A DNA stretch of 64,000 nucleotides from Escherichia phage TH12. Where the stretch lies: the sequence record MT446390.1, one strand, 5' to 3'. A program made the translations under genes and the position numbers. The notes beneath the pieces were generated by a model. That model did no database searches. It was given only the letters and a program-made list of their open reading frames with translations, and had not been told where the DNA came from. This document shows, piece by piece, positions 1-64,000 of the stretch (position 1 is its first letter; each line of letters begins with the position of its first letter).

Positions 1-11
1 GTGGAACACTC

Positions 12-302
12 ATGATTCTTTATGCTAAAGTAAAATCTGTCGAGAATGGATACGAAAGCGATCAACGTGCAGCTAAAGCATTGATCGATGATTATGGCAT
101 TTTAACATATTTTGAAGTTGAAAAGGTTTACATTGACCGTTCGTCTTCACAGGTTAAATTACTCTGTGAAGATGATAAATTTAACACAGTTAACTTTGAT
201 TTCTTTATTGAAACAGAAAAAGGCCCTCTTGAATATGATATTTTCAAGAATCCTTTGAAATTACGTTGCATTGAATATAATTACATTAATATGGTACGGT
301 GA
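12..302 (+). CDS. hypothetical protein (96 aa); frame is open to the window edge so may be 5'-truncated
   Basis: ORF track; first ATG at 12, no upstream stop in frame. Confidence 0.4.
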   Translation: MILYAKVKSVENGYESDQRAAKALIDDYGILTYFEVEKVYIDRSSSQVKLLCEDDKFNTVNFDFFIETEKGPLEYDIFKNPLKLRCIEYNYINMVR

Positions 303-306
303 TTAA

Positions 307-822
307 ATGAATATTCGATTAGGCAGTACAATTCCTAAGGGCTACGTAATTGATGTCACTACCTATGAAAGTGATGGTGACAACTATAAAACCAAAACAT
401 TGTTTGAAGTGGAAGAGCATGAGCTCCAACAGTTTAAATATCTCTTGAAGAAATTTAAGAGCCGTCATTCTAGCACCAAAGCCGAACGTTATTGCGGTAA
501 TACACCATTCGGTCGTTGCTCGCTTATTATCTACGAATATCTGGTTGAAGGACTGTTCTCAGACCAACTCCAACCGGAATTCATTAAAAAGGTCTTTGGT
601 ATCGAAGTAGACCTTGGTGATAAATCTGAAGAAGACGAAGCCCGCGTATTCGACCTGTTCTTTGTGAAAGGCGATGAGATATCTCAAGGACTTATTGATA
701 TTCTTGGCTATGCTTCTGAATACTACGACTATGATTTCTTGCGTGTAGTTGAACGTGTTGAATTCGCTTATATTGAAGAAGAAATTGTTTTGCCGACTGT
801 TAAAATGATTGATTTGCTTTAA
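307..822 (+). CDS. hypothetical protein (171 aa)
   Basis: ORF, tight spacing to upstream gene. Confidence 0.5.
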   Translation: MNIRLGSTIPKGYVIDVTTYESDGDNYKTKTLFEVEEHELQQFKYLLKKFKSRHSSTKAERYCGNTPFGRCSLIIYEYLVEGLFSDQLQPEFIKKVFGIEVDLGDKSEEDEARVFDLFFVKGDEISQGLIDILGYASEYYDYDFLRVVERVEFAYIEEEIVLPTVKMIDLL

Positions 823-901
823 GAATTATGTGTTATTATTAATTCATACCCTCTATTACCAAAGGTGCTCTAAAGTGCCTTTCATAATAGAAAGTTATTA
901 A

Positions 902-976
902 GGCCCTGTAGCTCAATGGGAGAGCTGTCAGCTCATAACTGATAGGTAGCTGGATCGAAACCAGCCAGGGTCACCA
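902..976 (+). tRNA. tRNA, anticodon CAT (Met or Ile2); CCA encoded
   Basis: Manual cloverleaf: acceptor GGCCCTG/CAGGGTC, D-arm GCTC/GAGC, anticodon loop CTCATAA, T-arm GCTGG/CCAGC. Confidence 0.75.
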
Positions 977-979
977 ATC

Positions 980-1056
<77 letters not shown>

Positions 1057-1074
1057 ACTTTAAGTGAGGAAAAT

Positions 1075-1419
1075 ATGAAAGGCAATATTTATTTTGTAGT
1101 TCATGATTTAACGTTTTATTTTAATGAATATGATACAGTTATTTCTCATCGATTGATTAATTCACTTTATCAGCATGCCGATTACATCTATGTTCAAAAT
1201 GAATTCGGACATTGGAAGTTCATTAAAAACCGTTCAGGGTTAACTAGTTTTGAATACTTTGATCGTAAAGACCTTTTAAACGAAATCCCATTGCAACATC
1301 GGTTTCAGAAACGTGAATCATTATATTATTGCCGTCATATACCAAACGCCGAATGTGTTAATGAAGCGATTAATCTATGGCGTCGGCGTCGAGAGCAAAT
1401 TGATGATATGCCAAAATAA
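1075..1419 (+). CDS. hypothetical protein (114 aa)
   Basis: ATG at 1075 after GAGGAAAA; the track's TTG start at 1027 would overlap the tRNA. Confidence 0.5.
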   Translation: MKGNIYFVVHDLTFYFNEYDTVISHRLINSLYQHADYIYVQNEFGHWKFIKNRSGLTSFEYFDRKDLLNEIPLQHRFQKRESLYYCRHIPNAECVNEAINLWRRRREQIDDMPK

Positions 1420-1723
1420 GAAGCCGGGTCGCTACCGGCAAGTCGTCGGACTGATGTTCCCTGAGTAAGGACTGGTCTTAATAAATCTTTACGATTTGTT
1501 AATATCCCCTTACATCACAGCAGAAACGGCGCACAGAATTATCGATTCGAGGAAATATCTTTGCCGTAAGCCGAGTAGCGTTTTTGACGGAACGTTCGGA
1601 TATGGTCGAGATATGGCCTTTTAAAAATATTGAGTAGCGTCAACTGCTTAATAACCGGGTTCGAATCCCGGCGTTTCGTACAAACACTTGCCTTAGTAGG
1701 TGGAAACCCCGACAAGGTATATA

Positions 1724-1751
1724 GCCCCTTCCGAAAGGTTGGGGCTTTTTT
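1724..1751 (+). terminator. intrinsic terminator (GC stem, GAAA loop, T-run)
   Basis: GCCCCTTCC-GAAA-GGTTGGGGC followed by TTTTTT. Confidence 0.6.
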
Positions 1752-1752
1752 G

Positions 1753-1760
1753 TATAAATA
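1753..1760 (+). promoter_or_regulatory. T4-type late promoter TATAAATA
   Basis: Exact TATAAATA about 35 nt upstream of ATG 1796. Confidence 0.5.
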
Positions 1761-1795
1761 TAGTAAACAATAAACCTACTTTCTAAGGACCATCA

Positions 1796-2422
1796 ATGTA
1801 TACTTTTAATGAATTTTTAGCCGAAACGGAAGTAATCACCGAAGCCGGTGTACGTATGACAAAAGAGAAATGGCAAGCTGCTTACGATGCTATTTCTGGT
1901 ACAAAAACTAGTACAGAGTTTTTCAAAAACGTTCAAGCCATGTACGGTATCGACACTTCCAGCCAAAAAGAATATTACAGAGCTTCTAAAGCATTCAAAG
2001 ATATTGTTAGTGGTGGTGTTTCTGCTAAATCTGGTTCGCCTAAAGTAAAACCTGCTCCTACCATTCCTAAACCTGCGACCCCTAAAGCAATAGCAAAACC
2101 TGAGCCTAAGCCGGAAGTAAAAGCAACTCCTAAAGCTCCCGCTCTTAAGTTTGATACTTCTAGCCTGGAAAAAAAATATAAACAACTATCTTCGCTTGTT
2201 CGTGATATTGAATCCGATACATCTTCACTCGTTCGTGAATTCAACAGTCTTCGTAATGGCCAACATATCAACAACCTTGATACCCCAGACCTTTATCGTC
2301 TTTATTTGACTATCGAAGGTTTGAAGTATACTCAACCACTTCACGATGCGATTAAAGAAAAACTTCGTCAGGCAGGTCGTTTGGCCGCTGACGCTGCTCA
2401 GTATGCAAAAACTCGTAAGTAA
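1796..2422 (+). CDS. internal-protein-like capsid cargo (208 aa) with N-terminal capsid-targeting-like sequence MYTFNEFLAE and Pro/Lys-rich linker
   Basis: N-terminus resembles T4 IP capsid targeting sequence MKTYQEFIAE; late promoter upstream. Confidence 0.55.
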   Translation: MYTFNEFLAETEVITEAGVRMTKEKWQAAYDAISGTKTSTEFFKNVQAMYGIDTSSQKEYYRASKAFKDIVSGGVSAKSGSPKVKPAPTIPKPATPKAIAKPEPKPEVKATPKAPALKFDTSSLEKKYKQLSSLVRDIESDTSSLVREFNSLRNGQHINNLDTPDLYRLYLTIEGLKYTQPLHDAIKEKLRQAGRLAADAAQYAKTRK

Positions 2423-2427
2423 AGAAT

Positions 2428-2446
2428 GGGGACTTCGGTCCCCTTT
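2428..2446 (+). terminator. UUCG-tetraloop hairpin terminator
   Basis: GGGGAC-TTCG-GTCCCC then TTT. Confidence 0.5.
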
Positions 2447-2474
2447 AGGGGGTCTATAACTTACTGAAAAAGTT

Positions 2475-2503
2475 GTTTACTTCTTCCCTAGATGTGTTAC
2501 TAT
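2475..2503 (+). promoter_or_regulatory. T4-type early promoter (-35 GTTTAC, -10 TACTAT)
   Basis: GTTTAC, 17-nt spacer, TACTAT. Confidence 0.5.
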
Positions 2504-2531
2504 GGTCCTATTAAAACATGAGGAGAATAGT

Positions 2532-2837
2532 ATGAGTCTTTATACTGAACTGAATAAAAAATCTGAAGAATCTGCTGAAACTATTTTTAAAAACGTGCAA
2601 AAGCGTATTTTAGAAAAGATGTATAACACTGCAGCTAAAGGTGAAAAATCTTGCCGGTTCCCGATGAGGTGTTCTTCTGATTTATGCGCAAATACTATTG
2701 AATGGCTGGAAAGTGAAGGTCTTACGGTAGAGAAAAACCCGGCGATTTCTATTGACAGCGAATCATATATTAGTATTTCTTGGGATAAACCACGTACGAA
2801 TGAAGGATACTACAAGTTGTTAAGTTGGAAAAATTAA
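2532..2837 (+). CDS. hypothetical protein (101 aa)
   Basis: ATG after GAGGAG RBS. Confidence 0.55.
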   Translation: MSLYTELNKKSEESAETIFKNVQKRILEKMYNTAAKGEKSCRFPMRCSSDLCANTIEWLESEGLTVEKNPAISIDSESYISISWDKPRTNEGYYKLLSWKN

Positions 2838-2846
2838 AAATAATGA

Positions 2847-2875
2847 TGTACAAACACCAAGGATGGTGATACTAT
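2847..2875 (+). promoter_or_regulatory. early promoter-like (GTACAA -35, TACTAT -10) with CACC/GGTG hairpin in spacer
   Basis: Motif match to neighbouring early promoters. Confidence 0.45.
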
Positions 2876-2905
2876 AGACTTATCAACTACAGAGGAGTAA
2901 ACAAA

Positions 2906-3070
2906 ATGACTACTTTAATTATTTGGTTCGATGAAAATGAAGAAACATACTGTGTGAATATTGGTGAAAGTCCAATGCCTGAATTTGAATCCTCAGATAA
3001 AAACTCTGTTGTATCTTGGGCTGAAGGTTATAAAGCCGCTAAAGGTGACGTTGAAATAATTTACATCTAA
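2906..3070 (+). CDS. small hypothetical protein (54 aa), absent from ORF track
   Basis: ATG 11 nt after AGAGGAG; fills promoter-to-gene gap. Confidence 0.45.
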   Translation: MTTLIIWFDENEETYCVNIGESPMPEFESSDKNSVVSWAEGYKAAKGDVEIIYI

Positions 3071-3117
3071 GTACGTTTATGTTATAGTAATCACATCAAA
3101 TCAAGAGGAGAAACAAA

Positions 3118-3372
3118 ATGGCTAAAGTTAGTATTGATGTCGTTGATTACGAATACACCGAAGAAGTTATTCGCAACCGTCACCCTGAAGTTCGTATCGA
3201 TTCAGCCCAAGATTCCAAGTTCTGGACAACTGAGCTTAATCTGAGTGGTCCTTATGAAGCTGTTAAGAAGTTCATGGTTGAAGAATACTGTGAAGGCATG
3301 CACCCCGAAGACGCCAAGTTTTATGTCAATTTGATTAAAAATAATTTACAAACTCTTGAGAGCAGAGTATAA
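3118..3372 (+). CDS. hypothetical protein (84 aa)
   Basis: ATG after AGAGGAG RBS. Confidence 0.55.
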   Translation: MAKVSIDVVDYEYTEEVIRNRHPEVRIDSAQDSKFWTTELNLSGPYEAVKKFMVEEYCEGMHPEDAKFYVNLIKNNLQTLESRV

Positions 3373-3392
3373 TGCTCTCATTGGATAATAAA
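3349..3392 (+). repeat. 44-bp repeat copy 1 (hairpin GAGAGCA..TGCTCTC with TATAAT in loop)
   Basis: Near-identical to 32461-32504, one mismatch. Confidence 0.8.
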
Positions 3393-3414
3393 CCACCAAT
3401 TGAAAGGTAATAAT

Positions 3415-4008
3415 ATGAACACACTGAAGAAACTTGTTGAATTCATCCGCACTAAACTGGGTACTGCTATGGCTAAAAATCTGACTGTCGAAGAACAGTA
3501 TAACGCAGCTGCAGATAAGTTGATTACCCAAATCAAAGAACTAAAAACGGCTTCTGTTAAATCTATTAATGAAGAAAAACGTATTCGCGAACTTGTTATT
3601 GAAAAGAATAAGCAAGCCGCTTCTAAGGAACGTGAAATTCGTAAGCTCCTGGCTGAAGGACAAGATGTTACCATGCATGCTAAGCTTGGTCTTCTGTATC
3701 GTCGAACTGCCGAACAACTTAATACAAAAGCTGACGGGTATGCCGCTATGCGAATTGAAATTGCTCGTAAGGTGGTTGAACTTGATGATGCTCGTCAGAA
3801 TCTGGCAATCAAACTCGAATACATTCGTGAAACTCGAGCAGCCAATGCCCTTGGTATCTCTACGGCTGATGATGTAATTGAAATCGCTGCACTGACTAAG
3901 GTTGATATCGAAGACACTCTGACTCGTGTTGAAACGTTCAATGGTACTCCAGCCGGTGTCGAAACCACTTCTGCTGATGTACAAGAATATATTAACTCTT
4001 TGAAATAA
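3415..4008 (+). CDS. coiled-coil protein (197 aa), possible PspA/IM30-like
   Basis: Heptad-rich, charged sequence; family call from recollection only. Confidence 0.5.
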
Positions 4009-4016
4009 AATAATAC

Positions 4017-4038
4017 GGAGGACTCCGGTCCTCCTTTT
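4017..4038 (+). terminator. hairpin terminator GGAGGAC-TCCG-GTCCTCC + TTTT
   Basis: Perfect 7-bp GC-rich stem then T-run. Confidence 0.6.
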
Positions 4039-4057
4039 GGATAATAAAGGAGTTAAC

Positions 4058-4654
4058 ATGCGAAACCAAAATAATGATATTGACTCAATGTTCGAAGAGT
4101 TCCGAGATAAGGTAAATCCACCTACGTCTTTAGTTGATTCATTACGATATGTTGCAACCGGACGTAAATGGTACTGGTCGTCTTCTTATGAGACAACTGA
4201 ATATGCAAATAACCGAAAATCTTTATTAGCCCCAGGTATTATGATTCATGATATCGGAGCTATTGCTAAACTAGTTGCAGACCATGATATTAGATTCACT
4301 GATTTCGTTGCTCCTACGTGGTCTGTTTGTTGTTTAAACACCGAATGGGACTATATCAGTGAACGTTCAGATGATTACGTAGGCTTTAGAGACAAGCTTT
4401 TAAGGTCTAACATGTTTTATATTGATACAGAAGTTCTTGTCAATAATAAAAAATACTACTTCACTTTAATCGTCGATTCTGAAACTATGTATGAAGGCAA
4501 GCCTTTGCTTAAGAGAGTTGATGCTTTAAGTGCTATTGATGCGCTTTATGAAACTATGGTTGTTAGTCCTAATTTCACTAACAATTTAATCCTTGAGCAA
4601 TTTATTATGGAATGTAGAGAATATGTCAAAGCCAACCCTATACATGCCAAGTAA
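4058..4654 (+). CDS. hypothetical protein (198 aa)
   Basis: ATG after AAAGGAG. Confidence 0.55.
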   Translation: MRNQNNDIDSMFEEFRDKVNPPTSLVDSLRYVATGRKWYWSSSYETTEYANNRKSLLAPGIMIHDIGAIAKLVADHDIRFTDFVAPTWSVCCLNTEWDYISERSDDYVGFRDKLLRSNMFYIDTEVLVNNKKYYFTLIVDSETMYEGKPLLKRVDALSAIDALYETMVVSPNFTNNLILEQFIMECREYVKANPIHAK

Positions 4655-5015
4655 GCCCTGGGCGTATGAATACAAGCGTAAATTAATCCCAAATGAAGTA
4701 CTATTTGGCCCTATTTTAGCTTTAGCATTTTTAATCTTTATGATTATAGGAGCCGTTTTAGATTCTAGTGAAGTTATATCGTCTGATGCAGCATTTTCAT
4801 TAATGTTCGACGCACCACTTATTGTACCGTTTTTATTAATGCCTATTAACTGGATGGGATATTGGTACCAAGGACGTCATCACAGAGCCCGATTAAGAGA
4901 ATGGAAAGTTCAGTGCGCAAAAGCCCAAGCTCAGTATGATGAAGCTGTTAAAAAGTATGAATATGAAGAAGCTATGGAATTCGTTAAGGAAATAAGATGC
5001 AAAAGCCTTAACTGA
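4623..5015 (+). CDS. small membrane protein (about 130 aa, two hydrophobic helices); start uncertain
   Basis: ORF track; first in-frame ATG at 4623. Confidence 0.45.
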   Translation: MSKPTLYMPSKPWAYEYKRKLIPNEVLFGPILALAFLIFMIIGAVLDSSEVISSDAAFSLMFDAPLIVPFLLMPINWMGYWYQGRHHRARLREWKVQCAKAQAQYDEAVKKYEYEEAMEFVKEIRCKSLN

Positions 5016-5024
5016 ATTTATGCT

Positions 5025-5054
5025 GTTTACGCTTCTCAAATGATTAGTTATAAT
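5025..5054 (+). promoter_or_regulatory. early promoter (GTTTAC, 18 nt, TATAAT)
   Basis: Consensus-like -35 and -10. Confidence 0.55.
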
Positions 5055-5113
5055 GAACTCCTAGCTAAACGTGAAAATGAAACAATCGAAAACTTTATTA
5101 AGGAATGTAGAAA

Positions 5114-5419
5114 ATGAGTAAGATTATTGAAATTAAAGTACCAGAGTTTAATGATGCCAAATCCGCTTCAGATGCAATTTATAAACTTCTGAATCAAGCT
5201 GAACGTATCGAAGAAGAAGCAACAAAGATCGCAGACCAATATGCAGTATCATTTTCTGTAGGTGATTATGGTAGCGGCCGTACTTATTATCCTAAGGGTG
5301 AAATCGTATCCCAGTGGATGAAAGATGAAATTGAAAATAATGGTGGCGATGTTAAGCGTGAAGGTAATGGTTACGTTATTACTGAAGGTGCTTGGGTTTC
5401 GTCTTCTGCGTTGTGCTAA
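5114..5419 (+). CDS. small protein, paralog family member 1 (C-terminus GAWVSSSALC)
   Basis: ORF; shared C-terminal motif with the next two genes. Confidence 0.55.
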   Translation: MSKIIEIKVPEFNDAKSASDAIYKLLNQAERIEEEATKIADQYAVSFSVGDYGSGRTYYPKGEIVSQWMKDEIENNGGDVKREGNGYVITEGAWVSSSALC

Positions 5420-5428
5420 GGAATCATT

Positions 5429-5701
5429 ATGTCTAAAGAACAAACCGAACTGGCTGAAGCTGTAGCAAAAATCTATGCAGCTATTGAGGCTGCCAAAGAA
5501 ATTGCTAATAAACAAAACACAACATTCAACTTGTATCCAGCTTATGGCATGGGTGGAACCTATCATTCACCAGGACATCTTAAAGCCGATCTTGAACGTT
5601 GTACAAAAAACGGTTATGCTGAATGGGCCGACGTTTACCAATACGACTACAACTTGAGCCTTGAAGATGGTGGTTGGGTTGCATCTTCTCACACTTGTTA
5701 A
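5429..5701 (+). CDS. small protein, paralog family member 2 (C-terminus GGWVASSHTC)
   Basis: ORF; RBS AAGGAA. Confidence 0.55.
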   Translation: MSKEQTELAEAVAKIYAAIEAAKEIANKQNTTFNLYPAYGMGGTYHSPGHLKADLERCTKNGYAEWADVYQYDYNLSLEDGGWVASSHTC

Positions 5702-5710
5702 GGAAATCAT

Positions 5711-5908
5711 ATGTCTCGTGAATTAGATTGTGCTGTACGTACGGCCGTAGCTGCTCTAGAAAACCTGTTCCAGATTGCAACCGAAGAGCGTGAAGAAGTT
5801 ACATTGTGGATTGAAGATAATGCAGGTCTGAATCTCCAGGACGCAATCTCGTTATCAAATAATAGTATTACTGTTCAAGGCTGGGTATCATCTAGTTATT
5901 CTTGCTAA
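5711..5908 (+). CDS. small protein, paralog family member 3 (C-terminus QGWVSSSYSC)
   Basis: ORF; RBS AAGGAAA. Confidence 0.55.
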   Translation: MSRELDCAVRTAVAALENLFQIATEEREEVTLWIEDNAGLNLQDAISLSNNSITVQGWVSSSYSC

Positions 5909-5912
5909 AACA

Positions 5913-5942
5913 GTTTACAACAAGATAGGGCTATGTTATAGT
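5913..5942 (+). promoter_or_regulatory. early promoter with embedded stem-loop (GTTTAC ... TATAGT)
   Basis: Near-palindrome GATAGGGCTA / TAGTCCTATC around the -10. Confidence 0.5.
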
Positions 5943-5970
5943 AGTCCTATCAAATTAAATGGAGACAACA

Positions 5971-6210
5971 ATGGTTTATTACGAAAGTATAGGAACCGAA
6001 GTAGTTGCTAAAACTATTACTCGTGAAAAGTTTGCAAAGATATTCGATATGCGTTATAAAAAATCTGAACACAAAGGCATCCGATTCGAAGATGCGCACT
6101 GTACAATTTGCCCTTATAATGAAGACATAAACGGCACAATCGTTCCATTAGTAGAGGCTTCACATGACGACCTCTGGGATGAATATAATATCGCATGTCG
6201 CGAAATTTAA
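5971..6210 (+). CDS. hypothetical protein (79 aa)
   Basis: ATG after GGAGA. Confidence 0.5.
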   Translation: MVYYESIGTEVVAKTITREKFAKIFDMRYKKSEHKGIRFEDAHCTICPYNEDINGTIVPLVEASHDDLWDEYNIACREI

Positions 6211-6235
6211 GTAATCTAAATTCGAGGAAAATATT

Positions 6236-7192
6236 ATGATGTTAGTTATTGGTTCTCGTGCACTTCACTATCACGGTCTTATTGATTCTAGCGCTATCAA
6301 AAATAGTGACTGGGACTTTATTGCGGACCAAGGTTCTTGGAATGTATTCAAAAATCAAATGATGGGTGTATATGTTCACCAAGATAACCCTGATGTCCAA
6401 GTTTTCAAATGCTTCCATAATGGACGCGAAACTCATTTTGAAGCATATATTGTTCCGGCAATCACTAATGTCCGTGAATTAGTCGGTGAACTCACTCCTG
6501 AAGATTTCACGTCTTCTTATGACCTTTTAAAATACGCCAAGAAAAATTTGACTAAAGACCGTTTGAACGGGTTTTACTGGGCAACTCCTGAGATGTGTCT
6601 TGCAATTAAGATGTCTCATCGTTTCAAGAAAAATAATCCATTCTTTTTAAAGACTATGAACCATATTCAGTATCTTCGTGGTAAAGGTGTTACACTTAAC
6701 GATGAACTTACTGAAATTATGCTGAAACGCCAGAAAGAAACCTTGAACTATGCTCACCCAGTTCTTGACACTTCTAAAAGCGCATTCTTTAAAGATGACA
6801 TCTATACGTATGACCATGATACTATTCACGAAGCCATTGCACTAACAGACCGTCCAGCGTATACATTTTATATGAAAGATGGTTCTGAAGTCATGACCTC
6901 ACGCGAGAAGTTCGAATCATTACCAGAAATGGTCAAATTAGCCGGCGTATACGAAGAATCATGTGTACTAGCGTTAGAACGTTCTCAGATTCCTAATAAC
7001 TTTGAAATCCATCCACGTGATAGTTTTATGATGGCATTAGAAAAAGTCTGTACTTCAATCACGTCAGGCTGGTTCCGTGAATACGCTTGGGAAAACTACA
7101 GCAAAGTTGTAAGTATGTACCAAAGCTTAGGACATGACGATTATGTAAAACGTTTTAAACAAAATTTCCATATGGTAAAACCTTTCAAATAA
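6236..7192 (+). CDS. hypothetical protein (318 aa)
   Basis: Long ORF, GAGGAAAA RBS. Confidence 0.6.
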   Translation: MMLVIGSRALHYHGLIDSSAIKNSDWDFIADQGSWNVFKNQMMGVYVHQDNPDVQVFKCFHNGRETHFEAYIVPAITNVRELVGELTPEDFTSSYDLLKYAKKNLTKDRLNGFYWATPEMCLAIKMSHRFKKNNPFFLKTMNHIQYLRGKGVTLNDELTEIMLKRQKETLNYAHPVLDTSKSAFFKDDIYTYDHDTIHEAIALTDRPAYTFYMKDGSEVMTSREKFESLPEMVKLAGVYEESCVLALERSQIPNNFEIHPRDSFMMALEKVCTSITSGWFREYAWENYSKVVSMYQSLGHDDYVKRFKQNFHMVKPFK

Positions 7193-7204
7193 TTTCGCAA
7201 AACT

Positions 7205-7234
7205 GTTTACACAATTATAGGACTATGTTATAGT
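7205..7234 (+). promoter_or_regulatory. early promoter with palindrome ATAGGACTAT/TAGTCCTAT
   Basis: GTTTAC, 18 nt, TATAGT. Confidence 0.5.
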
Positions 7235-7262
7235 AGTCCTATTAAAACATGAGGAGAATATT

Positions 7263-7568
7263 ATGAAATTAGGCGAAACCAACCGAATTGGTCTTTTAAC
7301 TATATTTGTATCACTTTTTTACGTAGCTCTTTCTGTTGCAGTATTACAAAAGGCTTACGATATGGATGGTGTTCCTGGTTTTGTATTCTTATCACCATTT
7401 TTATTATTCGTCGGGGCTTTGTTATTATATGCCACGACTAGTTTTGACCATAACGTCTGGGTTAATTATAAATGTAAATTGTCTGAAGAAGAACACGCAG
7501 AAGCTCGTAAAAAAGCTATTGAATCTACCAATCTAGAAAATTTCATTAAAGAATGTCGAGGAAAATAA
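7263..7568 (+). CDS. small membrane protein (101 aa)
   Basis: GAGGAGAA RBS; two hydrophobic segments. Confidence 0.55.
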   Translation: MKLGETNRIGLLTIFVSLFYVALSVAVLQKAYDMDGVPGFVFLSPFLLFVGALLLYATTSFDHNVWVNYKCKLSEEEHAEARKKAIESTNLENFIKECRGK

Positions 7569-7569
7569 T

Positions 7570-8256
7570 ATGAATAGTTCTAAAGTGTTTAATAGTCAAG
7601 CTCGTGCAGTAGGTGGTTTTGCTCATAACGTACAAAATGACCAAATCAAAAATGAACCAATGTTCTTTAACTGTGATTTGAGTTTTGCTTGGGATAACGG
7701 CGGTCCTATTACTCGTAGCTTTATTGCCAATCTCCCAATTGATTGGACTAATCAACATGTTGTATTTGATTCTCGGGTTCATATGCTGATGCCTGGTTGG
7801 TATCCTGCTATTCCTGGATATCACCATGACGATGTTCCTCGCCCTGATATTCCAGTCGGCCAACACTTTATTACTGCAGGACAACCTGACTATGATAACC
7901 CTCGTTACCATTCTGAACATATTCTTGGTCTTGTTAACGCTGACGTGTGTCCTACTCATTTTGCAACAGGAACTGCAGAGTTCAGTCAGATTCCTGATGG
8001 CGAACTTATCTATCGCCAATGGCACAAAGAAGTCCTCGAAAAAATTGAAAAAGGTGAACTAGAGAAATGGGAAGCTCCAGACCGTACTCTTCTTCAGTTT
8101 GATTGGCAAACATGGCACACTGGTTCTCGTGCAATTAGTAATGGATGGCGTTGGTTCGGACGTGTATCTCGTAATACAGACCGAGTTAAAAAGATTACCA
8201 ATGAAATTCGTGTCAATGCCCAAGTTTATCTGGAATTCCCTATGGAAGGCTGGTAA
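7570..8256 (+). CDS. hypothetical protein (228 aa), His/Asp-rich
   Basis: ORF; GAGGAAAA RBS; no confident family. Confidence 0.55.
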   Translation: MNSSKVFNSQARAVGGFAHNVQNDQIKNEPMFFNCDLSFAWDNGGPITRSFIANLPIDWTNQHVVFDSRVHMLMPGWYPAIPGYHHDDVPRPDIPVGQHFITAGQPDYDNPRYHSEHILGLVNADVCPTHFATGTAEFSQIPDGELIYRQWHKEVLEKIEKGELEKWEAPDRTLLQFDWQTWHTGSRAISNGWRWFGRVSRNTDRVKKITNEIRVNAQVYLEFPMEGW

Positions 8257-8747
8257 TGATTAACAAAACATATTGGTCTAATATTGACGACGGCAATGAA
8301 GGTATTTCATACTATTCAGTAGATTGGACAGGATGTCCATCCTACTTAGTGAAACGTATTTGTCAAGAATTTAAAATCGACCAGCCAGCAGGTATTATCG
8401 TGAACAGATACATTAATGGATATCAACCTATCGATGAAGTAATACGAACAACTCAAGCTGATCTTGAAAAGTTTTTCAATAAGTGTCAATGGATAACAGG
8501 ATGGATTATATTTGTACCGTCGGTATGGTTTTTTAGTACTAAAGTAAGTGCCTTTGCCATACCAGATATTATCGCTATCTTATTAGCATCTACTATCGTA
8601 AGTATTATTGGTGGTATTATTGGTGGAGGTACTATAGGCATCATTATTAATCTTGTTAAAAGTAGTTTACAGGAACGTAAAGACAAGATAAAGGCCAAGA
8701 ATAATGAAGTTGAACGTTTTATTACCGAATGCAGGAATTTGAGATGA
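8256..8747 (+). CDS. membrane protein (163 aa)
   Basis: Stop/start overlap; hydrophobic Gly/Ile-rich core. Confidence 0.5.
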   Translation: MINKTYWSNIDDGNEGISYYSVDWTGCPSYLVKRICQEFKIDQPAGIIVNRYINGYQPIDEVIRTTQADLEKFFNKCQWITGWIIFVPSVWFFSTKVSAFAIPDIIAILLASTIVSIIGGIIGGGTIGIIINLVKSSLQERKDKIKAKNNEVERFITECRNLR

Positions 8748-8980
8748 GTATAGCAATTTACATTAAATCAGAATCATGTGATAGTTATCTGTACACATAT
8801 GATAAAGATGTGTCAGAAGAAAAAATCAAAGACGATCTTAATATGGACCTTGATTTGTTCAGTCCTATTGCAGATTACAAACTTGCGGTCTCTAATAGTG
8901 AAAGTCCATCTAAAGAAACGCGTATTGAAGAATTTATGTCCGAATTAATGGCCAAATCATGGGACCGAGATGATGAGTAA
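8744..8980 (+). CDS. hypothetical protein (78 aa)
   Basis: ATGA overlap with upstream stop. Confidence 0.4.
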   Translation: MSIAIYIKSESCDSYLYTYDKDVSEEKIKDDLNMDLDLFSPIADYKLAVSNSESPSKETRIEEFMSELMAKSWDRDDE

Positions 8981-9428
8981 GAAAAATAAAGTGAAAGAAC
9001 TATCAGCCGGTATTATCTTCATGACAAAAGATAAAGAATTATTCATGGGTCGTGTAACTGGTTCTCGTCCTAAAGGTGCATTAGCTCATCGGTGGGATAT
9101 TCCTAAAGGCCGTGTCGAACCTGGCGAATCTCCTATCGAAGCCGCTATTCGTGAATGCGAAGAAGAAACTGGGTTTACACAATATGACCCTGCCTTCCTG
9201 AAAGACCTAGGTGAACATCATTACTCAGATAATAAGAATATTCATCTGTTCCTATATACCATCCCTGTAGAGCACGAGCAATTCAGAAACAGTGTTTGTA
9301 ATTCATATCATACATTCCCGGACGGACGACAGATTCCTGAATTTGATGCATTCGCTTTAATTAAACCTTCTCAATGGGAATATGTAATGGGCAAATCATT
9401 ATATAAGGTGCTCACTACCATCCTATAA
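8970..9428 (+). CDS. nudE: Nudix hydrolase (T4 NudE-like)
   Basis: Nudix box GRVEPGESPIEAAIRECEEETGF; sits just upstream of e as in T4. Confidence 0.8.
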   Translation: MMSKKNKVKELSAGIIFMTKDKELFMGRVTGSRPKGALAHRWDIPKGRVEPGESPIEAAIRECEEETGFTQYDPAFLKDLGEHHYSDNKNIHLFLYTIPVEHEQFRNSVCNSYHTFPDGRQIPEFDAFALIKPSQWEYVMGKSLYKVLTTIL

Positions 9429-9462
9429 GTAATAAATACCTCCTATAAACGTGGGAGGTATT

Positions 9463-9951
9463 ATGAATATATTTGAAATGCTTCGTAATGACGAAGGTCT
9501 TAGACTGACTTTATACAAAGACACTGAAGGCTTTTGGACGATTGGCATAGGCCATTTAGTAACAAAGAACCCGTCTTTAGCCGTAGCTAAAGCTGAACTT
9601 GACAGAATGATCGGTCGTAAATGCAACGGTACAATTACCCTTGATGAGGCTGAAAAGCTATTTAATGAAGACGTCGATAAAGCCGTTCGCGGAATCTTGG
9701 GTAATGCTAAACTTAAACCGGTATATGATTCTTTAGACGCGGTTCGTCGATGTGCATTGGTCAATATGGTCTTCCAAATGGGTGTAGCAGGCGTTGCTGG
9801 TTTTACTAATTCTCTTCGTATGCTTCAACAGAAACGTTGGGATGAAGCGGCAGTAAATCTCGCCCAATCTAAATGGTATCGTCAGACACCTAATCGCGCG
9901 AAACGCGTAATCTCAACATTTAAAACAGGAACTTGGAAAGCGTATATATGA
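9463..9951 (+). CDS. e: T4-type lysozyme (endolysin)
   Basis: [15 protein letters not shown]...TGTW, near-identical to T4 lysozyme over full length. Confidence 0.95.
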
Positions 9952-10229
9952 AAACATATAGTGAATTTTTATCAGAATCTATTCTTAACGAAGCTACTGA
10001 CACATTTGCAACTAAGCTAGGTGCAGCTTTGGTTGAAGCCGAAAGTCTATTAGCACGTATTTCTGAACTTGCTAGTAAGATAGATACTCGCAAATTTGAA
10101 CGTACCAGCGATATCGCTAAGCTTGAAGCCTTGTTACGTATGTGCGATAAACCGGAAGAAATCGCTAAGAACGGCTCGCTGATGAAACAACGTCTTGAAA
10201 AATATATTTCAGGCGCTTCAGAAAAATAG
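9948..10229 (+). CDS. internal-protein-like (93 aa) with capsid-targeting-like N-terminus MKTYSEF
   Basis: CTS-like N-terminus; ATGA overlap with e stop. Confidence 0.5.
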
Positions 10230-10230
10230 T

Positions 10231-10260
10231 GTTTACTTCCTCCAAGGGTTTTGATACTAT
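10231..10260 (+). promoter_or_regulatory. early promoter (GTTTAC, 18 nt, TACTAT)
   Basis: Motif. Confidence 0.5.
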
Positions 10261-10287
10261 ACATTCATCAACTACTTGGAGGAAATT

Positions 10288-10701
10288 ATGACTCGTATCA
10301 ATTTAACACTTGTTTCTGAACTGACCGATCAACATCTTATGGCTGAGTATCGTGAATTACCACGCGTATTTAGTGCAGTCCGTAAACATGTCCAAAACGG
10401 TAAACGTGTAAAGGATTTTAAAATCTCTCCAACATTTATCTTAGGCACAGGTCACGTAACATTCTTTTACGACAAACTTGAATTTTTACGTTTACGACAA
10501 ATCGAGCTAATCGCTGAATGCTTGAAACGTGGTTTCAAAATCAAGGACACGACAGTCCAGGATATTTCCGACATCCCTGCCGAATTTCGTAATAATTATG
10601 TCCCGTCCGAAGCGTCCGTTGCGATAAGTCAAGCACGCTTAGATGAAAAAATTGCTCAACGTCCTACTTGGTACAAATACTATGGTAAATCAATTTACTA
10701 A
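10288..10701 (+). CDS. denV: endonuclease V (pyrimidine-dimer DNA glycosylase)
   Basis: [12 protein letters not shown]...TWYKYYGK, near-identical to T4 DenV. Confidence 0.95.
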
Positions 10702-10707
10702 GGAAAA

Positions 10708-10968
10708 ATGAAAATGTATCAAGAATTTATCATTGAAGCAGATGCCAAAGGTCCTAAATTTAAAGTTAAAGCTTTCATTGGTGATGCCGAAGACTTTGGC
10801 TCATTAAAACGTAATGGGTATTCTTTCTTAGGTGGCGATGGTAAAGAAATCAACACCTATGCAAAACGTAGTGAAATTGCTTATGTTGTAGTAAATCCTA
10901 AAGTAGATGTTGACGATATTGGATACGATTTTAACAACTTCGGAATTATTTCTGGCGGTAAAGCTTAA
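10708..10968 (+). CDS. internal-protein-like (86 aa) with CTS-like N-terminus MKMYQEFIIEA
   Basis: CTS-like N-terminus. Confidence 0.5.
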   Translation: MKMYQEFIIEADAKGPKFKVKAFIGDAEDFGSLKRNGYSFLGGDGKEINTYAKRSEIAYVVVNPKVDVDDIGYDFNNFGIISGGKA

Positions 10969-10972
10969 ATTG

Positions 10973-11001
10973 TTTACGCTTAAGTATTAATATGGTATAA
11001 T
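10973..11001 (+). promoter_or_regulatory. early promoter (GTTTAC, 17 nt, TATAAT)
   Basis: Consensus match. Confidence 0.55.
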
Positions 11002-11032
11002 TACTCTATCAAAACAAACAAGGAAACAAAAA

Positions 11033-11335
11033 ATGAAAACATATCAAGAATTTATTACTGAAGCGCGAGTGAGTGCAGGTAAATTAGAAGCCGCTATAAA
11101 TAAAAAGGCCCATTCATTTCATGATTTGTCCGATAAAGACCGTAAGAAACTTGTAAGCCTTTATATTGACAAAGAGCGTATTCTCGCTCTTCCTGGCGCT
11201 AATGAAGGTAAACAGGCCAAGCCTTTGAATGCTGTCGAAAAGAAAATTGATAACTTTGCTTCTAAATTCGGTATGTCTATGGATGACCTTCAGCAAGCGG
11301 CTATCGAAGCAGCTAAAGTAATTAAAGGTAAATAA
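11033..11335 (+). CDS. internal protein (IPII/IPIII-like, 100 aa) with CTS MKTYQEFITEA
   Basis: N-terminal region matches my recollection of T4 internal proteins. Confidence 0.7.
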   Translation: MKTYQEFITEARVSAGKLEAAINKKAHSFHDLSDKDRKKLVSLYIDKERILALPGANEGKQAKPLNAVEKKIDNFASKFGMSMDDLQQAAIEAAKVIKGK

Positions 11336-11337
11336 CA

Positions 11338-11367
11338 GTTTACTTTCTCCTAGAATTGTGATAGTAT
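11338..11367 (+). promoter_or_regulatory. early promoter (GTTTAC ... TAGTAT)
   Basis: Motif. Confidence 0.45.
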
Positions 11368-11448
11368 ATTCATAATTACTTAGAGGGGTAAATACAGAAA
11401 TGGACAATTCATGCGCCACGGAATGGCCCAACCTAAAAGAGAAACTAA

Positions 11449-11988
11449 ATGAGAACATTTTTAACTGGTCCTTATCTATCCCTGATGAATGCTTTTACAC
11501 ACCATTCTGATGTTAGAGTAGAAGAAATTTGTAAGAACGGTTATGCCCCACCATTTGAAGACGTACTCAAGCAGTACTGTACACTTCGTTTAGACGGCGG
11601 CAGACAATCAGGTAAATCGACTGCAGTAACTAATTTTGCTGTTAATTGGCTGTATGACGGTGGAACAGTTATTGTTCTTTCTAATACTTCAGCCTATGCT
11701 AAAATTTCTGCTGGCAACATTAAAAAAGAATTTTCTCGTTATTCTAGCGATGATATTCGATTCCGTTTATTTACCGATTCTGTCCGTAGTTTTATTGGCA
11801 ATGAAGGTTCTAAATTCCGTGGATTAACGCTTTCTCGTATTCTGTACATAATTGACGAGCCTATTAAAGCTCCTGATATGGATAAGATTTACAATGTCCA
11901 TATTAAAACAGTCCAACACTGTTGCAAAAGCAAATATTGCATCGGCGGTAATGCTCGTCCTCAATTTTTTGTGATTGGAATGCAATGA
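11449..11988 (+). CDS. P-loop NTPase-like protein (179 aa)
   Basis: Walker A-like GGRQSGKST. Confidence 0.5.
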   Translation: MRTFLTGPYLSLMNAFTHHSDVRVEEICKNGYAPPFEDVLKQYCTLRLDGGRQSGKSTAVTNFAVNWLYDGGTVIVLSNTSAYAKISAGNIKKEFSRYSSDDIRFRLFTDSVRSFIGNEGSKFRGLTLSRILYIIDEPIKAPDMDKIYNVHIKTVQHCCKSKYCIGGNARPQFFVIGMQ

Positions 11989-12293
11989 TGACCACTATTG
12001 AAGTTTTTGAATATTGTTATAACAGCCCAGTATGCAATAAAAGGGCTCTTGTAGAAAATTATGAGATTTACCATTTTAAACCTAAACGATATCGTTTGAC
12101 TAAAGGCCCGTTCGCAGGGCAGCAGGTTCTTTGTACTGCTCCTAATGCACGGTTTATGACTAGTATTCCGCATTTCAAAATGGAATTTATTGATGGGCCG
12201 TTTAAGGGATTAATCACTCAAAGTTTAATGGCGTTTAATTCTGACCCATTTTTGATTAAAGAAAAAACTTGGATAAATTTATTTTCTAATTGA
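11985..12293 (+). CDS. hypothetical protein (102 aa)
   Basis: ATGA overlap. Confidence 0.5.
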   Translation: MMTTIEVFEYCYNSPVCNKRALVENYEIYHFKPKRYRLTKGPFAGQQVLCTAPNARFMTSIPHFKMEFIDGPFKGLITQSLMAFNSDPFLIKEKTWINLFSN

Positions 12294-12299
12294 GGTTAT

Positions 12300-12662
12300 A
12301 TGAAAGCATATCAAATTCTTGAAGGCACACACAAAGGCACTATTTATTTTGAAGACGGTACTCAAGCCCGGATTATTGTCTCTAAGACTTTTAAAGAAGA
12401 CGCTATTGTAGACCCGGAAATTTTCTACGGTTTGAATGCCCGTGAAATTGAAATTGAACATCAACCTAAAGTTAAAATTGAAGGTGGTCAACACCTGAAC
12501 GTTAATGTTCTGCGTCGTGAAACTCTGGAAGATGCAGTTAAGCATCCAGAAAAATATCCGCAGTTGACCATCCGTGTATCCGGTTATGCAGTTCGCTTTA
12601 ACTCTCTGACTCCGGAACAGCAGCGTGACGTTATCGCTCGTACCTTTACTGAGAGTCTATAA
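12300..12662 (+). CDS. autonomous glycyl-radical cofactor (GrcA/YfiD-like)
   Basis: C-terminal [25 protein letters not shown] glycyl-radical motif. Confidence 0.8.
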
Positions 12663-12886
12663 TGGCTAAATTGATTATAGAAGGGTCTGAAGATGTTTTA
12701 AAATGTTTTGCCGCCTGGTTTAGTTGCTCAGGCGAGCAATCATTCATTGAAGCATTTAGAATGGGTGATATTACTGGAAACTATCCGACAACTGATATAA
12801 TTGTACGTGGATATGGCATTAATGAGCCTATCCAATTAGTCGAATATGACCTTGCCACTGATGAGGAAATTCCTTATGTCGATTGA
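12662..12886 (+). CDS. hypothetical protein (74 aa)
   Basis: Stop/start overlap. Confidence 0.45.
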   Translation: MAKLIIEGSEDVLKCFAAWFSCSGEQSFIEAFRMGDITGNYPTTDIIVRGYGINEPIQLVEYDLATDEEIPYVD

Positions 12887-13142
12887 AGACATCAAAGGCT
12901 ACAAGCCGCATACCGATGATAAAATCGGTAAAGTGAACGCTATTAAAGATGCAGAAGTCCGTCTTGGATTGTTGTTTGATGCTCTGATTGAAGAAGCATA
13001 TATCTTGAAAGAAAATGAAACAGAGCAACAAACCAAAGAAGATATGGATGCAGTACAGGCTCTTAAGTATGCTAAGCAACATCTAAAAGAAGCCAGCATG
13101 TGGGCCTGTCGTGCAGTATTTCGACCTGAGGAAAAATACTAA
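12876..13142 (+). CDS. hypothetical protein (88 aa)
   Basis: ATG after GAGGAAA. Confidence 0.4.
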
Positions 13143-13441
13143 TGGCTCAAATCCTATCAGGCTTTGGAACTCATTATGAAGCATCTAGACGCATAACTGA
13201 AAGCAATCCTTTTGGCCTTGTTCCGAAGCACAAGAAAATTCAAAGCCTTGATGACTTTGAGAACCGCCTATGGGCCCTCTTTAATGAGTACAAGGCATAT
13301 CTGAAAGAAGACGCTGACGATTGTCTTGAAGAAGATGAGATTGCGTATTACGAACAACGCCTTGAACAGCTCAAGAACTTCCATCAGGTTCGTGACGAAG
13401 TATCTAAAGCAGTTAAAAAGTTAATTCCTTTCAAAGAGTAG
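13142..13441 (+). CDS. hypothetical protein (99 aa)
   Basis: Stop/start overlap. Confidence 0.5.
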
Positions 13442-13469
13442 TTTACTTCTCCTCTAGTTGTGTTACTAT
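13441..13469 (+). promoter_or_regulatory. early promoter with inverted repeat CTCCTCTAGTTG/CAACTAGAGGAG bracketing the -10 and RBS
   Basis: GTTTAC, 17 nt, TACTAT; 12-bp inverted repeat. Confidence 0.5.
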
Positions 13470-13497
13470 AGACTTGTCAACTAGAGGAGAAATCAAA

Positions 13498-13956
13498 ATG
13501 ACTATCAATTCGGAAGTTTTTATCCGCCGTAATAAACTCCGTCGAATCTTTGAAACGGAGTTCCGCAAAATAAATGCCGGTATAAAAGATGCTGCAAAGT
13601 CTCTTGGACTACCAGGCTTTCATATCAAGTATTCTCAACATCTCTTAGATCGTGCCATCCAGAGAGAAATAGATGAGAATTACGTTTTTGAATTATTTCA
13701 TAAAGTAAAAAATCATGTTAAAGAAGTTGCAGAATTTTTATCAATGCCGGCACGTCCAGATGTTGATGAAGATTTTGTCGAAGGTGTCGAATATCGCCCA
13801 GGCCGTTTAGAAATAACTGATGGAAATCTTTGGTTAGGTCTTACAGTTTGTCGCGAAAATCCGGCATTCAAAATGAAGACTCTTCAATGTAGAATGGCTA
13901 TTATTAACAGTAAACGACTACCAGGAAAAGCTTCTAAAGCAGTGATTAAAATCTAG
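13498..13956 (+). CDS. regB: RegB site-specific endoribonuclease
   Basis: MTINSEVFIRRNKLRR...PGKASKAVIK matches T4 RegB. Confidence 0.9.
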   Translation: MTINSEVFIRRNKLRRIFETEFRKINAGIKDAAKSLGLPGFHIKYSQHLLDRAIQREIDENYVFELFHKVKNHVKEVAEFLSMPARPDVDEDFVEGVEYRPGRLEITDGNLWLGLTVCRENPAFKMKTLQCRMAIINSKRLPGKASKAVIKI

Positions 13957-13964
13957 AGGTAAAC

Positions 13965-14507
13965 ATGAGAAAAGCACTACTCGCTGGTCTATTTGCTCTT
14001 TCGTTATCAGCACATAGCTCCGAGCATACTTTTAGTAATGTCCAACTCGATAACTTGAATTATGCTTATCAGTTTGGGGAACAGTTTTCTAAGGACGGAA
14101 AATTTAAAACGCATGAAAATATGCATAAGAAAGGACTTGGATACATAATGGCCGCAATACTATGGCAAGAATCATCCGCAGGTATTAATCTTAAAGATAA
14201 GAAAGGTCACCATGCGTATGGAATGTTCCAAAACTATCTACCAACAATGAGGGCAAGAATTAACCAGCTTGGTTATAATATGACTGATGCCCAAATTAAG
14301 AAAATGCTATCTAAGCGGTCTAATTCAGCAAGATGGGCTTATATCGAATTTTCTTATTGGTTAAATATACATAACGGGGATATAAGAAAAGCTATATCCT
14401 CATATAATGCGGGATGGAAGACAAGTGCTGGAAGTAAATATGCTTCTGAAGTCCTAGAAAAGGCTAATTACCTTAAATCAAATAAACTACTGGAAATAAA
14501 AGAATGA
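13965..14507 (+). CDS. secreted lytic-transglycosylase-like protein (signal peptide; ES, GMFQ, YNAG motifs)
   Basis: N-terminal signal peptide plus SLT-like motif order. Confidence 0.55.
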   Translation: MRKALLAGLFALSLSAHSSEHTFSNVQLDNLNYAYQFGEQFSKDGKFKTHENMHKKGLGYIMAAILWQESSAGINLKDKKGHHAYGMFQNYLPTMRARINQLGYNMTDAQIKKMLSKRSNSARWAYIEFSYWLNIHNGDIRKAISSYNAGWKTSAGSKYASEVLEKANYLKSNKLLEIKE

Positions 14508-14851
14508 CCAAAATGTTGGCTTTAATAGTTAGCTTGGTTTCATTTAACGCTCTTGCTAATACTACATATACTGATGTAACGGAGTATACAAACAGAACGG
14601 CGTCTGATTATTGTGGTAAAAGTCAAGAGTGTAAAGTAGATTTTTCACAAAAATTGTTATATGCGTATAAAGACGGAGAAAAAGATGGGGCGTCTAGTAG
14701 GTTCAAGGCGTCTACTTTAATTAAAAGATACTATAAAAAATGGCAAATATTAGAATGCTCGGTGGCGGAACCTAAAGATAAGGCAGCATGCAATTCTATG
14801 GTGGACCGTCTAGTTGACTCTTATACTAGAGGACTTGTAGCAAGTGATTAA
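14504..14851 (+). CDS. secreted hypothetical protein (115 aa)
   Basis: Signal-peptide-like N-terminus. Confidence 0.5.
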   Translation: MTKMLALIVSLVSFNALANTTYTDVTEYTNRTASDYCGKSQECKVDFSQKLLYAYKDGEKDGASSRFKASTLIKRYYKKWQILECSVAEPKDKAACNSMVDRLVDSYTRGLVASD

Positions 14852-15311
14852 AAACTATATCAAGGGCGATATTGTCGCCCTGTTTTCTAAAGGTAATAAT
14901 ATTGCTCATGGGTGCAATTGTTTTCATACAATGGGTGCCGGTGTAGCAGGTCAATTGGCAAAGGCTTATCCAAAAATTTTAGAAGCCGATAAACTTCAAA
15001 CCGAATTCGGAGACGAGACTAAACTCGGGACTTATTCGGTTTATGAAAAATATTTTAAGACCCATAAAGCTTATTGCTTTAATCTTTATACACAGTTTGA
15101 GCCGGGACCTAATTTTGAGTACTCTGCTTTAATGAATTGTATAATAGAATTAAATGAATTCGGAAAAAATAAGATAACAAAGCCTGTAATTTATATGCCA
15201 AGAATTGGTGCAGGTATTGGTGGTGGAAACTGGGATGTCATCGAAGAGATTTTAGATACGTATTCCACTAAACTAGAAATTGTGATTGTTGATTGGGAAC
15301 CATTGTTATGA
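14844..15311 (+). CDS. macro-domain-like protein (ADP-ribose binding/hydrolase fold); GTG start
   Basis: Motifs resembling macro domain: GAGVAG and PRIGAGIGGG. Confidence 0.55.
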   Translation: MIKNYIKGDIVALFSKGNNIAHGCNCFHTMGAGVAGQLAKAYPKILEADKLQTEFGDETKLGTYSVYEKYFKTHKAYCFNLYTQFEPGPNFEYSALMNCIIELNEFGKNKITKPVIYMPRIGAGIGGGNWDVIEEILDTYSTKLEIVIVDWEPLL

Positions 15312-15514
15312 GCCAAACAAAAATTCTTACAGGTGCTAAATGCGAAAAATGCGAATGGCCTGTAGTTTTTGCTTTATGCAATGACGAAATGGCTTGTGAT
15401 TTTGATTATTGGTGTTACTGTTCGAACAAAGGTTGTAGCAATCATAAAGGTGAAGGGTTTTACTCAGGATTTTACCCTTACCCAGATTTCGTTAAAGAAG
15501 GTGAACCTAAATGA
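15308..15514 (+). CDS. Cys-rich small protein (68 aa), possible zinc-binding
   Basis: CEKCEW ... CYCSNKGC; ATGA overlap. Confidence 0.45.
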   Translation: MSQTKILTGAKCEKCEWPVVFALCNDEMACDFDYWCYCSNKGCSNHKGEGFYSGFYPYPDFVKEGEPK

Positions 15515-15693
15515 AATTGACTAAAGAAGAGAAAACTAAACTGTTCGAACTTATCCATGACCTATTGGATGAGCAAGCAGCCACTAATGCGTACGATGAA
15601 TATGCTCCTTTAACAGACGAAGAATATCAAGCATTGATGGAATCATTTGACAGGAAAGAACAAGAACTCATTGACTACGTGAATTCACTATAA
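15511..15693 (+). CDS. hypothetical acidic protein (60 aa)
   Basis: ATGA overlap. Confidence 0.45.
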   Translation: MKLTKEEKTKLFELIHDLLDEQAATNAYDEYAPLTDEEYQALMESFDRKEQELIDYVNSL

Positions 15694-15702
15694 GGGACTC
15701 TT

Positions 15703-16284
15703 ATGGCTAGTTTAATTTTTACCTATGCCGCTATGAACGCTGGTAAGTCTGCTTCATTACTTACTGCCGCACATAACTATAAAGAACGTGGCATGGGTGT
15801 ATTAGTTCTTAAACCGGCTATTGATACTCGCGATTCAAAAGGTGAAATAGTCTCCCGTATTGGTATTCGTCAGGATGCCAATATAATTACAAAAGACATG
15901 GATATCTTTGAATTTTATAAATGGGCTGCAGCACAAAAGGATATTCACTGTGTATTTGTTGACGAAGCTCAGTTCTTAACTACTGAAAAGGTGTATCAAC
16001 TTAGTCGTATTGTTGACGTATACAATGTGCCGGTAATGGCATACGGACTACGAACAGATTTTAAAGGTAATCTATTTGAAGGTTCTCAAGCATTAATGGC
16101 TATTGCCGATAAGCTTGTTGAACTTAAAGGTGTCTGTCATTGTGGTAAAAAGGCCACTATGGTAGCTAGAGTCACGGAAGACGGACTTCCAATTACAGAT
16201 GGCAGTCAAATTGAAATTGGTGATACCGATAGATACGTGTCATTATGCCGGAAGCATTGGAATGATTTGACAGGGTTGTTATAA
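15703..16284 (+). CDS. tk: thymidine kinase
   Basis: P-loop AAMNAGKSASLL and zinc-ribbon Cys pairs; matches T4 Tk. Confidence 0.95.
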   Translation: MASLIFTYAAMNAGKSASLLTAAHNYKERGMGVLVLKPAIDTRDSKGEIVSRIGIRQDANIITKDMDIFEFYKWAAAQKDIHCVFVDEAQFLTTEKVYQLSRIVDVYNVPVMAYGLRTDFKGNLFEGSQALMAIADKLVELKGVCHCGKKATMVARVTEDGLPITDGSQIEIGDTDRYVSLCRKHWNDLTGLL

Positions 16285-16290
16285 ATACTA
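16283..16290 (+). promoter_or_regulatory. late promoter TATAAATA
   Basis: Exact motif overlapping tk stop, about 22 nt upstream of ATG 16312. Confidence 0.4.
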
Positions 16291-16311
16291 ATATCTAACC
16301 AAGAGGTATAT

Positions 16312-16524
16312 ATGCAGCAATTAAACGAAAGACAACTTCGTAATCTTACTGTAACCCAATTGGATGAAATCCGAAGAGAATTAGGACATTCTATTTCTCA
16401 TTTAAACGAGGATATCCGTCAAACTGGTTCTAAAGCTGATTATACACGCAAGCGCAAGCTGGAAAAATACCTCACAGATGTTAAGGCCGTCCAAAGGCGA
16501 AAAATAAATACTGGCCAAAATTAA
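16312..16524 (+). CDS. hypothetical basic protein (70 aa)
   Basis: ORF. Confidence 0.5.
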
Positions 16525-16536
16525 CAGGAGGCCTAT

Positions 16537-16839
16537 ATGGCCTTAAGAGCGATAGCTGTCATGGCGATGCTGGGGTTTTTTGCAGCAACAACTCCTATCG
16601 TTGGTACTGCACATATTGACCCATATTTTGATAACTTTATGGAATCAGGGATTAAAAACGTATATACTTTGTTTGAAATTCAAAATGTCGAGAATTCTGA
16701 AAAATTCTATAAGTATATGGCAAAGCATTACAAAAATAGCCCCTGTGATGATGCATTTGAATGTCATGAACAAGGCATAAAAACTGCCAGACAATTTGCT
16801 GAGTTCATGAAAATAAAATTAGAGCCTACATCTATCTAA
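16537..16839 (+). CDS. secreted hypothetical protein (100 aa)
   Basis: Signal-peptide-like N-terminus. Confidence 0.5.
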   Translation: MALRAIAVMAMLGFFAATTPIVGTAHIDPYFDNFMESGIKNVYTLFEIQNVENSEKFYKYMAKHYKNSPCDDAFECHEQGIKTARQFAEFMKIKLEPTSI

Positions 16840-16846
16840 TTTACTA

Positions 16847-16873
16847 GCCCCTTCCTTATGGTTGGGGCTTTTT
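16847..16873 (+). terminator. intrinsic terminator, same GCCCC..GGGGC stem as 1724
   Basis: GCCCCTTCC-TTAT-GGTTGGGGC + TTTTT. Confidence 0.6.
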
Positions 16874-16884
16874 GGCATTTAACA

Positions 16885-16913
16885 GTTTACTTCTCCTTGA
16901 GATGTGTTATAGT
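16885..16913 (+). promoter_or_regulatory. early promoter (GTTTAC, 17 nt, TATAGT)
   Basis: Motif. Confidence 0.5.
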
Positions 16914-16940
16914 AGTCCTTACTTACTAGAGGAGAACGTT

Positions 16941-17120
16941 ATGACACGTAAAGAAAAGATTTCTAAGTTGATGTTTTTGATTGAAGAGTACGCTAATGCG
17001 GTATCTGATTGGGAAAATGCTCATGGTTGCGAAGATGGAGACATCGACATTAACAGGGCTATGAAAAAGATGGCCGACGCTCACACCGAATTGCAAATGT
17101 ATGTTAACGAGATTATGTGA
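16941..17120 (+). CDS. hypothetical protein (59 aa)
   Basis: ATG after GAGGAGAA; track start at 16872 would run through the promoter. Confidence 0.45.
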   Translation: MTRKEKISKLMFLIEEYANAVSDWENAHGCEDGDIDINRAMKKMADAHTELQMYVNEIM

Positions 17121-17127
17121 GGATATT

Positions 17128-17334
17128 ATGCTTTACGATTATACTGGAAAATCTGAAGACGGTGTACTTGAACTTTTACCTGAAAGCGCTGAAGATGATG
17201 ATATGGTGGTGATGTTTTGTAAAAATGGCCCTGGGGATAAGGGATGGATTTATCTTCGCCAAGAAAATGACCTAATTGTTTTAGACCCTAAACAAGTTGA
17301 AGAACTTTATCAACATTTAAAACACAATCGGTAG
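17128..17334 (+). CDS. hypothetical protein (68 aa)
   Basis: ATG after GAGGA. Confidence 0.45.
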   Translation: MLYDYTGKSEDGVLELLPESAEDDDMVVMFCKNGPGDKGWIYLRQENDLIVLDPKQVEELYQHLKHNR

Positions 17335-17363
17335 TTTACATCTTGGTAGGACTATGTTATAGT
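17334..17363 (+). promoter_or_regulatory. early promoter with palindrome GGTAGGACTA / TAGTCCTACC
   Basis: GTTTAC ... TATAGT. Confidence 0.5.
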
Positions 17364-17391
17364 AGTCCTACCAAAACAAACGGAGAACAAA

Positions 17392-17502
17392 ATGAAACTT
17401 TTGCTTATCGCTTATGTTGTAGTACAATACAATTATCCGATGTTTACTTATAACATGGTAAACGGCATAGTGAATCTTATTGAAACGAGTATGGTAAAAT
17501 GA
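17392..17502 (+). CDS. micro-ORF (36 aa, hydrophobic), absent from track
   Basis: ATG after GGAGAA; ATGA-coupled to next ORF. Confidence 0.3.
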   Translation: MKLLLIAYVVVQYNYPMFTYNMVNGIVNLIETSMVK

Positions 17503-17678
17503 CCCGTGAACAAGCTAATAAATTGATGGACCTTATCCATGACCTACGTGAAGCCGATTCAGATTTGAATGATGTAGCTTATCACGCGGTAAATGATAAC
17601 GGAGACTTTTATGAAAATCAGGTTGATGCTTGTCAGAATGATTTGGTGAATTTTGTTGAAACTTTAATTGGTGAATAA
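17499..17678 (+). CDS. small acidic protein (59 aa), absent from track
   Basis: ATGA overlap on both sides. Confidence 0.35.
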   Translation: MTREQANKLMDLIHDLREADSDLNDVAYHAVNDNGDFYENQVDACQNDLVNFVETLIGE

Positions 17679-17679
17679 T

Positions 17680-18210
17680 ATGAAAATTGTAATTGAAACA
17701 ACCGAGTTGTTTGGTGATTTATGTATCGAAAAACGTGGTTATGCTTACGTTCTGACACAAGAAGATGATTCTGTTACTATTCTTCCTATGGAACTGGACA
17801 AGATTTTGAAACTCAATCCACCGGGCCATGCATCTGTAATTAACATTGATGAAGACCTTCAAGTTCGTTTTTATCATGGACTTTATAGTGGGGTTAATAT
17901 CGAAACAGAAGATGAATGCCTTTCTATTAATAATTGGAAAACATTCGTCACTAAAGTGAAAGAATTCATTGAATCTGAAACAGCCAAAAAGGCCAAACTT
18001 CAATGGGCTAAATGCCGTAATGCTTTTATTACAAATCAGGACCGCCCTGACTATACAACGGTCCTAGGCGTTAATCCTTCTTATGAAGATGGCGATGTTG
18101 TAGTTATTCGTCAAATTGATGACCTTCGTCAACATATCGTTACATTAGACAAAGATGAAGCAGTTGCTCTTAAAGCTTATCTTGATTCTATTATCCCAAC
18201 TTTGAAATAA
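17680..18210 (+). CDS. hypothetical protein (176 aa)
   Basis: ATG directly after upstream stop. Confidence 0.55.
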   Translation: MKIVIETTELFGDLCIEKRGYAYVLTQEDDSVTILPMELDKILKLNPPGHASVINIDEDLQVRFYHGLYSGVNIETEDECLSINNWKTFVTKVKEFIESETAKKAKLQWAKCRNAFITNQDRPDYTTVLGVNPSYEDGDVVVIRQIDDLRQHIVTLDKDEAVALKAYLDSIIPTLK

Positions 18211-18219
18211 GGAATTATT

Positions 18220-18693
18220 ATGATTATCAATGAAAACTCTTGGCACTTTAAAATTTATGCCGCGTTCAATAGTACATGGAATCGTCCGAAAACGTTGTGT
18301 GCTTATTTTTGGAAAACGTTAATCCCAGTATTGTCTGTTTCAATTATTGGATTTGCGATTTTAGCAGCAGTCGTAATCATTGGCCAGGAAATTTTAACTA
18401 GATTCTTTGTTTTTAGCAGTCTATGGACATTAGTTCCGGCCTCAATTGGCGTAGGCATTTTAATGGTAGCAGTCATGTCTCTTATTGCTGTCGGGTTGGT
18501 AATTGGCCCGTCTTGGTTGTTAGACAAATATAACGACAGAAAATATTATAAAGAAGTTGAGCTCATTGCACAAAACCAAGAACGAATTAAAAATGGACTT
18601 GAGCCTATTGAACGTAAGAAATCATTAATAGGTGAATACCTTAAAGCTCGTAAAGAAAAAGTCTGTCCTACTCTTGAATATAAGGCTAAATGA
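18220..18693 (+). CDS. membrane protein (157 aa)
   Basis: Two long hydrophobic helices. Confidence 0.5.
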   Translation: MIINENSWHFKIYAAFNSTWNRPKTLCAYFWKTLIPVLSVSIIGFAILAAVVIIGQEILTRFFVFSSLWTLVPASIGVGILMVAVMSLIAVGLVIGPSWLLDKYNDRKYYKEVELIAQNQERIKNGLEPIERKKSLIGEYLKARKEKVCPTLEYKAK

Positions 18694-19679
18694 TGAAAAC
18701 AATTATGAAAGGCTACTTTGGTAGTCACCTTTATGGAACGTCTACTCCTGAATCTGACGTCGATTTTAAAGAAATTTATGTCCCTCATGCTCGTGATATC
18801 TTGACCGGTAACGTTAAAGAACACATGAGCAAGAACACGAATAACACATCTTCTAAGAACACAAAAGACGACGTGGACCATGAGTTGTATAGTCTCAAAT
18901 ATTTCTTTAAACTAGCTGTGGATGGTGAAACCGTCGCATTAGATATGCTTCACACTCCACAAAGTCTAGTAGTTAAATCTGATTTGCCTGATGTATGGAA
19001 GTATATTCAAGATAACAGATCTCGTTTCTATACCACTAACATGAAATCTTATTTAGGGTATGTCCGTAAGCAAGCTTCTAAATATGGCGTCAAGGGTTCT
19101 CGTCTGGCTGTTCTCCGCCAAGCCCTTAAACGTTCTAATGAATGGGGACGATACTTTGATAATGGCGCAGTAATTCGTTTATCACATATGAAGAACGTTC
19201 TGCCTGTAGGTGAATTTGCTTCATGGGTTGAAACTGAAAACGAGAAAACAGGTAAGCAAACATTCTATAGTCTGTTGGACCGTAAATTCCAAGACACGTT
19301 AACCAATAAAGAGTTCAATGCCATCCTGGTTAAACTTGAAGAGAACTACGGTGAACGTGCTCGTAAGGCAGAAGCCAATGAAGGTATTGATTGGAAAGCA
19401 TTGAGTCATGCATGCCGTGGTGGACTTCAGCTCTTAGAAATTTACAAAACCGGCGACCTGGTTTACCCGCTTCAGGATGCTCCATTTATTCTCGATGTTA
19501 AGCTTGGTAAACATACGTTTAAAACCGTACAGGAATTCTTAGAAGATATCGTTGACCAAGTTGAACATGCGGCAGAACAAGCTGCTAAGAACGGTATGCA
19601 GCAAAAAGTAGATATGAGTTTCTGGGATGACTTCCTTGAGCAAGTCTACTTAGAAAACCACAATTCATACTATAAATGA
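18690..19679 (+). CDS. nucleotidyltransferase-fold protein (329 aa; pol-beta-like GS..SDVD motif)
   Basis: YFGSHLYGTSTPESDVDF resembles the NTase signature. Confidence 0.5.
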   Translation: MMKTIMKGYFGSHLYGTSTPESDVDFKEIYVPHARDILTGNVKEHMSKNTNNTSSKNTKDDVDHELYSLKYFFKLAVDGETVALDMLHTPQSLVVKSDLPDVWKYIQDNRSRFYTTNMKSYLGYVRKQASKYGVKGSRLAVLRQALKRSNEWGRYFDNGAVIRLSHMKNVLPVGEFASWVETENEKTGKQTFYSLLDRKFQDTLTNKEFNAILVKLEENYGERARKAEANEGIDWKALSHACRGGLQLLEIYKTGDLVYPLQDAPFILDVKLGKHTFKTVQEFLEDIVDQVEHAAEQAAKNGMQQKVDMSFWDDFLEQVYLENHNSYYK

Positions 19680-19682
19680 TAA

Positions 19683-19699
19683 GGGCCTTCGGGCCCTTT
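19683..19699 (+). terminator. UUCG-tetraloop hairpin
   Basis: GGGCC-TTCG-GGCCC + TTT. Confidence 0.5.
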
Positions 19700-19726
19700 A
19701 GGGGGTCAAAATATTTTTAAAAAGTA

Positions 19727-19755
19727 GTGTACATGTTTTTAGGATATGTTATTAT
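19727..19755 (+). promoter_or_regulatory. early promoter (GTGTAC, 17 nt, TATTAT)
   Basis: Motif. Confidence 0.45.
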
Positions 19756-19794
19756 AGACCTATCAAAACGAAATGAGTAAATTTGGAGAATAAA

Positions 19795-20775
19795 ATGTTC
19801 AACGTTCAAATCAAAAAAGGTATCTATCGTAATAATGAAATCTCCGGTTCTTATGTTGCCACAAAGACATGGTTCCCAGCAAAGCTTAATCCTGAATGTT
19901 CCCACTTAGGTGACGGTAAAATTTTCGTTATGATTGATGGTTCTGAACGTGGAGTATGGGTCTTCAAATCAGACATCGTAATGGAAGGAGTTGAGACGAC
20001 ACCAGTTGCAGTTGTTGAAAGCACTGAAGATATGAAAACTCGTATCAACAAACGCTTTAAAGTAATGAACATGATGACGAATGGCATTATCGATGGCAAA
20101 ATTCGTTCACTCATTATTTCAGGTGCAGCTGGTATTGGTAAGACGTATTCTCTGGATAAAGCGCTTAATAATGCTAATGATAATGGTTTCATCAAATACA
20201 AAAGCATTAATGGTAAAATCTCTGGTATTGGCCTTTACGAACAACTTTGGCTCAACCGTGATGCAGACAGCGTTCTCTTAATCGACGATGTTGATGTATT
20301 CTCGGATATGGATATCTTGAACCTTCTTAAAGCAGCATTAGATACTGGTGATAAACGCAAAGTTTGCTGGAGCACTGCATCATCTTATCTTGATGATAAG
20401 GGTATCGATAAAGAATTTGAGTTTGAAGGTACTATTGTTTTCATTACAAACGTTGATATCGATAAAGAGTTAGAACGCGGTTCGAAACTTGCTCCGCACC
20501 TTCAAGCTTTAGTATCTCGTTCAGTGTATCTCGACCTTGGAGTACACTCTAATGAAGAGATTATGGTTCGAGTTGAAGATGTAATATTATCTACTGACAT
20601 GATGCAGAAACGTGGTCTGACGGATGCAGAAACGTATAAAGCATTGTCCTGGATGAAGGCTAACGTATCTCGTCTTCGCAATGTATCATTACGTACGGCT
20701 CTTTATGTAGCAGATTTTATTTCAACCGATAAAGATGGTTGGGAGGAAATCTCTGAAGTAACTTTACTGAAATAA
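19795..20775 (+). CDS. AAA+/P-loop ATPase (326 aa)
   Basis: Walker A GAAGIGKT, Walker B LLIDDVD. Confidence 0.6.
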   Translation: MFNVQIKKGIYRNNEISGSYVATKTWFPAKLNPECSHLGDGKIFVMIDGSERGVWVFKSDIVMEGVETTPVAVVESTEDMKTRINKRFKVMNMMTNGIIDGKIRSLIISGAAGIGKTYSLDKALNNANDNGFIKYKSINGKISGIGLYEQLWLNRDADSVLLIDDVDVFSDMDILNLLKAALDTGDKRKVCWSTASSYLDDKGIDKEFEFEGTIVFITNVDIDKELERGSKLAPHLQALVSRSVYLDLGVHSNEEIMVRVEDVILSTDMMQKRGLTDAETYKALSWMKANVSRLRNVSLRTALYVADFISTDKDGWEEISEVTLLK

Positions 20776-20791
20776 GCTTATAGGAAGTTCT

Positions 20792-20831
20792 GAGGTAAGC
20801 CATAAAGATGAATAATCATATGGCTTACCTC
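20792..20831 (+). repeat. 12-bp perfect inverted repeat with 16-nt loop
   Basis: GAGGTAAGCCAT ... ATGGCTTACCTC, just after the ATPase gene. Confidence 0.7.
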
Positions 20832-20907
20832 AAAGAAGGACACCAGGAACCTACTGAGGGCATAGAAATATTTAAAATAATGATGTACAAATCAAAGAGG
20901 ATATGTT

Positions 20908-21195
20908 ATGGATTTTATGCAAAAAAATAAAGCCGCAGTCGAACTCTATGCTCATCGTATGGTTAGTTCTACAATGCAATATAGCGAGGAAGTTCGCCAG
21001 GACTCTTCCTTGAAAGGAAAAACTAAAGCCTTAATTACCTTAGATCGTTTGCAAAAGAATGCCATAGAGATGCTCCAGTACGACAAGAGTGTATATAAGA
21101 AAGAACAGGAAGAGAAACTTAAATCTGAAAAGTTACAGAAAACCCCGAAGTCGGTTTGGTTCAGTGGAAAAAATACTGAAAAAAGTTTCTTTTAG
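20908..21195 (+). CDS. hypothetical protein (95 aa)
   Basis: ORF. Confidence 0.5.
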   Translation: MDFMQKNKAAVELYAHRMVSSTMQYSEEVRQDSSLKGKTKALITLDRLQKNAIEMLQYDKSVYKKEQEEKLKSEKLQKTPKSVWFSGKNTEKSFF

Positions 21196-21197
21196 TT

Positions 21198-21226
21198 GTT
21201 TACAAGGTCTATGGTTGTGTTATTAT
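21198..21226 (+). promoter_or_regulatory. early promoter (GTTTAC, 17 nt, TATTAT) with conserved leader TATAGACCTATCAACTACTGGAG
   Basis: Leader near-identical to that at 54610-54660. Confidence 0.55.
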
Positions 21227-21253
21227 AGACCTATCAACTACTGGAGGTAAAAC

Positions 21254-21781
21254 ATGAACGCTAAAGATATTTTCAACCTGGTAAATTATAACGACGGTAA
21301 ATTTAAATCTGAAGCACAGAGCAAGTTCTTTAATGACGTTGCTTATGGTAACGAGATTACCGTGGATGGAGGTCAGATTTTCAAATCTCGCTGGAATTGG
21401 ATTGCTATCATCGATTCAGTTGGAATTGTGGAAGTCTACAAAAACACTAACAAAAAACGTACATTATTCTGGTCTCGTGAAACTAACGAACAGTACAAAA
21501 AGGATAAAGCATCTCGTTTATCCAAAGTAACCCAGGAAGATATCGAGTTTATCAAGAAAGATATCGAGATGTACGAAAATTTAATAGCTGAAGACCAGGC
21601 AGTACTCGATAAGTTTGATGAAATTAAAGCTTCTCGTGAAATCCCTGACTTCATGAAAGAAACAGTAAACGAACGATACGCTCTCACTTCAGAACGTATT
21701 GCAAACTATACAAAACAGAAAGCAGAACGTATTAGTACTCTTCGGAAATTTGAAGAACGTTTAAAGACGGTTCACGCATAA
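21254..21781 (+). CDS. hypothetical protein (175 aa)
   Basis: ORF. Confidence 0.55.
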   Translation: MNAKDIFNLVNYNDGKFKSEAQSKFFNDVAYGNEITVDGGQIFKSRWNWIAIIDSVGIVEVYKNTNKKRTLFWSRETNEQYKKDKASRLSKVTQEDIEFIKKDIEMYENLIAEDQAVLDKFDEIKASREIPDFMKETVNERYALTSERIANYTKQKAERISTLRKFEERLKTVHA

Positions 21782-21843
21782 ACGCTTTACCCAAGGACGG
21801 GTTATAATGGTTTTGAGTTCCAATTCAATCTGAGGAAATAGTT

Positions 21844-22839
21844 ATGAGCATTATATCTGATGCGGTAAAACATGAAATTAACGGTTTATGTGCTTCACAG
21901 ATTAAAGTGTGGTTTAAAGACCATAACGATCGCAGAGCACTTAATTATGAGCAAATTGCTATCCAAGTTCATCAATTACTGACTAGTAAATTTGATTTTC
22001 ATATGCCATCTGAAATCTATACTAATCTGCCACGAGCACTTATTAAAGCGTGTAAAGGTTATGGAAAATCAATGGCTGATGGAATCTTCAGCGCGCTGAA
22101 TAAACTTAACGTTCTGTCGATGATTAACTCTAACAATATCCTGCGTAATCTAGGACGTACTGATTTGTTCGGACGTGAACAGTGTAAAATGCCTTTGAAA
22201 TGGATTGTTGCTCATCTTAACGAGAACCAAACACGTTTTATGGCCGTAACAGCACGTTTACAAATGGGCTTAGATCGTCAGATGAACTTTAAAACTCATC
22301 CATGTTATTCAGGTTCAACAGACTTTTATAAATGCGAGCTTCAAAAGGTCGGTGGCAAAACTGTCTTAGTAGTTCGTGTAACGTTTGAAGGACGACGTCA
22401 AGGATATTTTGACATAATCGGCTCTGGTCTTAAACATTGTGGATTTATCAACGAAGTTGATATCAAGCGAGACAGCGTTGGATACCGTATTGGGTATGTT
22501 TGTACTCTTAAAGAAGAGATTTCAGGACCAGCACCAGGACTAAAAGACGTTAGATATAAAGACGAGCTCGTTGAAGAAATAAAAGAAGTTGAATATGATA
22601 TCAACCAAGAAGATGCTCTTAAAGACCTTATTGACGAACTAAACCAAGACGTTATTCCGGTTCAGAAATTTGAATCAAAACATGCTGAGCAAATCAAATA
22701 CTTTGAAGCTTTGATTAACGAACTTAATGTAACTATTCAACAGACTGACGATGAAATCTCACGATTAGCAGGCTTAAATGGTAAAAATAAAACAGAACGA
22801 GCTAATCTTATTCAAGTAGTAAAACTTCTTAAGGAATGA
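21844..22839 (+). CDS. hypothetical protein (331 aa), C-terminal coiled coil
   Basis: ORF. Confidence 0.55.
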   Translation: MSIISDAVKHEINGLCASQIKVWFKDHNDRRALNYEQIAIQVHQLLTSKFDFHMPSEIYTNLPRALIKACKGYGKSMADGIFSALNKLNVLSMINSNNILRNLGRTDLFGREQCKMPLKWIVAHLNENQTRFMAVTARLQMGLDRQMNFKTHPCYSGSTDFYKCELQKVGGKTVLVVRVTFEGRRQGYFDIIGSGLKHCGFINEVDIKRDSVGYRIGYVCTLKEEISGPAPGLKDVRYKDELVEEIKEVEYDINQEDALKDLIDELNQDVIPVQKFESKHAEQIKYFEALINELNVTIQQTDDEISRLAGLNGKNKTERANLIQVVKLLKE

Positions 22840-22840
22840 T

Positions 22841-22869
22841 GTACAACCAAGGATGGTTGGAGTATAATA
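22841..22869 (+). promoter_or_regulatory. early promoter (TGTACAA ... TATAAT), duplicated at 23859
   Basis: Shared spacer CCAAGGATGGTTGGAG. Confidence 0.5.
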
Positions 22870-22894
22870 AATTTTTCAACATGAGGAATATAAA

Positions 22895-23854
22895 ATGGCT
22901 TTTATTACACGTAGAGAACTTATCAAAGAATTTACCTCGAACGCATATACTCCAGGACCTAATCCTATCCGTATGCCTGTAAAGACTCCTGAAGAGATTG
23001 AGGAAATCTGTTCGTATTATGGGATTACTTCTCGTATGTTTACTCAATTTGAATGTGTTACTAACACGCCCGTTAAAGAGTTCATTAAAAATGGTGAGTT
23101 CAGCCGTTTATTAGCCAAACAGAAACTTCGTAATTTTTGTATTGGCGGTTGTGGACAATATTTCGCTAAGCAGTTCCGGAATAACCTTAACAATCTGATG
23201 GCCATTGCTTCTCGTATTCGTCCTCAAGCAATTAACATGAAACATTTGAAATATACTTACGATAAGTTAGAAATCATGGTTATCAGTGAGAACGAGTTCA
23301 CTCTTACGTATAAACCTAAGAATGATAACGTTGCTCGTGTATTCCACCAAGCGCTAGAAGTGTTAGGCGATAATATCCATGAGATTAAAGCAATTTATTC
23401 TCGTGAGCTTAATATTATCGACCCTATCAAGAATAAGGGCCATATCGCTATCCAGGCTCGTGTATCTATTGGTAAAAAGGTTCCTGCGCCATGGTGGCAC
23501 AAAGACTCTGAATACTATCAAAATCTTAAAAAGGAAAATGCAACGTTCGAAGGCAATATCACAGCAACACCAGTCGGTAATGCAGAGGTTCTAAGCGCAT
23601 ATTCTCCGACACAACCCGGTATGTTTAAAGGTTTGCCAAATGTGTGCAAACTGTCGGCAGTAAAACTAAATGTTTCTAATGACCTTCTTCCGGCCGAAGA
23701 TTATCATTACAACCAAATCAAGGCTACTGTAGACCAACTGTCCGTTGAACTTGACAAAGCACAAGCTAAGCTTCGTGATGCTCAAAGTGTTGTAACGAAT
23801 CTCCAGTTGCAGTACTCTAAACTTTTTAATGCAATGAATGCATTAAAATCATAA
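22895..23854 (+). CDS. hypothetical protein (319 aa), C-terminal coiled coil
   Basis: ORF. Confidence 0.55.
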   Translation: MAFITRRELIKEFTSNAYTPGPNPIRMPVKTPEEIEEICSYYGITSRMFTQFECVTNTPVKEFIKNGEFSRLLAKQKLRNFCIGGCGQYFAKQFRNNLNNLMAIASRIRPQAINMKHLKYTYDKLEIMVISENEFTLTYKPKNDNVARVFHQALEVLGDNIHEIKAIYSRELNIIDPIKNKGHIAIQARVSIGKKVPAPWWHKDSEYYQNLKKENATFEGNITATPVGNAEVLSAYSPTQPGMFKGLPNVCKLSAVKLNVSNDLLPAEDYHYNQIKATVDQLSVELDKAQAKLRDAQSVVTNLQLQYSKLFNAMNALKS

Positions 23855-23858
23855 AACG

Positions 23859-23889
23859 GTTTACAACCAAGGATGGTTGGAGTATAATG
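23859..23889 (+). promoter_or_regulatory. early promoter (GTTTAC ... TATAAT), duplicate of 22841
   Basis: Shared spacer. Confidence 0.5.
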
Positions 23890-23916
23890 AATCTATCTTA
23901 ACGAGAGGAAAATATT

Positions 23917-24867
23917 ATGACACGTTCACATTACATTGAATACTTTGCCGGTCTTATCGCTAACGTTCATGCCCAGCGCGCTGTTGGTGCACTAGGATTT
24001 GATGTTCCACACCGAGATGTAGTAAGTGGTATTCTTCGCGATTTTGGTACATACACAGGTCAAGAAAATCATATCTGTAAAGATACTCAGAATGCGTATT
24101 CTCATTCATTAGGGACACTGCTTCAATGGTTCAAACGTTCTCGTTTATTATCTTCTACTGTAGCTCGCGATAACATTAAAAACTTTATGAAACCGAGCTT
24201 TATTAAATCTGTGACATCTAAAACCGATTTGGTTGAATTCACTATTGTTAATGATGTTAAAAAGACTCATTTGGCTGATTGGTTATCTACCATTCCTGAA
24301 ACTAAATTCGCTGATAAATTTGCTTGTGAATTCAATAACCAAGTGAATATGCTTTTTAAACATTCTCGTAAATTATTCACGGGCGGTGATGGTCGTACAA
24401 ATAAAGTTCATGTTAAAGATTGGGTTACTGCAGTATTCAAACCGACCGGTAATGGTAACGCATCATTATCAATTGATATCCAGGTTCCTTATTACTACTC
24501 ACGTAATCTCGGTACCATGAAAGCTGAAGAAATTAATAAGCATAACAAAACCGTTCGTTCATTGTCTTATAAACTTATTACATTGTTAGAGACTATGGAT
24601 GTTGTTGAAACGTTCGACGAATCCGAAGATAACGGTTCAATGTTATACAGTTCTCGCACCCGAATTAAGCTGAAGAACCCTAACGAGTATAAACTTAAGA
24701 CTATTAAAGAACCTAAAGTAGAAAAAGTTGACAACTTGAGCGAAGAACGTGAATATCTCAAATCTCGTCTGAAAGAAGTCGAAGCCCAGATTAAAGAACA
24801 GACTAAATCATTAAAAGCTCTGAATGCAAAAGCTGATGGTTTACGAAATGCTATTGAGGTTTTATAA
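23917..24867 (+). CDS. hypothetical protein (316 aa), C-terminal coiled coil
   Basis: ORF. Confidence 0.55.
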   Translation: MTRSHYIEYFAGLIANVHAQRAVGALGFDVPHRDVVSGILRDFGTYTGQENHICKDTQNAYSHSLGTLLQWFKRSRLLSSTVARDNIKNFMKPSFIKSVTSKTDLVEFTIVNDVKKTHLADWLSTIPETKFADKFACEFNNQVNMLFKHSRKLFTGGDGRTNKVHVKDWVTAVFKPTGNGNASLSIDIQVPYYYSRNLGTMKAEEINKHNKTVRSLSYKLITLLETMDVVETFDESEDNGSMLYSSRTRIKLKNPNEYKLKTIKEPKVEKVDNLSEEREYLKSRLKEVEAQIKEQTKSLKALNAKADGLRNAIEVL

Positions 24868-25172
24868 TGAAACTACGTCTTTTAGAGGATATTGATATGA
24901 GCACTAATCATGGCTTGGTTAAGTTTATTGACGATAGTTCAAAGATTGAATTTGTTCAGCGAGATAAAATCCACGGTGAAGAAGAGTTCGTTCCTCCGGC
25001 ATGGAACGAAATCATGAAAATGGTTGAACGACGTGAAAATGCTGCCAAATCGGCGGCAAAACATCCATGCCCGGAATGTGGAACTATCCAAGTCCAACTG
25101 GTTAACTGGACCACTGATAACTTGAAATTGAAATGCCGTAAATGCTTCCACAAATTTGAGAGAATATTATAA
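24867..25172 (+). CDS. zinc-ribbon protein (101 aa; CPECG ... CRKC)
   Basis: Two Cys pairs. Confidence 0.5.
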   Translation: MKLRLLEDIDMSTNHGLVKFIDDSSKIEFVQRDKIHGEEEFVPPAWNEIMKMVERRENAAKSAAKHPCPECGTIQVQLVNWTTDNLKLKCRKCFHKFERIL

Positions 25173-25585
25173 TGAGATATAGCCTTCGTTGTTTTATCGC
25201 AGCTTTAGTTTTTGCCGTTATTCCATTCATTTGGAACAGTCAGAATACTTACATGGAAACTAAAGTAATTCCTGTGGAGGTAGTGGAATTAATCTCAGGC
25301 CAATCTACAGGAAAATATTCTAAATTAGAATTTATTGCAGTCTATAAAGATGAGCAAGGACGAGTTTTTGACAGGCGTGTATCGCCATCGTTTTATACGC
25401 TTCTGAATAAAGGTGATACGATAGCTATAGAAATTCGTGAGATGGATATCAAACAAACTACTAAAGATAACTTGATTTGGTTCTTTGGTACAGTGTTGTT
25501 GGTTTCTATTTGTATCACAGGTTTTATTACATGTATTGTATTTGGCATTGCATATTTAATCGATGAAAGGAAAAATAATGTTTAA
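25172..25585 (+). CDS. membrane protein (137 aa)
   Basis: N- and C-terminal hydrophobic helices. Confidence 0.5.
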   Translation: MRYSLRCFIAALVFAVIPFIWNSQNTYMETKVIPVEVVELISGQSTGKYSKLEFIAVYKDEQGRVFDRRVSPSFYTLLNKGDTIAIEIREMDIKQTTKDNLIWFFGTVLLVSICITGFITCIVFGIAYLIDERKNNV

Positions 25586-25841
25586 AGTGTACGGGTATGA
25601 CTCTACTATTCATAAATGCATTTATTGCGATAATGCGAAACGACTGCTGACTGTTAAGAAACAGCCATTCGAATTCATTAACGTTATGCCAGAAAAAGGT
25701 GTATTCGATGATGAGAAAATTGCTGAGCTTCTGGTTAAGCTTGGACGTGAATCACAAGTTGGATTGACTATGCCTCAAGTGTTTGCTCCTGACGGAAGTC
25801 ACATTGGTGGATTTGACCAACTACGAGAATATTTTAAATGA
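25578..25841 (+). CDS. nrdC: glutaredoxin/thioredoxin (T4 NrdC-like)
   Basis: MFKVYGYDSTIHKCIYCDNAK ... matches T4 thioredoxin. Confidence 0.9.
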   Translation: MFKVYGYDSTIHKCIYCDNAKRLLTVKKQPFEFINVMPEKGVFDDEKIAELLVKLGRESQVGLTMPQVFAPDGSHIGGFDQLREYFK

Positions 25842-26134
25842 GTATTGATTTAACTTTCCCTGGCCCTTATGACCAGAACGAATTAGAAACTTTGTTATAT
25901 CAAGAAATGTGCTCTCGTGCTAAGAACGATATTCAGTATGCTATTGATAATCCATGGGGCGAATTTCGGGTAATGATGGGTAATAGAATCATCGGTGTCC
26001 AATGGCGATTCGTTGGCCTTGAGCCTGAGGACTATGAAGAAAACGAGCATGGTGACTGGATTCCTGTTGGTGAATACCACTGGGAATACGGTGGTCCTGA
26101 CTTCGAAGTTTCCTGTGCATGGGTAGAACAATAA
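25838..26134 (+). CDS. hypothetical protein (98 aa)
   Basis: ATGA overlap. Confidence 0.5.
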   Translation: MSIDLTFPGPYDQNELETLLYQEMCSRAKNDIQYAIDNPWGEFRVMMGNRIIGVQWRFVGLEPEDYEENEHGDWIPVGEYHWEYGGPDFEVSCAWVEQ

Positions 26135-26152
26135 ACTGCGAGAATATTTTAA

Positions 26153-26488
26153 ATGAACGATATTGATTTCGCCAAAGCATATAAATTTGTAGCAACTCTT
26201 CTCGGTCCTGACGCTCCTACTAAGCTTGAAGTTTTAAATTCTATTCCGACTTCATTGGTTCGAGATGCTGAAATATGGACATGGGACGACTCGGCTGTTT
26301 GTGAAGATCTGTACATTCTGATGAATGACATGATGGTTAAAAAGCCTGAAACAATGGTTACTATTACTGTTGAAGAATATAATCGCCTGCAAGCCATTGA
26401 AGAGCTTCTGTGGAACATTGAATGTGACCTGCCGTCAGGGCTAGAATCCTGGATTGATTATGAAGAGCTCAATAAACTCCGGGGTTAA
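26153..26488 (+). CDS. hypothetical protein (111 aa)
   Basis: ORF. Confidence 0.5.
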   Translation: MNDIDFAKAYKFVATLLGPDAPTKLEVLNSIPTSLVRDAEIWTWDDSAVCEDLYILMNDMMVKKPETMVTITVEEYNRLQAIEELLWNIECDLPSGLESWIDYEELNKLRG

Positions 26489-26616
26489 ACCGTGGTATTC
26501 TGCTCGATGGGAGACTGTCGAGCCAGACGTCGAAACGGTTTACAACGACGAAGAACCATGTTATGATGAACCTTCAATAAATGAATTAATTGATATGGAA
26601 ATGGGAAGAGATTATT

Positions 26617-26787
26617 ATGCAAGTTAAATTATTGTACCGTTTATTAAAAAATGGCAAGCATGATTGGTATTTGCTTATTAAAACCGATCCGAATTTTTTC
26701 TCTGGACAACCATTTACAGTTCGTCCTACTAAACGTCAGCTTCGCAAAGCTAAACGTTCTCATCGTAACTTTTATAGAGAATATTGA
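26617..26787 (+). CDS. small basic-tailed protein (56 aa; C-terminus VRPTKRQLRKAKR)
   Basis: Paralog of 55172-55384. Confidence 0.45.
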   Translation: MQVKLLYRLLKNGKHDWYLLIKTDPNFFSGQPFTVRPTKRQLRKAKRSHRNFYREY

Positions 26788-26788
26788 T

Positions 26789-27202
26789 ATGAATATTTCT
26801 GAAACTCGCGGTAAATGGTTCAAGATTGTTAAAGAAGACGAAGAACTACAAGACAAGTTTCCTGAATTAAAGAAAGGAACAATCATCAAGGTAATTGGTA
26901 CTACTACCGAAGATGGTTATGGCGACCATGGCATTATCGAAGTGATGTTGAACACAGGTGAGAAACTTTGCATCTATGACCGTGATACTTCTCTTTGGTG
27001 CTTCTGGGAATCCCATTCAATAGATGAACTCGAAGAAATTGACCAAGTAGTTTGTGATGGTGGACTTGGTGAATTCGAAGGTGAACGTATTTCTTATGCT
27101 TTAGCTAAATTAGCTGGTCAAGAAAATAATGACGGTTATGAAGGTAATCTGATGCAAGCCGCAGCGGAATACATTGAATATTTAGAAAGACGTTTAAGTT
27201 AA
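26789..27202 (+). CDS. hypothetical acidic protein (137 aa)
   Basis: ATG 2 nt after upstream stop. Confidence 0.5.
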   Translation: MNISETRGKWFKIVKEDEELQDKFPELKKGTIIKVIGTTTEDGYGDHGIIEVMLNTGEKLCIYDRDTSLWCFWESHSIDELEEIDQVVCDGGLGEFEGERISYALAKLAGQENNDGYEGNLMQAAAEYIEYLERRLS

Positions 27203-27237
27203 TAAATACCCTTATCTATTTAAGGTAAGGGTTTATT

Positions 27238-27711
27238 ATGTTATTATCTGGCAAATTATACAAAGAAGAAAAACAAAAATTTTATGATGCACAGAACGGT
27301 AAGTGTCCTATTTGCCACCGTGAATTAGACCCTGATGTTCAAGGTAACCATCTTGACCACGACCACGAGTTAAACGGGCCAAAAGCCGGTAGAGTTCGTG
27401 GATTACTCTGTAATCTGTGCAACGCAGCAGAAGGCCAAATGAAGCATAAGTTCAACCGTTCTGGTCTTAAAGGTCAAAACGTTGATTACCTCGAATGGCT
27501 TGAAGCTCTTCTTGCTTATTTGAAACAAGATTATTCTGATAATAATATCCATCCTAATTTTGTTCCAGACAAAACTAAAGAGTTCTCAAGACTAGGTAAA
27601 GAGGAAATGATGGCTGAGATGCTTCAAAGAGGATTTGAATATACTGAATCTGATACTAAAACACAATTAATAGCTTCATTCAAAAAGCAGCTTAGAAAGA
27701 GTTTAAAATGA
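27238..27711 (+). CDS. 49: endonuclease VII (Holliday-junction resolvase)
   Basis: MLLSGKLYKEEKQKFYDAQNGKCPIC ... near-identical to T4 gp49. Confidence 0.95.
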   Translation: MLLSGKLYKEEKQKFYDAQNGKCPICHRELDPDVQGNHLDHDHELNGPKAGRVRGLLCNLCNAAEGQMKHKFNRSGLKGQNVDYLEWLEALLAYLKQDYSDNNIHPNFVPDKTKEFSRLGKEEMMAEMLQRGFEYTESDTKTQLIASFKKQLRKSLK

Positions 27712-29525
27712 AAATTGAAAAAGAAATTGAAGGATTAATTTATAAAACTAATAAAGATCTTTTGAACGAGAATGCTAATAAAGATTCTCGTGTTTTTCCA
27801 ACTCAACGGGACCTTATGGCTGGTATTGTGTCTAAGCACATTGCCAAAAATATGGTCCCGTCTTTTATTATGAATGCGCATGAAAGCGGAATCATTCATA
27901 TGCATGATATTGATTATTCTCCTGCTCTTCCGTTTACTAATTGTTGTTTAGTCGATTTAAAGGGGATGCTTGAGAATGGATTTAAATTAGGCAATGCTCA
28001 AATTGAAACGCCTAAATCGATTGGTGTTGCTACTGCAATTATGGCACAAATTACTGCACAAGTTGCTTCCCATCAGTATGGCGGAACTACATTTGCGAAT
28101 GTCGATAAAGTTCTTTCTCCTTATGTTAAACGTACATACGCTAAACATGTTGAAGATGCAGAAAAATGGCAAATACCAGACATTCTGAATTATGCTCAAT
28201 CTAAAACAGAAAAAGACGTATACGATGCATTCCAAGCTTATGAATATGAGGTAAATACTCTTTTTAGTTCAAACGGTCAAACGCCTTTTGTAACAATTAC
28301 ATTTGGTACTGGAACTGATTGGACCGAACGAATGATTCAGAAAGCAATTCTGAAAAATCGGATTAAAGGTCTCGGTCGTGATGGAATAACTCCTATTTTT
28401 CCTAAACTTGTTATGTTTGTTGAAGAAGGTGTTAATCTTTATAAAGATGATCCGAACTATGATATTAAACAACTTGCGTTAGAATGTGCAAGCAAAAGAA
28501 TGTATCCTGACATTATTTCGGTTAAGAATAATAAAGCTATTACTGGTTCTTCAGTTCCAGTTTCTCCAATGGGTTGCCGTAGTTTCTTGAGTGTATGGAA
28601 AGATTCGACTGGTAATGAAATTCTTGATGGACGTAATAATCTCGGTGTTGTAACACTGAATCTTCCTCGCATCGCGTTAGATTCTTATATTGGAACACAG
28701 TTCAATGAACAGAAATTTGTTGAGCTATTTAATGAACGAATGGATCTGTGCTTTGAAGCCTTGATGTGTAGAATTAGTTCCTTAAAAGGAGTTAAAGCGA
28801 CTGTTGCTCCTATTCTTTACCAAGAAGGTGCATTCGGGGTTCGTCTTAAACCTGATGACGACATAATTGAGTTATTTAAAAACGGTAGAAGTTCAGTGTC
28901 TTTAGGATACATTGGTATTCACGAATTGAATATTCTTGTCGGACGTGATATTGGACAAGAAATTTTAACTAAAATGAATGCTCATCTTAAACAGTGGACC
29001 GAAAGAACTGGATTTGCTTTTAGCTTATATTCTACTCCTGCTGAAAACCTTTGTTATCGCTTCTGTAAACTTGATACAGAAAAATATGGAAGTGTAAAAG
29101 ATGTCACTGATAAAGGCTGGTACACTAACAGTTTCCATGTTTCAGTAGAAGAAAATATTACTCCGTTTGAAAAGATTTCTCGTGAAGCCCCATATCATTT
29201 CATTGCGACAGGCGGTCACATTTCTTATGTTGAACTTCCTGATATGAAAAATAACCTAAAAGGTCTTGAGGCTGTATGGGATTATGCTGCACAACATTTA
29301 GATTATTTTGGTGTTAATATGCCAGTAGATAAATGTTTTACATGTGGAAGTACTCATGAAATGACTCCTACTGAAAATGGATTTGTTTGTTCAGTTTGCG
29401 GAGAAACTGATCCTAAAAAGATGAACACTATAAGAAGGACCTGCGGTTATTTGGGAAATCCGAACGAGCGCGGATTTAATCTAGGCAAAAATAAAGAAAT
29501 CATGCATAGGGTTAAACACCAATGA
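27708..29525 (+). CDS. nrdD: anaerobic ribonucleotide reductase, uninterrupted
   Basis: 605 aa, C-terminal glycyl-radical motif RTCGYLG; matches T4 NrdD. Confidence 0.95.
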   Translation: MKIEKEIEGLIYKTNKDLLNENANKDSRVFPTQRDLMAGIVSKHIAKNMVPSFIMNAHESGIIHMHDIDYSPALPFTNCCLVDLKGMLENGFKLGNAQIETPKSIGVATAIMAQITAQVASHQYGGTTFANVDKVLSPYVKRTYAKHVEDAEKWQIPDILNYAQSKTEKDVYDAFQAYEYEVNTLFSSNGQTPFVTITFGTGTDWTERMIQKAILKNRIKGLGRDGITPIFPKLVMFVEEGVNLYKDDPNYDIKQLALECASKRMYPDIISVKNNKAITGSSVPVSPMGCRSFLSVWKDSTGNEILDGRNNLGVVTLNLPRIALDSYIGTQFNEQKFVELFNERMDLCFEALMCRISSLKGVKATVAPILYQEGAFGVRLKPDDDIIELFKNGRSSVSLGYIGIHELNILVGRDIGQEILTKMNAHLKQWTERTGFAFSLYSTPAENLCYRFCKLDTEKYGSVKDVTDKGWYTNSFHVSVEENITPFEKISREAPYHFIATGGHISYVELPDMKNNLKGLEAVWDYAAQHLDYFGVNMPVDKCFTCGSTHEMTPTENGFVCSVCGETDPKKMNTIRRTCGYLGNPNERGFNLGKNKEIMHRVKHQ

Positions 29526-29992
29526 ATTATGATAGATTTTATCCTTGCGATTTTGTGAATGGTCCTGGTTGTAGGGTCGTTCTTTTCGTTACGGGGTGTT
29601 TGCATAAATGCGAAGGGTGTTATAATAAATCAACATGGAATGCTAGAAATGGTATTCCATTCACTGGTGAAACACTAGAACAATTAATTGAATGTTTGAA
29701 TAATTATTATATAGAAGGATTAACTATAACCGGAGGAGACCCTCTCTATCCTGATAACCGAGATGTTATTCATTACATTGTTCAAACAGTAAAAAATCTT
29801 TATCCCAATAAAAGCATTTGGTTGTGGACAGGATATAAGTTTGAAGATATTAAACAGCTAGAAATGCTTAAATATGTTGATGTTATTATTGATGGGAAGT
29901 ATGAGAAAAATCTTCCGACCAAAAAGCTGTGGCGAGGATCAGATAATCAGCGACTTTGGTCAAATACCGATGGGGTGTGGAAACATGATTAA
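29522..29992 (+). CDS. nrdG: anaerobic RNR activating enzyme (radical SAM)
   Basis: CLHKCEGC CxxxCxxC motif; ATGA-coupled to nrdD. Confidence 0.9.
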   Translation: MNYDRFYPCDFVNGPGCRVVLFVTGCLHKCEGCYNKSTWNARNGIPFTGETLEQLIECLNNYYIEGLTITGGDPLYPDNRDVIHYIVQTVKNLYPNKSIWLWTGYKFEDIKQLEMLKYVDVIIDGKYEKNLPTKKLWRGSDNQRLWSNTDGVWKHD

Positions 29993-30103
29993 ATTGAATT
30001 ACATTATGGATACTATAAATGATATGATTTTTCATTTTGGTCCAGAATTTTATTCGCAATATGGTTTGCTTATCAATGCTTGGTTAATTAATTAAGGGTA
30101 AAT

Positions 30104-30319
30104 ATGTATAAATTTCGTAAAGGTTTAGCTGATTTTCTTACAACTGTAACGTTCTTTTTGTTTATGGCAGTTGGAGCTATTTTTCTTATTCCTTTTACTG
30201 GTGTATTTTTCGTGATTAGTTTAATTTCTCCAGAAAAGGGCTTATCTTCTAATGAGTTCAATGAGCGTCTGGATAAAATTACTAACAAACTGAATTCTGT
30301 TCTTGATAAAAAGGCTTAA
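30104..30319 (+). CDS. small membrane protein (71 aa)
   Basis: Hydrophobic helix. Confidence 0.5.
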   Translation: MYKFRKGLADFLTTVTFFLFMAVGAIFLIPFTGVFFVISLISPEKGLSSNEFNERLDKITNKLNSVLDKKA

Positions 30320-30321
30320 TT

Positions 30322-30639
30322 ATGATTAGTTTTGAGCGGTATGTAGTAGAGAGTTGGAATGGGTTTGATATGTTCGGTAATGACTATTATTTTTACGAAT
30401 GTAATCTAAATCCTAGTTTTTGGGCTGGACGTGAACGAGATCTCGAAGAAATTAATGCTCGCGCCGAATTGTTAGGTGAACTGCCTACAGTTTATTTTAC
30501 ATTTGATGAATCTGGATTTGTTATCCAGGTTTATTTTCCTGAAGAAAACTCTGGTGAGGATTCTGTTAATCCTCCTTATTGGGCTTATCAAGGAATTATT
30601 TCTCGTGGAACAAAACTCGAACTTAAAGAACAAGATTGA
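30322..30639 (+). CDS. hypothetical protein (105 aa)
   Basis: ORF. Confidence 0.5.
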   Translation: MISFERYVVESWNGFDMFGNDYYFYECNLNPSFWAGRERDLEEINARAELLGELPTVYFTFDESGFVIQVYFPEENSGEDSVNPPYWAYQGIISRGTKLELKEQD

Positions 30640-30928
30640 AATCTATGGCATCCCTGAAGAAGTTGGACGTTGTCCAGGATGTTATACTGTTACAAAACTT
30701 TTAAAGGAGCTCAATGCTCCTTATACATTTTATAAAGTCCTCACTAATAATGGTAAGATTGAATATGACCGTCCTTTAATCGTATCTCTTGCTAAACGTG
30801 CAGGATTCACTTCACTTAATATTCGTTATCCTGTCATATTTTTAAATGGTAAGAAACAAAAGAATATTGCAGAGTTTAAAAAGTCCTTGATTTCATTAGG
30901 ATACGACTCTGATATCATAGAAGATTGA
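30605..30928 (+). CDS. nrdH: glutaredoxin-like protein (NrdH-like; CPGC); start unresolved (GTG at 30605 or frameshift from upstream ORF)
   Basis: KIEIYGIPEEVGRCPGCY resembles NrdC N-terminus; no in-frame ATG near fold start. Confidence 0.45.
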   Translation: MEQNSNLKNKIEIYGIPEEVGRCPGCYTVTKLLKELNAPYTFYKVLTNNGKIEYDRPLIVSLAKRAGFTSLNIRYPVIFLNGKKQKNIAEFKKSLISLGYDSDIIED

Positions 30929-30951
30929 CCAGGTGCCGCCTGGTCTTCTTT
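30927..30951 (+). terminator. hairpin terminator GACCAGG-TGCCG-CCTGGTC + TTCTTT
   Basis: 7-bp stem then T-rich run. Confidence 0.5.
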
Positions 30952-31036
30952 ATCCCATTTCTAATATAATCTATTGGAACCCTCACTTCACTATCTCCTT
31001 GTGCCCCTCTCAAATCAAAAATATTTTCATAAAACA

Positions 31037-31065
31037 GTTTACATCCTCGATAGATATGTTAAGAT
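31037..31065 (+). promoter_or_regulatory. early promoter (GTTTAC, 17 nt, TAAGAT)
   Basis: Motif. Confidence 0.45.
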
Positions 31066-31093
31066 TAAACCATCTGCTATAGAGGAAAACAAA

Positions 31094-31276
31094 ATGACAA
31101 TTGAAGATAAAGAAATTAAGGTTGACCAGTACTATTCTGTCAACGGTAATGCAGTACAGATAACCAGAGTTTCAAGCCTGGATGTTTGGTACCGTTCAAT
31201 CAAATATCCAGAAATTGGTGAAATGCTTTGTGACCGTAGTATCTTCTGTTCAATTGCGAAGGAAATTAAGCCATGA
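31094..31276 (+). CDS. hypothetical protein (60 aa)
   Basis: ATG after AGAGGAAAA. Confidence 0.45.
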   Translation: MTIEDKEIKVDQYYSVNGNAVQITRVSSLDVWYRSIKYPEIGEMLCDRSIFCSIAKEIKP

Positions 31277-31521
31277 TTAGTTTAGATTCAAAGAAAGTTG
31301 TTCTAACCCTTAAAGTTAATGATGAGCGACCGGTATTCGTTACCATTTCCGATTTGCATGTTGAAATTGCTAATGGCGTTCGTACTTATCAAACGTCTAA
31401 AACTCAATGGGACTATATCCCAATGTTGACGCTTACTCAGCGTTTAGAATCAATCGGACTTAAAGACCTTTCAGTAAGTGAAGTGAATTTTATCAAACGC
31501 ATTGTATCAATCAACCTCTGA
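31273..31521 (+). CDS. hypothetical protein (82 aa)
   Basis: ATGA overlap. Confidence 0.5.
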   Translation: MISLDSKKVVLTLKVNDERPVFVTISDLHVEIANGVRTYQTSKTQWDYIPMLTLTQRLESIGLKDLSVSEVNFIKRIVSINL

Positions 31522-31528
31522 GGTACTT

Positions 31529-31822
31529 ATGGGTAAAACATATCGTCGTAAAGATTTGAAAGTTCGCGATTACGACTATTTTGGTAAGCGTAAAGCTCCT
31601 GATGGTGTTAGCCACAAAGACATGGTTGAAAACATCTTCCGCTCAGATAAATGGAAACGTATGAAAGGCGTTGATTCTGAAGTCAAGAATGAAATGAATC
31701 GACAACTCCGCAAAGAAGTTCGTAAGTTGAAAAAAGATGTTTACAGTAAAGAAGATTATGATTATAATACTTCTCATACTGAAGCCAAACGTAAAGCTAA
31801 CGAATGTTATCGTTACAGTTGA
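31529..31822 (+). CDS. basic hypothetical protein (97 aa)
   Basis: ATG after GAGGT. Confidence 0.45.
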   Translation: MGKTYRRKDLKVRDYDYFGKRKAPDGVSHKDMVENIFRSDKWKRMKGVDSEVKNEMNRQLRKEVRKLKKDVYSKEDYDYNTSHTEAKRKANECYRYS

Positions 31823-31829
31823 GGAAATT

Positions 31830-31964
31830 ATGAATATCAAACGAATGCTTTTTAAGCAGGGATTATATACTTTAAATGTTAATCCAAAGGGTGATACAAC
31901 TAAATGGTCTGTAAATGACTGGATTAAGTTCATCGATGAAAATGGGGCATGGAACACAAAATGA
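31830..31964 (+). CDS. small hypothetical protein (44 aa)
   Basis: ATG after GAGGAAA. Confidence 0.35.
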   Translation: MNIKRMLFKQGLYTLNVNPKGDTTKWSVNDWIKFIDENGAWNTK

Positions 31965-32161
31965 ATCCTGAAAATATTGTGTCATGGCAACTTCGTGAAG
32001 AACGTGCAGAATTCTTTGCCAATATGAAACTCAACGGTGTTGAGGATGAAGACTTTTTACGCTGGTTCTGGATTTACAAATACAAAGAATGCCAACATGC
32101 TGTGCTATTGACTTGCGCAATTATGTACGAAGGCTGGAAAGGCGCTAAAAAGTTCGGTTAA
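31961..32161 (+). CDS. hypothetical protein (66 aa)
   Basis: ATGA overlap. Confidence 0.45.
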   Translation: MNPENIVSWQLREERAEFFANMKLNGVEDEDFLRWFWIYKYKECQHAVLLTCAIMYEGWKGAKKFG

Positions 32162-32216
32162 TAGTTTATGATGGTAGGAAGATAACACTTCTTCCTACCA
32201 ATTTGAGGAGAATATC

Positions 32217-32456
32217 ATGGAACAAGAATTAGACATTATTACATCGAAAAAACGTCTTGAAGTTGTAGTGAATGGCTCAACTATTAAGTTTGTATATGAC
32301 ACTTTAACTGATGCTATTACCGTTAGTTGTGGTGGAAAGGCTTTTAGTCTAGATTCTACTGAAAACAAATACCCGTTCTATAAAGGTATCTTTGATATGG
32401 GTGTTGATATCAGTGTTCGTCAAGCAAACTATTTACATTATCTTATCACTAAATAA
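32217..32456 (+). CDS. hypothetical protein (79 aa)
   Basis: GAGGAGAA RBS. Confidence 0.5.
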   Translation: MEQELDIITSKKRLEVVVNGSTIKFVYDTLTDAITVSCGGKAFSLDSTENKYPFYKGIFDMGVDISVRQANYLHYLITK

Positions 32457-32460
32457 CGCA

Positions 32461-32504
32461 CAAACTCTTGAGAGCAGAGTATAATGTTCTCATTGGATAA
32501 TAAA
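32461..32504 (+). repeat. 44-bp repeat copy 2
   Basis: Near-identical to 3349-3392. Confidence 0.8.
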
Positions 32505-32522
32505 ATAACCGAGGAAAATAAT

Positions 32523-32855
32523 ATGTCTACTAAAATCAAAAACGTGGTGAACTCTTTCGCTTTCGATAAAGTTGTTAGTCTTCTAGAAAAAGGCGGTATT
32601 GTTACTCCTCAAGTTCTTGACGCATGGGAATTCCGTCTTTATGAAATCATGCAAAAACACGACCAGAAAATTGGACGTAATTCTATTCGCGAAATTCTAG
32701 TACAATATATTCTTTCTGAATTTGACGTTGCTGCATTTGGTGTTGAATCTAAAGCTTATCAGAAACATGAAATCTCTGAAAAGACTATCCGTCGTATGAA
32801 AAATCAACGTAAGAAAAAATTCGTTGACCTGAAAATTGTTAAGGCGGTAAAATGA
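32523..32855 (+). CDS. hypothetical protein (110 aa)
   Basis: ATG after GAGGAAAA. Confidence 0.5.
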   Translation: MSTKIKNVVNSFAFDKVVSLLEKGGIVTPQVLDAWEFRLYEIMQKHDQKIGRNSIREILVQYILSEFDVAAFGVESKAYQKHEISEKTIRRMKNQRKKKFVDLKIVKAVK

Positions 32856-33079
32856 GCGTATTAACAGAAACTTTGATTAATGACCTGCGTCTAGCTGGTT
32901 ACGAAGTTGGTACAAATAGTCTAGGTCTTCCTCAGATTGAAGGTCCTGGATTTATTCTAGAATATGAATTTAAACAATGGTGGCTATATGCTACGGTTGA
33001 CGATGCGTTGAATATTGATTTCGTTGACCAATTTGATTCGCTGGATGCTGCTCTTGAAGCAGCAAAGGAACTAGAATGA
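32852..33079 (+). CDS. hypothetical acidic protein (75 aa)
   Basis: ATGA overlap. Confidence 0.5.
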   Translation: MSVLTETLINDLRLAGYEVGTNSLGLPQIEGPGFILEYEFKQWWLYATVDDALNIDFVDQFDSLDAALEAAKELE

Positions 33080-33345
33080 AACTATCTCGAATCGCTATAA
33101 CTGAAGAAAAGCTGGGCGAATTTTACGTCGACAACTTTATGAAAGTTACGTATTTTCCATTTGTTAAAGGTGTCGGTTTTTGGGAAACTCATGTATCTCA
33201 ATTAAATGAAGGCGACTATAACGAAACACATGAGAACTTTTTAGATTTTCTTTATAACGCTGGTCTTACTGAGCTTTATATCGATATCCATGAGTTCAAA
33301 CGTTTAATGGAAAAAGTATTCCAGGCGTATTGTTTGCTCCGATAG
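33076..33345 (+). CDS. hypothetical protein (89 aa)
   Basis: ATGA overlap. Confidence 0.5.
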   Translation: MKLSRIAITEEKLGEFYVDNFMKVTYFPFVKGVGFWETHVSQLNEGDYNETHENFLDFLYNAGLTELYIDIHEFKRLMEKVFQAYCLLR

Positions 33346-33417
33346 TATCTCGTGCTTTAAGATAGGTCTCTAAATATTATGATATAATAGACCTATGAAT
33401 TGAGCCAAGAGGTACTT

Positions 33418-33975
33418 ATGACTGAACAAAAACCTAAAAATAACTATGTGAATAATAAAGAGCTTCTCGCCGCTATAATCGAGTGGAAAAAGGAGCTCTT
33501 AAATAATAAAGACCCAAACAAAATTATTCGTCAGAATGATACCATCGGTTTAGCAATTATGCTTATCGCCGAAGGCCTGTCCAAACGTTTCAACTTTTCA
33601 GGATATACCCAGTCTTGGAAGCAGGAGATGATTGCAGATGGGATTGAAGCCTCTATTAAGGGACTTCATAATTTCGACGAAACTAAGTACAATAACCCAC
33701 ATGCATACATAACTCGAGCTTGTTTTAATGCTTTTGTCCAACGTATCAAAAAAGAACGTAAGGAAGTTGCAAAGAAATATAGTTACTTCGTTCATAATGT
33801 CTACGACAGTCATGACGATGATATGGTAGCGTTGGTAGATGAAACGTTTATTCAAGACATCTACGATAAAATGACGCATTATGAAGAATCCGCTTATAAA
33901 GCTCCTGGGGCTGAAAAGAAGGAAGTTGTTAGCGATTCGCCTAGTTTGGATTTTTTATATGAGGATGACAATTGA
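33418..33975 (+). CDS. 55: late-transcription sigma factor gp55
   Basis: [24 protein letters not shown] ... near-identical to T4 gp55 (185 aa). Confidence 0.95.
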
Positions 33976-34174
33976 TATCTCTAACTACTTAGAAGAACCT
34001 TTTGACGAAGCAATCCCTTATTTGGTAAAACTGTTGGGTCGAGAATTTAAAATTAATTTTGACATCGACCCTTTGAACCCACATGACGTGTCATTTTCGA
34101 TAAATGGGACTCCAGTTGAGTACGAGTTCTGTATTGAAGAGGACGGACGTTTTTATTTTAATTTAATGAGATAA
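33965..34174 (+). CDS. hypothetical protein (about 70 aa); start uncertain
   Basis: ORF overlapping gene 55 end; poor RBS. Confidence 0.3.
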
Positions 34175-34175
34175 T

Positions 34176-34499
34176 ATGACTACCGAGATTATTGAAAATA
34201 AAGAAGCAGAAGATGCAGTAGCTAAAATGCTACAAGAAATCCAAAAGAAAAATGAAGCTGAAGCACGTAAAAAATCCGAAAAGATTCTTAAAAAGAATCG
34301 TTTTGAACTAAACCGTCTTTATGCTCATGCTCAAGAAGCAGCAATTCAAAACAACTTCGAAGCTTACGAATATGCTATTAAGAAATCTCGGGATATTCTA
34401 CGACAACCATATAATGAAAAGTTAATTAAAATCCAATGGGTTACTACTCGTCAGGCTATTGAGGACATCATTAATGGCACTACTTCAAACAAAGTTTAA
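34176..34499 (+). CDS. hypothetical protein (107 aa)
   Basis: ORF. Confidence 0.5.
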   Translation: MTTEIIENKEAEDAVAKMLQEIQKKNEAEARKKSEKILKKNRFELNRLYAHAQEAAIQNNFEAYEYAIKKSRDILRQPYNEKLIKIQWVTTRQAIEDIINGTTSNKV

Positions 34500-34680
34500 A
34501 CGTCTGAATTTGAACGCAGGGTTCACCCTTAAATTGGGAGGTCCTCTTTGTGTTAAAATTTCTGAAAAGGAATATCACGACGGTTCTATTACAGAAATTT
34601 GTCCGCCTATTGTAAAGGCAGACCCAAAACAACTCGTGTGGGTTGATTCATTTCAAGTTAAGAAATGGTGGAAACGATGA
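34474..34680 (+). CDS. hypothetical protein (68 aa)
   Basis: ORF. Confidence 0.35.
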   Translation: MALLQTKFKRLNLNAGFTLKLGGPLCVKISEKEYHDGSITEICPPIVKADPKQLVWVDSFQVKKWWKR

Positions 34681-34769
34681 TAACGTGGACAGGTGGCTAA
34701 TGAAAGACGAACACCCGGATTTTTAAGCTTATGAATGACAAATACGAAAAAGTTTAAGGGGTCATATGA

Positions 34770-34943
34770 ATGACGAATTTGACGGATTTTGATAAGATTA
34801 AATCTGACAAAAATGAGATGATACTTCAATTTGAAGCCGCTCGTATTAAAGCAGAAAATGAAGGTACTATTACCCGCAAGAAAATCAAGTTCACGTCTAG
34901 TCGCGAACCTCTGTACGGTGTGTTAATTGGAAAGGAAGCCTAG
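34770..34943 (+). CDS. small hypothetical protein (57 aa), absent from track
   Basis: ATG 9 nt after AAGGGG; stop inside terminator hairpin. Confidence 0.35.
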   Translation: MTNLTDFDKIKSDKNEMILQFEAARIKAENEGTITRKKIKFTSSREPLYGVLIGKEA

Positions 34944-34957
34944 TGCTTCCTTTTTTT
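34934..34957 (+). terminator. intrinsic terminator GGAAGC-CTAGT-GCTTCC + TTTTTTT
   Basis: Stem-loop plus 7-T run. Confidence 0.65.
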
Positions 34958-35004
34958 GCTTTATATTCTGGATGATAAAATGAACCAACTAATGAGGAAA
35001 ACAT

Positions 35005-35148
35005 ATGATTATATTTTTAGGTGTGACCATATTGATATTAGCCTTCTATCTATTCACTAGGGCGTGCTGGATAGGTTTCTTTAGTGCCCCAGATGGATTA
35101 ATTTCTGTGGTTTTATTTTGCATTGCGATAACGGCGTTAGACTTATGA
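35005..35148 (+). CDS. small membrane protein (47 aa), absent from track
   Basis: ATG after TGAGGAAA; ATGA-coupled to gene 47. Confidence 0.4.
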   Translation: MIIFLGVTILILAFYLFTRACWIGFFSAPDGLISVVLFCIAITALDL

Positions 35149-36164
35149 AAATTTTACATTTAGGTGACTTCCATATCGGCGTTAAACAGGACGACCCATG
35201 GGTTCAAGATATTCAACGGGATGGTATTCGTCAAGCAATTGAATACTCTAAGAAACACGGTATTAAAACTTGGATTCAGTACGGTGATTGGTTTGACGTC
35301 CGTAAAGCAATTACACATCGTACGATGGAATTCAATCGTGAAATAGTTGATATGATTTCTAAGGCAGGCATTCACGTTCATGTCACGATAGGAAACCATG
35401 ACATGGCGTTTAAGAATACAATAACACCTAACACTGTTTCTGAATTGTTAACTCAATTTGAAAACTTTACTATTTACGAACATCCAACTACTGTAGATTT
35501 TGACGGATGTCTGATCGATATCGTTCCGTGGATGTGTGAAGAAAATACAGGTGAAATCTTAGAGCACATCAAGACTTCTTCCGCAGCGTACTGTGTTGGG
35601 CACTGGGAACTGAACGGCTTTTATTTCTATAAAGGAATGAAGTCTCATGGGCTTGAACCTGATTTCTTAAAGACCTATAAACAAGTCTGGTCTGGCCACT
35701 TCCACACAATCTCTGAAGCTGCTAACGTCAAATATATTGGGACACCATGGACCCTTACTGCAGGTGATGAGAACGATCCGCGAGGATTCTGGGTATTTGA
35801 CACTGTTGTTGAACGTATGGAATTTATTCCCAATGAAACGACATGGCATCGACGAATCACTTATCCATTTAAAGGCAAAATCAATTATTCTGATTATACT
35901 AATCTAGCCGTACGTGTTATAGTATCAGAAATTGATTCAGAGTTGACTAAATTTGAATCTGAACTTGAAAAAGTAGTTCACTCTCTTCGTATGGTTTCTA
36001 AAGTTGATAACAGTGTTGAATCTGATGACGACCAGGAAATCGAGATTAAATCACTTCAAGATATCATTAAAGAATATATTGACGCGATTCCGGATATCTC
36101 AGACGAAGACAGAGAAGCGCTGGTCAAATATTCCAACGAACTTTATATTGAGGCAACACAATGA
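35145..36164 (+). CDS. 47: recombination nuclease subunit gp47 (Mre11/SbcD-like)
   Basis: MKILHLGDFH ... GNHD phosphoesterase motifs. Confidence 0.95.
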   Translation: MKILHLGDFHIGVKQDDPWVQDIQRDGIRQAIEYSKKHGIKTWIQYGDWFDVRKAITHRTMEFNREIVDMISKAGIHVHVTIGNHDMAFKNTITPNTVSELLTQFENFTIYEHPTTVDFDGCLIDIVPWMCEENTGEILEHIKTSSAAYCVGHWELNGFYFYKGMKSHGLEPDFLKTYKQVWSGHFHTISEAANVKYIGTPWTLTAGDENDPRGFWVFDTVVERMEFIPNETTWHRRITYPFKGKINYSDYTNLAVRVIVSEIDSELTKFESELEKVVHSLRMVSKVDNSVESDDDQEIEIKSLQDIIKEYIDAIPDISDEDREALVKYSNELYIEATQ

Positions 36165-36418
36165 CTTTAGATGAATTTAACAATGCTGGGCTTGGGCTTG
36201 AAGTTGAAATAGACGTTAAAGATGATGATGGATTCGAGAACACTATCAAGTATTGGATTGAGCCATTACGCGTTGAAGGCAATGAAGTTAAAGCCGTTCA
36301 TGTCTGTACCGACTGGGCTATTGAATTTAGCTTTAATATAATGGACAACGATACTCCTGGCTCTATTCTTAAAATGGCTGAAGCGTGTATTGAGGATGCG
36401 TATAATGACGAAGACTGA
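36161..36418 (+). CDS. hypothetical acidic protein (85 aa)
   Basis: ATGA overlap. Confidence 0.5.
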   Translation: MTLDEFNNAGLGLEVEIDVKDDDGFENTIKYWIEPLRVEGNEVKAVHVCTDWAIEFSFNIMDNDTPGSILKMAEACIEDAYNDED

Positions 36419-36644
36419 TTATGAAATCCATCGTCATGAATTTAGTATTGGTGATGGTTATATTGGTATCGTTGAATGGACTGAGAATTACGAGGAATCA
36501 ACTCCTCGTTTCTTTGGAACAATGTATGTTACCTGTGAGTACGCACCAGGTGTTGTTATGTATGCAGAACTAGATGAATATTTTGCTGATAGGGATGACA
36601 TGTTAAAATATGTAGAGGACTTCATTCGAAGAGAATACATATGA
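36405..36644 (+). CDS. hypothetical protein (79 aa)
   Basis: ATG 8 nt after GAGGA. Confidence 0.45.
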   Translation: MTKTDYEIHRHEFSIGDGYIGIVEWTENYEESTPRFFGTMYVTCEYAPGVVMYAELDEYFADRDDMLKYVEDFIRREYI

Positions 36645-38329
36645 AATCATTTAAATTAAATCGTGTTCGTTATCAAAACATCATGTCGGTAGGTGGGAAT
36701 CCTATTGATATCCAATTAGATAAAGTCCAAAAGACATTAATCACTGGTAAAAATGGTGGTGGTAAATCTACGATGTTAGAAGCCATTACTTTCGGACTTT
36801 TCGGTAAACCATTTCGTGATGTTAAGAAAGGACAAATCATTAATAGCACTAACAAGAAAGAGCTCTTAGTTGAGCTTTGGATGGAATTCGATGATAAAAA
36901 ATACTTCATTAAACGTGGCCAAAAGCCCAATATTTTCGAAATCTCCGTTGACGGTGTTCGTCTTGATGAATCTGCCAGCAGTCGCGACTTCCAAGAAGAA
37001 TTTGAACGTAGCATCGGAATGTCATACGCGTCTTTTAAACAGATCGTTGTGCTTGGGACGGCAGGGTATACCCCTTTCATGGCTCTTAGCACCCCTGCTC
37101 GCAGAAAACTTGTTGAAGACTTATTAGAAGTTGGAATACTTGCCGAAATGGATAAAATCAATAAGTCTCAAGTTCGAGAACTTAATTCCCAGGGACAAGT
37201 TCTCGATGCCAAGAAAGATGGTGTTATCCAACAAATTAAGATTTATAATGAGAATATCGAACGTCAAAAGAAATTATCTGGTGATAATGTAGCGCGTCTA
37301 CAGAATATGTATGACGACCTAGCCAAAGAAGCTCGTTCATTAAAAGCAGAAATTGAAGAAGCTAACGAGCGTCTACTTAATATCGTTCTTGACGAAGACC
37401 CTACTGAGGCATTCAACAAGATAGGACAAGAAGCATTCTTGATTAAATCTAAAATTGACTCATATAACAAAGTTATTAAGATGTATCATGATGGCGGTAC
37501 ATGTCCTACTTGCGCATCACAGTTGCACCAGGGTGACCCTATTGTCTCTAAGATTACCGATAAGCTTCATGAATGTAATCACTCATTCGAGCAACTTACC
37601 TGTCACAGAGATAACCTGAGTGTCCTAGTGGACGAATATAGAGCTAATGTTAAGACTAAACAGGACCTTGCATCTGATATTCGTACCAAGAAACAAGCAA
37701 TGATTGCCACTATTGATAAAGCTAAGAAAGTTAAAGCTGCAATAGAACAAGCCTCGGCGGAATTTATCGACCATGCCGATGAGATAGCTTTGCTTCAAAA
37801 AGAACTTGATAAAATCATTAAAACAAAATCGGATATCGTTCTTGAAAAATACCATCGTGGTATTATCACAGATATGTTAAAAGATTCTGGTATTAAAGGT
37901 GCTATCATTAAAAAATATGTGCCTCTGTTCAACAAGCAGATTAACCATTATCTTAAAATCATGGAAGCCGATTACGTGTTTTCTATTGATGAAGAATTCA
38001 ATGAATCTATAAAATCACGTGGTCGTGAAGAGTTCAGTTATGCTTCATTTAGTCAAGGTGAAAAGGCACGTATCGATATCGCATTGTTGTTTACATGGCG
38101 AGATATTGCTGAAAAGGTCTCTGGTGTTAGAATCAATACATTAATTATGGACGAAGTCATGGATTCCGCGACTGATTCTGAAGGTATTAAAGCTATTTCA
38201 ACAATTCTTAACTCTCTAACCGATGCAAACGTGTTTATAATTAGTCACAGAGACCATGACCCACAAGCTTATGGACAACATCTTCAAATGAGCAAAGTTG
38301 GACGATTTACTGTAATGACTGTTTCATAA
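36641..38329 (+). CDS. 46: recombination nuclease ATPase subunit gp46 (Rad50/SbcC-like)
   Basis: Walker A GKNGGGKST, zinc hook CPTC, coiled coils. Confidence 0.95.
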   Translation: MKSFKLNRVRYQNIMSVGGNPIDIQLDKVQKTLITGKNGGGKSTMLEAITFGLFGKPFRDVKKGQIINSTNKKELLVELWMEFDDKKYFIKRGQKPNIFEISVDGVRLDESASSRDFQEEFERSIGMSYASFKQIVVLGTAGYTPFMALSTPARRKLVEDLLEVGILAEMDKINKSQVRELNSQGQVLDAKKDGVIQQIKIYNENIERQKKLSGDNVARLQNMYDDLAKEARSLKAEIEEANERLLNIVLDEDPTEAFNKIGQEAFLIKSKIDSYNKVIKMYHDGGTCPTCASQLHQGDPIVSKITDKLHECNHSFEQLTCHRDNLSVLVDEYRANVKTKQDLASDIRTKKQAMIATIDKAKKVKAAIEQASAEFIDHADEIALLQKELDKIIKTKSDIVLEKYHRGIITDMLKDSGIKGAIIKKYVPLFNKQINHYLKIMEADYVFSIDEEFNESIKSRGREEFSYASFSQGEKARIDIALLFTWRDIAEKVSGVRINTLIMDEVMDSATDSEGIKAISTILNSLTDANVFIISHRDHDPQAYGQHLQMSKVGRFTVMTVS

Positions 38330-38383
38330 ACGCTTTAACACGATGTGGTTATAATGACCACATCAAATTAAATGGAGAACAAC

Positions 38384-38572
38384 ATGGAGTATTCAACCGG
38401 ACAACATCTTCTTGTTGTCCCTGAAATTAAAAAATATGTTTTGACCAATACGTTTTCAGGTGAAGAACATATTGTTACTGAACAAATGCTCAAATCTGCT
38501 TTTAAAGATGAGTATAATAAAATAATGTCTAATCGCAATTCCGCATGGACAGTTACTGACTTCTACGAATAA
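38384..38572 (+). CDS. hypothetical protein (62 aa)
   Basis: ATG after GGAGA. Confidence 0.45.
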   Translation: MEYSTGQHLLVVPEIKKYVLTNTFSGEEHIVTEQMLKSAFKDEYNKIMSNRNSAWTVTDFYE

Positions 38573-38584
38573 GAGAGAAATAAT

Positions 38585-39001
38585 ATGTTTACTACTGCTA
38601 AAGGTTTCACTGCTGCTGATCTGAAAGTTACTTCTATCCGTACTGACGCTAACCCGCATAACCATAATCGTGTTCGTAAAGCATGGGTCCTGCATTGTGA
38701 TGACGCAAGTGCTAAAAAGCTTCAATCTTTGCCACAAGAAACTCGTTTTATGATTTATGGTTTTATTGATAACGATGTATCTGATATGTGGATTCATCTG
38801 ATGCGTAAGCACTATAAAGATTCTATTGAAGCTGGTGGAAAAATCGTTCTTGATAAAGATGGTTCTGAGCGTCTGGAAGATTTCTACTGTGTTGATGCCG
38901 ACGAACAATTAATTGCAGCTGGCGAAATTGTTGCTTCTAAAATTCCAGAATATATTGAATCACTACCTGAAGCTATTAAAAAGCAGATGGTCGCTGCATA
39001 A
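38585..39001 (+). CDS. hypothetical protein (138 aa); position of T4 rpbA
   Basis: Position between 46 and 45 only; sequence not recognised. Confidence 0.4.
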   Translation: MFTTAKGFTAADLKVTSIRTDANPHNHNRVRKAWVLHCDDASAKKLQSLPQETRFMIYGFIDNDVSDMWIHLMRKHYKDSIEAGGKIVLDKDGSERLEDFYCVDADEQLIAAGEIVASKIPEYIESLPEAIKKQMVAA

Positions 39002-39043
39002 TAAATTTGTTATAAACTTTGAATTGTCTTGAAAGGAAATAAA

Positions 39044-39730
39044 ATGAAACTGTCTAAAGATACTATCGCTATTCTGAAAAACTTTGCCTCTATTAACTCC
39101 GGTATTCTGCTGAGTCAAGGTAAATTTATTATGACGCGTGCAGTTAATGGCACTACTTATGCGGAAGCAAATATCTCTGATGAAATTGATTTTGACGTAG
39201 CACTTTATGATTTGAATAGCTTCTTAAGCATTTTGAGTCTAGTGTCTGACGATGCTGAAATTTCAATGCACACTGACGGCAATATTAAAATTGCCGATAC
39301 GCGTTCCACAGTTTATTGGCCTGCTGCCGACAAGAGCACCATTGTTTTTCCTAATAAGCCAATTCAATTCCCAGTGGCTTCTGTGATTACTGAAATTAAA
39401 GCTGAAGACCTTCAACAATTGCTTCGAGTTTCACGTGGTCTTCAGATTGATACAATTGCTATTACAAATAAAGATGGTAAAATTGTTATCAATGGTTACA
39501 ATAAAGTTGAAGATTCTGGCTTGACTCGTCCTAAGTATTCTTTGACTCTTACCGATTATGATGGTTCTAACAACTTTAACTTCGTAATCAACATGGCTAA
39601 TATGAAAATCCAGCCAGGTAACTATAAAGTAATGTTGTGGGGAGCTGGTGATAAAGTTGCAGCCAAGTTTGAAAGCTCTCAAGTAAGTTATGTTATTGCA
39701 ATGGAAGCCGATTCTACTCACGACTTCTAA
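39044..39730 (+). CDS. 45: sliding clamp gp45
   Basis: MKLSKDTIAILKNFASINSG ... ALEADSTHDF, near-identical to T4 gp45 (228 aa). Confidence 0.95.
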   Translation: MKLSKDTIAILKNFASINSGILLSQGKFIMTRAVNGTTYAEANISDEIDFDVALYDLNSFLSILSLVSDDAEISMHTDGNIKIADTRSTVYWPAADKSTIVFPNKPIQFPVASVITEIKAEDLQQLLRVSRGLQIDTIAITNKDGKIVINGYNKVEDSGLTRPKYSLTLTDYDGSNNFNFVINMANMKIQPGNYKVMLWGAGDKVAAKFESSQVSYVIAMEADSTHDF

Positions 39731-39805
39731 GTCAAAGCTTTACGTTTAATGTAGTACGATTATGGAGGAGAAATCCTCCAGATTAATGATAATGAGGAAA
39801 ATTAC

Positions 39806-40768
39806 ATGATTACTATCAATTCCAAAGAACACATTCTAGAACAGAAATATCGTCCTTCTTCCATTGACGAATGTATTCTGCCTGCGTATGACCATGAAAT
39901 ATTCAAGTCTTTAGTATCTAAAGGAAAACTTCCTCATATTATTTTGCACTCTCCTTCTCCTGGTACAGGTAAAACAACCGTAGCAAAAGCATTATGTAAT
40001 GATATCAATGCCGAAATGATGTTCGTCAACGGTTCTGATTGTAAGATTGATTTTGTGCGTGGTCCGTTAACTGCATTCGCTCGTTCAGTCTCAATGGAAG
40101 GCAAGCCTAAAGTTATTGTTATTGACGAATTTGACCGTAGTGGCCTTGCCGAATCACAACGTCACCTTCGTACGTTTATGGAAGAATTCTCTAGTAACTG
40201 CTCTATTATTATCACTGCTAACAATATTGATGGAATTATTGAACCATTACGTAGTCGTTGTCGAGTTATCGAATTCGGTCGTCCGACTGAAGAAGATAAA
40301 ATCTCGATGATGAAGAAAATGATTCATCGTATGGTTGAAATCTGTAAGAACGAAAATATCGAAATCGCTGATATGAAAGTTGTTGCAGCTCTGGTTAAAA
40401 AGAACTTCCCAGACTTTCGTCGTACAATTGGCCAATTAGACCAGTACTCGTCTAAAGGTGTTCTTGATGCAGGTATTCTGTCTATCGTAACTAATGACCG
40501 TGGCACAGTCTCCGATGTTATCGAAGCAATGAAGAACAAAGATATCAAACAACTTCGTGCATTAGCTCCAAAATATGCTGCAGATTATTCATGGTTCATC
40601 GATAAATTAGTTTCAGAATGTTATGATCAAGTTGCACCTGGTAAAAGTATTATTTCGCTTTACGAAATTGCAGGCGAAAATAATAAGTTTCATGGACTAG
40701 CAAGTAATATTGAATTACATGTTATGTATATGCTTCTTCAACTGACCTGCGAACTGACTTGGAAATAA
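39806..40768 (+). CDS. 44: clamp loader large subunit gp44
   Basis: AAA+ motifs [15 protein letters not shown]. Confidence 0.95.
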
Positions 40769-40769
40769 T

Positions 40770-41333
40770 ATGAACTTATTCGATGATGACGTCCAGCTTA
40801 ACGAGCACCAAATTGCATGGAAGTCTAATGACGCTGATGCGATTCAAAAATGTGCTGATATGTTTAAAGAAAAACCTGAGAATGAATTCTTTAAAATCAT
40901 TAATGCTATTAATGAAAAGAAATCTATGTCAATTGCTCAGGTCGACTACTCAAAATTTATGGTTGAGAACTCATTATCACAGTTTCCAGAATGTATGCCA
41001 GCCGTTTACATGATGAACTTAGTCGGTTCTGAATTAAGTGATGAAGCGCACTTCAACTATATGATGGCGGCAATTCCACGTGGTCGTCGATTCTCTAAAT
41101 GGGCTAAACTAGTCGAAGACACTTCAGAGTTACTAGTTATCAAACTGTTGATGAAACATTACACAATCAACATGAATGATGCTACCGAGTATAAGCGGCT
41201 CCTTGAAAAAAATAACAAGTTGCCAATAGTCCTTAAAGAACTGAAGGCCATGGTCACTGATGAATTTCTCAAAGAAGTTACTAAAAACGTAAAAGAACAA
41301 AAACAATTTAAAAAATTAGCATTGGAATGGTAA
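40770..41333 (+). CDS. 62: clamp loader small subunit gp62
   Basis: Position and size (187 aa) downstream of gene 44. Confidence 0.85.
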
Positions 41334-41335
41334 AA

Positions 41336-41704
41336 ATGATTGAAATTAAATTGAAGAACCCTGAAGATTTTCTGAAAGTCAAAGAGACTCTAACCCGTAT
41401 GGGCATCGCTAATAACAAAGATAAAGTCCTTTATCAGTCCTGTCATATCCTCCAAAAGCAAGGTAAATATTACATCGTCCACTTTAAAGAAATGCTGCGT
41501 ATGGACGGACGTCAGGTTGATATTGATGGTGAAGACTATCAGCGACGTGATTCGATTGCTCAGCTGCTTGAAGACTGGGGATTGATTGTTATTGAAGACT
41601 CTGCTCGTGAAGATCTGTTTGGCCTGACTAATAACTTCCGTGTTATCTCTTTTAAACAGAAAGATGACTGGACTTTGAAAGCAAAATACACAATTGGTAA
41701 TTAA
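41336..41704 (+). CDS. regA: translational repressor RegA
   Basis: MIEIKLKNPEDFLKVKETLTRMGIANNKDK ... matches T4 RegA (122 aa). Confidence 0.95.
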   Translation: MIEIKLKNPEDFLKVKETLTRMGIANNKDKVLYQSCHILQKQGKYYIVHFKEMLRMDGRQVDIDGEDYQRRDSIAQLLEDWGLIVIEDSAREDLFGLTNNFRVISFKQKDDWTLKAKYTIGN

Positions 41705-41709
41705 AGCAA

Positions 41710-41728
41710 TGGGACTTCGGTCCCATTT
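41710..41728 (+). terminator. UUCG-tetraloop hairpin
   Basis: TGGGAC-TTCG-GTCCCA + TTT. Confidence 0.5.
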
Positions 41729-41785
41729 GGAGTATAATAAGTTCATCAACAAACAAAAGACAATAACTCGTCTAAAGGAAATTAA

Positions 41786-44497
41786 ATGAAAGAATTTTAC
41801 TTAACGGTTGAACAGATTGGTGATTCAATTTTTGAACGTTACATCGATTCTAATGGCCGTGAACGTACTCGTGAAGTAGAATATAAACCATCGTTGTTTG
41901 CACATTGTCCAGAAAGTCAGGCTACTAAATATTTCGATATCTACGGTAAACCTTGTACTCGTAAGTTGTTCGCTAATATGCGTGATGCCTCCCAATGGAT
42001 TAAACGCATGGAAGATATCGGACTTGAAGCACTTGGCATGGACGATTTCAAATTGGCGTATTTGTCTGACACTTATAACTATGAAATCAAATACGACCAT
42101 ACAAAAATTCGTGTGGCTAACTTCGACATCGAAGTAACATCTCCGGATGGGTTCCCTGAGCCGTCACAAGCAAAACATCCGATTGATGCTATCACCCATT
42201 ATGACTCAATTGACGACAGGTTCTACGTATTTGATCTATTGAATTCTCCGTATGGTAATGTAGAAGAATGGTCTATCGAAATTGCGGCTAAGCTTCAAGA
42301 ACAAGGCGGTGATGAAGTTCCATCTGAAATTATCGATAAAATCATTTATATGCCATTCGATAACGAAAAAGAATTGTTGATGGAATATCTCAACTTCTGG
42401 CAACAGAAAACTCCTGTCATTTTGACTGGATGGAACGTTGAGTCATTTGATATTCCATATGTGTATAACCGAATCAAGAATATTTTTGGCGAATCTACTG
42501 CGAAACGTTTATCACCACATCGTAAAACTCGTGTTAAAGTTATCGAAAACATGTATGGTTCTCGTGAAATCATTACATTGTTCGGTATCTCTGTTCTTGA
42601 TTACATTGACCTTTACAAAAAATTCTCTTTTACCAATCAACCGTCGTATTCTCTGGATTACATTTCAGAATTTGAATTGAACGTTGGTAAACTGAAATAT
42701 GACGGCCCTATTTCTAAGCTTCGTGAAAGCAATCACCAACGATATATAAGCTATAACATCATCGACGTGTATCGTGTATTGCAAATTGATGCTAAGCGCC
42801 AGTTCATCAACTTGAGTTTGGACATGGGTTATTATGCTAAGATACAGATTCAATCTGTGTTTAGCCCAATTAAAACATGGGATGCTATTATTTTTAATAG
42901 CCTTAAAGAGCAGAACAAGGTGATTCCACAAGGTCGTTCTCACCCGGTTCAACCTTATCCTGGCGCTTTTGTTAAGGAACCTATTCCAAATCGATACAAA
43001 TATGTAATGAGTTTCGACCTTACATCTCTGTATCCAAGTATTATTCGCCAAGTGAATATTAGCCCAGAAACAATAGCAGGAACGTTTAAAGTAGCTCCAT
43101 TGCATGATTATATTAACGCAATCGCTGAACGTCCTTCAGATGTGTACAGTTGCTCCCCTAACGGCATGATGTATTATAAAGACCGTGATGGTGTAGTTCC
43201 AACTGAAATCACTAAGGTCTTTAATCAACGTAAAGAACATAAAGGTTACATGCTTGCAGCTCAACGTAATGGTGAAATAATTAAAGAGGCATTGCATAAT
43301 CCTAATCTTTCTGTTGACGAACCATTAGATGTTGATTATCGTTTCGACTTCACTGATGAGATTAAAGAAAAGATTAAAAAGTTGTCTGCTAAATCTCTTA
43401 ATGAAATGTTGTTTAGAGCTCAACGTACTGAAGTTGCAGGTATGACTGCACAGATTAACCGTAAATTGCTCATCAACTCACTTTATGGTGCACTTGGCAA
43501 CGTTTGGTTCCGTTATTATGATTTGCGTAATGCTACTGCAATCACAACATTTGGTCAAATGGCTTTACAATGGATTGAACGTAAAGTTAATGAATATCTG
43601 AACGAAGTTTGTGGTACAGAAGGTGAAGCTTTCGTTCTTTATGGTGATACAGACTCTATTTACGTATCTGCAGATAAAATTATTGATAAGGTTGGTGAAT
43701 CTAAATTCCGTGATACCAACCATTGGGTAGACTTCTTAGATAAGTTCGCACGTGAACGTATGGAACCAGCTATTGATAAAGGTTTCCGTGAAATGTGTGA
43801 ATACATGAACAATAAACAACACTTAATGTTCATGGACCGAGAAGCTATCGCTGGTCCTCCGCTTGGTTCTAAAGGTATTGGCGGATTCTGGACTGGTAAG
43901 AAACGTTATGCATTAAACGTGTGGGATATGGAAGGAACCAGATACGCTGAGCCTAAACTCAAAATCATGGGTCTCGAAACACAGAAATCTTCGACCCCTA
44001 AAGCAGTACAGAAAGCTCTTAAAGAATGTATTCGCCGTATGCTTCAAGAAGGTGAAGAATCATTACAAGAATATTTTAAAGAGTTTGAAAAAGAATTCCG
44101 TCAATTGAATTATATTAGCATCGCGTCGGTATCTTCTGCGAATAACATTGCTAAATATGACGTTGGTGGATTCCCTGGTCCTAAATGTCCGTTCCATATT
44201 CGTGGAATTCTGACATATAACCGAGCTATCAAAGGTAATATTGATGCTCCACAAGTTGTAGAAGGCGAAAAGGTATACGTTCTGCCTTTACGTGATGGAA
44301 ACCCGTTCGGTGATAAATGTATCGCATGGCCTTCTGGTACTGAAATCACAGATTTAATTAAAGACGACGTACTTCATTGGATGGACTACACTGTTCTCCT
44401 TGAGAAGACATTTATTAAACCACTTGAAGGATTCACATCAGCAGCGAAACTCGATTACGAGAAGAAAGCATCTCTGTTCGATATGTTCGATTTTTGA
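41786..44497 (+). CDS. 43: DNA polymerase gp43 (family B), RB69-type
   Basis: 903 aa; exo motif FDIEV, pol motifs SLYPS and YGDTDS; matches recalled RB69 gp43. Confidence 0.98.
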   Translation: MKEFYLTVEQIGDSIFERYIDSNGRERTREVEYKPSLFAHCPESQATKYFDIYGKPCTRKLFANMRDASQWIKRMEDIGLEALGMDDFKLAYLSDTYNYEIKYDHTKIRVANFDIEVTSPDGFPEPSQAKHPIDAITHYDSIDDRFYVFDLLNSPYGNVEEWSIEIAAKLQEQGGDEVPSEIIDKIIYMPFDNEKELLMEYLNFWQQKTPVILTGWNVESFDIPYVYNRIKNIFGESTAKRLSPHRKTRVKVIENMYGSREIITLFGISVLDYIDLYKKFSFTNQPSYSLDYISEFELNVGKLKYDGPISKLRESNHQRYISYNIIDVYRVLQIDAKRQFINLSLDMGYYAKIQIQSVFSPIKTWDAIIFNSLKEQNKVIPQGRSHPVQPYPGAFVKEPIPNRYKYVMSFDLTSLYPSIIRQVNISPETIAGTFKVAPLHDYINAIAERPSDVYSCSPNGMMYYKDRDGVVPTEITKVFNQRKEHKGYMLAAQRNGEIIKEALHNPNLSVDEPLDVDYRFDFTDEIKEKIKKLSAKSLNEMLFRAQRTEVAGMTAQINRKLLINSLYGALGNVWFRYYDLRNATAITTFGQMALQWIERKVNEYLNEVCGTEGEAFVLYGDTDSIYVSADKIIDKVGESKFRDTNHWVDFLDKFARERMEPAIDKGFREMCEYMNNKQHLMFMDREAIAGPPLGSKGIGGFWTGKKRYALNVWDMEGTRYAEPKLKIMGLETQKSSTPKAVQKALKECIRRMLQEGEESLQEYFKEFEKEFRQLNYISIASVSSANNIAKYDVGGFPGPKCPFHIRGILTYNRAIKGNIDAPQVVEGEKVYVLPLRDGNPFGDKCIAWPSGTEITDLIKDDVLHWMDYTVLLEKTFIKPLEGFTSAAKLDYEKKASLFDMFDF

Positions 44498-44537
44498 TAT
44501 AATGCCATGGACGGTAAACTAATTAAATGAGAGAAAT

Positions 44538-45173
44538 ATGAAAACTACACCAATCACTATCGCTATTGACGCAATCGTAAAACAAGCTTCATCTCTTGCC
44601 ACTATGGCTAAAGTAATTAGTCAAAACTCTGCCCGATATAATGCTATTCTTGAAACTCTTCGTCGCCCTGGACTGAGTAATTATGAAAGCCGAGTAATTA
44701 TTACAGGTGTTGGTAAGAACGCTAATATCGCAACTAAAGCTTCCGAGACTTTTGCTTCACTAGGTATTCCTAGCATGTATTTGAACACCGGGCATTATTC
44801 TCATGGCGACGCAGGGTTTATTGCACCTAATGATGTATTAGTTCACATCAGTCGTTCTGGTAAGACTGAAGAAATGATAGGTGTTGCTAAACATCTTCGT
44901 ATGATTCGTCCTCAGGTTAAACAGATTCTGTTACATTGTAACCCTGACATTCCGCAAGAATACGAAGCTCTTTTTGATTATACGTTCTGTACAGGCATCG
45001 CGGTAGAGGTTGATGAGAATTCTCTGGCTCCGACCATGTCCACTACATTGTTGTTAGCGCTTATCGATACGTTTGCTATCAACCTTTCGTCTGAACGTGG
45101 ATTTACCTCTAATGACTTCCTTAAGTTCCACCCTGGTGGTGCACTAGGTGCCATGTTACGAGGCGAACAATGA
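44538..45173 (+). CDS. SIS-domain sugar-phosphate isomerase (arabinose-5-phosphate isomerase-like)
   Basis: SIS motifs ITGVGKN and SRSGKTEE. Confidence 0.7.
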   Translation: MKTTPITIAIDAIVKQASSLATMAKVISQNSARYNAILETLRRPGLSNYESRVIITGVGKNANIATKASETFASLGIPSMYLNTGHYSHGDAGFIAPNDVLVHISRSGKTEEMIGVAKHLRMIRPQVKQILLHCNPDIPQEYEALFDYTFCTGIAVEVDENSLAPTMSTTLLLALIDTFAINLSSERGFTSNDFLKFHPGGALGAMLRGEQ

Positions 45174-45313
45174 AAGCAATAACAATAGGACTTTTACTAT
45201 TGATGCTTGTCATGACTATCTACTGGAGCTTAACGGCTCCAGTAATGATTCCGACTCTTATAATCGGATGGATTATGATTGGACTACAAACAAAGTATGA
45301 ATGCTTTAACTAG
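45170..45313 (+). CDS. small membrane protein (47 aa), absent from track
   Basis: ATGA-coupled to isomerase gene; hydrophobic throughout. Confidence 0.35.
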   Translation: MKAITIGLLLLMLVMTIYWSLTAPVMIPTLIIGWIMIGLQTKYECFN

Positions 45314-45326
45314 AATAGTGTACAAT
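45299..45326 (+). promoter_or_regulatory. candidate MotA-dependent middle promoter
   Basis: gaaTGCTTTA, 12 nt, TACAAT, about 30 nt upstream of ATG 45355. Confidence 0.35.
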
Positions 45327-45354
45327 ACACCTACTTACCAATGAGGACCACAAC

Positions 45355-47040
45355 ATGAAAAAAGCTGTTATTCTTGGTGCTGGACTGGCAACTCGTTTGT
45401 ATCCAATAACGCACCATATTCCTAAGGTGCTTGTTAACTATAAACAAGACACTATTCTGAGCAATTTGTATACAATTTATTCTGACCTTGGTGCAGATGA
45501 AATTATTGTAGTAGTTCATTCAAAATTTGTTGAAACTGTTCGAGCTTATTGTGAGCAAGAAGGGTTCAATGTGACTATTCGTACAGTTGATGAAGCGTAT
45601 GGTTCTGCTTATGCTCTTGCTAAATTATACAAAGATTTAGATGGCCATAATGTAATTGTTAACTGGTGTGATATTATTCCTGATTTTGGTTCATGGTCTT
45701 GGAATGTTAACGCAATCTATGTTAAGGGTGACGAATGTCGATATAATTTCGACGGTGAAAATATCACTAGCGTAGGTTCAACAGGTGGTAATGTTGTAGG
45801 AATTTATCAGTTCAAAGACTGGGAATTCTATATGGGTTCTACTGATGAGGAAATTCATGAATACTGCAAAGGACGTGATTTCGTAGAATTCCTTTACGGC
45901 AGCGCATTCAATAAATCAGAGCTTATGAATCTAATTGATTTAGGTGATATGCCTAAACTTGAAAAAGCTCATGAAGTTCGTGAACTTAATCGTAGTTTTA
46001 ATGCAGTTGAAATTGGTGAAGAAACTGTAACTAAATTCGCATTAACCGAACAGGGCCGAGCTCTTCAGAAAGATGAGATTTCATGGTATCTTAAAGTGAA
46101 ATCAGATTCAGTTCCTCAGTTAGTTTCTGTTAATGAAAATAACTTTGAAATGGAACGCATTAAAGGTAAGCCGGCATTTGAATATATTAAATCCAAATCG
46201 AGTCTTGCTCGTCCACAAATTGTTGATGCAATTTTAGATGCACTGAAATTCAGCACAGACACTTATTTTGTAAGTCCTGAAACTGTTCGTCGTGATTTCA
46301 CTAAAGAATTCTATACGAAAGTTATTGATCGTTGTGAAAGCATTCAACCATTGATTGATTCATTTGGTAAAATCACACATGTGAACTACACTAAGATTGG
46401 ACGTCTGAAGCCAATGCTGAAACAAGCTTTAGAACACCTTATTCGTTATCATAACCGTTCTCAGGGACAGTACTCTGTTATTCATGGTGACCCGAACTTC
46501 AGTAATACTATGATTACTGATAACGGCGAAGTCAAGTTTATCGACCCTCGTGGATATTTTGGCGAAACCAAGATTTACGGGCCAAAATTGTACGATGAAG
46601 CTAAAGTGCTTTATGCTGTTTCAGGTTATGATGAATTCAATGCTAATCCGACCTGGGGACAGTTTACTATTGATGAAACAACTTGTAATGTGACTATTAA
46701 CATCAATCCATTAATTTACAAATATGGAAAGATGAGTTCGTTTAACGAGTATCATCATTTGGCGGTGGCAATTATCTGGATTGCATTAGGTGGTTATTTC
46801 AAGAATAATCCACTTAAAGCGGTAGCCGCATATTATAAAGGTATGGAACTTCTGACTAAGCAATTACGCAACATGGGCCGTGTACTTCAAGACGGCTCTA
46901 TTAGTTATGACGTAGCAGAACCTGTAACGGCTACTCTGATTACAAAAAATCCTGGTAAATGGGTACTAACTGATAAAGAAACTGGTGTTTCCTATCGTCC
47001 AATCGGTGGCGATATCACTCATCAATGGGAACGAATCTAA
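45355..47040 (+). CDS. bifunctional sugar-1-phosphate nucleotidyltransferase / anomeric sugar kinase fusion (MurU-AmgK-like)
   Basis: N-terminus GAGLATRLYP; C-terminus HGDPNFSNTMI ... FIDPRGYFG. Confidence 0.65.
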   Translation: MKKAVILGAGLATRLYPITHHIPKVLVNYKQDTILSNLYTIYSDLGADEIIVVVHSKFVETVRAYCEQEGFNVTIRTVDEAYGSAYALAKLYKDLDGHNVIVNWCDIIPDFGSWSWNVNAIYVKGDECRYNFDGENITSVGSTGGNVVGIYQFKDWEFYMGSTDEEIHEYCKGRDFVEFLYGSAFNKSELMNLIDLGDMPKLEKAHEVRELNRSFNAVEIGEETVTKFALTEQGRALQKDEISWYLKVKSDSVPQLVSVNENNFEMERIKGKPAFEYIKSKSSLARPQIVDAILDALKFSTDTYFVSPETVRRDFTKEFYTKVIDRCESIQPLIDSFGKITHVNYTKIGRLKPMLKQALEHLIRYHNRSQGQYSVIHGDPNFSNTMITDNGEVKFIDPRGYFGETKIYGPKLYDEAKVLYAVSGYDEFNANPTWGQFTIDETTCNVTININPLIYKYGKMSSFNEYHHLAVAIIWIALGGYFKNNPLKAVAAYYKGMELLTKQLRNMGRVLQDGSISYDVAEPVTATLITKNPGKWVLTDKETGVSYRPIGGDITHQWERI

Positions 47041-47426
47041 TGCACCGTGTAGAAAACATGCTTAATCTTTGTTTTGATGTCGATGATTGTATAACAGAGT
47101 GGAATAACAATCGTGATTACGTGAACTTCAAACCAGACGTCGAAATGGTGTCTGCCATTAATGCCCTGTATGATGCAGGGCATACCATAACGCTTTACAC
47201 TGCTCGTGGTATGAAGTCAGTAGGTCCTGGTCGTATAGCAATTGACATTCTCCCAAGTCTGATTCAGAACTTGGCAAACATTGGCTTGAAGTACCATAAT
47301 TTGCTAACACATAAACCAGTATATGATTGGATTATCGACGACAAAGCTATGCGTCCTGACGAATTCAAAGCTCTTATGAATAAAGGCGAATTCGAAACAT
47401 TTAAATCGTATAAACCGAATCTATAA
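47040..47426 (+). CDS. HAD-superfamily phosphatase-like protein
   Basis: HAD motif I FDVDDCIT near N-terminus; start may be 47025 or 47058. Confidence 0.55.
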   Translation: MHRVENMLNLCFDVDDCITEWNNNRDYVNFKPDVEMVSAINALYDAGHTITLYTARGMKSVGPGRIAIDILPSLIQNLANIGLKYHNLLTHKPVYDWIIDDKAMRPDEFKALMNKGEFETFKSYKPNL

Positions 47427-47484
47427 TAATTTAAGTAAGACCTGCAAAAAAACCATCGCATCAATTAACGCGAGATGCAAAAAA

Positions 47485-48645
47485 ATGAATACTTTTAAAA
47501 TCGGAACGAATTTTGATTTAGCTCTTCTTGATAAAATCGTAGAGCTCAATAAAACCTATCCTAATAGCTTGATAAACGAAGTATATGGCTCTACAAGAGA
47601 AATGGCTTTTGTAGCAGCCAGACCTGATTTTAGGCTTCCTGACGTTGACAAAAAGATGTTAGAAGACTACGTTAAACGTTGTAACGAATTAGGTATTTGC
47701 TTTAACTATACACTCAACACGATAAATCCTGGTTCAAAAAGAGAACTAGTTGAGTGGAAGAAGAAAGCTATTCAGGATTATGTTCAGTATCTTTGGTCAA
47801 TAGGCGTATGGCGTATTACTATCGCTAACCCTGTTGTTATGGAAATTGTTCGTGAAGTCAATAAAGATATTGAGATTGAAGTTTCAACAATTCTACATGT
47901 CGATGCGGTAACTCAAATCAAATACTTACATGACCAATATAACATCAAAAAGGTCTGTTGCGGAATTCATAAGAACCGTTCAGTTTCTTTCCTGAAGCGT
48001 GCAGCAGAGTTTTGCAATAAGAACAATATAATATTTGAAGTTCTTGTAAATGAGTTCTGTTCTAATGCTGGTAAAGGGTATACAACACATTGTAGTTATC
48101 GTGACTCTTGCTATATTTTCCATAGTACTGATGTTACAGCTGATGATGCTAAATCCTTAAATGGATATCCAATGCAACACTGCATTAAAGCTCGTGATAC
48201 AGACCCATTTAACTGGTTGAGAACTCGTTTTGTTCGTCCTCAAGATTTGAAACTTTATAATGATATTGGTATCACTCAATTCAAAGTTTCAGGACGTACA
48301 GGTAGCACAGACTACATTTTGAAAGTTCTTGAAGCATACGCTTCTGAAAAGTTTGAAGGTAATTTGTTAGAACTGTGGAAGCCTTTAGAGACTATTTTCA
48401 CTCTTGAAAATGAGACTGAGTTTTCACATACAGTAAATATTGAAACCTCTTTGTTAGATGGCTTTTTAGAAAAAAGGTGGTTCAGACATCCAGATTTTGA
48501 TTGTGCTAATGAAATCTGTGGGTCAACGTGTACATATTGTGAAAGGTATTATAAACGTCAATTATCTAAAAACGGGTTAGCAGAAAACTCCATATCTATT
48601 ATTGATATAACTAACTCTGATGACGCTTTGAGGTACCCGGAATGA
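47485..48645 (+). CDS. Cys-rich putative Fe-S enzyme (386 aa); weak peptidase-U32-like features
   Basis: YTLNT motif, C-terminal CxxxCxxC; family call is tentative. Confidence 0.35.
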   Translation: MNTFKIGTNFDLALLDKIVELNKTYPNSLINEVYGSTREMAFVAARPDFRLPDVDKKMLEDYVKRCNELGICFNYTLNTINPGSKRELVEWKKKAIQDYVQYLWSIGVWRITIANPVVMEIVREVNKDIEIEVSTILHVDAVTQIKYLHDQYNIKKVCCGIHKNRSVSFLKRAAEFCNKNNIIFEVLVNEFCSNAGKGYTTHCSYRDSCYIFHSTDVTADDAKSLNGYPMQHCIKARDTDPFNWLRTRFVRPQDLKLYNDIGITQFKVSGRTGSTDYILKVLEAYASEKFEGNLLELWKPLETIFTLENETEFSHTVNIETSLLDGFLEKRWFRHPDFDCANEICGSTCTYCERYYKRQLSKNGLAENSISIIDITNSDDALRYPE

Positions 48646-48881
48646 TTTCTAGAAAAAGTTTTAATTATAAACTTAACGAAGAGATTTTGACTATGAAACT
48701 GAACACTAACGAACAAATTCTTAAAAAGGCCCTTATGGGCCTGTTTGAAACCAAAGCGGCTAAAGTGATTAAAGAACCTGTTCAATTGGAATACTACACT
48801 GATGCATTCCTTCATAGTGTTCTTGGAAGTATAGATTCTGAAGCTTTACGTTATATCAACATTGTCAAGAAATTCAAATAA
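48642..48881 (+). CDS. hypothetical protein (79 aa)
   Basis: ATGA overlap. Confidence 0.45.
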   Translation: MISRKSFNYKLNEEILTMKLNTNEQILKKALMGLFETKAAKVIKEPVQLEYYTDAFLHSVLGSIDSEALRYINIVKKFK

Positions 48882-48923
48882 GCTTTATGAATTGAGTATA
48901 TAATAAATTGTATTGAGGTAAAT

Positions 48924-49640
48924 ATGGGAAAACATAACACAATGAAATATATCAAAGCCGCAGATTTTCAAACCGCATTTAAAGCAGTCAATCGTGAAAT
49001 TTTAGAAAACCCCGAATTCGTAACTGATTCTCGTATTGGACGTTGTAATGAAATTGGGTCTATGACAGTAGTTGTTGACACTCCATCATCATTCAAAATG
49101 ACCGACCCACGTATTAACCGCATCTCTTATGAATATGCCGAAGACTTCTGGAAGTTTATGATTTCTGGTGGTACCAACGCAGAAGAAGCGTTTAAGGCAT
49201 ATCCTAATGTCGCTAAATTTATTTCTAAACCAAAATCAGATGTTTTGCCGGCGAACTTCAACACTTTCTATGGTCCTCGCATTGCGGCCCAATTACCAAC
49301 TCTTCTAAAAGAACTTAAAGAAAAACCTAACTCTCGAAGAGTTGTGTTCCAAATTCTAGAAAGTTCTGATCAGGCTTTGCTTGATTCGGACGAAACACTT
49401 GAATATCCATGTACTGACTCAGTAACTTATTATATTCGTGATGGTAAGCTTTATACCCACTGTCATATGCGTTCTCAGAACTGTGCTGTTGTTATGCAGT
49501 TGGATTTTTATCTCCAAGGAAAATTACTTCATTATATCGCTAACGAATGTGGTGTAGAAGTTGGTGATTATACTCATACCATGGTAAGTGCCCATGTGTT
49601 TGAACGTGATTTTGATTATGTTAAAGGATTCCTTGACTAA
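48924..49640 (+). CDS. 42: thymidylate-synthase-fold pyrimidine hydroxymethylase (dCMP hydroxymethylase, gp42 position), divergent
   Basis: NSRR, YPCTD, MRSQN..D motifs; position between 43 and uvsX. Confidence 0.6.
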   Translation: MGKHNTMKYIKAADFQTAFKAVNREILENPEFVTDSRIGRCNEIGSMTVVVDTPSSFKMTDPRINRISYEYAEDFWKFMISGGTNAEEAFKAYPNVAKFISKPKSDVLPANFNTFYGPRIAAQLPTLLKELKEKPNSRRVVFQILESSDQALLDSDETLEYPCTDSVTYYIRDGKLYTHCHMRSQNCAVVMQLDFYLQGKLLHYIANECGVEVGDYTHTMVSAHVFERDFDYVKGFLD

Positions 49641-50539
49641 TGGCTATTTTCCGCGTACCAATCTTGAGTATGCGGTCTTATGAAACTGGACAGTATGCTA
49701 TCCTTAAGGATGGCAACTTCCAACTTCATTTGCACCGTGCTAATCCGGGTGATGTGATTACATATCCACGTAATGCATCTGATATTAAAGAATGCGAACG
49801 TCTTTTCCCAGAATTTAAGTTTGTTCCATTATGGTATAAAGATAACGCGTATAACACTCGTAAATATTTCTGGACTGAAAATGAATTTGTGGTTGATTCA
49901 TTAATTGATTATTATGATTGTGATTTTCTAATCACAGATATCACTGGTTATGGCGGCGCTTTTGATGTGGAATTCAATTTCAATATCACTGCAGACCCTA
50001 ATAAACCACGTTTTTATATTGATGAATTCTTAAAAACCGACATGTTGTCTGTTAATCGTTCACTTCAAACTACTGTGTTGAATGAACGTCAAAAAGGAGT
50101 GCTGGTTAACGCAGGTGCAGATGGTAATAAGATTATCGTAACGCAGAAAGTTATACGTCCTTCCATCATGCAGCGTCTTGTAGGTGATTTGGCTCCTATT
50201 CATCTAGATGGTATTTTTCATCCATTTCGAATTAGTGACCCATGTTATCGTTTTGAACAAGTGGTTGAATGTGCAATTCAATTAGGTCAACCGCTTTATA
50301 TAACCGATCCAAATAATAGCTTCGACAGAAATAAGTATCCTGAAGAAGCGCTGATTCGAATTTTTAAACCAACTAAAACTGAGTACTATCAAATTCTTAA
50401 AGGACGTCCGAAAATTCAATATTTCGAAAATCCTGAAGAAGTATTCCATCCAGGTCTTGGTGAGTTCATCTACTTTAATGCTTTAATTTCTTCGCCGTAT
50501 AATATACCTAAATACGAAGATGTCGTAATCGAGGAATAA
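49640..50539 (+). CDS. hypothetical protein (299 aa) at the T4 beta-gt position; candidate DNA glycosyltransferase
   Basis: Position only; no resemblance to T4 beta-gt. Confidence 0.35.
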   Translation: MAIFRVPILSMRSYETGQYAILKDGNFQLHLHRANPGDVITYPRNASDIKECERLFPEFKFVPLWYKDNAYNTRKYFWTENEFVVDSLIDYYDCDFLITDITGYGGAFDVEFNFNITADPNKPRFYIDEFLKTDMLSVNRSLQTTVLNERQKGVLVNAGADGNKIIVTQKVIRPSIMQRLVGDLAPIHLDGIFHPFRISDPCYRFEQVVECAIQLGQPLYITDPNNSFDRNKYPEEALIRIFKPTKTEYYQILKGRPKIQYFENPEEVFHPGLGEFIYFNALISSPYNIPKYEDVVIEE

Positions 50540-50540
50540 A

Positions 50541-51089
50541 ATGGCTAAAATTATTTTAGTAGACGGCCCAGATAATGCTGGTAAAACAACTTTCATTAAT
50601 GACATAATGGAAATTAGTGAAAGATATGTAAAGATTGATTTCCCTAAACGAACAGTTGATGGACGTTTCGATGTTAAGTCTCGAAATGAAGTTGGTTGTT
50701 TCGAAACGATGTTGAATTATTTAGACCCTACTAAGATTTATCTGTTAGACCGTGGATATATTAGTAACTGGGTTTATGGACGTATTCGACAAGATGCGGA
50801 CTCGGTTCTTGACGTTTATGAACAGGACTATGTTCGTCTTTGCCAAAACCATGATGTGTTCACAATTATTTTAACACGTAACGAAATGACTGAAAGTTTT
50901 GAAGACGACCTTATTACTTTGTCTTCATTCGGTTTTAATACAGTCGTTTCACATTTTGAAGAGTTTGCAATTCATAACAAAATCCAAACATATCAATTAC
51001 TTAATCATGATGGTGCTAACAAAGTTATAGGATTTAATGCAAGCGAACGTAATTGTTTGATTACAGAAATCATCAAATGGGCTCGTTAA
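50541..51089 (+). CDS. P-loop kinase-like protein (182 aa)
   Basis: Walker A DGPDNAGKTT at N-terminus. Confidence 0.5.
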   Translation: MAKIILVDGPDNAGKTTFINDIMEISERYVKIDFPKRTVDGRFDVKSRNEVGCFETMLNYLDPTKIYLLDRGYISNWVYGRIRQDADSVLDVYEQDYVRLCQNHDVFTIILTRNEMTESFEDDLITLSSFGFNTVVSHFEEFAIHNKIQTYQLLNHDGANKVIGFNASERNCLITEIIKWAR

Positions 51090-51187
51090 GAGCCATTTAA
51101 AGTTTTAAATGCTGTATAACCCTTAGTATATAATCGTCTTATCTTTTAAACATGAGTAAAATATAATGATGCCTATGGAAAAATACA

Positions 51188-52360
51188 ATGTCTGATTTAA
51201 AATCTCGTCTGATTAAAGCTTCTACTTCTAAAATGACTGCGGACTTGACTAAGTCTAAGCTGTTTAATAATCGTGATGAAGTCCCTACTCGTATTCCGAT
51301 GTTGAATATCGCACTAGGTGGTGCTCTGAATGCAGGATTGCAATCAGGCTTGACTATTTTTGCTGCACCTTCTAAACACTTTAAAACGCTGTTTGGACTA
51401 ACTATGGTTGCAGCGTATATGAAGAAATATAAAGATGCAATCTGTTTGTTTTATGACTCAGAATTTGGTGCTTCAGAATCTTATTTTCGTTCAATGGGTG
51501 TTGATTTAGACCGTGTAGTTCATACTCCGATTCAATCTGTCGAACAACTTAAAGTTGATATGACTAATCAGCTTGACGCGATTGAACGCGGTGATAAAGT
51601 TATTATCTTTATCGATTCAATCGGTAATACTGCATCTAAGAAAGAAACCGAAGATGCATTGAATGAGAAAGTCGTAGGTGATATGTCTCGTGCTAAGGCA
51701 CTTAAATCTCTGTTCCGTATTGTGACTCCTTATCTGACTATTAAAGATATTCCATGTGTTGCAATCAACCATACAGCAATGGAAATCGGCGGATTGTATC
51801 CTAAAGAGATTATGGGCGGTGGTACAGGTATTCTTTATTCTGCCAACACGGTATTTTTTATCTCTAAACGTCAGGTTAAAGAAGGTACAGAATTGACCGG
51901 TTATGACTTCACGTTGAAAGCGGAAAAATCTCGTACAGTTAAAGAGAAATCTACTTTCCCGATCACGGTTAATTTTGATGGCGGTATTGACCCATTCAGT
52001 GGCTTGTTAGAAATGGCAACTGAAATTGGTTTTGTAGTTAAGCCTAAAGCCGGGTGGTATGCTCGTGAATTCCTTGACGAAGAAACAGGCGAAATGATTC
52101 GTGAAGAGAAATCATGGCGTGCTAAAGCTACTGATTGTGTAGAATTCTGGGGACCTTTGTTTAAACATAAGCCTTTCCGAGATGCAATTGAAACTAAATA
52201 TAAACTAGGTGCTATCTCTTCTATTAAAGAAGTTGATGACGCTGTTAACGACCTTATTAATTGCAAAGCAACAACTAAAGTTCCGGTTAAAGCTTCTGAT
52301 GCTCCGTCTGCAGCAGATATAGAAAACGACCTTGACGAAATGGAAGATTTCGATGAATAA
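51188..52360 (+). CDS. uvsX: RecA-like recombinase UvsX
   Basis: MSDLKSRLIKASTSK ... matches T4 UvsX (390 aa). Confidence 0.95.
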   Translation: MSDLKSRLIKASTSKMTADLTKSKLFNNRDEVPTRIPMLNIALGGALNAGLQSGLTIFAAPSKHFKTLFGLTMVAAYMKKYKDAICLFYDSEFGASESYFRSMGVDLDRVVHTPIQSVEQLKVDMTNQLDAIERGDKVIIFIDSIGNTASKKETEDALNEKVVGDMSRAKALKSLFRIVTPYLTIKDIPCVAINHTAMEIGGLYPKEIMGGGTGILYSANTVFFISKRQVKEGTELTGYDFTLKAEKSRTVKEKSTFPITVNFDGGIDPFSGLLEMATEIGFVVKPKAGWYAREFLDEETGEMIREEKSWRAKATDCVEFWGPLFKHKPFRDAIETKYKLGAISSIKEVDDAVNDLINCKATTKVPVKASDAPSAADIENDLDEMEDFDE

Positions 52361-52694
52361 TCTCGATGATTTAAATCTAGAAATCGTTGATGAATCCCCT
52401 TCTTCGGAAGGGGAAGACATTCGCAAAGAACGAGTGTTTAATGAATCTCTTAAAATTATCCGTTCAGCAATGGAAAATGTCATTCAAGAGATTCTGATTA
52501 CACTTGAAGACGGTTCTCATCATATAGTCTATATTACAAAACTAGACTGGGTTGATGGTAAAATCGTAATGGACTTTGCAGTTCTTGACCAGGACAGAAA
52601 AGCAGAACTTGCACCACATGTTGAAAAATGTGTTACAATGCAGGTACAACAAGCTTTTAATGAACGAACCAAGAAAAAATTTAAATTCTTTTAA
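52353..52694 (+). CDS. 40: gp40-like protein (by position)
   Basis: Position between uvsX and 41; overlaps uvsX stop. Confidence 0.45.
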   Translation: MNNLDDLNLEIVDESPSSEGEDIRKERVFNESLKIIRSAMENVIQEILITLEDGSHHIVYITKLDWVDGKIVMDFAVLDQDRKAELAPHVEKCVTMQVQQAFNERTKKKFKFF

Positions 52695-52703
52695 GGAGTT
52701 ATC

Positions 52704-54146
52704 GTGGTAGAAATTATTTTGTCTCATCTCGTATATGACCAGGCTTATTTTTCTAAGGTCTGGCCTTATATGGATTCTGATTACTTTGAGCGTGGACCGG
52801 CAAAAAATGTCTTTAAAATTATAAAGAACCACGTTAACGAATATAACGCAATGCCATCCATTAATGCATTAAAGGTGGCTTTAGATAACAGTTCTTTAAC
52901 TGAAGCCGAATATAAAGGAACTTCAGACTTAATTGAAAAATTGGCTGATACTCCTGAAGACCACGAATGGTTGGTTAAAGAAACTGAGAAATATGTCCAG
53001 CAAAAAGCGATGTATAATGCTACATCCAAAATCATTGAGATTCAGTCTAATGCTGAACTACCTCCAGAACAACGTAACAAGAAAATGCCTGATGTAGGAG
53101 CTATTCCTGATATTATGCGTCAAGCACTTTCAATTTCGTTCGATAGTTATGTTGGACATGACTGGATGGAAGACTACGAAGCACGCTGGCTTTCTTATCT
53201 AAATAAAGCACGTAAGGTCCCGTTCAAATTAAACATTTTGAATAAAATAACCAAAGGTGGTGCAGAAACAGGTACACTAAACGTTTTAATGGCCGGTGTT
53301 AACGTCGGTAAATCTTTAGGCCTTTGTTCACTTGCTGCAGATTATCTTCAAACAGGTCATAATGTTCTTTATATTTCCATGGAAATGGCTGAAGAAGTTT
53401 GTGCTAAGCGTATAGATGCAAACATGCTTGACGTATCACTCGATGATATCGATGATGGTAACGTATCTTATGCTGAATATAAAGCCAAGATGGAAAAATG
53501 GCGTTCAAAAACAACATTAGGACGTTTAGTAGTTAAACAGTATCCTACTGGTGGAGCTAATGCTAATACATTCCGTGCGTTGCTTAATGAGTTAAAACTT
53601 AAGAAGAACTTTGTGCCATCTGTAATCATGGTTGATTACTTAGGTATTTGTGGGTCTTGTCGTATCAGAGTTTACACTGAAAATAGCTACACATTAGTTA
53701 AAGCTATCGCAGAAGAACTTCGTGCATTAGCAGTAGAATCTGAAACAGTTCTATGGACTGCAGCTCAAGTAGGACGTGCAGCATGGGATGCTTCAGACAT
53801 GAACATGAGTGATATCGCAGAATCAGCAGGTTTACCAGCAACGGCAGATTTCATGTTGGCCGTAATTGAAACCGAAGAACTTGCACAAGCTGAACAACAA
53901 CTTATCAAACAAATCAAATCACGATACGGTGATAAGAATAAGTGGAACAAGTTCTTGATGGGTGTACGTAAAGGCAATCAGAAATGGGTTGAGATTGAGC
54001 AAGAAGGCATGAACACACCTAACACAGTAAATGAAAACGCAGGTGCTCAGATGCGTCAGGCAGAGGTGAATCGTACGGAACGCGTAGGTAAAGCCAAAGC
54101 AACACGTGCTGACCTAGATAGCTTAGCCAATGAGTTAAAATTTTAA
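52704..54146 (+). CDS. 41: replicative DNA helicase gp41; GTG start
   Basis: MVEIILSHLVYDQAYFSKVW ... Walker A GVNVGKS; AAGGAG 8 nt upstream of GTG. Confidence 0.95.
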   Translation: MVEIILSHLVYDQAYFSKVWPYMDSDYFERGPAKNVFKIIKNHVNEYNAMPSINALKVALDNSSLTEAEYKGTSDLIEKLADTPEDHEWLVKETEKYVQQKAMYNATSKIIEIQSNAELPPEQRNKKMPDVGAIPDIMRQALSISFDSYVGHDWMEDYEARWLSYLNKARKVPFKLNILNKITKGGAETGTLNVLMAGVNVGKSLGLCSLAADYLQTGHNVLYISMEMAEEVCAKRIDANMLDVSLDDIDDGNVSYAEYKAKMEKWRSKTTLGRLVVKQYPTGGANANTFRALLNELKLKKNFVPSVIMVDYLGICGSCRIRVYTENSYTLVKAIAEELRALAVESETVLWTAAQVGRAAWDASDMNMSDIAESAGLPATADFMLAVIETEELAQAEQQLIKQIKSRYGDKNKWNKFLMGVRKGNQKWVEIEQEGMNTPNTVNENAGAQMRQAEVNRTERVGKAKATRADLDSLANELKF

Positions 54147-54152
54147 TAAAAA

Positions 54153-54171
54153 GGAGACTTCGGTCTCCTTT
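54153..54171 (+). terminator. UUCG-tetraloop hairpin
   Basis: GGAGAC-TTCG-GTCTCC + TTT. Confidence 0.5.
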
Positions 54172-54234
54172 CGGGGTTTACATCTTCCTCTAGGCATGAT
54201 ATGATGAACTTACACCAACCAAGAGGAAAACATT

Positions 54235-54609
54235 ATGAATATGTCTCAAGCAATTTTTACTGCAATCACAGAAAACACAACTGTTGAAGTAGTTTCTCCA
54301 CTGGCAACCTACGTTATTCTTGCCCCTAAAACTATTGTATCTCGTATGGAAAACATGGGCAAACGTATCGTACAAATTGTCGGAGCCGGAAATCAAAAAC
54401 TTGATTATCTGCGAACCATCAAAGCTTATGAACATTTCCAACTCGAAAAAGGTTCTCCTATCCGGGTAGAACTCGTAAATGGTGATATCGTTCGAGCAAT
54501 GTTCCATCATTTCTATGCATTGAATGACCCATCTAAAGCGGTTCGTTTAATTGCATACGACGCAAACCAAAACGAAATCAACGCAGATATATCTAAATTA
54601 CGTTTTTAA
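54235..54609 (+). CDS. hypothetical protein (124 aa)
   Basis: AGAGGAAAA RBS. Confidence 0.5.
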   Translation: MNMSQAIFTAITENTTVEVVSPLATYVILAPKTIVSRMENMGKRIVQIVGAGNQKLDYLRTIKAYEHFQLEKGSPIRVELVNGDIVRAMFHHFYALNDPSKAVRLIAYDANQNEINADISKLRF

Positions 54610-54638
54610 GTTTACTTCTCCGGTAGTTGTGTTATTAT
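54610..54638 (+). promoter_or_regulatory. early promoter with inverted repeat CTCCGGTAGTTG/CAACTACTGGAG
   Basis: GTTTAC, 17 nt, TATTAT. Confidence 0.55.
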
Positions 54639-54664
54639 AGACCTATCAACTACTGGAGAACAAA

Positions 54665-54982
54665 ATGAAAACCATCGATTGTAAAGCAGAATTTAAGATT
54701 TTTTATCACGGTTCAAGTAGTTCAGCTAACATCGAAAACATGCTTTGTCCTCCTGAAGAAACAGGAGTTCTGTCTGAAACTGGACGTAAGAAAAACTTGG
54801 ATCGTGTATTCTTTACTGAAGATATCGGTTTAGCAAAGATTTATGCAGGACGAGCAGCACGCTCTTATGGAGGTGAACCACGTCTCTATCGAGTAATTTC
54901 TCCGGTAGACGTAGTTCAAATGAATAATACTAAAGGTGCTACAGTTTATCACGCTGAATGGGCCTTCTGTGAGGAAATATGA
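54665..54982 (+). CDS. hypothetical protein (105 aa)
   Basis: ORF. Confidence 0.5.
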   Translation: MKTIDCKAEFKIFYHGSSSSANIENMLCPPEETGVLSETGRKKNLDRVFFTEDIGLAKIYAGRAARSYGGEPRLYRVISPVDVVQMNNTKGATVYHAEWAFCEEI

Positions 54983-55170
54983 GCAAATTAACTAAAGTTA
55001 CTTTTATCGGTTGGTTTAAAAGCGGCGAGATGTTCACTAAAGATATCATGTTATCAGGTGATCGCGAAGAAATCGAGTGGGTTGCGGTACAACTTGCTGA
55101 AGTGAACAAAGCATTAGTTAAAGCATTTGTTAATGACGAGAAAGTTTTTGAAGCTGATTTCAGAGGATAA
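54979..55170 (+). CDS. hypothetical protein (63 aa)
   Basis: ATGA overlap. Confidence 0.45.
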   Translation: MSKLTKVTFIGWFKSGEMFTKDIMLSGDREEIEWVAVQLAEVNKALVKAFVNDEKVFEADFRG

Positions 55171-55171
55171 T

Positions 55172-55384
55172 ATGTATTCAACTGTGTTTAAACCATCGAC
55201 ATACGAATTTGCATCAACTACACAATGGAAAGCTCTTATTCTGGAAGGATGGGAACTAATGATGGACTGCGAAGCATCTGAAAAGTTTCCACACGGCAAA
55301 GTGGACTTCGTTAAATTTGCTGTACGTCCGACTAAACGACAAATTCGTCAAGAAAAACGCAAATTTCGCAAAAGTTTAAAATAG
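55172..55384 (+). CDS. small basic-tailed protein (70 aa; VRPTKRQIRQEKRK)
   Basis: Paralog of 26617-26787. Confidence 0.45.
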   Translation: MYSTVFKPSTYEFASTTQWKALILEGWELMMDCEASEKFPHGKVDFVKFAVRPTKRQIRQEKRKFRKSLK

Positions 55385-55386
55385 CT

Positions 55387-55416
55387 GTTTACAAGCACTA
55401 CATAATGTGTTACTAT
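55387..55416 (+). promoter_or_regulatory. early promoter (GTTTAC, 18 nt, TACTAT)
   Basis: Motif. Confidence 0.5.
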
Positions 55417-55444
55417 CTTTCTATCAACTACAGAGGAAATTGAA

Positions 55445-55813
55445 ATGAAAAAATTAATCACTTTAGCAATGGTATTTGGATTAACCGGATGTGGTGCCCA
55501 TGGCTTTATCCCTAATAATGTTGGCCAATTGATTTATAACCCGAATGTTAAACAGTACAACCAACCTAAAGTTGAAGTGGAAGACCCGGTTACTGTAGGT
55601 AATCGAATGATTCAAGCTGATGCCCATGCTCAACGTTATCGTGATTCTGATACTGTAGCATTGTCAAAAGAACAACGCGTTAAAGAACATTGTCTACAGG
55701 CTACTGAAATCGCATTCATTCGCTATGTTGAAACAACTGGTAAAGAGCCTTCCCAGAAACAAATCGCGAATAACTACGTCCAGTGTATTGAACGTTTAAA
55801 CAAATTTAATTAA
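55445..55813 (+). CDS. predicted lipoprotein (122 aa; lipobox LTGC)
   Basis: Signal peptide ending in lipobox Cys. Confidence 0.55.
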   Translation: MKKLITLAMVFGLTGCGAHGFIPNNVGQLIYNPNVKQYNQPKVEVEDPVTVGNRMIQADAHAQRYRDSDTVALSKEQRVKEHCLQATEIAFIRYVETTGKEPSQKQIANNYVQCIERLNKFN

Positions 55814-55874
55814 TTGGTTTACGCCAAAGTTAAAACAAGATACTATAAACATAACAAATCAAGAGGAAATTAAC

Positions 55875-56123
55875 ATGGAATTATTCGTAGCTAGTTCAGT
55901 AGCAGTTTTAATCGCAGGTATTGGTTCAATCATCATTTACATGTTGCCTTGGGTAATCGCACTTATTCGTGGCACAAAAAGCACAACAGCAATCTTCTTT
56001 GTATCTTTACTCTTTAACTGGACGATGATTGGTTGGATTGGAACTTTAATTTGGTCTATCGTTGCCGAAAAGAAATCTGCTCAGCAGCCTCAACAAGTAA
56101 TTATTATTCGCGAAAAAGAATAA
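55875..56123 (+). CDS. two-helix inner-membrane protein (82 aa); Imm-like size and topology
   Basis: Two hydrophobic helices. Confidence 0.45.
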   Translation: MELFVASSVAVLIAGIGSIIIYMLPWVIALIRGTKSTTAIFFVSLLFNWTMIGWIGTLIWSIVAEKKSAQQPQQVIIIREKE

Positions 56124-56127
56124 ACTT

Positions 56128-56158
56128 GTTTACATTATAGATGGACTATGGTATAGTA
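56128..56158 (+). promoter_or_regulatory. early promoter with palindrome
   Basis: GTTTAC ... TATAGT. Confidence 0.45.
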
Positions 56159-56186
56159 GTCCTATCAAATCAACTAAGGAGTTAAA

Positions 56187-56480
56187 ATGAAAAAGTTATC
56201 ATTGGCAGCAATCTTACTCGCAGTATCATGTGCACCAGCTCCAGTTACAGCAGGTTATGATAAAGACCTCTGTGAGTGGTCAATGACTGCAAATCAAGAA
56301 GATGTTGAACAACAAATCTTCTCTGATATCGTGAACATCACTAAACGAGACCGTCCTAATATGGTTAATAAAGTTGTTGAACAACTTAAGTCTGGCGGTA
56401 TCATGCAGTACAACTATGTTTTGTATTGTGACCCTAATTTCGATAACAAAGATATCGTAACCGAAATCACAGGTGAGTAA
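56187..56480 (+). CDS. sp: periplasmic Spackle-like protein (97 aa)
   Basis: Signal peptide then GYDKDLCEWSMTA, matching my recollection of T4 Sp. Confidence 0.6.
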   Translation: MKKLSLAAILLAVSCAPAPVTAGYDKDLCEWSMTANQEDVEQQIFSDIVNITKRDRPNMVNKVVEQLKSGGIMQYNYVLYCDPNFDNKDIVTEITGE

Positions 56481-56481
56481 T

Positions 56482-57132
56482 ATGATTTATTATATGCACA
56501 AAAATGCACCATTTAAATATGGTAAATTTCCTAATGCACAATGTTATAATATAACGCCGAATGAAAATAATAACGGATACCATATTGGTGTAATTTTTGT
56601 AATTGTTAAAGATAATGAAATCGTTGCCTGGGCAGATTTTAAAGGTACAACATATGATGTTAATCCTGTGCCTTTCACATATTACAATATAATGGATTTG
56701 GCATATGATTATAATTGGTTTACTCATGATACTCTGGCACATGTTGAAGGCGTAGGATTTGATATCTCTTATTCTAGTTATTCATTATGTCCTATGAGCC
56801 GAGCTCACGGTAAAGATGTATCATATCTTTCAATTCGGAAACGTGTAAACTTCAAACGTAGTACAGAGTATGTTGGTGGACTCTTTGTTAAAGATAATAA
56901 AATAACTCGTATTAGTTATCCTTTAAGTGTAGGTCAAAAAGATGTTGATGTTGATTTAGACTTAACTGAAAGTAACATTAATCGTATTGCTTCTGTATAT
57001 TTTGATATCGATGAAAAAATTGTAGTGTGTGGATACGAATTACCACCTGAAGAAAAGGTTGAAGCAATTGAAGTCGAATTAGAAATTTCTGTTGATGACC
57101 AAATATTTAATGCATTTATGAATCGAGGTTAA
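56482..57132 (+). CDS. hypothetical protein (216 aa)
   Basis: ATG 2 nt after upstream stop. Confidence 0.5.
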   Translation: MIYYMHKNAPFKYGKFPNAQCYNITPNENNNGYHIGVIFVIVKDNEIVAWADFKGTTYDVNPVPFTYYNIMDLAYDYNWFTHDTLAHVEGVGFDISYSSYSLCPMSRAHGKDVSYLSIRKRVNFKRSTEYVGGLFVKDNKITRISYPLSVGQKDVDVDLDLTESNINRIASVYFDIDEKIVVCGYELPPEEKVEAIEVELEISVDDQIFNAFMNRG

Positions 57133-57133
57133 A

Positions 57134-57331
57134 ATGACTACTGCAATTTGCACTGGTTCTAAAATTAGTGTTTTTACAAGTTTTGAAGATTATGAAGTTG
57201 TTTCAAAACACCAATACAATATTAGCGTAAAAGCTAATGATGGTGTAATTTGGAATATTCCACACTATGAAGACACTACATATGAAGTCACAGATGCGAA
57301 CGGTGATAAAGCGATCTTTGTGATTGATTAA
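57134..57331 (+). CDS. hypothetical protein (65 aa)
   Basis: ORF. Confidence 0.45.
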   Translation: MTTAICTGSKISVFTSFEDYEVVSKHQYNISVKANDGVIWNIPHYEDTTYEVTDANGDKAIFVID

Positions 57332-57350
57332 ATATACTCAGGAGGTACCT

Positions 57351-57818
57351 ATGGGTATTATTAACACTGCAATAGATTCTGTTTACGCATATAAGTTTAT
57401 TCGACTAATGCAAAAACCTTTTACCGAATGGAAAGCGTACGAAGCCAAAATAATCGACGAACGTGGAAGTGTTCTTAAACGTCCTTCTACTCCCGAAGAG
57501 AAAGCGGCTTATACACCTTTTCATGCTTCAGTTCGTTCAATGAAGCGAATGATGAGTACTGTTCCAGGTCTTAATGGAATGGCCTCAATGATGTCTGCCT
57601 GGAGTGCTGTAGCTTCACGCTATAACATTACAGAAGAACAGCAGAAAGAAATATTTAAAGAACTCCCTTTATTTGAGGATATGGTGGCTGGTGATTCAGG
57701 TGGCAGTCCTCAAGCTATTGCATCAGGAACTACTACAGGTGCAATTGTAAATAAAGGTCCAGAACAAATTCCTTCCAAGAAAAGAAAGCGAATTAAAGTA
57801 AATATTAATAAGTTGTGA
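57351..57818 (+). CDS. hypothetical protein (155 aa)
   Basis: ATG after AGGAGG. Confidence 0.5.
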   Translation: MGIINTAIDSVYAYKFIRLMQKPFTEWKAYEAKIIDERGSVLKRPSTPEEKAAYTPFHASVRSMKRMMSTVPGLNGMASMMSAWSAVASRYNITEEQQKEIFKELPLFEDMVAGDSGGSPQAIASGTTTGAIVNKGPEQIPSKKRKRIKVNINKL

Positions 57819-57857
57819 TAAGATGGCCTTATTAATTTAAGGCCTCTGGAGAATACT

Positions 57858-58880
57858 ATGGCTGAATGGATAGATAATGAATTTGCTTATCGTGCGTTTT
57901 CTCACCTCCCTCGTTTTAGACAAATCAATAATTCAAGCACATTTAAATTAACATTTCGTTGTCCAGTTTGTGGCGACTCTCAGACAGATGCAATGAAAGC
58001 CCGCGGATGGTATTATGGCGGTACTCCAGGTAATGTGCATTGCTATAACTGTCAATATCATAATACAATTTCTGGATACTTAAAAGAGTACGATGAAGAG
58101 CTTTATCGCGAGTATCTAATGGAAGTTCGTAAAGAAAAAGCTAGAATGGAACCAAAGATTGAAAAGGTTCCTGAAGCTAAGCCGGAGCCAGAGAAAAAGA
58201 CTATAAATTCTTTGCCGTCTTGTTCTCGTCTGGACAAGTTGCCTGAAGAGCATCCTATTGTGAAATATGTTAAGTCTCGGTGTATTCCTAAAGAATCATG
58301 GAACAGATTATGGTTCACATTAGAATGGCCCAAATTGGTCAACAAGATTCAACCTGGTACGTATAAGAAAGAGATTCCTGAACCGCGTTTAGTGATTCCT
58401 ATTTTTAATAAAGATGGGAAGGCCGAGTCATTCCAAGGACGTGCACTTCGTAAAGATGCTCCTCAGAAATATATCACTATTAAAGCGTTTGAGTCTGCAA
58501 CAAAAATTTATGGTGTTGAACGTGTTAAGGAAGGAGACGTCTGGGTAATGGAAGGTCCTATTGATAGTTTATTCATACCCAATGCAATCGCTATTACAGG
58601 CGGCTCAATAGATTTAGATGTGGTACCATTTAAAGAACGTCGGGTATGGGTAATGGATAATGAACCTAGGCATCCAGATACTATAGCTCGTATGAAGCGA
58701 TTAGTTGATGCAGGCGAACGTGTCATGTTCTGGGACCGAGCTCCATGGAGATCAAAGGATGTGAATGATATGGTAATGAAAGAAAATGCAACACCACAAG
58801 AAATTTTAGAATATATGAAACAGAATATTTCAAGTGGGTTGCATGCTAAAATGAGATTATCTCGTTATTCGAAGATTTAA
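57858..58880 (+). CDS. 61: DNA primase gp61
   Basis: WIDNEFAYRAFSHLPRF ... zinc ribbon CPVCGDS / CYNC; matches T4 gp61. Confidence 0.95.
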   Translation: MAEWIDNEFAYRAFSHLPRFRQINNSSTFKLTFRCPVCGDSQTDAMKARGWYYGGTPGNVHCYNCQYHNTISGYLKEYDEELYREYLMEVRKEKARMEPKIEKVPEAKPEPEKKTINSLPSCSRLDKLPEEHPIVKYVKSRCIPKESWNRLWFTLEWPKLVNKIQPGTYKKEIPEPRLVIPIFNKDGKAESFQGRALRKDAPQKYITIKAFESATKIYGVERVKEGDVWVMEGPIDSLFIPNAIAITGGSIDLDVVPFKERRVWVMDNEPRHPDTIARMKRLVDAGERVMFWDRAPWRSKDVNDMVMKENATPQEILEYMKQNISSGLHAKMRLSRYSKI

Positions 58881-59074
58881 ACAAGCCCTATAATAGCAAA
58901 GGCCAAATCAACTACAGTATCCAATGGAACAGAAGGAACTATAATACCATTAGCAACTAACAATGGTGCAATCCCGAAGTTCCATGAAATAATGCCACCT
59001 ACAACTATTGCAGCGATAGCAGTTTTCTTTTTATTGCCTTTAATAGCGTTGATTAACGATGGAAGTTTAAACAT
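58877..59074 (-). CDS. small hydrophobic membrane protein (65 aa) on the opposite strand
   Basis: AAGGAG 5 nt upstream of ATG on minus strand; sits in an otherwise empty gap. Confidence 0.5.
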   Translation of the reverse strand: MFKLPSLINAIKGNKKKTAIAAIVVGGIISWNFGIAPLLVANGIIVPSVPLDTVVDLAFAIIGLV

Positions 59075-59163
59075 AATATCTCCTTAGTTACCTATTATTT
59101 ATTACGCTTTATAAAATTAATGTTAGAATTAAACTCTCTTACACTGAATTGAAAGGAAAAATA

Positions 59164-59685
59164 ATGGCGCACTTTAACGAATGTTCACAACTTATTTCTG
59201 GTGTTGATAAAGCAGAAGAAGCTTATTTTAATGCTCTGATTCACGAAGATAAAGACCCACTGCAGGTAATGCTTGATATGCAGAAATCTTTACAGGTTCG
59301 TTTGGCAAATGACAAGCCTGAACATAACAAACATCCTGATGAATTGGCTACTGCCGGTGATGTTGTTGATTGGCTGCGTAATCAGAAAGATTATATTGAT
59401 GATGAATTCCGTGAACTGTTGACTTCACTTGGCGGTATGAGCAATGGTGAAAAAGCCGCCAGCAGTGTATGGAAGCCGTGGAAAGCACAACATGCCGAAT
59501 ATCGTAATCGTCGTATCGATGAACTGTCTCCTGAAGACCAGCTTGAAATTAAATTCGAGATGATTGATATCCTCCACTTTGTTCTGAACATGTTCCAAGG
59601 CCTTGGACTTACTGCAGAAGAAATCTTTAAACTTTACTACTTGAAAAACCAACACAACTTTGAACGCCAGGATAATGGTTACTAA
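59164..59685 (+). CDS. 56: dCTP pyrophosphatase gp56-like
   Basis: MAHFNECSQLISGVD... recalled as T4 gp56-like; position. Confidence 0.6.
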   Translation: MAHFNECSQLISGVDKAEEAYFNALIHEDKDPLQVMLDMQKSLQVRLANDKPEHNKHPDELATAGDVVDWLRNQKDYIDDEFRELLTSLGGMSNGEKAASSVWKPWKAQHAEYRNRRIDELSPEDQLEIKFEMIDILHFVLNMFQGLGLTAEEIFKLYYLKNQHNFERQDNGY

Positions 59686-59690
59686 TTAAG

Positions 59691-59698
59691 TTATAAAT
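59691..59698 (+). promoter_or_regulatory. late promoter TATAAATA
   Basis: Exact motif about 33 nt upstream of soc. Confidence 0.55.
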
Positions 59699-59730
59699 AC
59701 ACCTGTAATTAAACAACAAAGGAGTTAATT

Positions 59731-59967
59731 ATGGGTGGTTACGTTAATATCAAAACCTTTACACATCCGGCTGGCGAAGGCAAAGAAGTTAAAGGTATGG
59801 AAGTTTCTGTACCGTTTGAGATTTATTCAAACGAACATCGAATTGCAGATTCCCATTACCAAATCTTTCCATCAGAAAAGGCAGCTTATTCTGATGTCGT
59901 TTCTGATGCAGCAACTTGGAAAACTAAGAACGCTGCAATGTTTACCCCTACACCAGTAAGTGGTTAA
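59731..59967 (+). CDS. soc: small outer capsid protein Soc
   Basis: MGGYVNIKTFTHPAGEGKEVKG ... matches recalled RB69 Soc. Confidence 0.9.
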   Translation: MGGYVNIKTFTHPAGEGKEVKGMEVSVPFEIYSNEHRIADSHYQIFPSEKAAYSDVVSDAATWKTKNAAMFTPTPVSG

Positions 59968-59976
59968 ATAATTTAA

Positions 59977-60001
59977 GGAATCCTTCGGGATTCCTTTTTT
60001 C
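59977..60001 (+). terminator. UUCG-tetraloop terminator
   Basis: GGAATCC-TTCG-GGATTCC + TTTTTT. Confidence 0.65.
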
Positions 60002-60010
60002 GTTTCTAGA

Positions 60011-60040
60011 GTTTACAACCACTAAAAACTGTGTTAAGAT
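60011..60040 (+). promoter_or_regulatory. early promoter (GTTTAC, 18 nt, TAAGAT)
   Basis: Motif. Confidence 0.45.
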
Positions 60041-60068
60041 ATTCTTACTTACTCAAGAGGAGAACAAT

Positions 60069-60296
60069 ATGTTAAATCGTTGGATTAAACCTAATAACAC
60101 ATTAGGTGCTTTGATTGCTCAAGAAGTTTCGTTGAAATACGGTCTTGGATATTACGATGATGTAGTCGTACACTCATTCATGATGGATGGTGAAGACGTC
60201 AAATTTAATGCCGAAATCCGTTGGGATGATGGTGGTGTTCGTTTTGTTCGAGGAACAATTAATGCTTACGATGCTGAAGAAGTTTTTTGCTGTTAA
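60069..60296 (+). CDS. hypothetical protein (75 aa)
   Basis: AGAGGAGAA RBS. Confidence 0.5.
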   Translation: MLNRWIKPNNTLGALIAQEVSLKYGLGYYDDVVVHSFMMDGEDVKFNAEIRWDDGGVRFVRGTINAYDAEEVFCC

Positions 60297-60309
60297 ACCA
60301 GGCGAAGGT

Positions 60310-60498
60310 ATGATGCCTATTCCTGATACACACGAAAAAAGTTGGGAATACATTGGTGACGGCATGATGGAAGAAGTTGTTCGTCCTAAGTCTGCTTTAA
60401 ACTCTTCAAGTTATAATCATTCATACGTATCGTCTTGGCCTGGTGATTCCGGGTCAAGTTATTCTGATTGTGGTTCAAGCTCAGGGAGCTGCGAATGA
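60310..60498 (+). CDS. Ser/Gly-rich small protein (about 62 aa); start uncertain
   Basis: ORF. Confidence 0.35.
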   Translation: MMPIPDTHEKSWEYIGDGMMEEVVRPKSALNSSSYNHSYVSSWPGDSGSSYSDCGSSSGSCE

Positions 60499-60674
60499 AC
60501 AAGATAGTTAAATGGTTTAAAAGCTGGGACGATGGTGTCGGTCCAGAAGATTGGCTGGATGTTCTTGAAGAGAATATGGCTAAAGAATTCCAGAAACATG
60601 AAGAAAAGCTCGTCGAAGATGAAGGCGAACGTATTGTAAAACTTTATATGGGTGAACCATCGAGGAAATTATAA
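60495..60674 (+). CDS. hypothetical protein (59 aa)
   Basis: ATGA overlap. Confidence 0.4.
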   Translation: MNKIVKWFKSWDDGVGPEDWLDVLEENMAKEFQKHEEKLVEDEGERIVKLYMGEPSRKL

Positions 60675-61138
60675 TGGATGCTATGCTATTTAAAATGTAT
60701 TTGCTTGAAGCCAAGTCATTTAAACATATACCGGTGGAAGATAAGACTCCACTAGAAATAGCTATTCTCATTAACAAAAGTCTAAATAATCCGCAATATA
60801 TCGTAGAAGAATTCTGTAAATTGCAGATTCCTAAAGGTTACAAAATTCGTGTAGAGCGAGTTGGAGCTATTACTCGTTCTAAAAATTCTCCGTTTAGTCT
60901 TGAAGAAGGCATAAAGGACTTAGGTTATGAATCTACGGAAAATGCAGTTTATGTGAATCCTGAAAAGCGTTTAGACTTGTTTGAAAAGCGAGACCATAAG
61001 TATTTTGCCAAAAAATACTTTATTACATCATTAGCAGATTTAGTCCATTTGCAACGAGCTATTTGGAAATTTTTTAAGACAAAAGGTGTAGCACTAGAAA
61101 CATTCTCTGAACCAGCTAGTTTTTATCTAGGTGAATAA
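60674..61138 (+). CDS. hypothetical protein (154 aa); position of T4 mrh
   Basis: Position only. Confidence 0.45.
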   Translation: MDAMLFKMYLLEAKSFKHIPVEDKTPLEIAILINKSLNNPQYIVEEFCKLQIPKGYKIRVERVGAITRSKNSPFSLEEGIKDLGYESTENAVYVNPEKRLDLFEKRDHKYFAKKYFITSLADLVHLQRAIWKFFKTKGVALETFSEPASFYLGE

Positions 61139-61139
61139 T

Positions 61140-61319
61140 ATGGACCTTATGAGTATGTTTGACGAGCCTGAAGTTGAGGCTCCTAAAGTGCATCGTAGTG
61201 AACTTGTTGATGAACTAGATAGTATTATACAACGACACGGCTTTAGTTTACCTGTTGAAGCCCTGAAAGACCTTGCATCTTATTATGACGACCCTCCACC
61301 ATGGAGTCCTTGGAAATGA
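61140..61319 (+). CDS. hypothetical acidic protein (59 aa)
   Basis: ORF. Confidence 0.4.
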   Translation: MDLMSMFDEPEVEAPKVHRSELVDELDSIIQRHGFSLPVEALKDLASYYDDPPPWSPWK

Positions 61320-61480
61320 AAGAGAAATTTAAAGAGAAATTCTTACTAGAAATCAAGGAAAAAGACTTTGAGACATGGTACCGAATGGTGAAAGGGTTGA
61401 CATTGCTTTTTAAAGCATCCTTATTCATGTTAGAACAACCCGGTCCTGATGGTCCTTTAGTAGGAAAGCTTAAAAAGTAG
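61316..61480 (+). CDS. small hypothetical protein (54 aa), absent from track
   Basis: ATGA overlap with upstream stop. Confidence 0.35.
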   Translation: MKEKFKEKFLLEIKEKDFETWYRMVKGLTLLFKASLFMLEQPGPDGPLVGKLKK

Positions 61481-61509
61481 TTTACATTCCCTCCTCTCGT
61501 GTTATGATA
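61480..61509 (+). promoter_or_regulatory. early promoter (GTTTAC, 18 nt, TATGAT)
   Basis: Motif. Confidence 0.45.
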
Positions 61510-61535
61510 GGCTTATCTTTAAATGGAGGTCTATC

Positions 61536-62117
61536 ATGACATGTCAATCTGAACTTCAAGAACGCGAATACCTAACAAATCTGATTGATAGCAAATTCAC
61601 CCGCCAAGAACAAAACATTCTCTGGGCTTGCACTGATTCTAAGGAAGACCCAGATTTCCACTATGAATTAGACCATCTTGTCCGTAAGCATATGACTTCT
61701 ACAGTACCAGTAGAACTCTACCGTGGTGTAACTCCAGAAGAAGTAGAACGTCTTTCCCTTCTTTCTGTTGGATGCCATTGGTCTCCTGGACGCGCGACAT
61801 CATTCACAACTGATTTCAGTACAGCTCGTCAATTCTCTGGGAGATGGGAATATCAAACGTACACTATTCTTAGTCTTCGAAATGCTCCATTCATTTTTGA
61901 TTACTACCAAAACATGGTTAACATTATACTCGCTGGAAAGAATCCTAAGCATGTTATGGAAGAAACGCGTGTTGACGTCCTAGATATGATTGAATCTGAA
62001 CAAGAATACATGGTCTCAGGTATCTCTAGATTTGAGATTGTGGAAATTGAAGACTTAGAATATGACCCTTTATCTCGGTTATACAAAATCATTCATTTGA
62101 AAATGTTGAATTTTTAG
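61536..62117 (+). CDS. modB: ADP-ribosyltransferase (ModB-like by position)
   Basis: R-S-E type ART motifs (YRG ... TTDFSTA); tandem paralog of next gene. Confidence 0.55.
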   Translation: MTCQSELQEREYLTNLIDSKFTRQEQNILWACTDSKEDPDFHYELDHLVRKHMTSTVPVELYRGVTPEEVERLSLLSVGCHWSPGRATSFTTDFSTARQFSGRWEYQTYTILSLRNAPFIFDYYQNMVNIILAGKNPKHVMEETRVDVLDMIESEQEYMVSGISRFEIVEIEDLEYDPLSRLYKIIHLKMLNF

Positions 62118-62146
62118 TGTACAAACTCTTCCGATGATGATATTAT
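62118..62146 (+). promoter_or_regulatory. early promoter (GTGTAC, 17 nt, TATTAT)
   Basis: Motif. Confidence 0.45.
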
Positions 62147-62174
62147 ACTTTTATCAACCACAGGAGAAACCTAA

Positions 62175-62783
62175 ATGTTTATGCCGTATAACGAGTGTGA
62201 AATTGAAGAAATGGTTCGTCGTGCTCAAAACCCCGAATATCAAGATGTATTGCAGTACGAAATTGATAGTCAATTCAGCGACATTGAACAAAGTGTACTG
62301 TGGCAGTGTATGGAAAACAAGCCAGATAGCATCCAACAGGAGTTAAGTTCAATCGTTCGTAGAAATTGGACGTCTTCTGTTCCTGAGACAATGTATCGTG
62401 GAATCTCTAAGAAAACTATGGCCACACTTGATGATAAAGGCATTGGTAGTATTATTAAATTTGACAGAGTAATGAGCTTCAGCCCAGTGTTCGGTGTAGC
62501 ACGTAACTTTGCTTCGTATAATTTTTACGGAACATTTAATATGTTCTGCATCAAAGATGCACCATTTGCTTTCAACTTCCGTGAACATATGCTTAATATG
62601 ATTCTGGCTGCGCCATCTTGCGAGTTCAATGGAGCTTTCCCTGAAGCAACAAGACGGTCTAATGCTAGACTTATATCTGACGAATGCGAATTTATGCTCC
62701 CTATAGGGACTACACTGCGTGTAGATTCTATTATTCAAGATGGACGTTATACAATCTGGAATCTGTCTATTGTCAGTTACTGA
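62175..62783 (+). CDS. modA: ADP-ribosyltransferase (ModA-like by position)
   Basis: YRG ... SFSPVFGVARNF; paralog of 61536. Confidence 0.55.
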   Translation: MFMPYNECEIEEMVRRAQNPEYQDVLQYEIDSQFSDIEQSVLWQCMENKPDSIQQELSSIVRRNWTSSVPETMYRGISKKTMATLDDKGIGSIIKFDRVMSFSPVFGVARNFASYNFYGTFNMFCIKDAPFAFNFREHMLNMILAAPSCEFNGAFPEATRRSNARLISDECEFMLPIGTTLRVDSIIQDGRYTIWNLSIVSY

Positions 62784-62858
62784 CTGAATTAGAATAACCG
62801 GATGGAACTCAGAACCATTATAACACATAAAAAATTAAAGCATTTTATGAAAAAAAGA

Positions 62859-62887
62859 GTGTACACTACCTGAGGGCATGATATTAT
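62859..62887 (+). promoter_or_regulatory. early promoter (GTGTAC, 17 nt, TATTAT)
   Basis: Motif. Confidence 0.45.
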
Positions 62888-62937
62888 AGACTTATCAGCT
62901 AAATGACCTTAACGTCCGTAAGACAGAGGAAAATATT

Positions 62938-63684
62938 ATGTTATCAAATAATAAAATTAACAAAATCAATCGTCGTCTTGACCACACCAGAGCTTCTGCG
63001 AAGAGACGCTCTAAGGATTTTAACTTAGACTTTAATTACCTTAAAAACATTCTTGATCAAAAGGTCTGCGCTTACTCAGGTGAATCTTTCAATAACTCTG
63101 TTGAAGGTGAGAAATTATCCTTAGAACGTTTTAATAACGATATCGGCTACATTAAAGGTAATGTTATCCCAGTTAAGAAAAAATATAACACGGCTCGTTC
63201 TGATTTAACATTAGAAGAACTTATTGAGAAACGTGATGCCATTGCAAGACGTATCGCTAATCCTTCTGCCCGTAAAGTAGAGAAACTTAATCTCGACGAG
63301 AAGAAATGGGCCCAAATCAAAAAGGTTTATGGTACTATTTTAAAAATCCGAGCAAAACGTGAAAATCGTGTTAAGCATATGGCGAACATGTTGAAAAATC
63401 AACCTTTATCTAACGAATCTAAACTTAGAATTGTTGCTTTGAAAGCACGCATTAATGGCTCACATCAAGCAGAAGGCCATGAACTTACTAAACTCAACGT
63501 TCTTCTTAAAGGCTCTGACTGGAAAACTAAAACTAAATTAACCGATGCTGAATCGCTTTTCGATACATATGATAAAGTTATCCAAGGTCTGCAACGTTTT
63601 GAAAAGATTGGTTTCATTGGTAAATTAAAATTGAAACGTGGCTTACCACTTAGCGCATCATTATTCCAACTGATTAAAGGTTAA
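62938..63684 (+). CDS. hypothetical basic protein (248 aa); position of T4 srd
   Basis: Position only. Confidence 0.45.
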   Translation: MLSNNKINKINRRLDHTRASAKRRSKDFNLDFNYLKNILDQKVCAYSGESFNNSVEGEKLSLERFNNDIGYIKGNVIPVKKKYNTARSDLTLEELIEKRDAIARRIANPSARKVEKLNLDEKKWAQIKKVYGTILKIRAKRENRVKHMANMLKNQPLSNESKLRIVALKARINGSHQAEGHELTKLNVLLKGSDWKTKTKLTDAESLFDTYDKVIQGLQRFEKIGFIGKLKLKRGLPLSASLFQLIKG

Positions 63685-63686
63685 TT

Positions 63687-63998
63687 ATGGTTTATGTATA
63701 TGCAATAGTTTATCGAGATATGGAAGGATTTACTGTCCCGGTTCCACTTGATGAGCATCGTCCTGCAGTATTTTTTAGAAAGGATATTGCAGATAAAGTT
63801 TTCGATACTTTGAAAACACAGTATAAAACAGATTTAAAAATGGGAGTTCTAAGAATGGTCGAAACTCCGCGTAAGTTCTGGTTTAATAAGCTTGAAATGA
63901 AACACGTTAAACTAGATGCGGAGACGCAAAGATTGTATCAACGAATCCTGGACACAGGCCGTATTGTTAGTATTCCAATTGCAGGGACTTTACGATGA
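63687..63998 (+). CDS. hypothetical protein (103 aa); next gene starts at ATG 63995 and runs off the window
   Basis: ORF; ATGA overlap at 63995. Confidence 0.5.
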   Translation: MVYVYAIVYRDMEGFTVPVPLDEHRPAVFFRKDIADKVFDTLKTQYKTDLKMGVLRMVETPRKFWFNKLEMKHVKLDAETQRLYQRILDTGRIVSIPIAGTLR

Positions 63999-64000
63999 TA

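Follow-up and report, generated by a model that had tools for sequence, protein, structure and literature searches.

The locus and its gene content

The 64,000-nucleotide stretch of Escherichia phage TH12 DNA analysed here (the window) is Mosigvirus DNA and shares 98.8% identity with phage CCU7 across 12 kb. The open reading frame under study opens with an ATG at position 48924 and is the only gene of the thymidylate synthase (TS) family in the window; no additional gp42 or td gene of the canonical type turned up in a tblastn search across the entire 64 kb. It lies in a complete arabinosylation cluster (Table 1) that comprises an arabinose-5-phosphate isomerase, AfhE-like and AfhF-like proteins, an arabinosyltransferase and a nucleotide kinase. 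The equivalent of RB69 gp52:53 is present as a single intact ORF, and the arabinosyltransferase gene is translationally coupled to the TS-family gene through a TAATG overlap. The arabinosyltransferase was also considered as a divergent form of the T4 beta-gt, but a similarity between the two was not detectable. An earlier note on this DNA, made from the sequence alone, had placed the ORF at the gene 42 position, and the gene order agrees with this placement: as in T4, a TS homolog is followed by a gene for a DNA glycosyltransferase and then by uvsX.

Judged by the consensus of T4 middle promoters, the GCTTTA and TATAAT elements that precede the gene form a putative T4-type middle promoter. A generic sigma-70 promoter and terminator scan of positions 44300-52500 was uninformative, since it returned 23 promoter-like sites against 30.2 expected.

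Table 1. Genes, sequence motifs and upstream signals of the arabinosylation locus in the window
Feature	Position	Strand	Basis and remarks
Arabinose-5-phosphate isomerase (RB69 gp55 equivalent)	44538..45173	+	NCBIfam KpsF/GutQ, KdsD; phrog_5670
Bifunctional sugar kinase/nucleotidyltransferase for UDP-arabinose (RB69 gp52:53, HY126 AfhE)	45355..47040	+	Pfam NTP_transferase and kinase-like; PMC13326640
HAD-type sugar phosphatase (RB69 gp51, HY126 AfhF)	47025..47426	+	NCBIfam TIGR01689 capsule biosynthesis phosphatase; PMC13326640
U32-family protein (RB69 gp50 equivalent)	47485..48645	+	Pfam Peptidase_U32; candidate O2-independent hydroxylase (hypothesis)
79-aa ORF (RB69 gp49 equivalent)	48642..48881	+	ATGA overlap couples the ORF to the U32 gene
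Upstream signals (putative)	48882..48918	+	MotA-box-like GCTTTA 48882-48887, 11-nt spacer, TATAAT 48899-48904, Shine-Dalgarno GAGG 48915-48918
dCMP C5-hydroxylase gene (5hodCMP synthase; assignment very probable)	48924..49640	+	238 aa, TS fold; ORF, PF00303, RB69 gp48/HY126 AfhB orthology
NSRR (aa 136-139)	49329..49340	+	R138/R139 = E. coli ThyA R126/R127 (nucleotide phosphate binding); 76/76 homologs
E160-Y-P-C163-T-D	49401..49418	+	Glu160 = ThyA L143; Cys163 = catalytic C146; E160 and C163 in 76/76 homologs
MRSQN...D	49467..49505	+	R183/S184 = ThyA R166/S167; Asn186 = D169; Asp194 = N177; 76/76 homologs
DNA arabinosyltransferase 1 (RB69 gp46:47 equivalent)	49640..50539	+	phrog_3891; PMC13326640 Table 1
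Thymidylate-kinase-like nucleotide kinase (RB69 gp45 equivalent)	50541..51089	+	phrog_761; PMC13326640 Table 1
dCTPase (gp56 homolog)	59149..59685	+	phrog_173, phrog_18650

Fold and conserved residues

Membership of the TS/dCMP-hydroxymethylase superfamily, as proposed in the earlier note, is borne out by a match to PF00303 (Thymidylat_synt; 57.2 bits, cut-off 24.3), whose aligned part covers only residues 122-235, and by the alignment of Cys163 with the catalytic C146 of E. coli ThyA. An AF2 model of the protein (pLDDT 87.7) reaches TM scores of 0.94 to PDB entry 9iqc, 0.83-0.85 to MilA and 0.70-0.79 to ThyA structures, which points to a TS fold over the whole chain. The three motifs that the note had singled out are all present: NSRR, YPCTD (residues 161-165, nucleotides 49404-49418) and MRSQN (residues 182-186, nucleotides 49467-49481), the last followed by Asp194 (codon at 49503-49505). 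Asp194 falls on N177 of ThyA, so that the reported Asp at the position discriminating cytosine from uracil is indeed found there. Conservation of these residues was assessed over 76 homologs with 52-99% identity (Table 1). MAFFT sets an invariant Phe75 into the column of ThyA E58 and gp42 E60, while BLASTP aligns this helix otherwise; within the helix that matches the ThyA E58 region, no Glu is conserved at 90% or more in the hydroxylase family.

The protein and ThyA share their fold, a nucleophilic Cys and the arginines for the phosphate, but they differ at N177 and D169, in the C-terminal tail that closes over the folate, and with regard to the reductive methylation of dUMP that ThyA carries out. 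The folate-closing tail is absent from the window protein, since its alignment stops about 40 residues before the end of ThyA.

Orthologs with established chemistry

RB69 gp48 (NP_861738.1) has the same length as the window protein and is identical to it at 235 of 238 positions, the substitutions (window to RB69) being N85D, V107A and T126A. AfhB from phage HY126 (PDB accession codes 9iqc, 9ir2 and 9iqu) is approximately 97% identical, with 6 substitutions. None of the differences from either protein affects a position that is invariant in the family; Asn85 of the window protein is replaced by Asp in 72 of the 76 homologs. Phage CEV1 encodes a protein identical to that of the window. RB69 gp48 and AfhB resemble the window protein in their gene neighbourhood and in Cys163, Asn186, Asp194 and Glu160, and by its sequence the window gene is an ortholog of both. 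In vitro reconstitution of the hydroxylase has reportedly been achieved by He et al. in 2026.

Lee et al. (NAR 2026, PMC13326640) expressed RB69 gp48 together with a dNMP kinase and found 5hodC in the DNA of E. coli, with a mass of 243 Da and in agreement with an authentic standard. In the same study, 18O from 18O2 entered the product, an FMN-like flavin co-purified with RB69 gp48, and the product was identified as 5-hydroxy-dCMP and not 5-hydroxymethyl-dCMP, with a retention time unlike that of the T4 gp42 product. The D169N replacement (E. coli ThyA numbering) was described there as the diagnostic signature of 5hodCMP synthases, and an Asp at the position of N177 as leading to a preference for dCMP (PMC13326640). 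The titles of the AfhB crystal structures name the enzyme as a 'Monooxygenase dependent on riboflavin with dCMP and FAD' (9iqc) and as 'phage HY126 dCMP hydroxylase-AfhB with substrate dCMP' (9iqu). Mosigvirus DNA contains arabinosyl-5-hydroxy-dC (PMC13326640; PMC13390438), and an older claim of arabinosyl-hmC in RB69 has since been corrected (PMC13390438). For orthologs with 97-99% identity to the window protein, published work has thus far demonstrated the 5hodC product, the O2-derived oxygen, the bound flavin and the structures with dCMP and FAD.

On the strength of this sequence relationship, positions 48924-49640 almost certainly encode a Mosigvirus dCMP C5-hydroxylase that depends on flavin and O2 and would initiate the formation of arabinose-modified DNA. 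The activity is already known from RB69 gp48 and AfhB. As the enzyme class was established in 2025-2026 (Mahler, Lee, He et al.; 9iqc/9iqu), the window contributes only one more near-identical ortholog.

Distinction from folate-dependent TS homologs

The designation 'hydroxymethylase' given in the earlier note fails, because the 99% identical RB69 gp48 has been shown to make 5-hydroxy-dCMP (PMC13326640), and the structures with approximately 97% identity are those of a flavin-dependent dCMP hydroxylase. The underlying idea, a divergent folate-dependent dCMP hydroxymethylase that acts like T4 gp42 (PDB accession codes 1b5e and 1b49), draws on a set of shared traits. Both proteins have the TS fold and the catalytic Cys and act on dCMP, each carries Asp at N177 and an acidic residue at L143 (ThyA numbering), and both genes fill the slot that neighbours a DNA glycosyltransferase gene and uvsX; moreover, some GenBank records carry the annotation 'dCMP hydroxymethylase'. 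In ThyA and T4 gp42, Asp169 is a folate contact. T4 gp42 retains this residue within its 'MRSND' motif, whereas the window protein has the invariant Asn186 in its place and is identical to gp42 at just 54 of 218 positions (25%). While gp42 uses methylene-tetrahydrofolate (methylene-THF) and water to form a C-C bond and thereby a hydroxymethyl group, the hydroxylase uses flavin and O2 to form a C-O bond and a hydroxyl group. The AfhB structures contain FAD and not folate, the absence of 5hmdCMP formation from methylene-THF in vitro has in effect already been reported for the orthologs, and the arabinosyl-hmC once claimed for RB69 no longer stands. With 5hodC instead of 5hmdC as the product of RB69 gp48, we regard a gp42-like hydroxymethylase as highly improbable.

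The earlier note had also perceived a stronger divergence from T4 at this gene than at the neighbouring replication genes, and the alignment with T4 gp42 confirms it: the identity of 25% compares with 61% for gp43, 68% for UvsX, 85% for gp41, 77% for gp44 and 74% for gp61, so that divergence across the region is uneven. A fast-evolving gp42 ortholog was considered as the explanation and rejected, since with gp42 as the query the AfhB structures reach 29.8 bits, which does not exceed the 30.5 bits of E. coli ThyA and falls short of the 43.4 bits of B. subtilis ThyA. Of the two causes suggested for this divergence, the tie to the unusual downstream sugar chemistry has held up, but a different substrate has not, as dCMP is still used and it is the cofactor and the product that differ.

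MilA, a CMP hydroxymethylase (PDB accession codes 5b6d and 5jnh), provides the best fold match outside the orthologs (TM 0.83-0.85, 23% identity). It is unlike the window protein in its length of 318-325 amino acids, its folate dependence, its ribonucleotide substrate and its hydroxymethyl product. MilA is a TS homolog specific for cytosine and carries Asp at the N177 and L143 positions alike (PMC13326640). That this closest non-phage fold match (TM 0.85) prefers CMP could be taken to mean that the phage enzyme hydroxylates another pyrimidine nucleotide in vivo (dUMP, CMP or dCTP), with dCMP serving merely as the in vitro substrate. There is very little probability in this, given that dCMP is bound in the ortholog structure, that the in vivo assay yielded 5hodC in DNA, that Asp194 is invariant, and that the modified base in the phage DNA is C and not T. 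A thymidylate synthase converting dUMP to dTMP, although suggested by the PF00303 match, by phrog_160 ('thymidylate synthase') and by many GenBank annotations, has a negligible probability in view of the Asp in place of N177, which shifts the preference to dCMP (PMC13326640), of the NCBIfam ThyA equivalogs, all far under their cut-offs (68.7/174.55, 50.5/325, 50.4/108.35 and 47.2/327), of the missing folate-closing tail, and of the experimentally determined 5hodCMP product of the ortholog.

Proposed reaction and its place in the pathway

For the flavin-dependent dCMP hydroxylase, we envision a reaction in which the TS scaffold and its nucleotide chemistry are kept and flavin takes the place of methylene-tetrahydrofolate. 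R138/R139 together with R183/S184 would grip the phosphate, and Asp194 would read the face of the cytosine. Cys163, the presumed nucleophile, would attack C6 of dCMP and render C5 nucleophilic; in the pocket that once held folate, reduced flavin would react with O2 to a flavin (hydro)peroxide, which would then donate its oxygen to C5, and elimination of the Cys would release 5-hydroxy-dCMP. We infer this order of chemical steps, as well as the roles of Asn186 and Glu160 in the hydroxylase. 5-hydroxy-dCMP would subsequently be phosphorylated and built into the phage DNA instead of dC, with dCTP being destroyed by the gp56 dCTPase. Its 5-OH group would then be arabinosylated by the glycosyltransferase that is encoded directly downstream, using UDP-arabinose supplied by the products of the genes directly upstream. 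That the dCTPase would clear dCTP so that the modified nucleotide can replace dC follows from T4 gp56 and from Table 1 of PMC13326640.

The hydroxylase can be viewed as a folate-dependent scaffold that has been rebuilt for flavin- and O2-dependent monooxygenation, and as the entry point to glycosylated 5-hydroxycytosine modifications of DNA that shield phages against restriction enzymes and CRISPR. The studies by Mahler et al. in 2025 and He et al. in 2026 are said to be among those that established this class of modifications. Most database records still label the gene 'thymidylate synthase', 'dCMP hydroxymethylase' or 'hypothetical'; such records can be correctly re-annotated by means of the Asn186/Asp194/Glu160 signature.

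The U32-family protein encoded two genes upstream

The product of the U32 gene matches PF01136 with 42.2 bits (cut-off 22.4), and its AF2 model (pLDDT 92.5) has the U32 protein 5d88 as its best fold match (TM 0.74 on the target); beyond 5d88, the fold search returned only generic TIM barrels, and a sequence search of the PDB gave no match. Ten Cys residues and H213 are invariant in 68 homologs; the invariant residues include C192, C203, C209, H213 and C233, and a second cluster is made up of C340/C345/C349/C352; these cysteine clusters resemble those of Fe-S proteins. When aligned by MAFFT with the canonical four-Cys motif of UbiU, UbiV, TrhP and RlhA, the protein keeps Cys1 (C192) and Cys3 (C209), and has Gly and His at the positions of Cys2 and Cys4, respectively.

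The U32 relatives RlhA and TrhP are needed for ho5C and ho5U in RNA. UbiI/H/F, paired with UbiU/V, and TrhO, paired with TrhP, are O2-dependent hydroxylases that have anaerobic U32 counterparts (PMC10990095). These systems resemble the phage locus in outline, in that an O2-dependent hydroxylation of a (hetero)aromatic carbon (flavin-based for the Ubi enzymes) is accompanied by a U32 gene for the O2-free route; they are unlike it in that UbiI/H/F and TrhO have no homology to the TS-fold hydroxylase, and the pairing with U32 in the phage is hypothetical. By analogy, the TS-fold hydroxylase might serve only as the aerobic branch of a dual pathway, in which the U32 protein, along with the chorismate mutase of related phages (see below), would act as a prephenate-dependent, O2-independent pyrimidine C5-hydroxylase, a tentative proposal that we hold to be possible rather than probable. 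In the accessible literature, we found neither a link between U32, prephenate and phages nor an assay of O2-independent hydroxylation for a phage U32 protein, and the U32/chorismate-mutase module may be the part of this locus that is still new. If the dual pathway were true, 5-hydroxy-dC nucleotides could be made when facultatively anaerobic hosts grow free of O2, for instance in the gut; an anaerobic U32 hydroxylase would explain how gut phages modify their DNA without oxygen, and would extend prephenate-dependent hydroxylation to deoxynucleotides.

In phage KLB31, a chorismate mutase gene (PF01817, 38.5 versus 27 bits) is situated between the U32 and hydroxylase genes, and it occupies the equivalent position in 48 related phage records; no chorismate mutase was found in the window. 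At a further locus (L014), a DAHP-synthase-like gene comes after the U32 homolog. Five metagenomic phage-like U32 contexts have as neighbours genes for a dCMP deaminase, a deoxynucleoside kinase, a deoxyribonucleotidase, a TAGT DNA glycosyltransferase or a DAHP-synthase-like protein, with no TS homolog nearby within the 7-8 kb viewed on either side. Among isolates, the phage U32 gene is confined to those infecting Enterobacterales and Shewanella; the clusters examined in phages of Acinetobacter and Pseudomonas lack it. A strict rule by which every phage of a facultative anaerobe would carry U32 was discarded, as the E. coli Dhakavirus JS10 possesses the hydroxylase cluster with neither U32 nor chorismate mutase. 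The 79-aa ORF was likewise rejected as a candidate chorismate mutase; it is unlike the KLB31 enzyme and has no Pfam match. In Yersinia phage TG1, a homolog of this ORF and a chorismate mutase gene are found adjacent to each other.

Identity and active-site residues of the thymidylate synthase-fold enzyme

No second thymidylate synthase (TS)-family gene is present in the 64 kb window beside that of the 238-aa protein, a near-identical ortholog of an already known enzyme. It is identical to RB69 ORF048c (gp48) at 235 of 238 positions and shares approximately 97% identity (six differences) with PDB chains 9iqc/9ir2 and 9iqu; the entries 9iqc and 9iqu, both released on 2025-07-16, are listed by the structure search as 'Monooxygenase dependent on riboflavin with dCMP and FAD' and 'phage HY126 dCMP hydroxylase-AfhB with substrate dCMP', respectively. 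Expression of RB69 gp48 together with a dNMP kinase in E. coli yielded 5-hydroxy-2'-deoxycytidine in the DNA, a product of 243 Da that was co-injected with an authentic standard and takes its oxygen from 18O2; when purified, gp48 has a yellow color and an FMN-like flavin can be released from it (Lee et al., NAR 2026, PMC13326640). He et al. (Nat Chem Biol 2026) are cited there for a flavin-containing crystal structure and in vitro reconstitution.

The Pfam TS profile (PF00303) matches only aa 122-235 (57.2 bits; cut-off 24.3), and an AlphaFold2 model built with 76 homologs (pLDDT 87.7) exhibits the TS fold across the whole chain. The protein shows the characteristics that define the TS superfamily, and every feature of the 5hodCMP synthase/AfhB group testable here is present. 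Residue equivalences were derived from an alignment with T4 gp42 and E. coli ThyA, the latter sequence verified against PDB 1aob. All motifs listed in the earlier note were found (NSRR, aa 136-139; YPCTD, aa 161-165; MRSQN, aa 182-186; then Asp194), and the alignment bears out its assignment of the catalytic Cys and of an Asp that specifies cytosine, with C163 falling on ThyA C146 and D194 on N177. R138/R139 correspond to R126/R127, R183/S184 to R166/S167, and E160 to L143. The position of ThyA D169, an Asp in both T4 gp42 (MRSND) and ThyA (QRSCD), is occupied by Asn186 in the window protein; Asn at this site is the diagnostic signature of Lee et al., validated on nine diverse homologs (PMC13326640). 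C163, N186, D194, E160, R138, R139, R183, S184 and H224 are invariant in the 76 homologs (52-99% identity). The alignment stops near ThyA residue 222, and the C-terminal tail of about 40 residues is absent. MAFFT places an invariant Phe75 in the ThyA E58 column; BLASTP aligns this helix otherwise, and the equivalence is hence alignment-dependent.

Codon 85 specifies Asn in place of the Asp seen in 72 of the 76 homologs, RB69 gp48 and HY126 AfhB among them; this change is probably tolerated, because phage CEV1 carries the same sequence with Asn85. The naming of this gene family in GenBank lacks consistency: 'thymidylate synthase', 'dCMP hydroxymethylase' or 'hypothetical protein' persists in many records, 'deoxycytidylate 5-hydroxymethyltransferase' is also in use, and the homolog of Acinetobacter phage Acj9, 61% identical to the window protein, is labelled 'Gp42 dCMP hydroxymethylase'.

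Relationship to T4 gp42 and ThyA

The gene lies, as the earlier note had proposed, at the gene 42 position: the order TS homolog, glycosyltransferase, kinase, uvsX corresponds to 42, beta-gt, (segA), uvsX in T4. The uneven divergence it described is likewise real, with 54/218 identical residues (25%) to T4 gp42 versus 61-85% for replication neighbors (gp43 61%, UvsX 68%, gp41 85%, gp44 77%, gp61 74%). The protein is nevertheless no fast-evolving gp42: in searches with T4 gp42 the AfhB structures reach 29.8 bits, compared with 30.5 for E. coli ThyA and 43.4 for B. subtilis ThyA. Because gp42 scores AfhB no higher than ThyA, and AfhB in turn gives 45-52 bits with bacterial ThyA and MilA, the hydroxylase is a separate branch of the superfamily occupying the same genomic slot as gene 42. 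The note's designation of the protein as a hydroxymethylase has to be abandoned: RB69 gp48 forms 5-hydroxy-dC and not the 5hmdC of T4 gp42 (PMC13326640), and a gp42-type enzyme is ruled out by the low identity and the absent Asp169. ThyA itself is excluded by NCBIfam equivalog scores that are all far below their cut-offs.

The suggested link between this divergence and the sugar chemistry encoded downstream holds in spirit; the arabinose is ether-linked directly to the 5-OH and not via a hydroxymethyl group (PMC13326640; PMC13390438), an earlier report of arabinosyl-hmC for RB69 having since been corrected (PMC13390438). Since no similarity to T4 beta-gt was found for the 299-aa glycosyltransferase encoded downstream, this partner has been exchanged as well, relative to T4.

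Orthologs convert dCMP to 5-hydroxy-dCMP with oxygen from O2 and a bound flavin (PMC13326640; PDB 9iqc, 9iqu). From TS chemistry and the conserved residues we infer that Cys163 would add to C6 of dCMP, that the resulting C5 nucleophile would attack a flavin (hydro)peroxide held at the usual folate site, and that elimination would then restore the pyrimidine. The Asp-to-Asn exchange at position 169 and the missing C-terminal tail are consistent with a lost use of folate; loss of the general base E58, dependent on the alignment, would possibly fit as well.

Genomic setting and arabinosylation pathway

TH12 belongs to the genus Mosigvirus and is a T4-type phage resembling RB69; its segment 41000-53000 shares 98.8% identity with Escherichia phage CCU7 and 97-98% with many further genomes of this genus. 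GAGG stands 5 bases 5' of the hydroxylase ATG, and the stop codon overlaps the next start in TAATG. Directly 5' of the gene, a MotA-box-like GCTTTA, an 11-nt spacer and TATAAT resemble a T4 middle promoter, in consensus only.

Features discussed in the text (window coordinates unless a locus is named)
Feature	Coordinates	Strand	Size	Equivalent or position
Anaerobic ribonucleotide reductase NrdD and activase NrdG	27708-29992	+		
Arabinose-5-phosphate isomerase	44538-45173			RB69 gp55; upstream of hydroxylase
Bifunctional kinase/nucleotidyltransferase	45355-47040	+	561 aa	RB69 gp52:53, HY126 AfhE; upstream
HAD phosphatase	47025-47426			RB69 gp51, HY126 AfhF; upstream of hydroxylase
U32-family protein	47485-48645	+	386 aa	RB69 gp50; two genes upstream, inside the 5-hydroxycytosine cluster
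Small ORF	48642-48881	+	79 aa	RB69 gp49
MotA-box-like GCTTTA, 11-nt spacer and TATAAT	48882-48904	+		
dCMP hydroxylase	48924-49640	+	238 aa	RB69 gp48, HY126 AfhB
Codon 85 of hydroxylase	49176-49178			
Arabinosyltransferase 1	49640-50539	+	299 aa	downstream of hydroxylase
Thymidylate-kinase-like kinase	50541-51089			downstream of hydroxylase
gp56 dCTPase homolog	59149-59685			
Paralogous phrog_832 ORFs	61536-62117; 62175-62783	+		adjacent
Homing endonuclease gene, phage a20 (L001)	6403-7164			between AfhE-like and AfhF-like genes
U32 cluster, locus L016	5495-13179		61 kb contig	Logan SRR33454321, phage-like

The equivalents of gp55, gp52:53 and gp51 jointly make UDP-arabinose (correspondence according to PMC13326640). 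The bifunctional enzyme and arabinosyltransferase 1 are each encoded by one intact ORF, in agreement with the published view that their splits in the RB69 reference (052/053 and 046/047) are sequencing errors. Unlike phage a20, the window has no homing endonuclease gene inserted between its AfhE-like and AfhF-like genes, which overlap by 16 nt (about 47025-47040). Elsewhere, each of two paralogous ORFs, a pair like T4 modA/modB, has a match to the RNA polymerase ADP-ribosylase family (phrog_832).

The U32 protein and a possible O2-independent route

For the U32 protein of the 5-hydroxycytosine cluster, no characterization was found in the accessible literature; Lee et al. list gp50 in a table only, as 'sugar or heterocycle reductase', without discussion (PMC13326640). 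Members of the U32 family include UbiU/UbiV, TrhP (ho5U34 in tRNA) and RlhA (ho5C2501 in 23S rRNA) (PMC10990095; see also PMC6599085, PMC5727448). Prephenate is the shown oxygen donor of the UbiU/V-dependent pathway, and a common prephenate-dependent, O2-independent hydroxylation chemistry has been proposed for the family, although direct hydroxylase activity has yet to be demonstrated for any U32 protein (PMC10990095). The model of the phage protein (pLDDT 92.5) has 5d88, the sole solved U32 structure, as its top fold match. Across 68 homologs (46-88% identity), ten Cys and one His never vary; they form a central group (C158, C177, C192, C203, C209, H213, C233) and a C-terminal CX4CX3CX2C. 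The canonical four-Cys motif of U32 proteins is only half kept (MAFFT alignment).

A genuine chorismate mutase of type II (PF01817, 38.5 bits vs 27), an enzyme whose product is prephenate, is encoded by the small gene that separates the U32 and TS homologs in Klebsiella phage KLB31. The same gene holds this position in 48 records, from phages of Klebsiella, Enterobacter, Edwardsiella, Serratia, Yersinia, Pectobacterium, Erwinia and others. No chorismate mutase is present in the window, where a different gene takes that position; the 79-aa ORF, whose ATGA overlap with the U32 gene couples the two in translation, has the length and position of the KLB31 chorismate mutase, yet is unrelated to it. 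Phage records with this ORF number 162, and the two genes co-occur in Yersinia phage TG1.

The U32 gene was found in 221 records of isolated phages, every named host belonging to the Enterobacterales or Shewanella. Acinetobacter phage AbTZA1 and Pseudomonas phage PspYZU05 lack it in their clusters; because it is missing from E. coli phage JS10 too, the gene is accessory and not essential. On long, phage-like contigs from metagenomes (L011-L016), homologs with an identity of about 50-58% adjoin deoxynucleotide genes, and the 7-8 kb on either side of them contain no TS homolog. A dCMP deaminase gene is located directly upstream in L011 and L015; the neighbors in L012 and L013 encode a deoxyribonucleotidase (NT5C), a deoxynucleoside kinase (dNK) and a deoxyribosyltransferase. 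In L014, a DAHP-synthase-like gene comes after the U32 homolog, a context that can be read either way because the locus also has sugar-type genes. The L016 row comprises a thymidylate-kinase-like gene, the U32 homolog, a DNA glycosyltransferase of the TAGT family, a dUTPase/dCTP-deaminase (DCD)-family gene and UDP-galactopyranose mutase (GLF), and a TS-fold gene is absent within 7 kb; it looks like a DNA hypermodification cluster with U32 standing in for the base-modifying enzyme.

Since the window encodes NrdD/NrdG, the phage has the equipment to replicate under anoxic conditions, in which an O2-dependent hydroxylase could not work. Taken together, the chorismate mutase, the invariant Cys and His residues, the deoxynucleotide neighbors, the host range and NrdD/NrdG make it a reasonable, if still tentative, hypothesis that 5-hydroxy pyrimidine deoxynucleotides can be formed by an O2-independent route via U32, and the U32 protein a candidate prephenate-dependent, O2-independent hydroxylase.

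Follow-up and report, generated by a model that had tools for sequence, protein, structure and literature searches.

The imm.1-imm-sp locus of phage TH12

Our analysis of 64,000 nucleotides of Escherichia phage TH12 (record MT446390.1; this whole stretch is referred to as the window) revealed three non-overlapping open reading frames on the plus strand that fill positions 55445-56480 and are separated by spacers of 61 and 63 bp. The first of them (55445-55813, 122 aa) encodes a protein with the lipobox LTGC and the domain DUF5481 and corresponds to imm.1 of phage T4. The second (55875-56123, 82 aa, PF14373) corresponds to imm and encodes a putative superinfection immunity protein of the inner membrane, and the third (56187-56480, 97 aa, PF25676) corresponds to sp and encodes Spackle, a putative periplasmic inhibitor of the gp5 tail lysozyme. 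All three proteins scored above the respective Pfam cut-offs, with 37.4 bits for DUF5481 (cut-off 27), 57.2 bits for Imm_superinfect (27.9) and 142.6 bits for T4_Spackle (27), and by tblastn each gene was detected once in the window. We identify the trio, which an earlier sequence-only reading had correctly delimited, by homology as orthologous to imm.1, imm and sp of T4.

The DNA of the trio region is 98% identical to that of Escherichia phage PECP20 and 97.4% identical to that of RB69 (3.9 kb query), and at least 80% of the query was covered in 154 phage records. RB69 belongs to the genus Mosigvirus of the Tevenvirinae, and the window can be assigned to an RB69-like Mosigvirus T-even phage. 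The RB69 GenBank record (AY303349) gives the gene order 41, ORF041c, ORF040c, dmd, 61.4, imm.1, imm, sp, 61.2, ORF033c, ORF032c, 61.1, 61 and has contained the names imm.1, imm and sp since 2003. The genes, their order and the flanking genes (dmd and 61.4 before the trio, 61.2 after it) are the same in RB69 and in the window, and only strain-level differences separate the two, among them a single 164-aa ORF downstream of the trio in the window versus two ORFs in RB69. The layout is common to about 154 Mosigvirus genomes. The locus itself is thus already known, since it is annotated in RB69 and the functions of two of its three genes are known from T4; our literature searches found no experiment on the RB69-type proteins.

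The 164-aa ORF (57324-57818, plus strand; phrog_2086) lies where RB69 has RB69ORF032c and 61.1. One CDS is annotated at the same position in CAU_ECP01, and over its C-terminal 40 aa the TH12 ORF has 72% identity to T4 gp61.1. The two ORFs of RB69 may stem from a frameshift in that record.

It is next to impossible that the three reading frames exist by chance or were mis-called as genes. Their small size, and nothing else, points in this direction, and the explanation is refuted by the homology results, with family E-values ranging from 3.7e-9 to 5.9e-42 and a solved structure matched over the full length. Moreover, the genes are conserved in 650-1040 phage records, and Shine-Dalgarno and promoter motifs are found ahead of each of them.

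Imm and Spackle

The two-helix protein that had been described as being of Imm-like size from the sequence proved to be a true Imm orthologue. It is 65% identical to T4 Imm (83 aa, PF14373) over its full length (83 alignment columns, BLASTP E 3e-37) and matches PF14373 (1.5e-15) as well as phrog_1039 'immunity to superinfection' (9.9e-31). Two hydrophobic stretches are present as in T4, at about residues 1-34 and 40-59 by Kyte-Doolittle analysis, and the protein contains no cysteine. Residues R32 and W49 align with R33 and W50 of T4 Imm and are thus conserved. The genomic setting differs, in that T4 imm lies between genes 43 and 42 and has no promoter of its own, whereas imm of the window lies between 61.4 and sp and is preceded by its own promoter-like site.

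According to one T4 preprint, which is our sole source for the mechanism, T4 Imm and the tape-measure protein's helical-bundle domain are purified together, exclusion is weaker with the substitutions W50A and R33A, and Imm is proposed by the authors to prevent assembly of the DNA conduit at the inner membrane (10.64898/2026.03.06.709160). By analogy to T4, Imm of TH12 would sit in the inner membrane and bind this domain in the tape-measure protein of an incoming phage, so that a DNA conduit through the inner membrane could not form. The preprint also covers the superinfection-exclusion protein gp15 of HK97, an inner-membrane protein blocking tape-measure-dependent DNA entry (10.64898/2026.03.06.709160), which by this description acts in an Imm-like mode but belongs to another type of phage, a siphovirus prophage.

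The resemblance of the third protein to Spackle likewise turned out to reflect true orthology. Identity to T4 Sp is 65%, and the protein matches PF25676 with 5.9e-42 (residues 1-96 on positions 1-96 of 96) and phrog_1586 'spackle periplasmic' with 1.9e-41. Among PDB structures, 6x6o_A was matched over residues 1-97, i.e. the full length (E 5.4e-39), and 7cn6_A, which represents the mature form, over residues 23-97 (E 4.3e-33). Residues 1-22 are predicted to be a signal peptide, so that maturation would yield a protein with G23 (GYDKD) at its N-terminus. In an alignment of 17 homologues that cover five genera and have identities as low as 47%, the cleavage context PVTA/GYDKD is conserved, P19 and A22 are invariant, and the disulfide pair Cys29/Cys81 is likewise invariant; a third cysteine is located at position 15. 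T4 Spackle (gp61.3; PDB 6x6o, 6xc0, 7cn6, 7cn7) shares the length of 97 aa, the A/G cleavage context, Cys29/Cys81 and the downstream gene 61.2. It differs in its upstream neighbour, which is 61.4 in T4 and imm in the window, and in a lipobox-like motif, which reads LASC in T4 and AVSC in the window.

Overexpressed T4 gp61.3 was released from the periplasm lacking its first 22 residues and formed a 1:1 complex with gp5 (PMC7650644), and Spackle has been described to selectively inhibit the gp5 lysozyme (PMC7677548). If TH12 Sp behaves as its T4 counterpart, it would be exported by Sec, its 22-residue signal peptide would be removed, and it would then attach to gp5 at its lysozyme domain, on the tail spike of a phage arriving later, and thereby leave the cell wall undigested.

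Within the Spackle signal peptide, Ser14-Cys15 is invariant in 17/17 homologues, and the flanking hydrophobic residues vary. The two residues belong to the lipobox-like motif at residues 12-15, which besides the window and T4 versions reads VASC in Dhakavirus and Gaprivervirus and VSSC in Jiaodavirus, and which is located upstream of the known signal-peptidase-I site at 22/23. A lipobox is not mentioned in either of two Spackle structure papers (PMC7650644, PMC7677548). The published N-terminal sequence of Sp comes from soluble material of an overexpressing strain (PMC7650644), so that a lipid-anchored fraction would have been missed. The motif itself may also mean nothing.

The putative lipoprotein Imm.1

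The N-terminus of Imm.1 reads MKKLITLAMVFGLTGC and contains the lipobox LTGC at residues 13-16, with Cys16 and a Gly at position +2. The lipoprotein claimed by the sequence-only reading is thus present as a prediction, but it is no newcomer to the exclusion genes: it is the product of T4 imm.1, which is found directly upstream of imm. The T4 protein also has a lipobox, LAGC, at its N-terminus and in addition shares the motifs YNPNVKxY and YRxSD and the two C-terminal cysteines. Overall identity between the two is 32% (BLASTP E 8e-19), and the spacer to imm is 11 bp in T4 versus 61 bp, bearing a promoter, in the window. DUF5481 (PF17578, 3.7e-9) is the sole Pfam match of TH12 Imm.1 and phrog_1754 (1.8e-28), a family of unknown function, its sole PHROG match. 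The family is tiny, as a search of 1.84 billion representatives yielded 6 clusters at E <= 1e-3. By tblastn it was detected in 656 phage records, with either about 33% identity (T4-type) or at least 90% identity (RB69-type) and nothing else.

A lipobox Cys is found in five of the six intact Imm.1 sequences, one variant being without it. None of the intact sequences has an Asp at +2, and the C-terminal Cys83 and Cys114 are invariant. Lipoproteins of E. coli without Asp at +2 are sorted to the outer membrane, a rule that makes anchoring of Imm.1 in the outer membrane probable. These sequence features suggest that Imm.1 is an exported, probably outer-membrane-anchored, disulfide-bonded protein. 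The AlphaFold2 model, based on an alignment of 5 sequences, reached a mean pLDDT of 65, with only the C-terminal helical hairpin (residues 75-120) being confident, and Foldseek searches against PDB gave no fold match (best E 2.4). Our literature search on imm.1 returned only unrelated matches to journal abbreviations. Llp of T5 and Cor of phi80 and N15 are small early phage lipoproteins that block receptors, and they might be functional analogues of Imm.1; searches of Pfam, PHROG and, with Foldseek, PDB revealed no similarity in sequence or fold between them.

Gene imm.1 is located directly upstream of imm in the window, RB69, T4 and the divergent metagenomic loci L008, L009 and L010, and for every divergent Imm.1 cluster with a readable contig the next downstream gene was a PF14373 imm. 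In the Jiaodavirus Klebsiella phage KEN25_1, a 147-aa 'hypothetical protein' encoded between 43 and imm (positions 1161-1604 of the locus, L012) appears to be a further LTGC lipoprotein. It has no Pfam match but shows the Imm.1-like mature N-terminal motif …VPASxVGxVR and two C-terminal cysteines, and it probably represents a distant homologue of Imm.1 that falls outside DUF5481. Dhakavirus and Gaprivervirus encode imm without an upstream imm.1. Considering this together with the range of the tblastn matches, Imm.1 is apparently not generally required by Imm.

Imm.1 might nevertheless cooperate with Imm, for example as a protein anchored in the outer membrane that helps to trap or misdirect the incoming tail tip, in which case the trio would form a three-layer barrier. 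We regard this partnership as a rather doubtful proposition. The position of imm.1 directly upstream of imm wherever it was found (T4, window/RB69, the three metagenomic clusters and the remote Jiaodavirus homologue) would agree with it, as would the fact that the pair was kept together on relocation (see below), but such adjacency can be explained by tight linkage alone, the gap being 11 bp in T4. The lipobox in five of six intact sequences and the two invariant cysteines are what would be expected from an exported, disulfide-bonded partner, with the exception of the one variant that is without the lipobox Cys. Furthermore, Imm.1 evolves much faster than its surroundings (32% identity between T4 and the window compared to 57-85% for neighbouring genes), as is typical of proteins at a conflict interface, yet fold and family searches give no hint of a function. 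Immunity was reportedly obtained from imm alone in older cloning work, which counts against a partnership, as do the imm genes of Dhakavirus and Gaprivervirus that stand without imm.1. Likewise, the plaque assay and the point mutants with which Imm was studied in the T4 preprint never mention imm.1 (10.64898/2026.03.06.709160). Taken together, linkage to imm and fast divergence fit a functional tie but do not prove it.

Early promoters of the trio

An early-promoter-like site was detected on the plus strand before each of the three genes. The site before imm.1 (55388..55416) consists of TTTACA, a 17 nt spacer and TACTAT, with TG before the -10 element. Before imm (55818..55846) we found TTTACG, 17 nt and TACTAT, and before sp (56129..56157) TTTACA, 17 nt and TATAGT, again with TG before the -10 element. 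In terms of the motif GTTTAC-N18-TAnnnT the sites begin at 55387, 55817 and 56128, within the 61-63 bp spacer ahead of each trio gene. This motif occurs 25 times in the whole window compared to 2.9 +/- 1.6 times in shuffled sequences, with 24 of the 25 occurrences on the coding strand, and the excess argues that the sites at the trio are genuine early promoters of the T4 type and not fortuitous matches. The claim of the sequence-only reading that every gene has its own early promoter is thereby confirmed at the level of the motif. A stricter sigma-70 scan recovered two of the three promoters and missed the one before imm. Each gene is also preceded by a ribosome-binding site (GAGG/AGGAG).

The whole interval between genes 41 and 61 is rich in such sites, with five near-identical early-promoter motifs within 2 kb (at 54176, 54610, 55387, 55817 and 56128). 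A search for terminators or stem-loops gave none between the trio genes and a single hit in 54000-58000, at 54750; the published model of promoter-plus-stem-loop cassettes is thus without direct support here. Rfam searches of 54000-58000 yielded zero RNA families.

Comparison with T4 revealed that promoter and leader of imm.1 are homologous in both phages (CTGTTTACAAG...TACTAT...CTATCAACTAC), which indicates that the imm.1-imm pair moved with its own promoter. The gap between imm.1 and imm measures 11 bp without a promoter-like site in T4 versus 61 bp with such a site in the window. A derivation of the imm promoter of the window from the T4 sp promoter was considered but is not claimed, the similarity being not clearly above the shared promoter consensus.

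The best explanation for the region, and one in which we have high confidence, is a superinfection-exclusion locus of an RB69-like Mosigvirus, expected to prevent DNA injection by a second phage, that comprises imm.1, imm and sp, each transcribed from its own host-sigma70 early promoter immediately upon infection.

Relocation of the imm.1-imm pair

The genes of T4 follow the order 43-imm.1-imm-42 and, about 5 kb further on, 41-dmd-61.4-sp-61.2-61.1-61. In Dhakavirus QL01 and KIT01 and in Gaprivervirus P896, gene 43 is immediately followed by imm, and sp lies in the interval from dmd/61.4 to the primase gene; the Jiaodavirus order is 43-lipoprotein-imm-42 and 41-x-sp. In the window, imm.1-imm lies precisely between 61.4 and sp. 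From the gene orders of these outgroups we infer that the imm.1-imm pair, together with promoter and leader, was relocated from a site after gene 43 to the junction of 61.4 and sp, the site after gene 43 being the commoner and probably the ancestral one. Among the lineages compared, the rearrangement was observed in the RB69 lineage only. The sp gene has not moved, as it is found between 61.4 and 61.2 in T4, too. A metagenomic locus (L008) in which imm.1-imm follows a frd.3-like gene was considered as a third genomic context and discarded, since the end of gene 43 lies upstream and the site is of the T4 type.

The sequence-only reading had also stated that imm is missing from the 43-42 interval, and indeed tblastn searches of this interval (44498-48923) with imm, imm.1 and sp gave nothing better than E = 1. 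From this absence it had been concluded that envelope-directed exclusion functions may have been consolidated in this island between the helicase and primase genes. This conclusion is correct insofar as the exclusion genes adjoin here, unlike in T4; it does not apply to sp, which stayed in place while the imm.1-imm pair alone was relocated.

The former site of imm.1-imm is now occupied by a cluster of sugar-nucleotide (DNA modification) genes. Between 43 and a dCMP-hydroxymethylase-like gene we found, at 44538-48881 on the plus strand, a SIS/GutQ-like gene and genes for proteins of 561 aa, 133 aa and 386 aa. The notes in the RB69 record for genes of the 43-42 region read 'similar to mannose-1-P guanyltransferase' and 'similar to dCMP hydroxymethylase'. 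The genes of this interval presumably correspond to the DNA arabinosylation cluster of RB69. The counterpart of gene 42 itself (48924-49640, plus strand) is 25% identical to T4 gp42, compared to 61-85% for the flanking replication genes, and its RB69 annotation reads 'similar to dCMP hydroxymethylase, td' only.

Also within the interval, a hydrophobic ORF of 47 aa (45170-45313, plus strand; phrog_3610) shares 60% identity over 30 aa with a 49-aa ORF, unannotated, from the T4 spacer between imm and 42. In both phages the ATG of the small ORF and the stop codon of the gene before it overlap (ATGA), that gene being imm in T4 and the GutQ-like gene in the window, and a homologue follows imm in L008 as well. 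This ORF is not a remnant of imm, a possibility that we rejected as it has no match to PF14373; it is a separate conserved small ORF that stayed behind when imm.1-imm was relocated.

One account of how imm.1-imm came to lie beside sp involves no functional gain: the sugar-modification cluster took the site after gene 43, and the pair recombined into a promoter-rich spacer, landing beside sp by chance. We consider such a neutral by-product to be the probable, though by no means assured, origin of the arrangement. The five near-identical promoter motifs within 2 kb of the 41-61 interval offer many targets for homologous recombination, and the small membrane ORF located behind imm in T4 and left at 45170-45313 here fits a cut-and-paste of imm.1-imm only. 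As every gene has its own promoter, co-expression does not need adjacency, and in T4 and three other genera imm and sp function at a distance of about 5 kb. The side-by-side order is fixed in the approximately 154 sequenced Mosigvirus genomes, which might speak for selection, but these are close relatives and the evidence for selection is therefore weak. Because of the own promoters, the recombination targets provided by the promoter motifs and the separate location of the genes elsewhere, we rate a neutral relocation above selection for clustering.

Genes surrounding the trio

Directly downstream of sp, gene 61.2 (56473-57132, plus strand) matches the Pfam family AdfA (anti-DarT factor A) with an E-value of 1.4e-117. 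Three genes upstream of imm.1 lies dmd (54979-55170, plus strand), coding for the antitoxin-like 'discriminator of mRNA degradation'. With the AdfA-type 61.2, Dmd and the trio, the interval between genes 41 and 61 appears as a cluster of anti-defence and exclusion genes.

On the minus strand between the primase gene 61 and gene 56 we found a hydrophobic ORF of 65 aa (58877-59074; phrog_2024, of unknown function). RB69, QL01, P896 and the Jiaodavirus record contain an opposite-strand ORF of similar size right after the primase gene, the likeness being one of size and position only.

Implications for superinfection exclusion in T-even phages

The adjacency of the three genes, brought about by the relocation of imm.1-imm to a place beside sp, is real but ordinary. 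The value of the region as a discovery is small, since the RB69 record has given genes, names and positions from 2003 onwards and about 154 relatives look alike. The role of Imm.1 is the main question that deserves a bench test, and the lipobox of Spackle is a secondary one. T-even exclusion may have more outer-membrane-anchored parts than hitherto recognised, with Imm.1 as lipoprotein partner of Imm and Spackle as partly a lipoprotein, although we judge this unlikely. If both were true, the trio would represent a three-layer barrier composed of the inner face of the outer membrane, the periplasm and the inner membrane.

For the RB69 lineage, the gene order means that the site after gene 43 was exchanged for a DNA sugar-modification cluster without loss of the exclusion genes. 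The imm.1-imm pair behaves as one unit that is mobile between spacers rich in early promoters, which makes imm.1 the obvious candidate for a third exclusion function.

What the first reader, a model, noticed from the sequence alone, without database searches (positions are those of the whole stretch)
58877..59074. Lone opposite-strand gene: 65-aa hydrophobic protein convergent with primase gene 61
In a window where essentially every gene is on the + strand, the gap between gene 61 and gene 56 has no + strand ORF. It does carry a minus-strand ORF with a strong Shine-Dalgarno (AAGGAG, 5-nt spacing) encoding a small two-helix membrane protein whose stop overlaps the gene 61 stop. Small antisense membrane proteins in phages are often holin-like, toxin-like or exclusion factors.
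Basis: seen in the sequence. Interest (0 to 1): 0.6.

Follow-up and report, generated by a model that had tools for sequence, protein, structure and literature searches.

The report
Overlooked late membrane-protein gene of T-even phages
The lone reverse-strand ORF after the primase gene is a real, conserved gene for a small membrane protein of T4-like phages; it is probably switched on late in infection, is already catalogued as a protein of unknown function (though missing from the T4 reference annotation), and nothing here shows it is a holin or toxin.

Summary
A 65-aa ATG ORF lies at 58877-59074 (-), with AAGGAG 5 nt upstream and a TTAA stop overlap with gene 61. The window is a Mosigvirus (RB69-like). 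The ORF is RB69ORF029w, PHROG 2024, function unknown. It is a real gene: positional orthologues sit on the opposite strand just after gene 61 in at least seven Tevenvirinae genera or lineages. One is an unannotated 66-aa ORF in the T4 reference. Substitutions follow a coding pattern. A T4 late-promoter motif (NATAAATA or ATTAAATA) lies 12-22 nt before the start codon in all nine operons examined. That motif is strongly depleted elsewhere in the window. AlphaFold gives one membrane-spanning helix (15-41) plus a short C-terminal helix, not a two-TM hairpin. Charge distribution indicates N-in/C-out. There is no Pfam, NCBIfam, PDB or Rfam hit and no bacterial homologue. Holin criteria tested here are not met. 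Frameshifted copies in two viable lab T4-type strains suggest it is dispensable. Best reading: a late, accessory, single-pass inner-membrane (possibly processed or released) protein acting at the envelope. Its exact role is untested. Already catalogued; modest interest.

The parts
58877..59074 (-). CDS of the 65-aa protein (orthologue of RB69ORF029w; PHROG 2024), stop codon included
   Evidence: the ORF listing. PHROG 2024 full-length match, E 1.4e-26. 100% identical to annotated hypothetical proteins of JS09 and other Mosigvirus records. Purifying selection: dN/dS 0.09 against RB69; against T4, differences by codon position are 32/12/41.
59080..59085 (-). Shine-Dalgarno AAGGAG, 5 nt before the ATG
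   Evidence: Read directly from the sequence. AGGAGG or AAGGAG lies at the same place in all orthologues.
59096..59103 (-). AATAAATA, a T4-type late (gp55) promoter motif, ending 21 nt before the ATG
   Evidence: one of only 3 NATAAATA sites on the minus strand of the 64-kb window (12.1 +/- 3.5 expected). NATAAATA or ATTAAATA lies 12-22 nt upstream of the first gene in all 9 operons compared. A at -13 is the commonest T4 late-promoter variant, and a TA->AT variant also exists (PMC2988020).
59033..59074 (-). Codons 1-14: short amphipathic helix and start of the basic patch KGNKKK (predicted cytoplasmic)
   Evidence: AF2 helix 3-11. Mean net charge of the N-region is +3.8 over 172 family sequences.
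58952..59032 (-). Codons 15-41: the single predicted membrane-spanning helix, with invariant W31-N32 and P37
   Evidence: AF2 helix 15-41, pLDDT 85-90. Hydropathy. Invariant columns.
58880..58951 (-). Codons 42-65: predicted periplasmic tail (H/N-G-x-x-Φ-P...D/E...) with a short helix at 51-62. It is preceded by a P-x-A/L-x-A/T/S motif that resembles a signal-peptidase I site.
   Evidence: -5 is P in 172/172, -3 is A/L/T in 172/172, -1 is A/T/S in 168/172, +2 is G in 169/172. The tail has a mean of 0.2 K/R and 1.6 D/E.
58877..58880 (.). TTAA: overlapping stop codons of the ORF (-) and gene 61 (+)
   Evidence: The same arrangement is found in T4 (L002 3436-3439), Dhakavirus, Kanagawavirus and one Gelderlandvirus.

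Best explanation
This is a real, independently expressed late gene that sits inside the early/middle gene block of T-even phages.

Proposed mechanism:
1. After DNA replication starts, gp55-RNA polymerase initiates just downstream of AATAAATA (59096-59103, minus strand).
2. The short leader carries a strong SD, and the 65-aa product is translated.
3. The product inserts into the inner membrane with its lysine-rich N-terminus in the cytoplasm and one TM helix (about residues 15-41).
4. A roughly 24-residue acidic, hydrophobic tail (residues 42-65) lies on the periplasmic side.
5. The invariant W-N-Φ...P-x-A-x-[ATS]-[HQN]-G-x-x-Φ-P...[D/E] segment at the outer-leaflet/periplasmic boundary is the likely working part, a binding surface for another envelope protein. 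In some relatives the protein is co-translated with a paralogue, which suggests oligomers.
6. It is an accessory factor acting at the cell envelope late in infection. My best guess for the process is tuning of lysis timing or lysis inhibition, or late protection or exclusion at the envelope.

What is shown: the ORF, SD, motif, conservation, purifying selection, family limits and charge asymmetry.
What is inferred: late transcription, membrane insertion and topology, partner binding and the biological process.
For: Gene reality:
- PHROG 2024 full-length hits for all subtypes.
- tblastn hits in 692 phage records.
- Same position and orientation in Tequatrovirus, Mosigvirus, Gaprivervirus, Dhakavirus, Gelderlandvirus, Kanagawavirus and a Klebsiella T-even phage, vB_Kpn_K65_evo1, whose protein clusters with that of JD18.
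- Synonymous sites are saturated (pS about 0.75) while pN is 0.16-0.34. dN/dS is 0.09 against RB69. Third codon positions change most and second positions least.

Late expression:
[quoted passage not shown] 9 of 50 T4 late promoters have A at -13, and a TA->AT variant exists (PMC2988020).
- NATAAATA is depleted in the window: 7 against 18.1 +/- 4.6 expected on the + strand, and 3 against 12.1 +/- 3.5 on the - strand.
- Most of the + strand sites (five of the seven in my reading) sit before genes with an SD. From the translated starts I take four of these to be the lysozyme gene e, rI, gene 49 and soc; only rI and soc were checked against an annotation or translation.
- One of the three minus-strand sites is 21 nt before this ATG.
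- A motif is present in all 9 operons although the surrounding intergenic DNA is not alignable.
- No sigma-70-like promoter was found on that strand.
- A hairpin follows the ORF in L005 (-14 kcal/mol, z -3.9), and a terminator-like site follows it in the Klebsiella phage.

Membrane protein and topology:
- AF2 mean pLDDT 83.5, with helix 15-41.
- Hydropathy.
- N-region net charge +3.8, against a tail with 0.2 K/R and 1.6 D/E, across 172 sequences.

Possible oligomer: a B-A tandem pair with an 8-nt start/stop overlap in ESCO47 and L005.

Accessory role: the deposited genomes of the viable genome-reduced T4_583L (burst 109 against 120; PMC9825161) and of T4_ev240 carry frameshifts in the ORF.
Against: - No transcript, ribosome or protein data were available, so late timing and translation are inferred from sequence rules.
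- The window's motif is the AATAAATA variant, not the perfect TATAAATA. The review warns that not all listed T4 late-promoter sites are proven active.
- Topology rests on AF2 and charge bias. No dedicated TM or signal-peptide predictor was available.
- The biological process (lysis or exclusion) has no direct support. There is no homology to T, RI (hhalign probability 0.25%) or any named family.
- The frameshifts in the lab strains could be sequencing errors.
Confidence: 0.55

Rival explanations
1. It is a holin, pinholin or membrane toxin. It would accumulate in the inner membrane late and permeabilise it, triggering or contributing to lysis.
For: It is small, hydrophobic and probably late-expressed. 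One orthologue carries the UniRef name 'Holin'. Tandem paralogue pairs recall two-component holin or holin-antiholin pairs.
Against: - There is no charged hydrophilic C-terminal domain. The protein ends ...AFAIIGLV, and the tail averages 0.2 K/R.
- Only one bilayer-spanning helix is predicted.
- It is not adjacent to an endolysin or lysis cassette. From established knowledge, T-even phages already use holin T with RI and RIII.
- There is no match to any holin family in Pfam or NCBIfam.
- The 'Holin' name is unverified, and RefSeq calls the same protein hypothetical.
- Disrupted copies occur in viable lab phages with near-normal burst.
Confidence: 0.1
2. The hydrophobic segment is not a permanent anchor. 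It would be a long signal peptide cleaved by signal peptidase I after residue 41, or a signal-anchor-release domain like that of T4 RI. The active species would then be a roughly 24-residue acidic, hydrophobic periplasmic peptide, or the released whole protein.
For: Across 172 family sequences the motif before the tail obeys the (-3,-1) rule, with a helix-breaking Pro at -5:
- P at -5 in 172/172
- A/L/T at -3 in 172/172
- A/T/S at -1 in 168/172
- a polar residue at +1 and G at +2
A basic n-region precedes it. In Mosigvirus the helix is rich in Gly and Ala. From established knowledge, the T4 RI N-terminus was likewise predicted to be cleaved but is a SAR domain.
Against: - The uncharged stretch from the last K/R to position -1 is 21-24 residues. 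That is long for a signal-peptide h+c region and typical of a stable TM helix.
- T at -1 (46/172) is a poor SPase I residue.
- The sequence after the site stays hydrophobic.
- AF2 models a continuous helix through residue 41.
- No signal-peptide predictor was available, and there is no homology to RI.
Confidence: 0.15
3. The protein is a late superinfection-exclusion or anti-defence factor. It would block DNA entry by secondary phages, or neutralise a host membrane-associated abortive-infection system.
For: - It lies in a region dense in exclusion and anti-defence genes: imm, sp, dmd and an AdfA-like gene.
- It is confined to enterobacterial Tevenvirinae and diversifies quickly into subtypes, with gain and loss of a paralogue. 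That pattern is common for host-interface genes.
- It appears dispensable in laboratory hosts.
Against: - The known T4 exclusion and anti-defence genes in this block are early genes on the other strand, whereas this one carries a late promoter.
- Its position is fixed and it is retained across genera, unlike typical hyperplastic-region cargo.
- PADLOC was not scanned.
- There is no functional evidence.
Confidence: 0.15
4. The functional product is the late antisense RNA rather than the protein. Transcription from the late promoter would run into gene 61 and down-regulate primase or early mRNA late in infection.
For: In the window and in T4 no terminator-like hairpin follows the ORF. A late transcript would therefore continue antisense into gene 61. 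T4 is known to transcribe both strands at several sites at different times.
Against: - The reading frame is kept, with a coding substitution pattern, over saturated synonymous divergence.
- SD and ATG are conserved.
- In L005 and the Klebsiella phage a hairpin or terminator separates the ORF from gene 61, so read-through is not a conserved feature.
- There is no Rfam match.
Confidence: 0.05
5. It is a chance ORF in an intergenic spacer and not a gene.
For: Antisense ORFs of this size are common in this AT-rich genome. The T4 reference annotation does not list the orthologue.
Against: Searches show a full-length family, conserved position, purifying selection, and conserved SD and promoter motif.
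Confidence: 0.02

Closest known systems
PHROG 2024 / RB69ORF029w (NP_861719) and its orthologues annotated as 'hypothetical protein' in T-even genomes
   Same: Same family and same gene. Full-length HMM match E 1.4e-26. 97% identical to RB69ORF029w and 100% identical to the JS09 protein. Same position and orientation after gene 61.
   Different: Nothing differs. The family has no assigned function. The T4 reference NC_000866 does not annotate its copy (17738-17938).
T4 RI antiholin (SAR-domain periplasmic lysis-inhibition protein)
   Same: Both are small T-even proteins with a basic N-terminus followed by one hydrophobic helix ending in a signal-peptidase-like motif. Both are preceded by a late-type promoter; the window's rI has AATAAATA at 16503. 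Both have a periplasm-facing C-terminal part.
   Different: There is no detectable homology (hhalign probability 0.25%). RI has a globular periplasmic domain of about 70 aa that binds holin T, whereas this protein has only about 24 hydrophobic or acidic residues. Membrane release or cleavage is untested.
Small holins and pinholins (e.g. T7 gp17.5, phage 21 S21)
   Same: Size of 60-70 aa, hydrophobic, late expression.
   Different: Holins have a charged cytoplasmic C-terminal tail and are linked to an endolysin. This protein has its charges at the N-terminus, ends in hydrophobic residues, has one full TM helix and sits after the primase gene. T-even phages already have holin T. There is no family match.
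Small single-pass membrane regulators (e.g. E. coli MgrB; phage HK97 gp15 exclusion protein)
   Same: Architecture only: N-in/C-out orientation, a short conserved periplasmic or juxtamembrane segment, and action by binding a larger membrane protein. This resemblance is recalled from general knowledge and was not tested.
   Different: There is no sequence relationship, and no partner is known for the phage protein.
T4 Imm and Sp (neighbouring exclusion genes)
   Same: Envelope-located small proteins encoded a few kb away in the same block.
   Different: They are early or middle genes on the opposite strand. Imm has two TM helices and Sp is a cleaved periplasmic protein. No similarity was found.

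Membership tests
PHROG 2024 (unknown function) | Significant full-length match to the family HMM | tested here: met
   E 1.4e-26, residues 1-65 on profile positions 1-65 of 65. The T4, CJ20, Dhakavirus, Gelderlandvirus, Klebsiella-phage and L005-paralogue proteins all hit the same PHROG, E 1e-20 to 1e-31.
PHROG 2024 (unknown function) | Conserved genomic position: opposite strand, immediately downstream of primase gene 61 | tested here: met
   Absent at that position in Slopekvirus, Krischvirus, Tulanevirus, Lazarusvirus, Pseudotevenvirus and JC221.
T4-type late gene | TATAAATA-type (gp55) promoter element shortly upstream, with no -35 element needed | tested here: met
   AATAAATA at 59096-59103, 21 nt before the ATG. 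It is the commonest natural variant. It is conserved in 9 of 9 operons as NATAAATA or ATTAAATA. The motif is 2.5- to 4-fold depleted elsewhere in the window.
T4-type late gene | Transcription dependent on gp55/gp33/gp45 and on DNA replication | not testable with these tools
   Needs RNA data from wild-type and gene 55 amber infections.
Holin | At least one transmembrane domain in a small protein | tested here: met
   AF2 helix 15-41 and hydropathy. This is a prediction only.
Holin | Hydrophilic, highly charged C-terminal domain | tested here: not met
   The C-terminus is ...DLAFAIIGLV. The tail has a mean of 0.2 K/R across 172 family sequences.
Holin | Genetic linkage to an endolysin or lysis cassette | tested here: not met
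   The neighbours are primase gene 61 and dCTPase gene 56. The lysozyme gene lies about 49 kb away, near 9463.
Holin | Lethal, timed permeabilisation of the inner membrane that releases endolysin | not testable with these tools
   Requires expression and complementation experiments.
Sec signal peptide / SAR domain protein | n-h-c organisation with small residues at -3 and -1 (cleaved), or a weakly hydrophobic Gly/Ala-rich releasable helix (SAR) | tested here: inconclusive
   The (-3,-1) pattern and Pro at -5 are conserved. However, the uncharged span is 21-24 residues and remains hydrophobic after the site. No predictor or experiment was available.
Type I toxin-antitoxin | Small hydrophobic toxin ORF paired with a dedicated antisense regulatory RNA | tested here: inconclusive
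   There is no Rfam match in 58600-59300. The only antisense RNA expected is the early 61-to-56 read-through transcript. No dedicated sRNA is evident, and toxicity is untested.

The most novel reading that the evidence does not exclude
This is an overlooked T-even late gene, absent from the T4 reference annotation. Its product would be secreted, either by signal-peptidase cleavage or by SAR-type release, as a roughly 24-residue acidic hydrophobic periplasmic peptide or small protein. It would form an unrecognised component of the T-even lysis-timing, lysis-inhibition or superinfection circuitry, acting with holin T/RI or with Sp/Imm at the periplasmic face of the inner membrane.
Probability: 0.1. 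Interest if true: 0.65.

Novelty: already known. Interest (0 to 1): 0.3.

Why it matters
T4 is among the most thoroughly annotated viruses. Even so, its reference record leaves a 309-bp 'intergenic' gap between dam and gene 61. That gap holds a conserved, SD-preceded, late-promoter-preceded ORF shared by Tevenvirinae genera. If the protein is made, T-even phages have an additional late envelope protein that none of the lysis, lysis-inhibition, exclusion or assembly models include. It would be cheap to test in T4 or RB69. If a knockout shows no phenotype, it remains one more accessory ORF. Either way, the T4 reference annotation should carry it.

Tried and rejected
- Pfam, NCBIfam, PDB sequence and Rfam searches gave nothing.
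- Foldseek against BFVD returned only family members. The AFDB library was unavailable.
- The exhaustive profile search of 1.84 billion representatives gave only 6 hits. The word-indexed profile search gave 90 hits. All named hits are T-even-type phage proteins, the complete contigs among them are 156-175 kb, and no hit is bacterial or carries an informative name.
- Homology to T4 RI was suspected from FILSP/FVLSP in T4. It was rejected: hhalign probability is 0.25%, and the RB69-type RI lacks the shared string.
- Nine literature searches found no paper on this ORF. The Miller 2003 T4 genome review was not held.
- The LIN review lists no unassigned r gene that could map here; rIV is sp.
- Names attached to family members in UniRef and NCBI ('Holin', 'dCTP pyrophosphatase', 'DNA packaging ATPase') were treated as annotation spill-over from neighbours or as unverified labels.
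- The idea that old 'gene 69' (a membrane-associated replication protein near oriA) corresponds to this ORF was dropped. From memory, gene 69 became segF, which lies on the other side of gene 56.
Full report
**What the window is**

Megablast of 58600-59400 finds 425 phage records. The best are Mosigvirus (RB69-like T-even coliphages) at 98.6-99.0% identity. In p000v the gene order around the finding is imm, sp, three hypothetical genes, gene 61 (primase), a small minus-strand CDS, gene 56 (dCTPase), soc, mrh, modA.

**The observation**

- The ORF listing gives a 65-aa ATG ORF at 58877..59074 on the minus strand.
- The sequence shows AAGGAG at 59080-59085, five bases before the ATG.
- It also shows TTAA at 58877-58880, in which the ORF's stop and the gene 61 stop overlap.
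- Between gene 61 and the gene 56 ATG (59164) the + strand has only a 31-aa ORF.
- In p000v, every annotated feature across the stretch equivalent to the window is on the + strand except this CDS, gp151.

The description is therefore correct. An antisense ORF of this length is not remarkable in itself, since 13 minus-strand ORFs of at least 100 aa exist in the window. The case rests on what follows.

**It is a gene**

The protein matches PHROG 2024 (function unknown) over its whole length, E 1.4e-26. It has no Pfam or NCBIfam match. tblastn finds it in 692 phage records. It is RB69ORF029w.

A 66-aa orthologue (52% identity) lies in T4 at NC_000866 17738-17938. That is inside the 309-bp stretch between dam and gene 61 that the reference record leaves unannotated, and it shows the same TTAA stop overlap with gene 61. 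The exact T4 sequence is absent from NCBI and UniRef protein sets in the collection. Orthologues in RB14/RB51-type and many newer genomes are listed as hypothetical proteins.

Positional orthologues lie on the opposite strand directly after gene 61 in:
- Gaprivervirus CJ20
- Dhakavirus
- the Klebsiella T-even phage vB_Kpn_K65_evo1, whose protein clusters with that of JD18
- two Gelderlandvirus phages
- Kanagawavirus
- a 173-kb metagenomic T-even contig

All of these fall in PHROG 2024. At the same position the gene is absent from Slopekvirus, Krischvirus, Tulanevirus, Lazarusvirus, Pseudotevenvirus and phage JC221, where gene 61 is followed directly by a same-strand gene: gene 56 in four of them, other genes in Tulanevirus and Lazarusvirus. 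An exhaustive profile search of 1.84 billion representatives gave 6 hits. A profile search of the 5.8-billion set gave 90. All named hits are T-even-type phage proteins, and none is bacterial or informatively named.

Codon-level comparison shows purifying selection:

| Comparison | Result |
|---|---|
| Window vs RB69 | dN/dS 0.09 |
| Window vs T4 | pS 0.75 (saturated), pN 0.34 |
| Differences by codon position (window vs T4) | 32 / 12 / 41 |

Because the ORF overlaps gene 61 by only 4 nt, this constraint cannot come from a gene on the other strand.

**Two subtypes and a tandem pair**

- Type A: KL..L..AIKGNKK ... LDT.VDLAFA..GL (T4, RB69, the window, CJ20).
- Type B: FYQIWKLA.K ... E.H.LSI (Dhakavirus, the Gelderlandvirus phage SEA1).
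- Further variants occur in Klebsiella, Kanagawavirus and Proteus phages.

These share invariant W31, N32, P37, P47 and G63 and near-invariant G43. In the Mosigvirus ESCO47 and in contig L005, B and A sit in tandem with an 8-nt ATGCTTAA stop/start overlap. That implies coupled translation and possibly a hetero-oligomer. The window's phage has only A.

**Timing**

[quoted passage not shown] Of 50 listed late promoters, 32 are perfect TATAAATA, nine have A at -13, and one exception is a TA->AT change (PMC2988020).

On the ORF's strand AATAAATA lies at 59096-59103, ending 21 nt before the ATG. NATAAATA is strongly depleted in the window:

| Strand | Observed | Expected from dinucleotide shuffles |
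|---|---|---|
| + | 7 | 18.1 +/- 4.6 |
| - | 3 | 12.1 +/- 3.5 |

Most of the + strand sites (five of seven in my reading) sit just upstream of SD-preceded genes. Judging from the translated starts, four are the lysozyme gene e, rI, gene 49 and soc; rI and soc were checked against translation or annotation, and the other two identities are inferred.

The equivalent motif lies 12-22 nt before the first start codon in all nine operons compared, although the surrounding intergenic DNA is not alignable:

| Lineage | Motif |
|---|---|
| T4 | GATAAATA |
| CJ20, L005, Klebsiella phage | CATAAATA |
| Dhakavirus, Kanagawavirus | perfect TATAAATA |
| both Gelderlandvirus | ATTAAATA |

No sigma-70-type promoter was found on this strand. 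After the ORF, L005 has a stable hairpin followed by a U-run (-14 kcal/mol, z -3.9). The Klebsiella phage has a terminator-like site. The window and T4 have none, so there the late transcript probably continues antisense into gene 61. I conclude that this is a late gene, by inference from sequence rules. No RNA data were available.

**The protein**

AlphaFold2 with a 16-sequence alignment gives mean pLDDT 83.5, with helices 3-11, 15-41 and 51-62. Only the 27-residue helix can span a bilayer.

Over 172 distinct family sequences:
- the N-region has mean net charge +3.8;
- the 24-residue C-tail has 0.2 K/R and 1.6 D/E on average;
- the uncharged span from the last K/R to the residue before the conserved G is 21-24 residues.

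By the positive-inside rule this gives N-in/C-out.

The end of the helix carries a conserved P(-5)-x-A/L(-3)-x-A/T/S(-1) | H/Q/N-G motif. P is in 172/172, A/L/T at -3 in 172/172, small residues at -1 in 168/172, and G at +2 in 169/172. This fits the signal-peptidase I (-3,-1) rule, so cleavage or SAR-type release is a live alternative. The length and hydrophobicity of the span argue for a stable anchor. I could not run a signal-peptide predictor.

**Function**

Nothing named resembles it.
- PDB sequence search returns only noise, E at least 0.3.
- BFVD Foldseek finds only family members.
- hhalign against T4 RI gives probability 0.25%.

One orthologue is called 'Holin' in UniRef, but RefSeq calls the same protein hypothetical. 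Other stray names in the family ('dCTP pyrophosphatase', 'DNA packaging ATPase') are evidently mislabels.

Against the usual holin criteria it has a TM domain. It lacks a charged C-terminal tail and is not linked to a lysis gene, and T-even phages already have T, RI and RIII. I therefore do not file it as a holin.

Two laboratory T4-type genomes carry frameshifts in the ORF:
- T4_583L is a viable CRISPR genome-reduced mutant with burst 109 against 120 for wild type (PMC9825161). It has a 2-nt deletion after codon 22 plus a 4-nt deletion between SD and ATG.
- T4_ev240 has a 1-nt deletion after codon 16.

If these are not sequencing errors, the gene is dispensable in laboratory culture. That argues against an essential assembly role and for an accessory one.

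**Most likely mechanism**

A gp55-dependent late transcript yields a strongly translated small N-in/C-out inner-membrane protein. Its invariant outer-leaflet and periplasmic motif binds another envelope component, and in some phages it acts together with a paralogue. It modulates a late envelope event. My preference is lysis timing, lysis-inhibition stability, or late protection or exclusion.

| Claim | My confidence |
|---|---|
| Gene / late / membrane core | about 0.8-0.85 |
| Specific envelope-accessory role | much lower |
| Combined statement | 0.55 |

**Novelty and score**

The ORF is already catalogued (RB69ORF029w; PHROG 2024; hundreds of 'hypothetical protein' entries), so the feature itself is already known. 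This analysis adds several points:
- the reference T4 record omits its orthologue;
- within the Straboviridae genera sampled the gene was found only in Tevenvirinae, at a fixed position;
- it carries a conserved late promoter in an otherwise early block;
- it has one TM helix and a signal-peptidase-like motif;
- it exists as A and B paralogues.

Interest is 0.3. It is a tidy, testable orphan gene in a model phage, with nothing yet that would surprise a specialist.

Noticed in passing
L002 3239-3439 (NC_000866.4 17738-17938, + strand): The T4 reference annotation has no feature in the 309-bp dam/gene 61 gap. The gap nevertheless holds a 66-aa orthologue of this ORF, preceded by GATAAATA and AAGGAGG, with its stop overlapping the gene 61 stop in TTAA.
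   Followed up: yes
L005 2805-3198; L021 505-898 (ESCO47): These carry a tandem operon of two diverged paralogues (type B, 67 aa, then type A, 65 aa) with an 8-nt ATGCTTAA stop/start overlap. The late-promoter motif precedes B in L005; the DNA upstream of B in ESCO47 (L021) was not read. The window's phage has only A; Dhakavirus and the Gelderlandvirus phage SEA1 have only B.
   Followed up: partly
L004 about 3207-3290 (CJ20, downstream of its type A gene): The 118-bp gap between the CJ20 ORF and gene 61 reads ...FYQIWKLTSKKDKK... in one frame after an ATG-TGA. This looks like a decayed remnant of a type B paralogue, here downstream rather than upstream of A.
   Followed up: no
window, whole; motif sites at + 1753, 9431, 11095, 16280, 16503, 27201, 59692 and - 59096-59103, 12341-12348, 1086-1093: NATAAATA is 2.5- to 4-fold depleted on both strands relative to dinucleotide shuffles. 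Most + strand copies sit just upstream of SD-preceded genes (e, the rI region, gene 49 and soc, judged mostly from the translated starts). This is consistent with selection against spurious late promoters. The minus-strand copies at 12341 and 1086 are not followed by an SD or ORF and could be antisense late starts.
   Followed up: partly
window 59106-59129 (+): cGCTTTA, then 12 nt, then TAGAAT preceded by TG resembles a MotA-dependent middle promoter for gene 56. It lies back-to-back with the minus-strand late-promoter motif at 59096-59103. In T4 the gene 56 transcript primes origin oriA (note in the NC_000866 record). Whether this Mosigvirus spacer is an origin was not examined.
   Followed up: no
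L020 about 592-790 (T4_583L, MZ375356); L019 about 509-708 (T4_ev240, LR597657): Two laboratory-derived T4-type genomes have frameshifting deletions inside the ORF. T4_583L also has a 4-nt deletion in the SD-ATG spacer. T4_583L is a viable large-plaque genome-reduced mutant with near-normal burst. The deletions could be real (gene dispensable) or assembly errors.
   Followed up: partly
family members P0099, P0075, P0162, P0032: Public names attached to orthologues are inconsistent and evidently wrong or unverified: 'dCTP pyrophosphatase' (the name of the neighbouring gene), 'DNA packaging ATPase' and 'Holin'.
   Followed up: partly
L005 3199-3226; L009 2518-2531: In lineages where the ORF does not overlap gene 61, a GC-rich hairpin sits between the convergent genes (L005: -14 kcal/mol, z -3.9). 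The window and T4 have no such structure, so convergent transcription there is probably unterminated.
   Followed up: partly

Follow-up and report, generated by a model that had tools for sequence, protein, structure and literature searches.

EF-Tu and trigger factor are among the proteins modified by ModB, an arginine-specific ADP-ribosyltransferase (ART) of phage T4. The same enzyme modifies ribosomal protein S1 on arginines and RNAylates both S1 and L2 with NAD-capped RNA, and its inactivation reduces the burst size of T4 on a laboratory strain (PMC10468400). T4 ModA, in turn, completes the ADP-ribosylation of RNA polymerase (PMC10468400). Both enzymes are inactivated by point changes in conserved residues, namely R73/G74 in ModB (PMC10468400) and E165 in ModA (PMC11404850). 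The Mod family has become topical because ModB is able to join NAD-capped RNA to ribosomal proteins and because phage ARTs are emerging as counter-defence factors. No biochemical studies of the Mod proteins of Mosigvirus, the RB69-like T-even phages, were found in the literature searched.

The stretch of DNA analysed here, referred to as the window, comprises 64,000 nucleotides of Escherichia phage TH12 (MT446390.1) and contains two adjacent genes of this family on the + strand. The first, a ModB-like ART gene, spans positions 61536-62117, encodes a protein of 193 aa and is preceded by a ribosome-binding site (GGAGG) at 61525-61529. The second, an ART gene in the position of modA, spans 62175-62783 and encodes 202 aa, with a ribosome-binding site (AGGAG) at 62162-62166; a gap of 57 nt separates the two. 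An earlier note on this DNA, made from the sequence alone, had described tandem paralogs of about 200 aa at 61536-62783 that have clearly diverged from each other. The ORFs lie at exactly those coordinates, and the two proteins are 33% identical over 147 residues (BLASTP E = 3e-27), which agrees with the description on both counts. When a profile of the Mod family is compared with the six-frame translation of the whole window, these two copies are the only ones recovered, the next match having E = 0.05, nor does this search reveal an Alt or any other additional ART within the window.

Comparison with related phages indicates that both genes are maintained by selection. The 202-aa gene differs from its counterpart in phage phi25-307 at 8, 2 and 22 sites in the first, second and third codon positions, respectively, and the 193-aa gene differs from that of phage 55 at 7, 5 and 24. 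This excess of third-position differences points to purifying selection on both + frames. An antisense ORF of 159 aa (62349-62828, - strand) overlies the ModA-like gene and is most likely spurious, since the substitutions track the codon phase of the + frame.

These are known, already annotated genes for the ModB-like and the ModA-like ADP-ribosyltransferase of T-even phages of the RB69 type (Mosigvirus): more than 150 public genomes carry them, in many cases with ModA/ModB annotations. The 2.7 kb surrounding the two genes share 98.9% DNA identity with Shigella phage Shf125875, a Mosigvirus, and match 159 phage records, 157 of them at 90% identity or more. Approximately 150 deposited, near-identical Mosigvirus genomes (at least 90% DNA identity) carry the pair, many of them with the ModA/ModB labels. 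At the protein level, Shf125875 gp018 (“similar to RB69 modB”) and the 193-aa product are 99.0% identical, and gp017 (“similar to RB69 modA”) and the 202-aa product are 99.5% identical. The neighbours and spacing of gp018 and gp017 are as in the window, and only a few substitutions distinguish the genes.

The surroundings of the pair are likewise those of a T-even phage. The Shf125875 region runs primase, gp56, soc, mrh, small ORFs, modB, modA, srd, dda.1, dda and dexA, and the order in the window (56, soc, mrh, modB, modA, srd, dda.1, dda) is that of T4. As presented, the window is oriented in the direction of early transcription, which is reversed relative to the T4 map. The identity of mrh is independently confirmed by a match of its product to Pfam T4_MRH (E = 1e-37). 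Between mrh and the ModB-like gene lie two small ORFs on the + strand, at 61131-61319 (62 aa) and 61301-61480 (59 aa), neither of which has a Pfam match. In Shf125875 the corresponding annotated ORFs, which are a little shorter, carry the labels “similar to RB69 modA.2” and “RB69ORF020c”.

Alignment with homologs locates the catalytic residues of an R-S-E transferase in each protein. In the 193-aa protein these are R63 (61722-61724), S89 (61800-61802) and E155-Q-E157 (61998-62006); in the 202-aa protein they are R75 (62397-62399), S101 (62475-62477) and E170-C-E172 (62682-62690), all encoded on the + strand. When the two proteins are aligned with T4 ModA, T4 ModB and 16 other homologs, the columns that do not vary include the Arg-Gly of the Y-R-G motif, the serine of S-F-[ST] and the two glutamates of E-x-E. 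The arginine within YRG, the Ser/Thr-rich segment and the acidic residues to which the earlier note had drawn attention (R63/R75, S89-F-T-T/S101-F-S and E155-Q-E157/E170-C-E172) are confirmed, and each falls in an invariant column. Moreover, the R-S-E-x-E columns of both proteins coincide with T4 ModB R73/G74 and T4 ModA E165, the residues whose mutation inactivates the T4 enzymes.

Profile searches place both proteins in the same family. The PHROG family phrog_832, “RNA polymerase ADP-ribosylase”, matches the 193-aa protein with E = 1.9e-37 and the 202-aa protein with E = 1e-37, and a precomputed assignment to PF26816 is attached in the protein database to all close homologs of both. Direct scanning of Pfam-A returned no ART family for either protein, the one hit being a sub-threshold match to DUF6597; the ADPrib_exo_Tox family (PF03496) gave no match at E ≤ 1 for either protein, and a scan of NCBIfam gave nothing for the two. 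The family is small, in that a profile search of 1.84 billion representative proteins produced 100 matches at E ≤ 1e-3, of which 42 were at E ≤ 1e-10. Its distant members bear ADPrib_exo_Tox (PF03496) domains, and the YRG, S-x-S and E-x-E motifs are in register between the Mod family and the ADPrib_exo_Tox proteins.

Searched by sequence against the PDB, the 202-aa protein had no match and the 193-aa protein had only spurious ones to nucleophosmin (E ≥ 0.06); a Mod-family structure is thus not detectable there by sequence. AlphaFold2 models of the 193-aa and 202-aa proteins are confident, with pLDDT values of 88.3 and 94.3, respectively, and when each model is compared with the PDB using Foldseek, every one of the 50 matches listed is an R-S-E ART or a very close relative. 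Among the matches listed are C3bot, C3larvin, Certhrax, iota Ia, CDTa, HopU1, XopAI, Vis and Tre1-type toxins, with E-values of 5e-6 to 1e-4 and a probability of 1.00; because TM-scores are moderate (0.37-0.55) and rmsd is high, the resemblance is one of overall fold only. The earlier note had made its assignment depend on a predicted ART fold, and such a fold is predicted for both proteins. Its central proposal, that these genes encode tandem, ModA/ModB-like R-S-E ARTs, is borne out by the family HMMs, the catalytic motif, the predicted fold and the T4-type synteny.

Overall, it is highly probable (roughly 0.9) that the pair represents the Mosigvirus members of the T-even Mod family, that is, small, single-domain, arginine-specific mono-ADP-ribosyltransferases acting on host proteins. 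What has been demonstrated for the pair is homology, synteny, an intact catalytic motif, purifying selection and a predicted ART fold. This fold is C3/VIP2-like and of the R-S-E type, and NAD+ is expected to bind within it: the arginine of Y-R-G together with the serine of S-F-[ST] would hold NAD+, and the second Glu of E-x-E would catalyse the transfer. R-S-E transferases that are specific for arginine typically have E-x-E where others have Q-x-E, and the E-x-E of the TH12 proteins accordingly suggests specificity for arginine; host proteins would thereby come to carry ADP-ribose on arginine side chains. By analogy with the T4 enzymes, a ModA would modify the alpha subunit of RNA polymerase, and a ModB would modify translation factors, among them ribosomal protein S1, EF-Tu and trigger factor. 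A ModB-type enzyme may, on the same analogy, also accept NAD-capped RNA as a substrate (“RNAylation”). Host proteins are most likely tagged with ADP-ribose by the pair early in infection, if the T4 enzymes are a guide. We infer for the two proteins enzymatic activity, arginine specificity, early timing and, above all, the host targets of each paralog.

The early timing is suggested by promoter-like sites on the + strand upstream of each gene. An intergenic site at 61481-61508, upstream of the ModB-like gene, consists of (G)TTTACA, a 16-nt spacer and an extended -10 element, TGnTATGAT, and matches at 10 of 12 positions. Another, at 62118-62146 between the ModB-like and ModA-like genes, consists of (G)TGTACA, a 17-nt spacer and TGnTATTAT, and a similar site precedes srd at 62860-62887. 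The shared pattern is G-T-(T/G)-T-A-C-A, a spacer of 16-17 nt and the extended -10 element TGnTAT(G/T)AT. Sites of this form resemble the T4 early promoter consensus, and in a promoter scan of the region promoter-like sites were no more numerous than in shuffled sequences. The ModB-like, ModA-like and srd genes each appear to have a putative early promoter of their own, a function that we infer from sequence. The unmodified RNA polymerase of the host would then probably transcribe each ART gene early in infection, starting from a separate promoter of the T4-early type.

The assignment of the two paralogs to ModA and ModB is a separate matter from their membership in the family. Alignment with T4 ModA and ModB, which the earlier note had proposed as a check, retains R, S and E-x-E in both TH12 proteins and gives clear similarity throughout. 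The 193-aa protein is 38% identical to T4 ModB (90 bits, E = 1e-27) and 26% identical to T4 ModA (41 bits, E = 2e-9), and the 202-aa protein is 31% identical to T4 ModB (106 bits, E = 2e-33) and 30% identical to T4 ModA (71 bits, E = 3e-20), such that both score higher in BLASTP against T4 ModB than against T4 ModA. In a neighbour-joining tree, each paralog belongs to a clade of its own (bootstrap support of 95% for the 202-aa protein and 99% for the 193-aa protein), and groupings with the T4 proteins receive 12% (202-aa with ModA), 1% (193-aa with ModB) and 2% (202-aa with ModB). T4 ModA lies on a long branch, and the deep branches of the tree are poorly supported. Net charge and pI do not separate ModA-like from ModB-like proteins either, all four being acidic. 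Phylogeny thus assigns neither paralog to T4 ModA or T4 ModB, and the labels rest on synteny, to which a few shared local motifs can be added. More distant relatives differ in copy number: phage UP19 and Dhakavirus CLBP2 (about 57-61% identity) have two copies each, adjacent in UP19, and relatives from Klebsiella, Serratia and Yersinia have one matching place each among the matches listed.

It follows that the “ModA” and “ModB” labels of RB69-type phages, and the target notes copied with them into GenBank, reflect gene order rather than resolvable sequence orthology, and that target assignments copied from T4 may be wrong. As neither copy groups with its T4 namesake and both look closer to ModB, it is conceivable, although unlikely, that the two Mosigvirus enzymes do not correspond in function to T4 ModA and ModB and divide their host targets differently. 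If so, the translation apparatus may be a target of both, both may carry out RNAylation, or a defence system may be the target of one of them.

The ModB-like gene, which is intact in the window, has been lost from some natural isolates. In Shigella phage phi25-307, a 508-bp deletion (corresponding to 61575-62083 of the window) removes nearly the whole gene; what is left is the promoter, together with 44 nt from the start of the gene and ~35 nt from its end. The deletion runs between two ACAAA microhomologies, and the remnant is a frameshifted reading frame of 18 codons. An identical junction is present in PHB12, EP02SG, SSE1, F2, S143_2, PNJ-9 and HY126. The interior of the ModB-like gene matches 138 records, 131 of them at 80% coverage or more, as compared with 153 records for the interior of the ModA-like gene, from which it can be estimated that the ModB-like gene is missing from about 10-14% of these genomes. 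The gene is evidently not needed for growth on the propagation hosts of the isolates that lack it, and these isolates could serve as ready-made knock-outs. Were the Mosigvirus pair not equivalent to its T4 namesakes, the recurrent deletion would mark a conditionally useful effector, for example one involved in counter-defence.

This pattern of loss is also what would be expected of a conditionally useful accessory gene if the paralogs were mainly counter-defence effectors, ADP-ribosylating components of host immunity and mattering only on hosts that carry the corresponding defence. In keeping with such a role, T4 Alt is needed to evade Mokosh type I in HIDEN-SEQ screens, and a ModA orthologue from phage Bas37 is named in the figure legend of a Mokosh type I screen. 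Bas37 is described as a close relative of T4, and we take it not to be a Mosigvirus. Host-interaction genes are present as well, with srd and mrh in the neighbourhood of the pair and orthologues of AdfA and Tk.4 elsewhere in the window. However, this support does not come directly from the TH12 proteins, and an inactive ModB mutant of T4 already has a reduced burst on a laboratory strain, which argues for a general role (PMC10468400). A chiefly counter-defensive function seems improbable on balance, and it would be compatible with, rather than exclusive of, arginine-specific ADP-ribosylation of host proteins by Mod-family enzymes.

A different connection to ADP-ribose had been drawn in the earlier note, in which the two ARTs and a macro-domain protein encoded near position 14844 were seen as a toolkit for writing and erasing ADP-ribosylation. 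The ORF in question (14844-15311, + strand) has a GTG start, overlaps the end of vs and lies between vs and tk. It does contain a Macro domain (PF01661, E = 1.3e-6, above the gathering score) and shares its strand with the two ART genes. At 85% identity it is also the orthologue of T4 Tk.4, and its best NCBIfam match, which falls below the model cut-off, is to the DarG macrodomain. The ORF is situated 47 kb from the ART genes, within the tk-vs cluster, and is not genomically coupled to them. To our knowledge, macrodomains are not usual erasers of Arg N-glycosidic ADP-ribose. The marks made by ModB are of precisely this type, being Arg N-glycosides that are cleaved by ARH1 and not by ARH3 (PMC10468400).

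The function proposed for Tk.4 in T4 is directed elsewhere. [quoted passage not shown] More generally, a survey of viral NAD and ADP-ribose systems argues that phage Macro domains mostly counter host ADP-ribose-based immunity (PMC9503650). That the protein at 14844-15311 removes the marks written by the two ARTs and so renders them reversible is thus very improbable, and this part of the earlier note is not supported.

Further genes in the window bear on the same chemistry. An orthologue of AdfA (anti-DarT factor A, gene 61.2) is encoded at 56473-57132 on the + strand (Pfam PF23813, E = 1.4e-117). Its ORF is listed from a GTG, and the primers used for RB69 adfA imply a start at the internal Met of “MHKNAPFK”, at about 56494 (PMC11257639). 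A NudE-type Nudix hydrolase, another enzyme related to nucleotides or ADP-ribose, is encoded next to the lysozyme gene e at 8970-9428 on the + strand (Pfam NUDIX, E = 6e-16). Given AdfA and NudE in the window and the reported anti-DarTG2 role of T4 Tk.4, the ADP-ribose repertoire of the phage looks like a combination of offensive ARTs and defensive removers of host-made DNA marks, rather than a self-contained write/erase circuit.

It is most doubtful that one copy is a catalytically dead pseudo-enzyme acting solely by binding a host protein. In favour of such a reading, the two copies have diverged strongly (33% identity), the E-C-E motif of the 202-aa protein contains an unusual Cys, and natural isolates can do without the ModB-like copy. 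Against it, the Arg, the Ser and the two Glu do not vary within either clade, the central position of E-x-E plays no catalytic part in R-S-E ARTs, and the predicted models of both proteins keep the full ART fold at high confidence.

Several described systems can be set beside the TH12 pair, regarded as arginine-specific Mod-family transferases. Writer and eraser pairs such as DarT-DarG or sirtuin-macro operons have coupled genes and a match between the linkage that is made and the linkage that is removed, and neither property is apparent for the TH12 ARTs and the macro-domain ORF. The R-S-E toxins of the C3/VIP2/iota type (ADPrib_exo_Tox, PF03496) share the predicted fold and the catalytic triad of the TH12 proteins, with 8-18% sequence identity in structural alignments; whereas those toxins are secreted, the TH12 proteins are not, have no translocation partner and would be phage early proteins acting inside the infected cell.

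The T4 enzymes are much nearer relatives. T4 ModB (NP_049636) and the 193-aa gene have in common their family, the R-S-E-x-E motif (R73 and E171-Q-E173 in T4), the genomic slot and a similar size. In T4 ModB there is an insertion of ~5-8 residues before the E-x-E helix, which is absent from both TH12 proteins. T4 ModA (NP_049635) belongs to the same family and has the same motif (R72 and E163-Q-E165 in T4), and the 202-aa gene resides in the modA slot, just upstream of srd. Local features shared by T4 ModA and the 202-aa protein include “FNF”, “FP” before the conserved Arg and a C-terminal “YTI”. In T4, modB and modA overlap by 4 nt and leave no gap for a promoter, whereas the TH12 genes are 57 nt apart; the putative separate promoter of the second TH12 gene is thus a small organisational difference between the two phages. 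Finally, ModB (AAP75921) and ModA (AAP75920) of RB69 are essentially the same genes as the pair in TH12.
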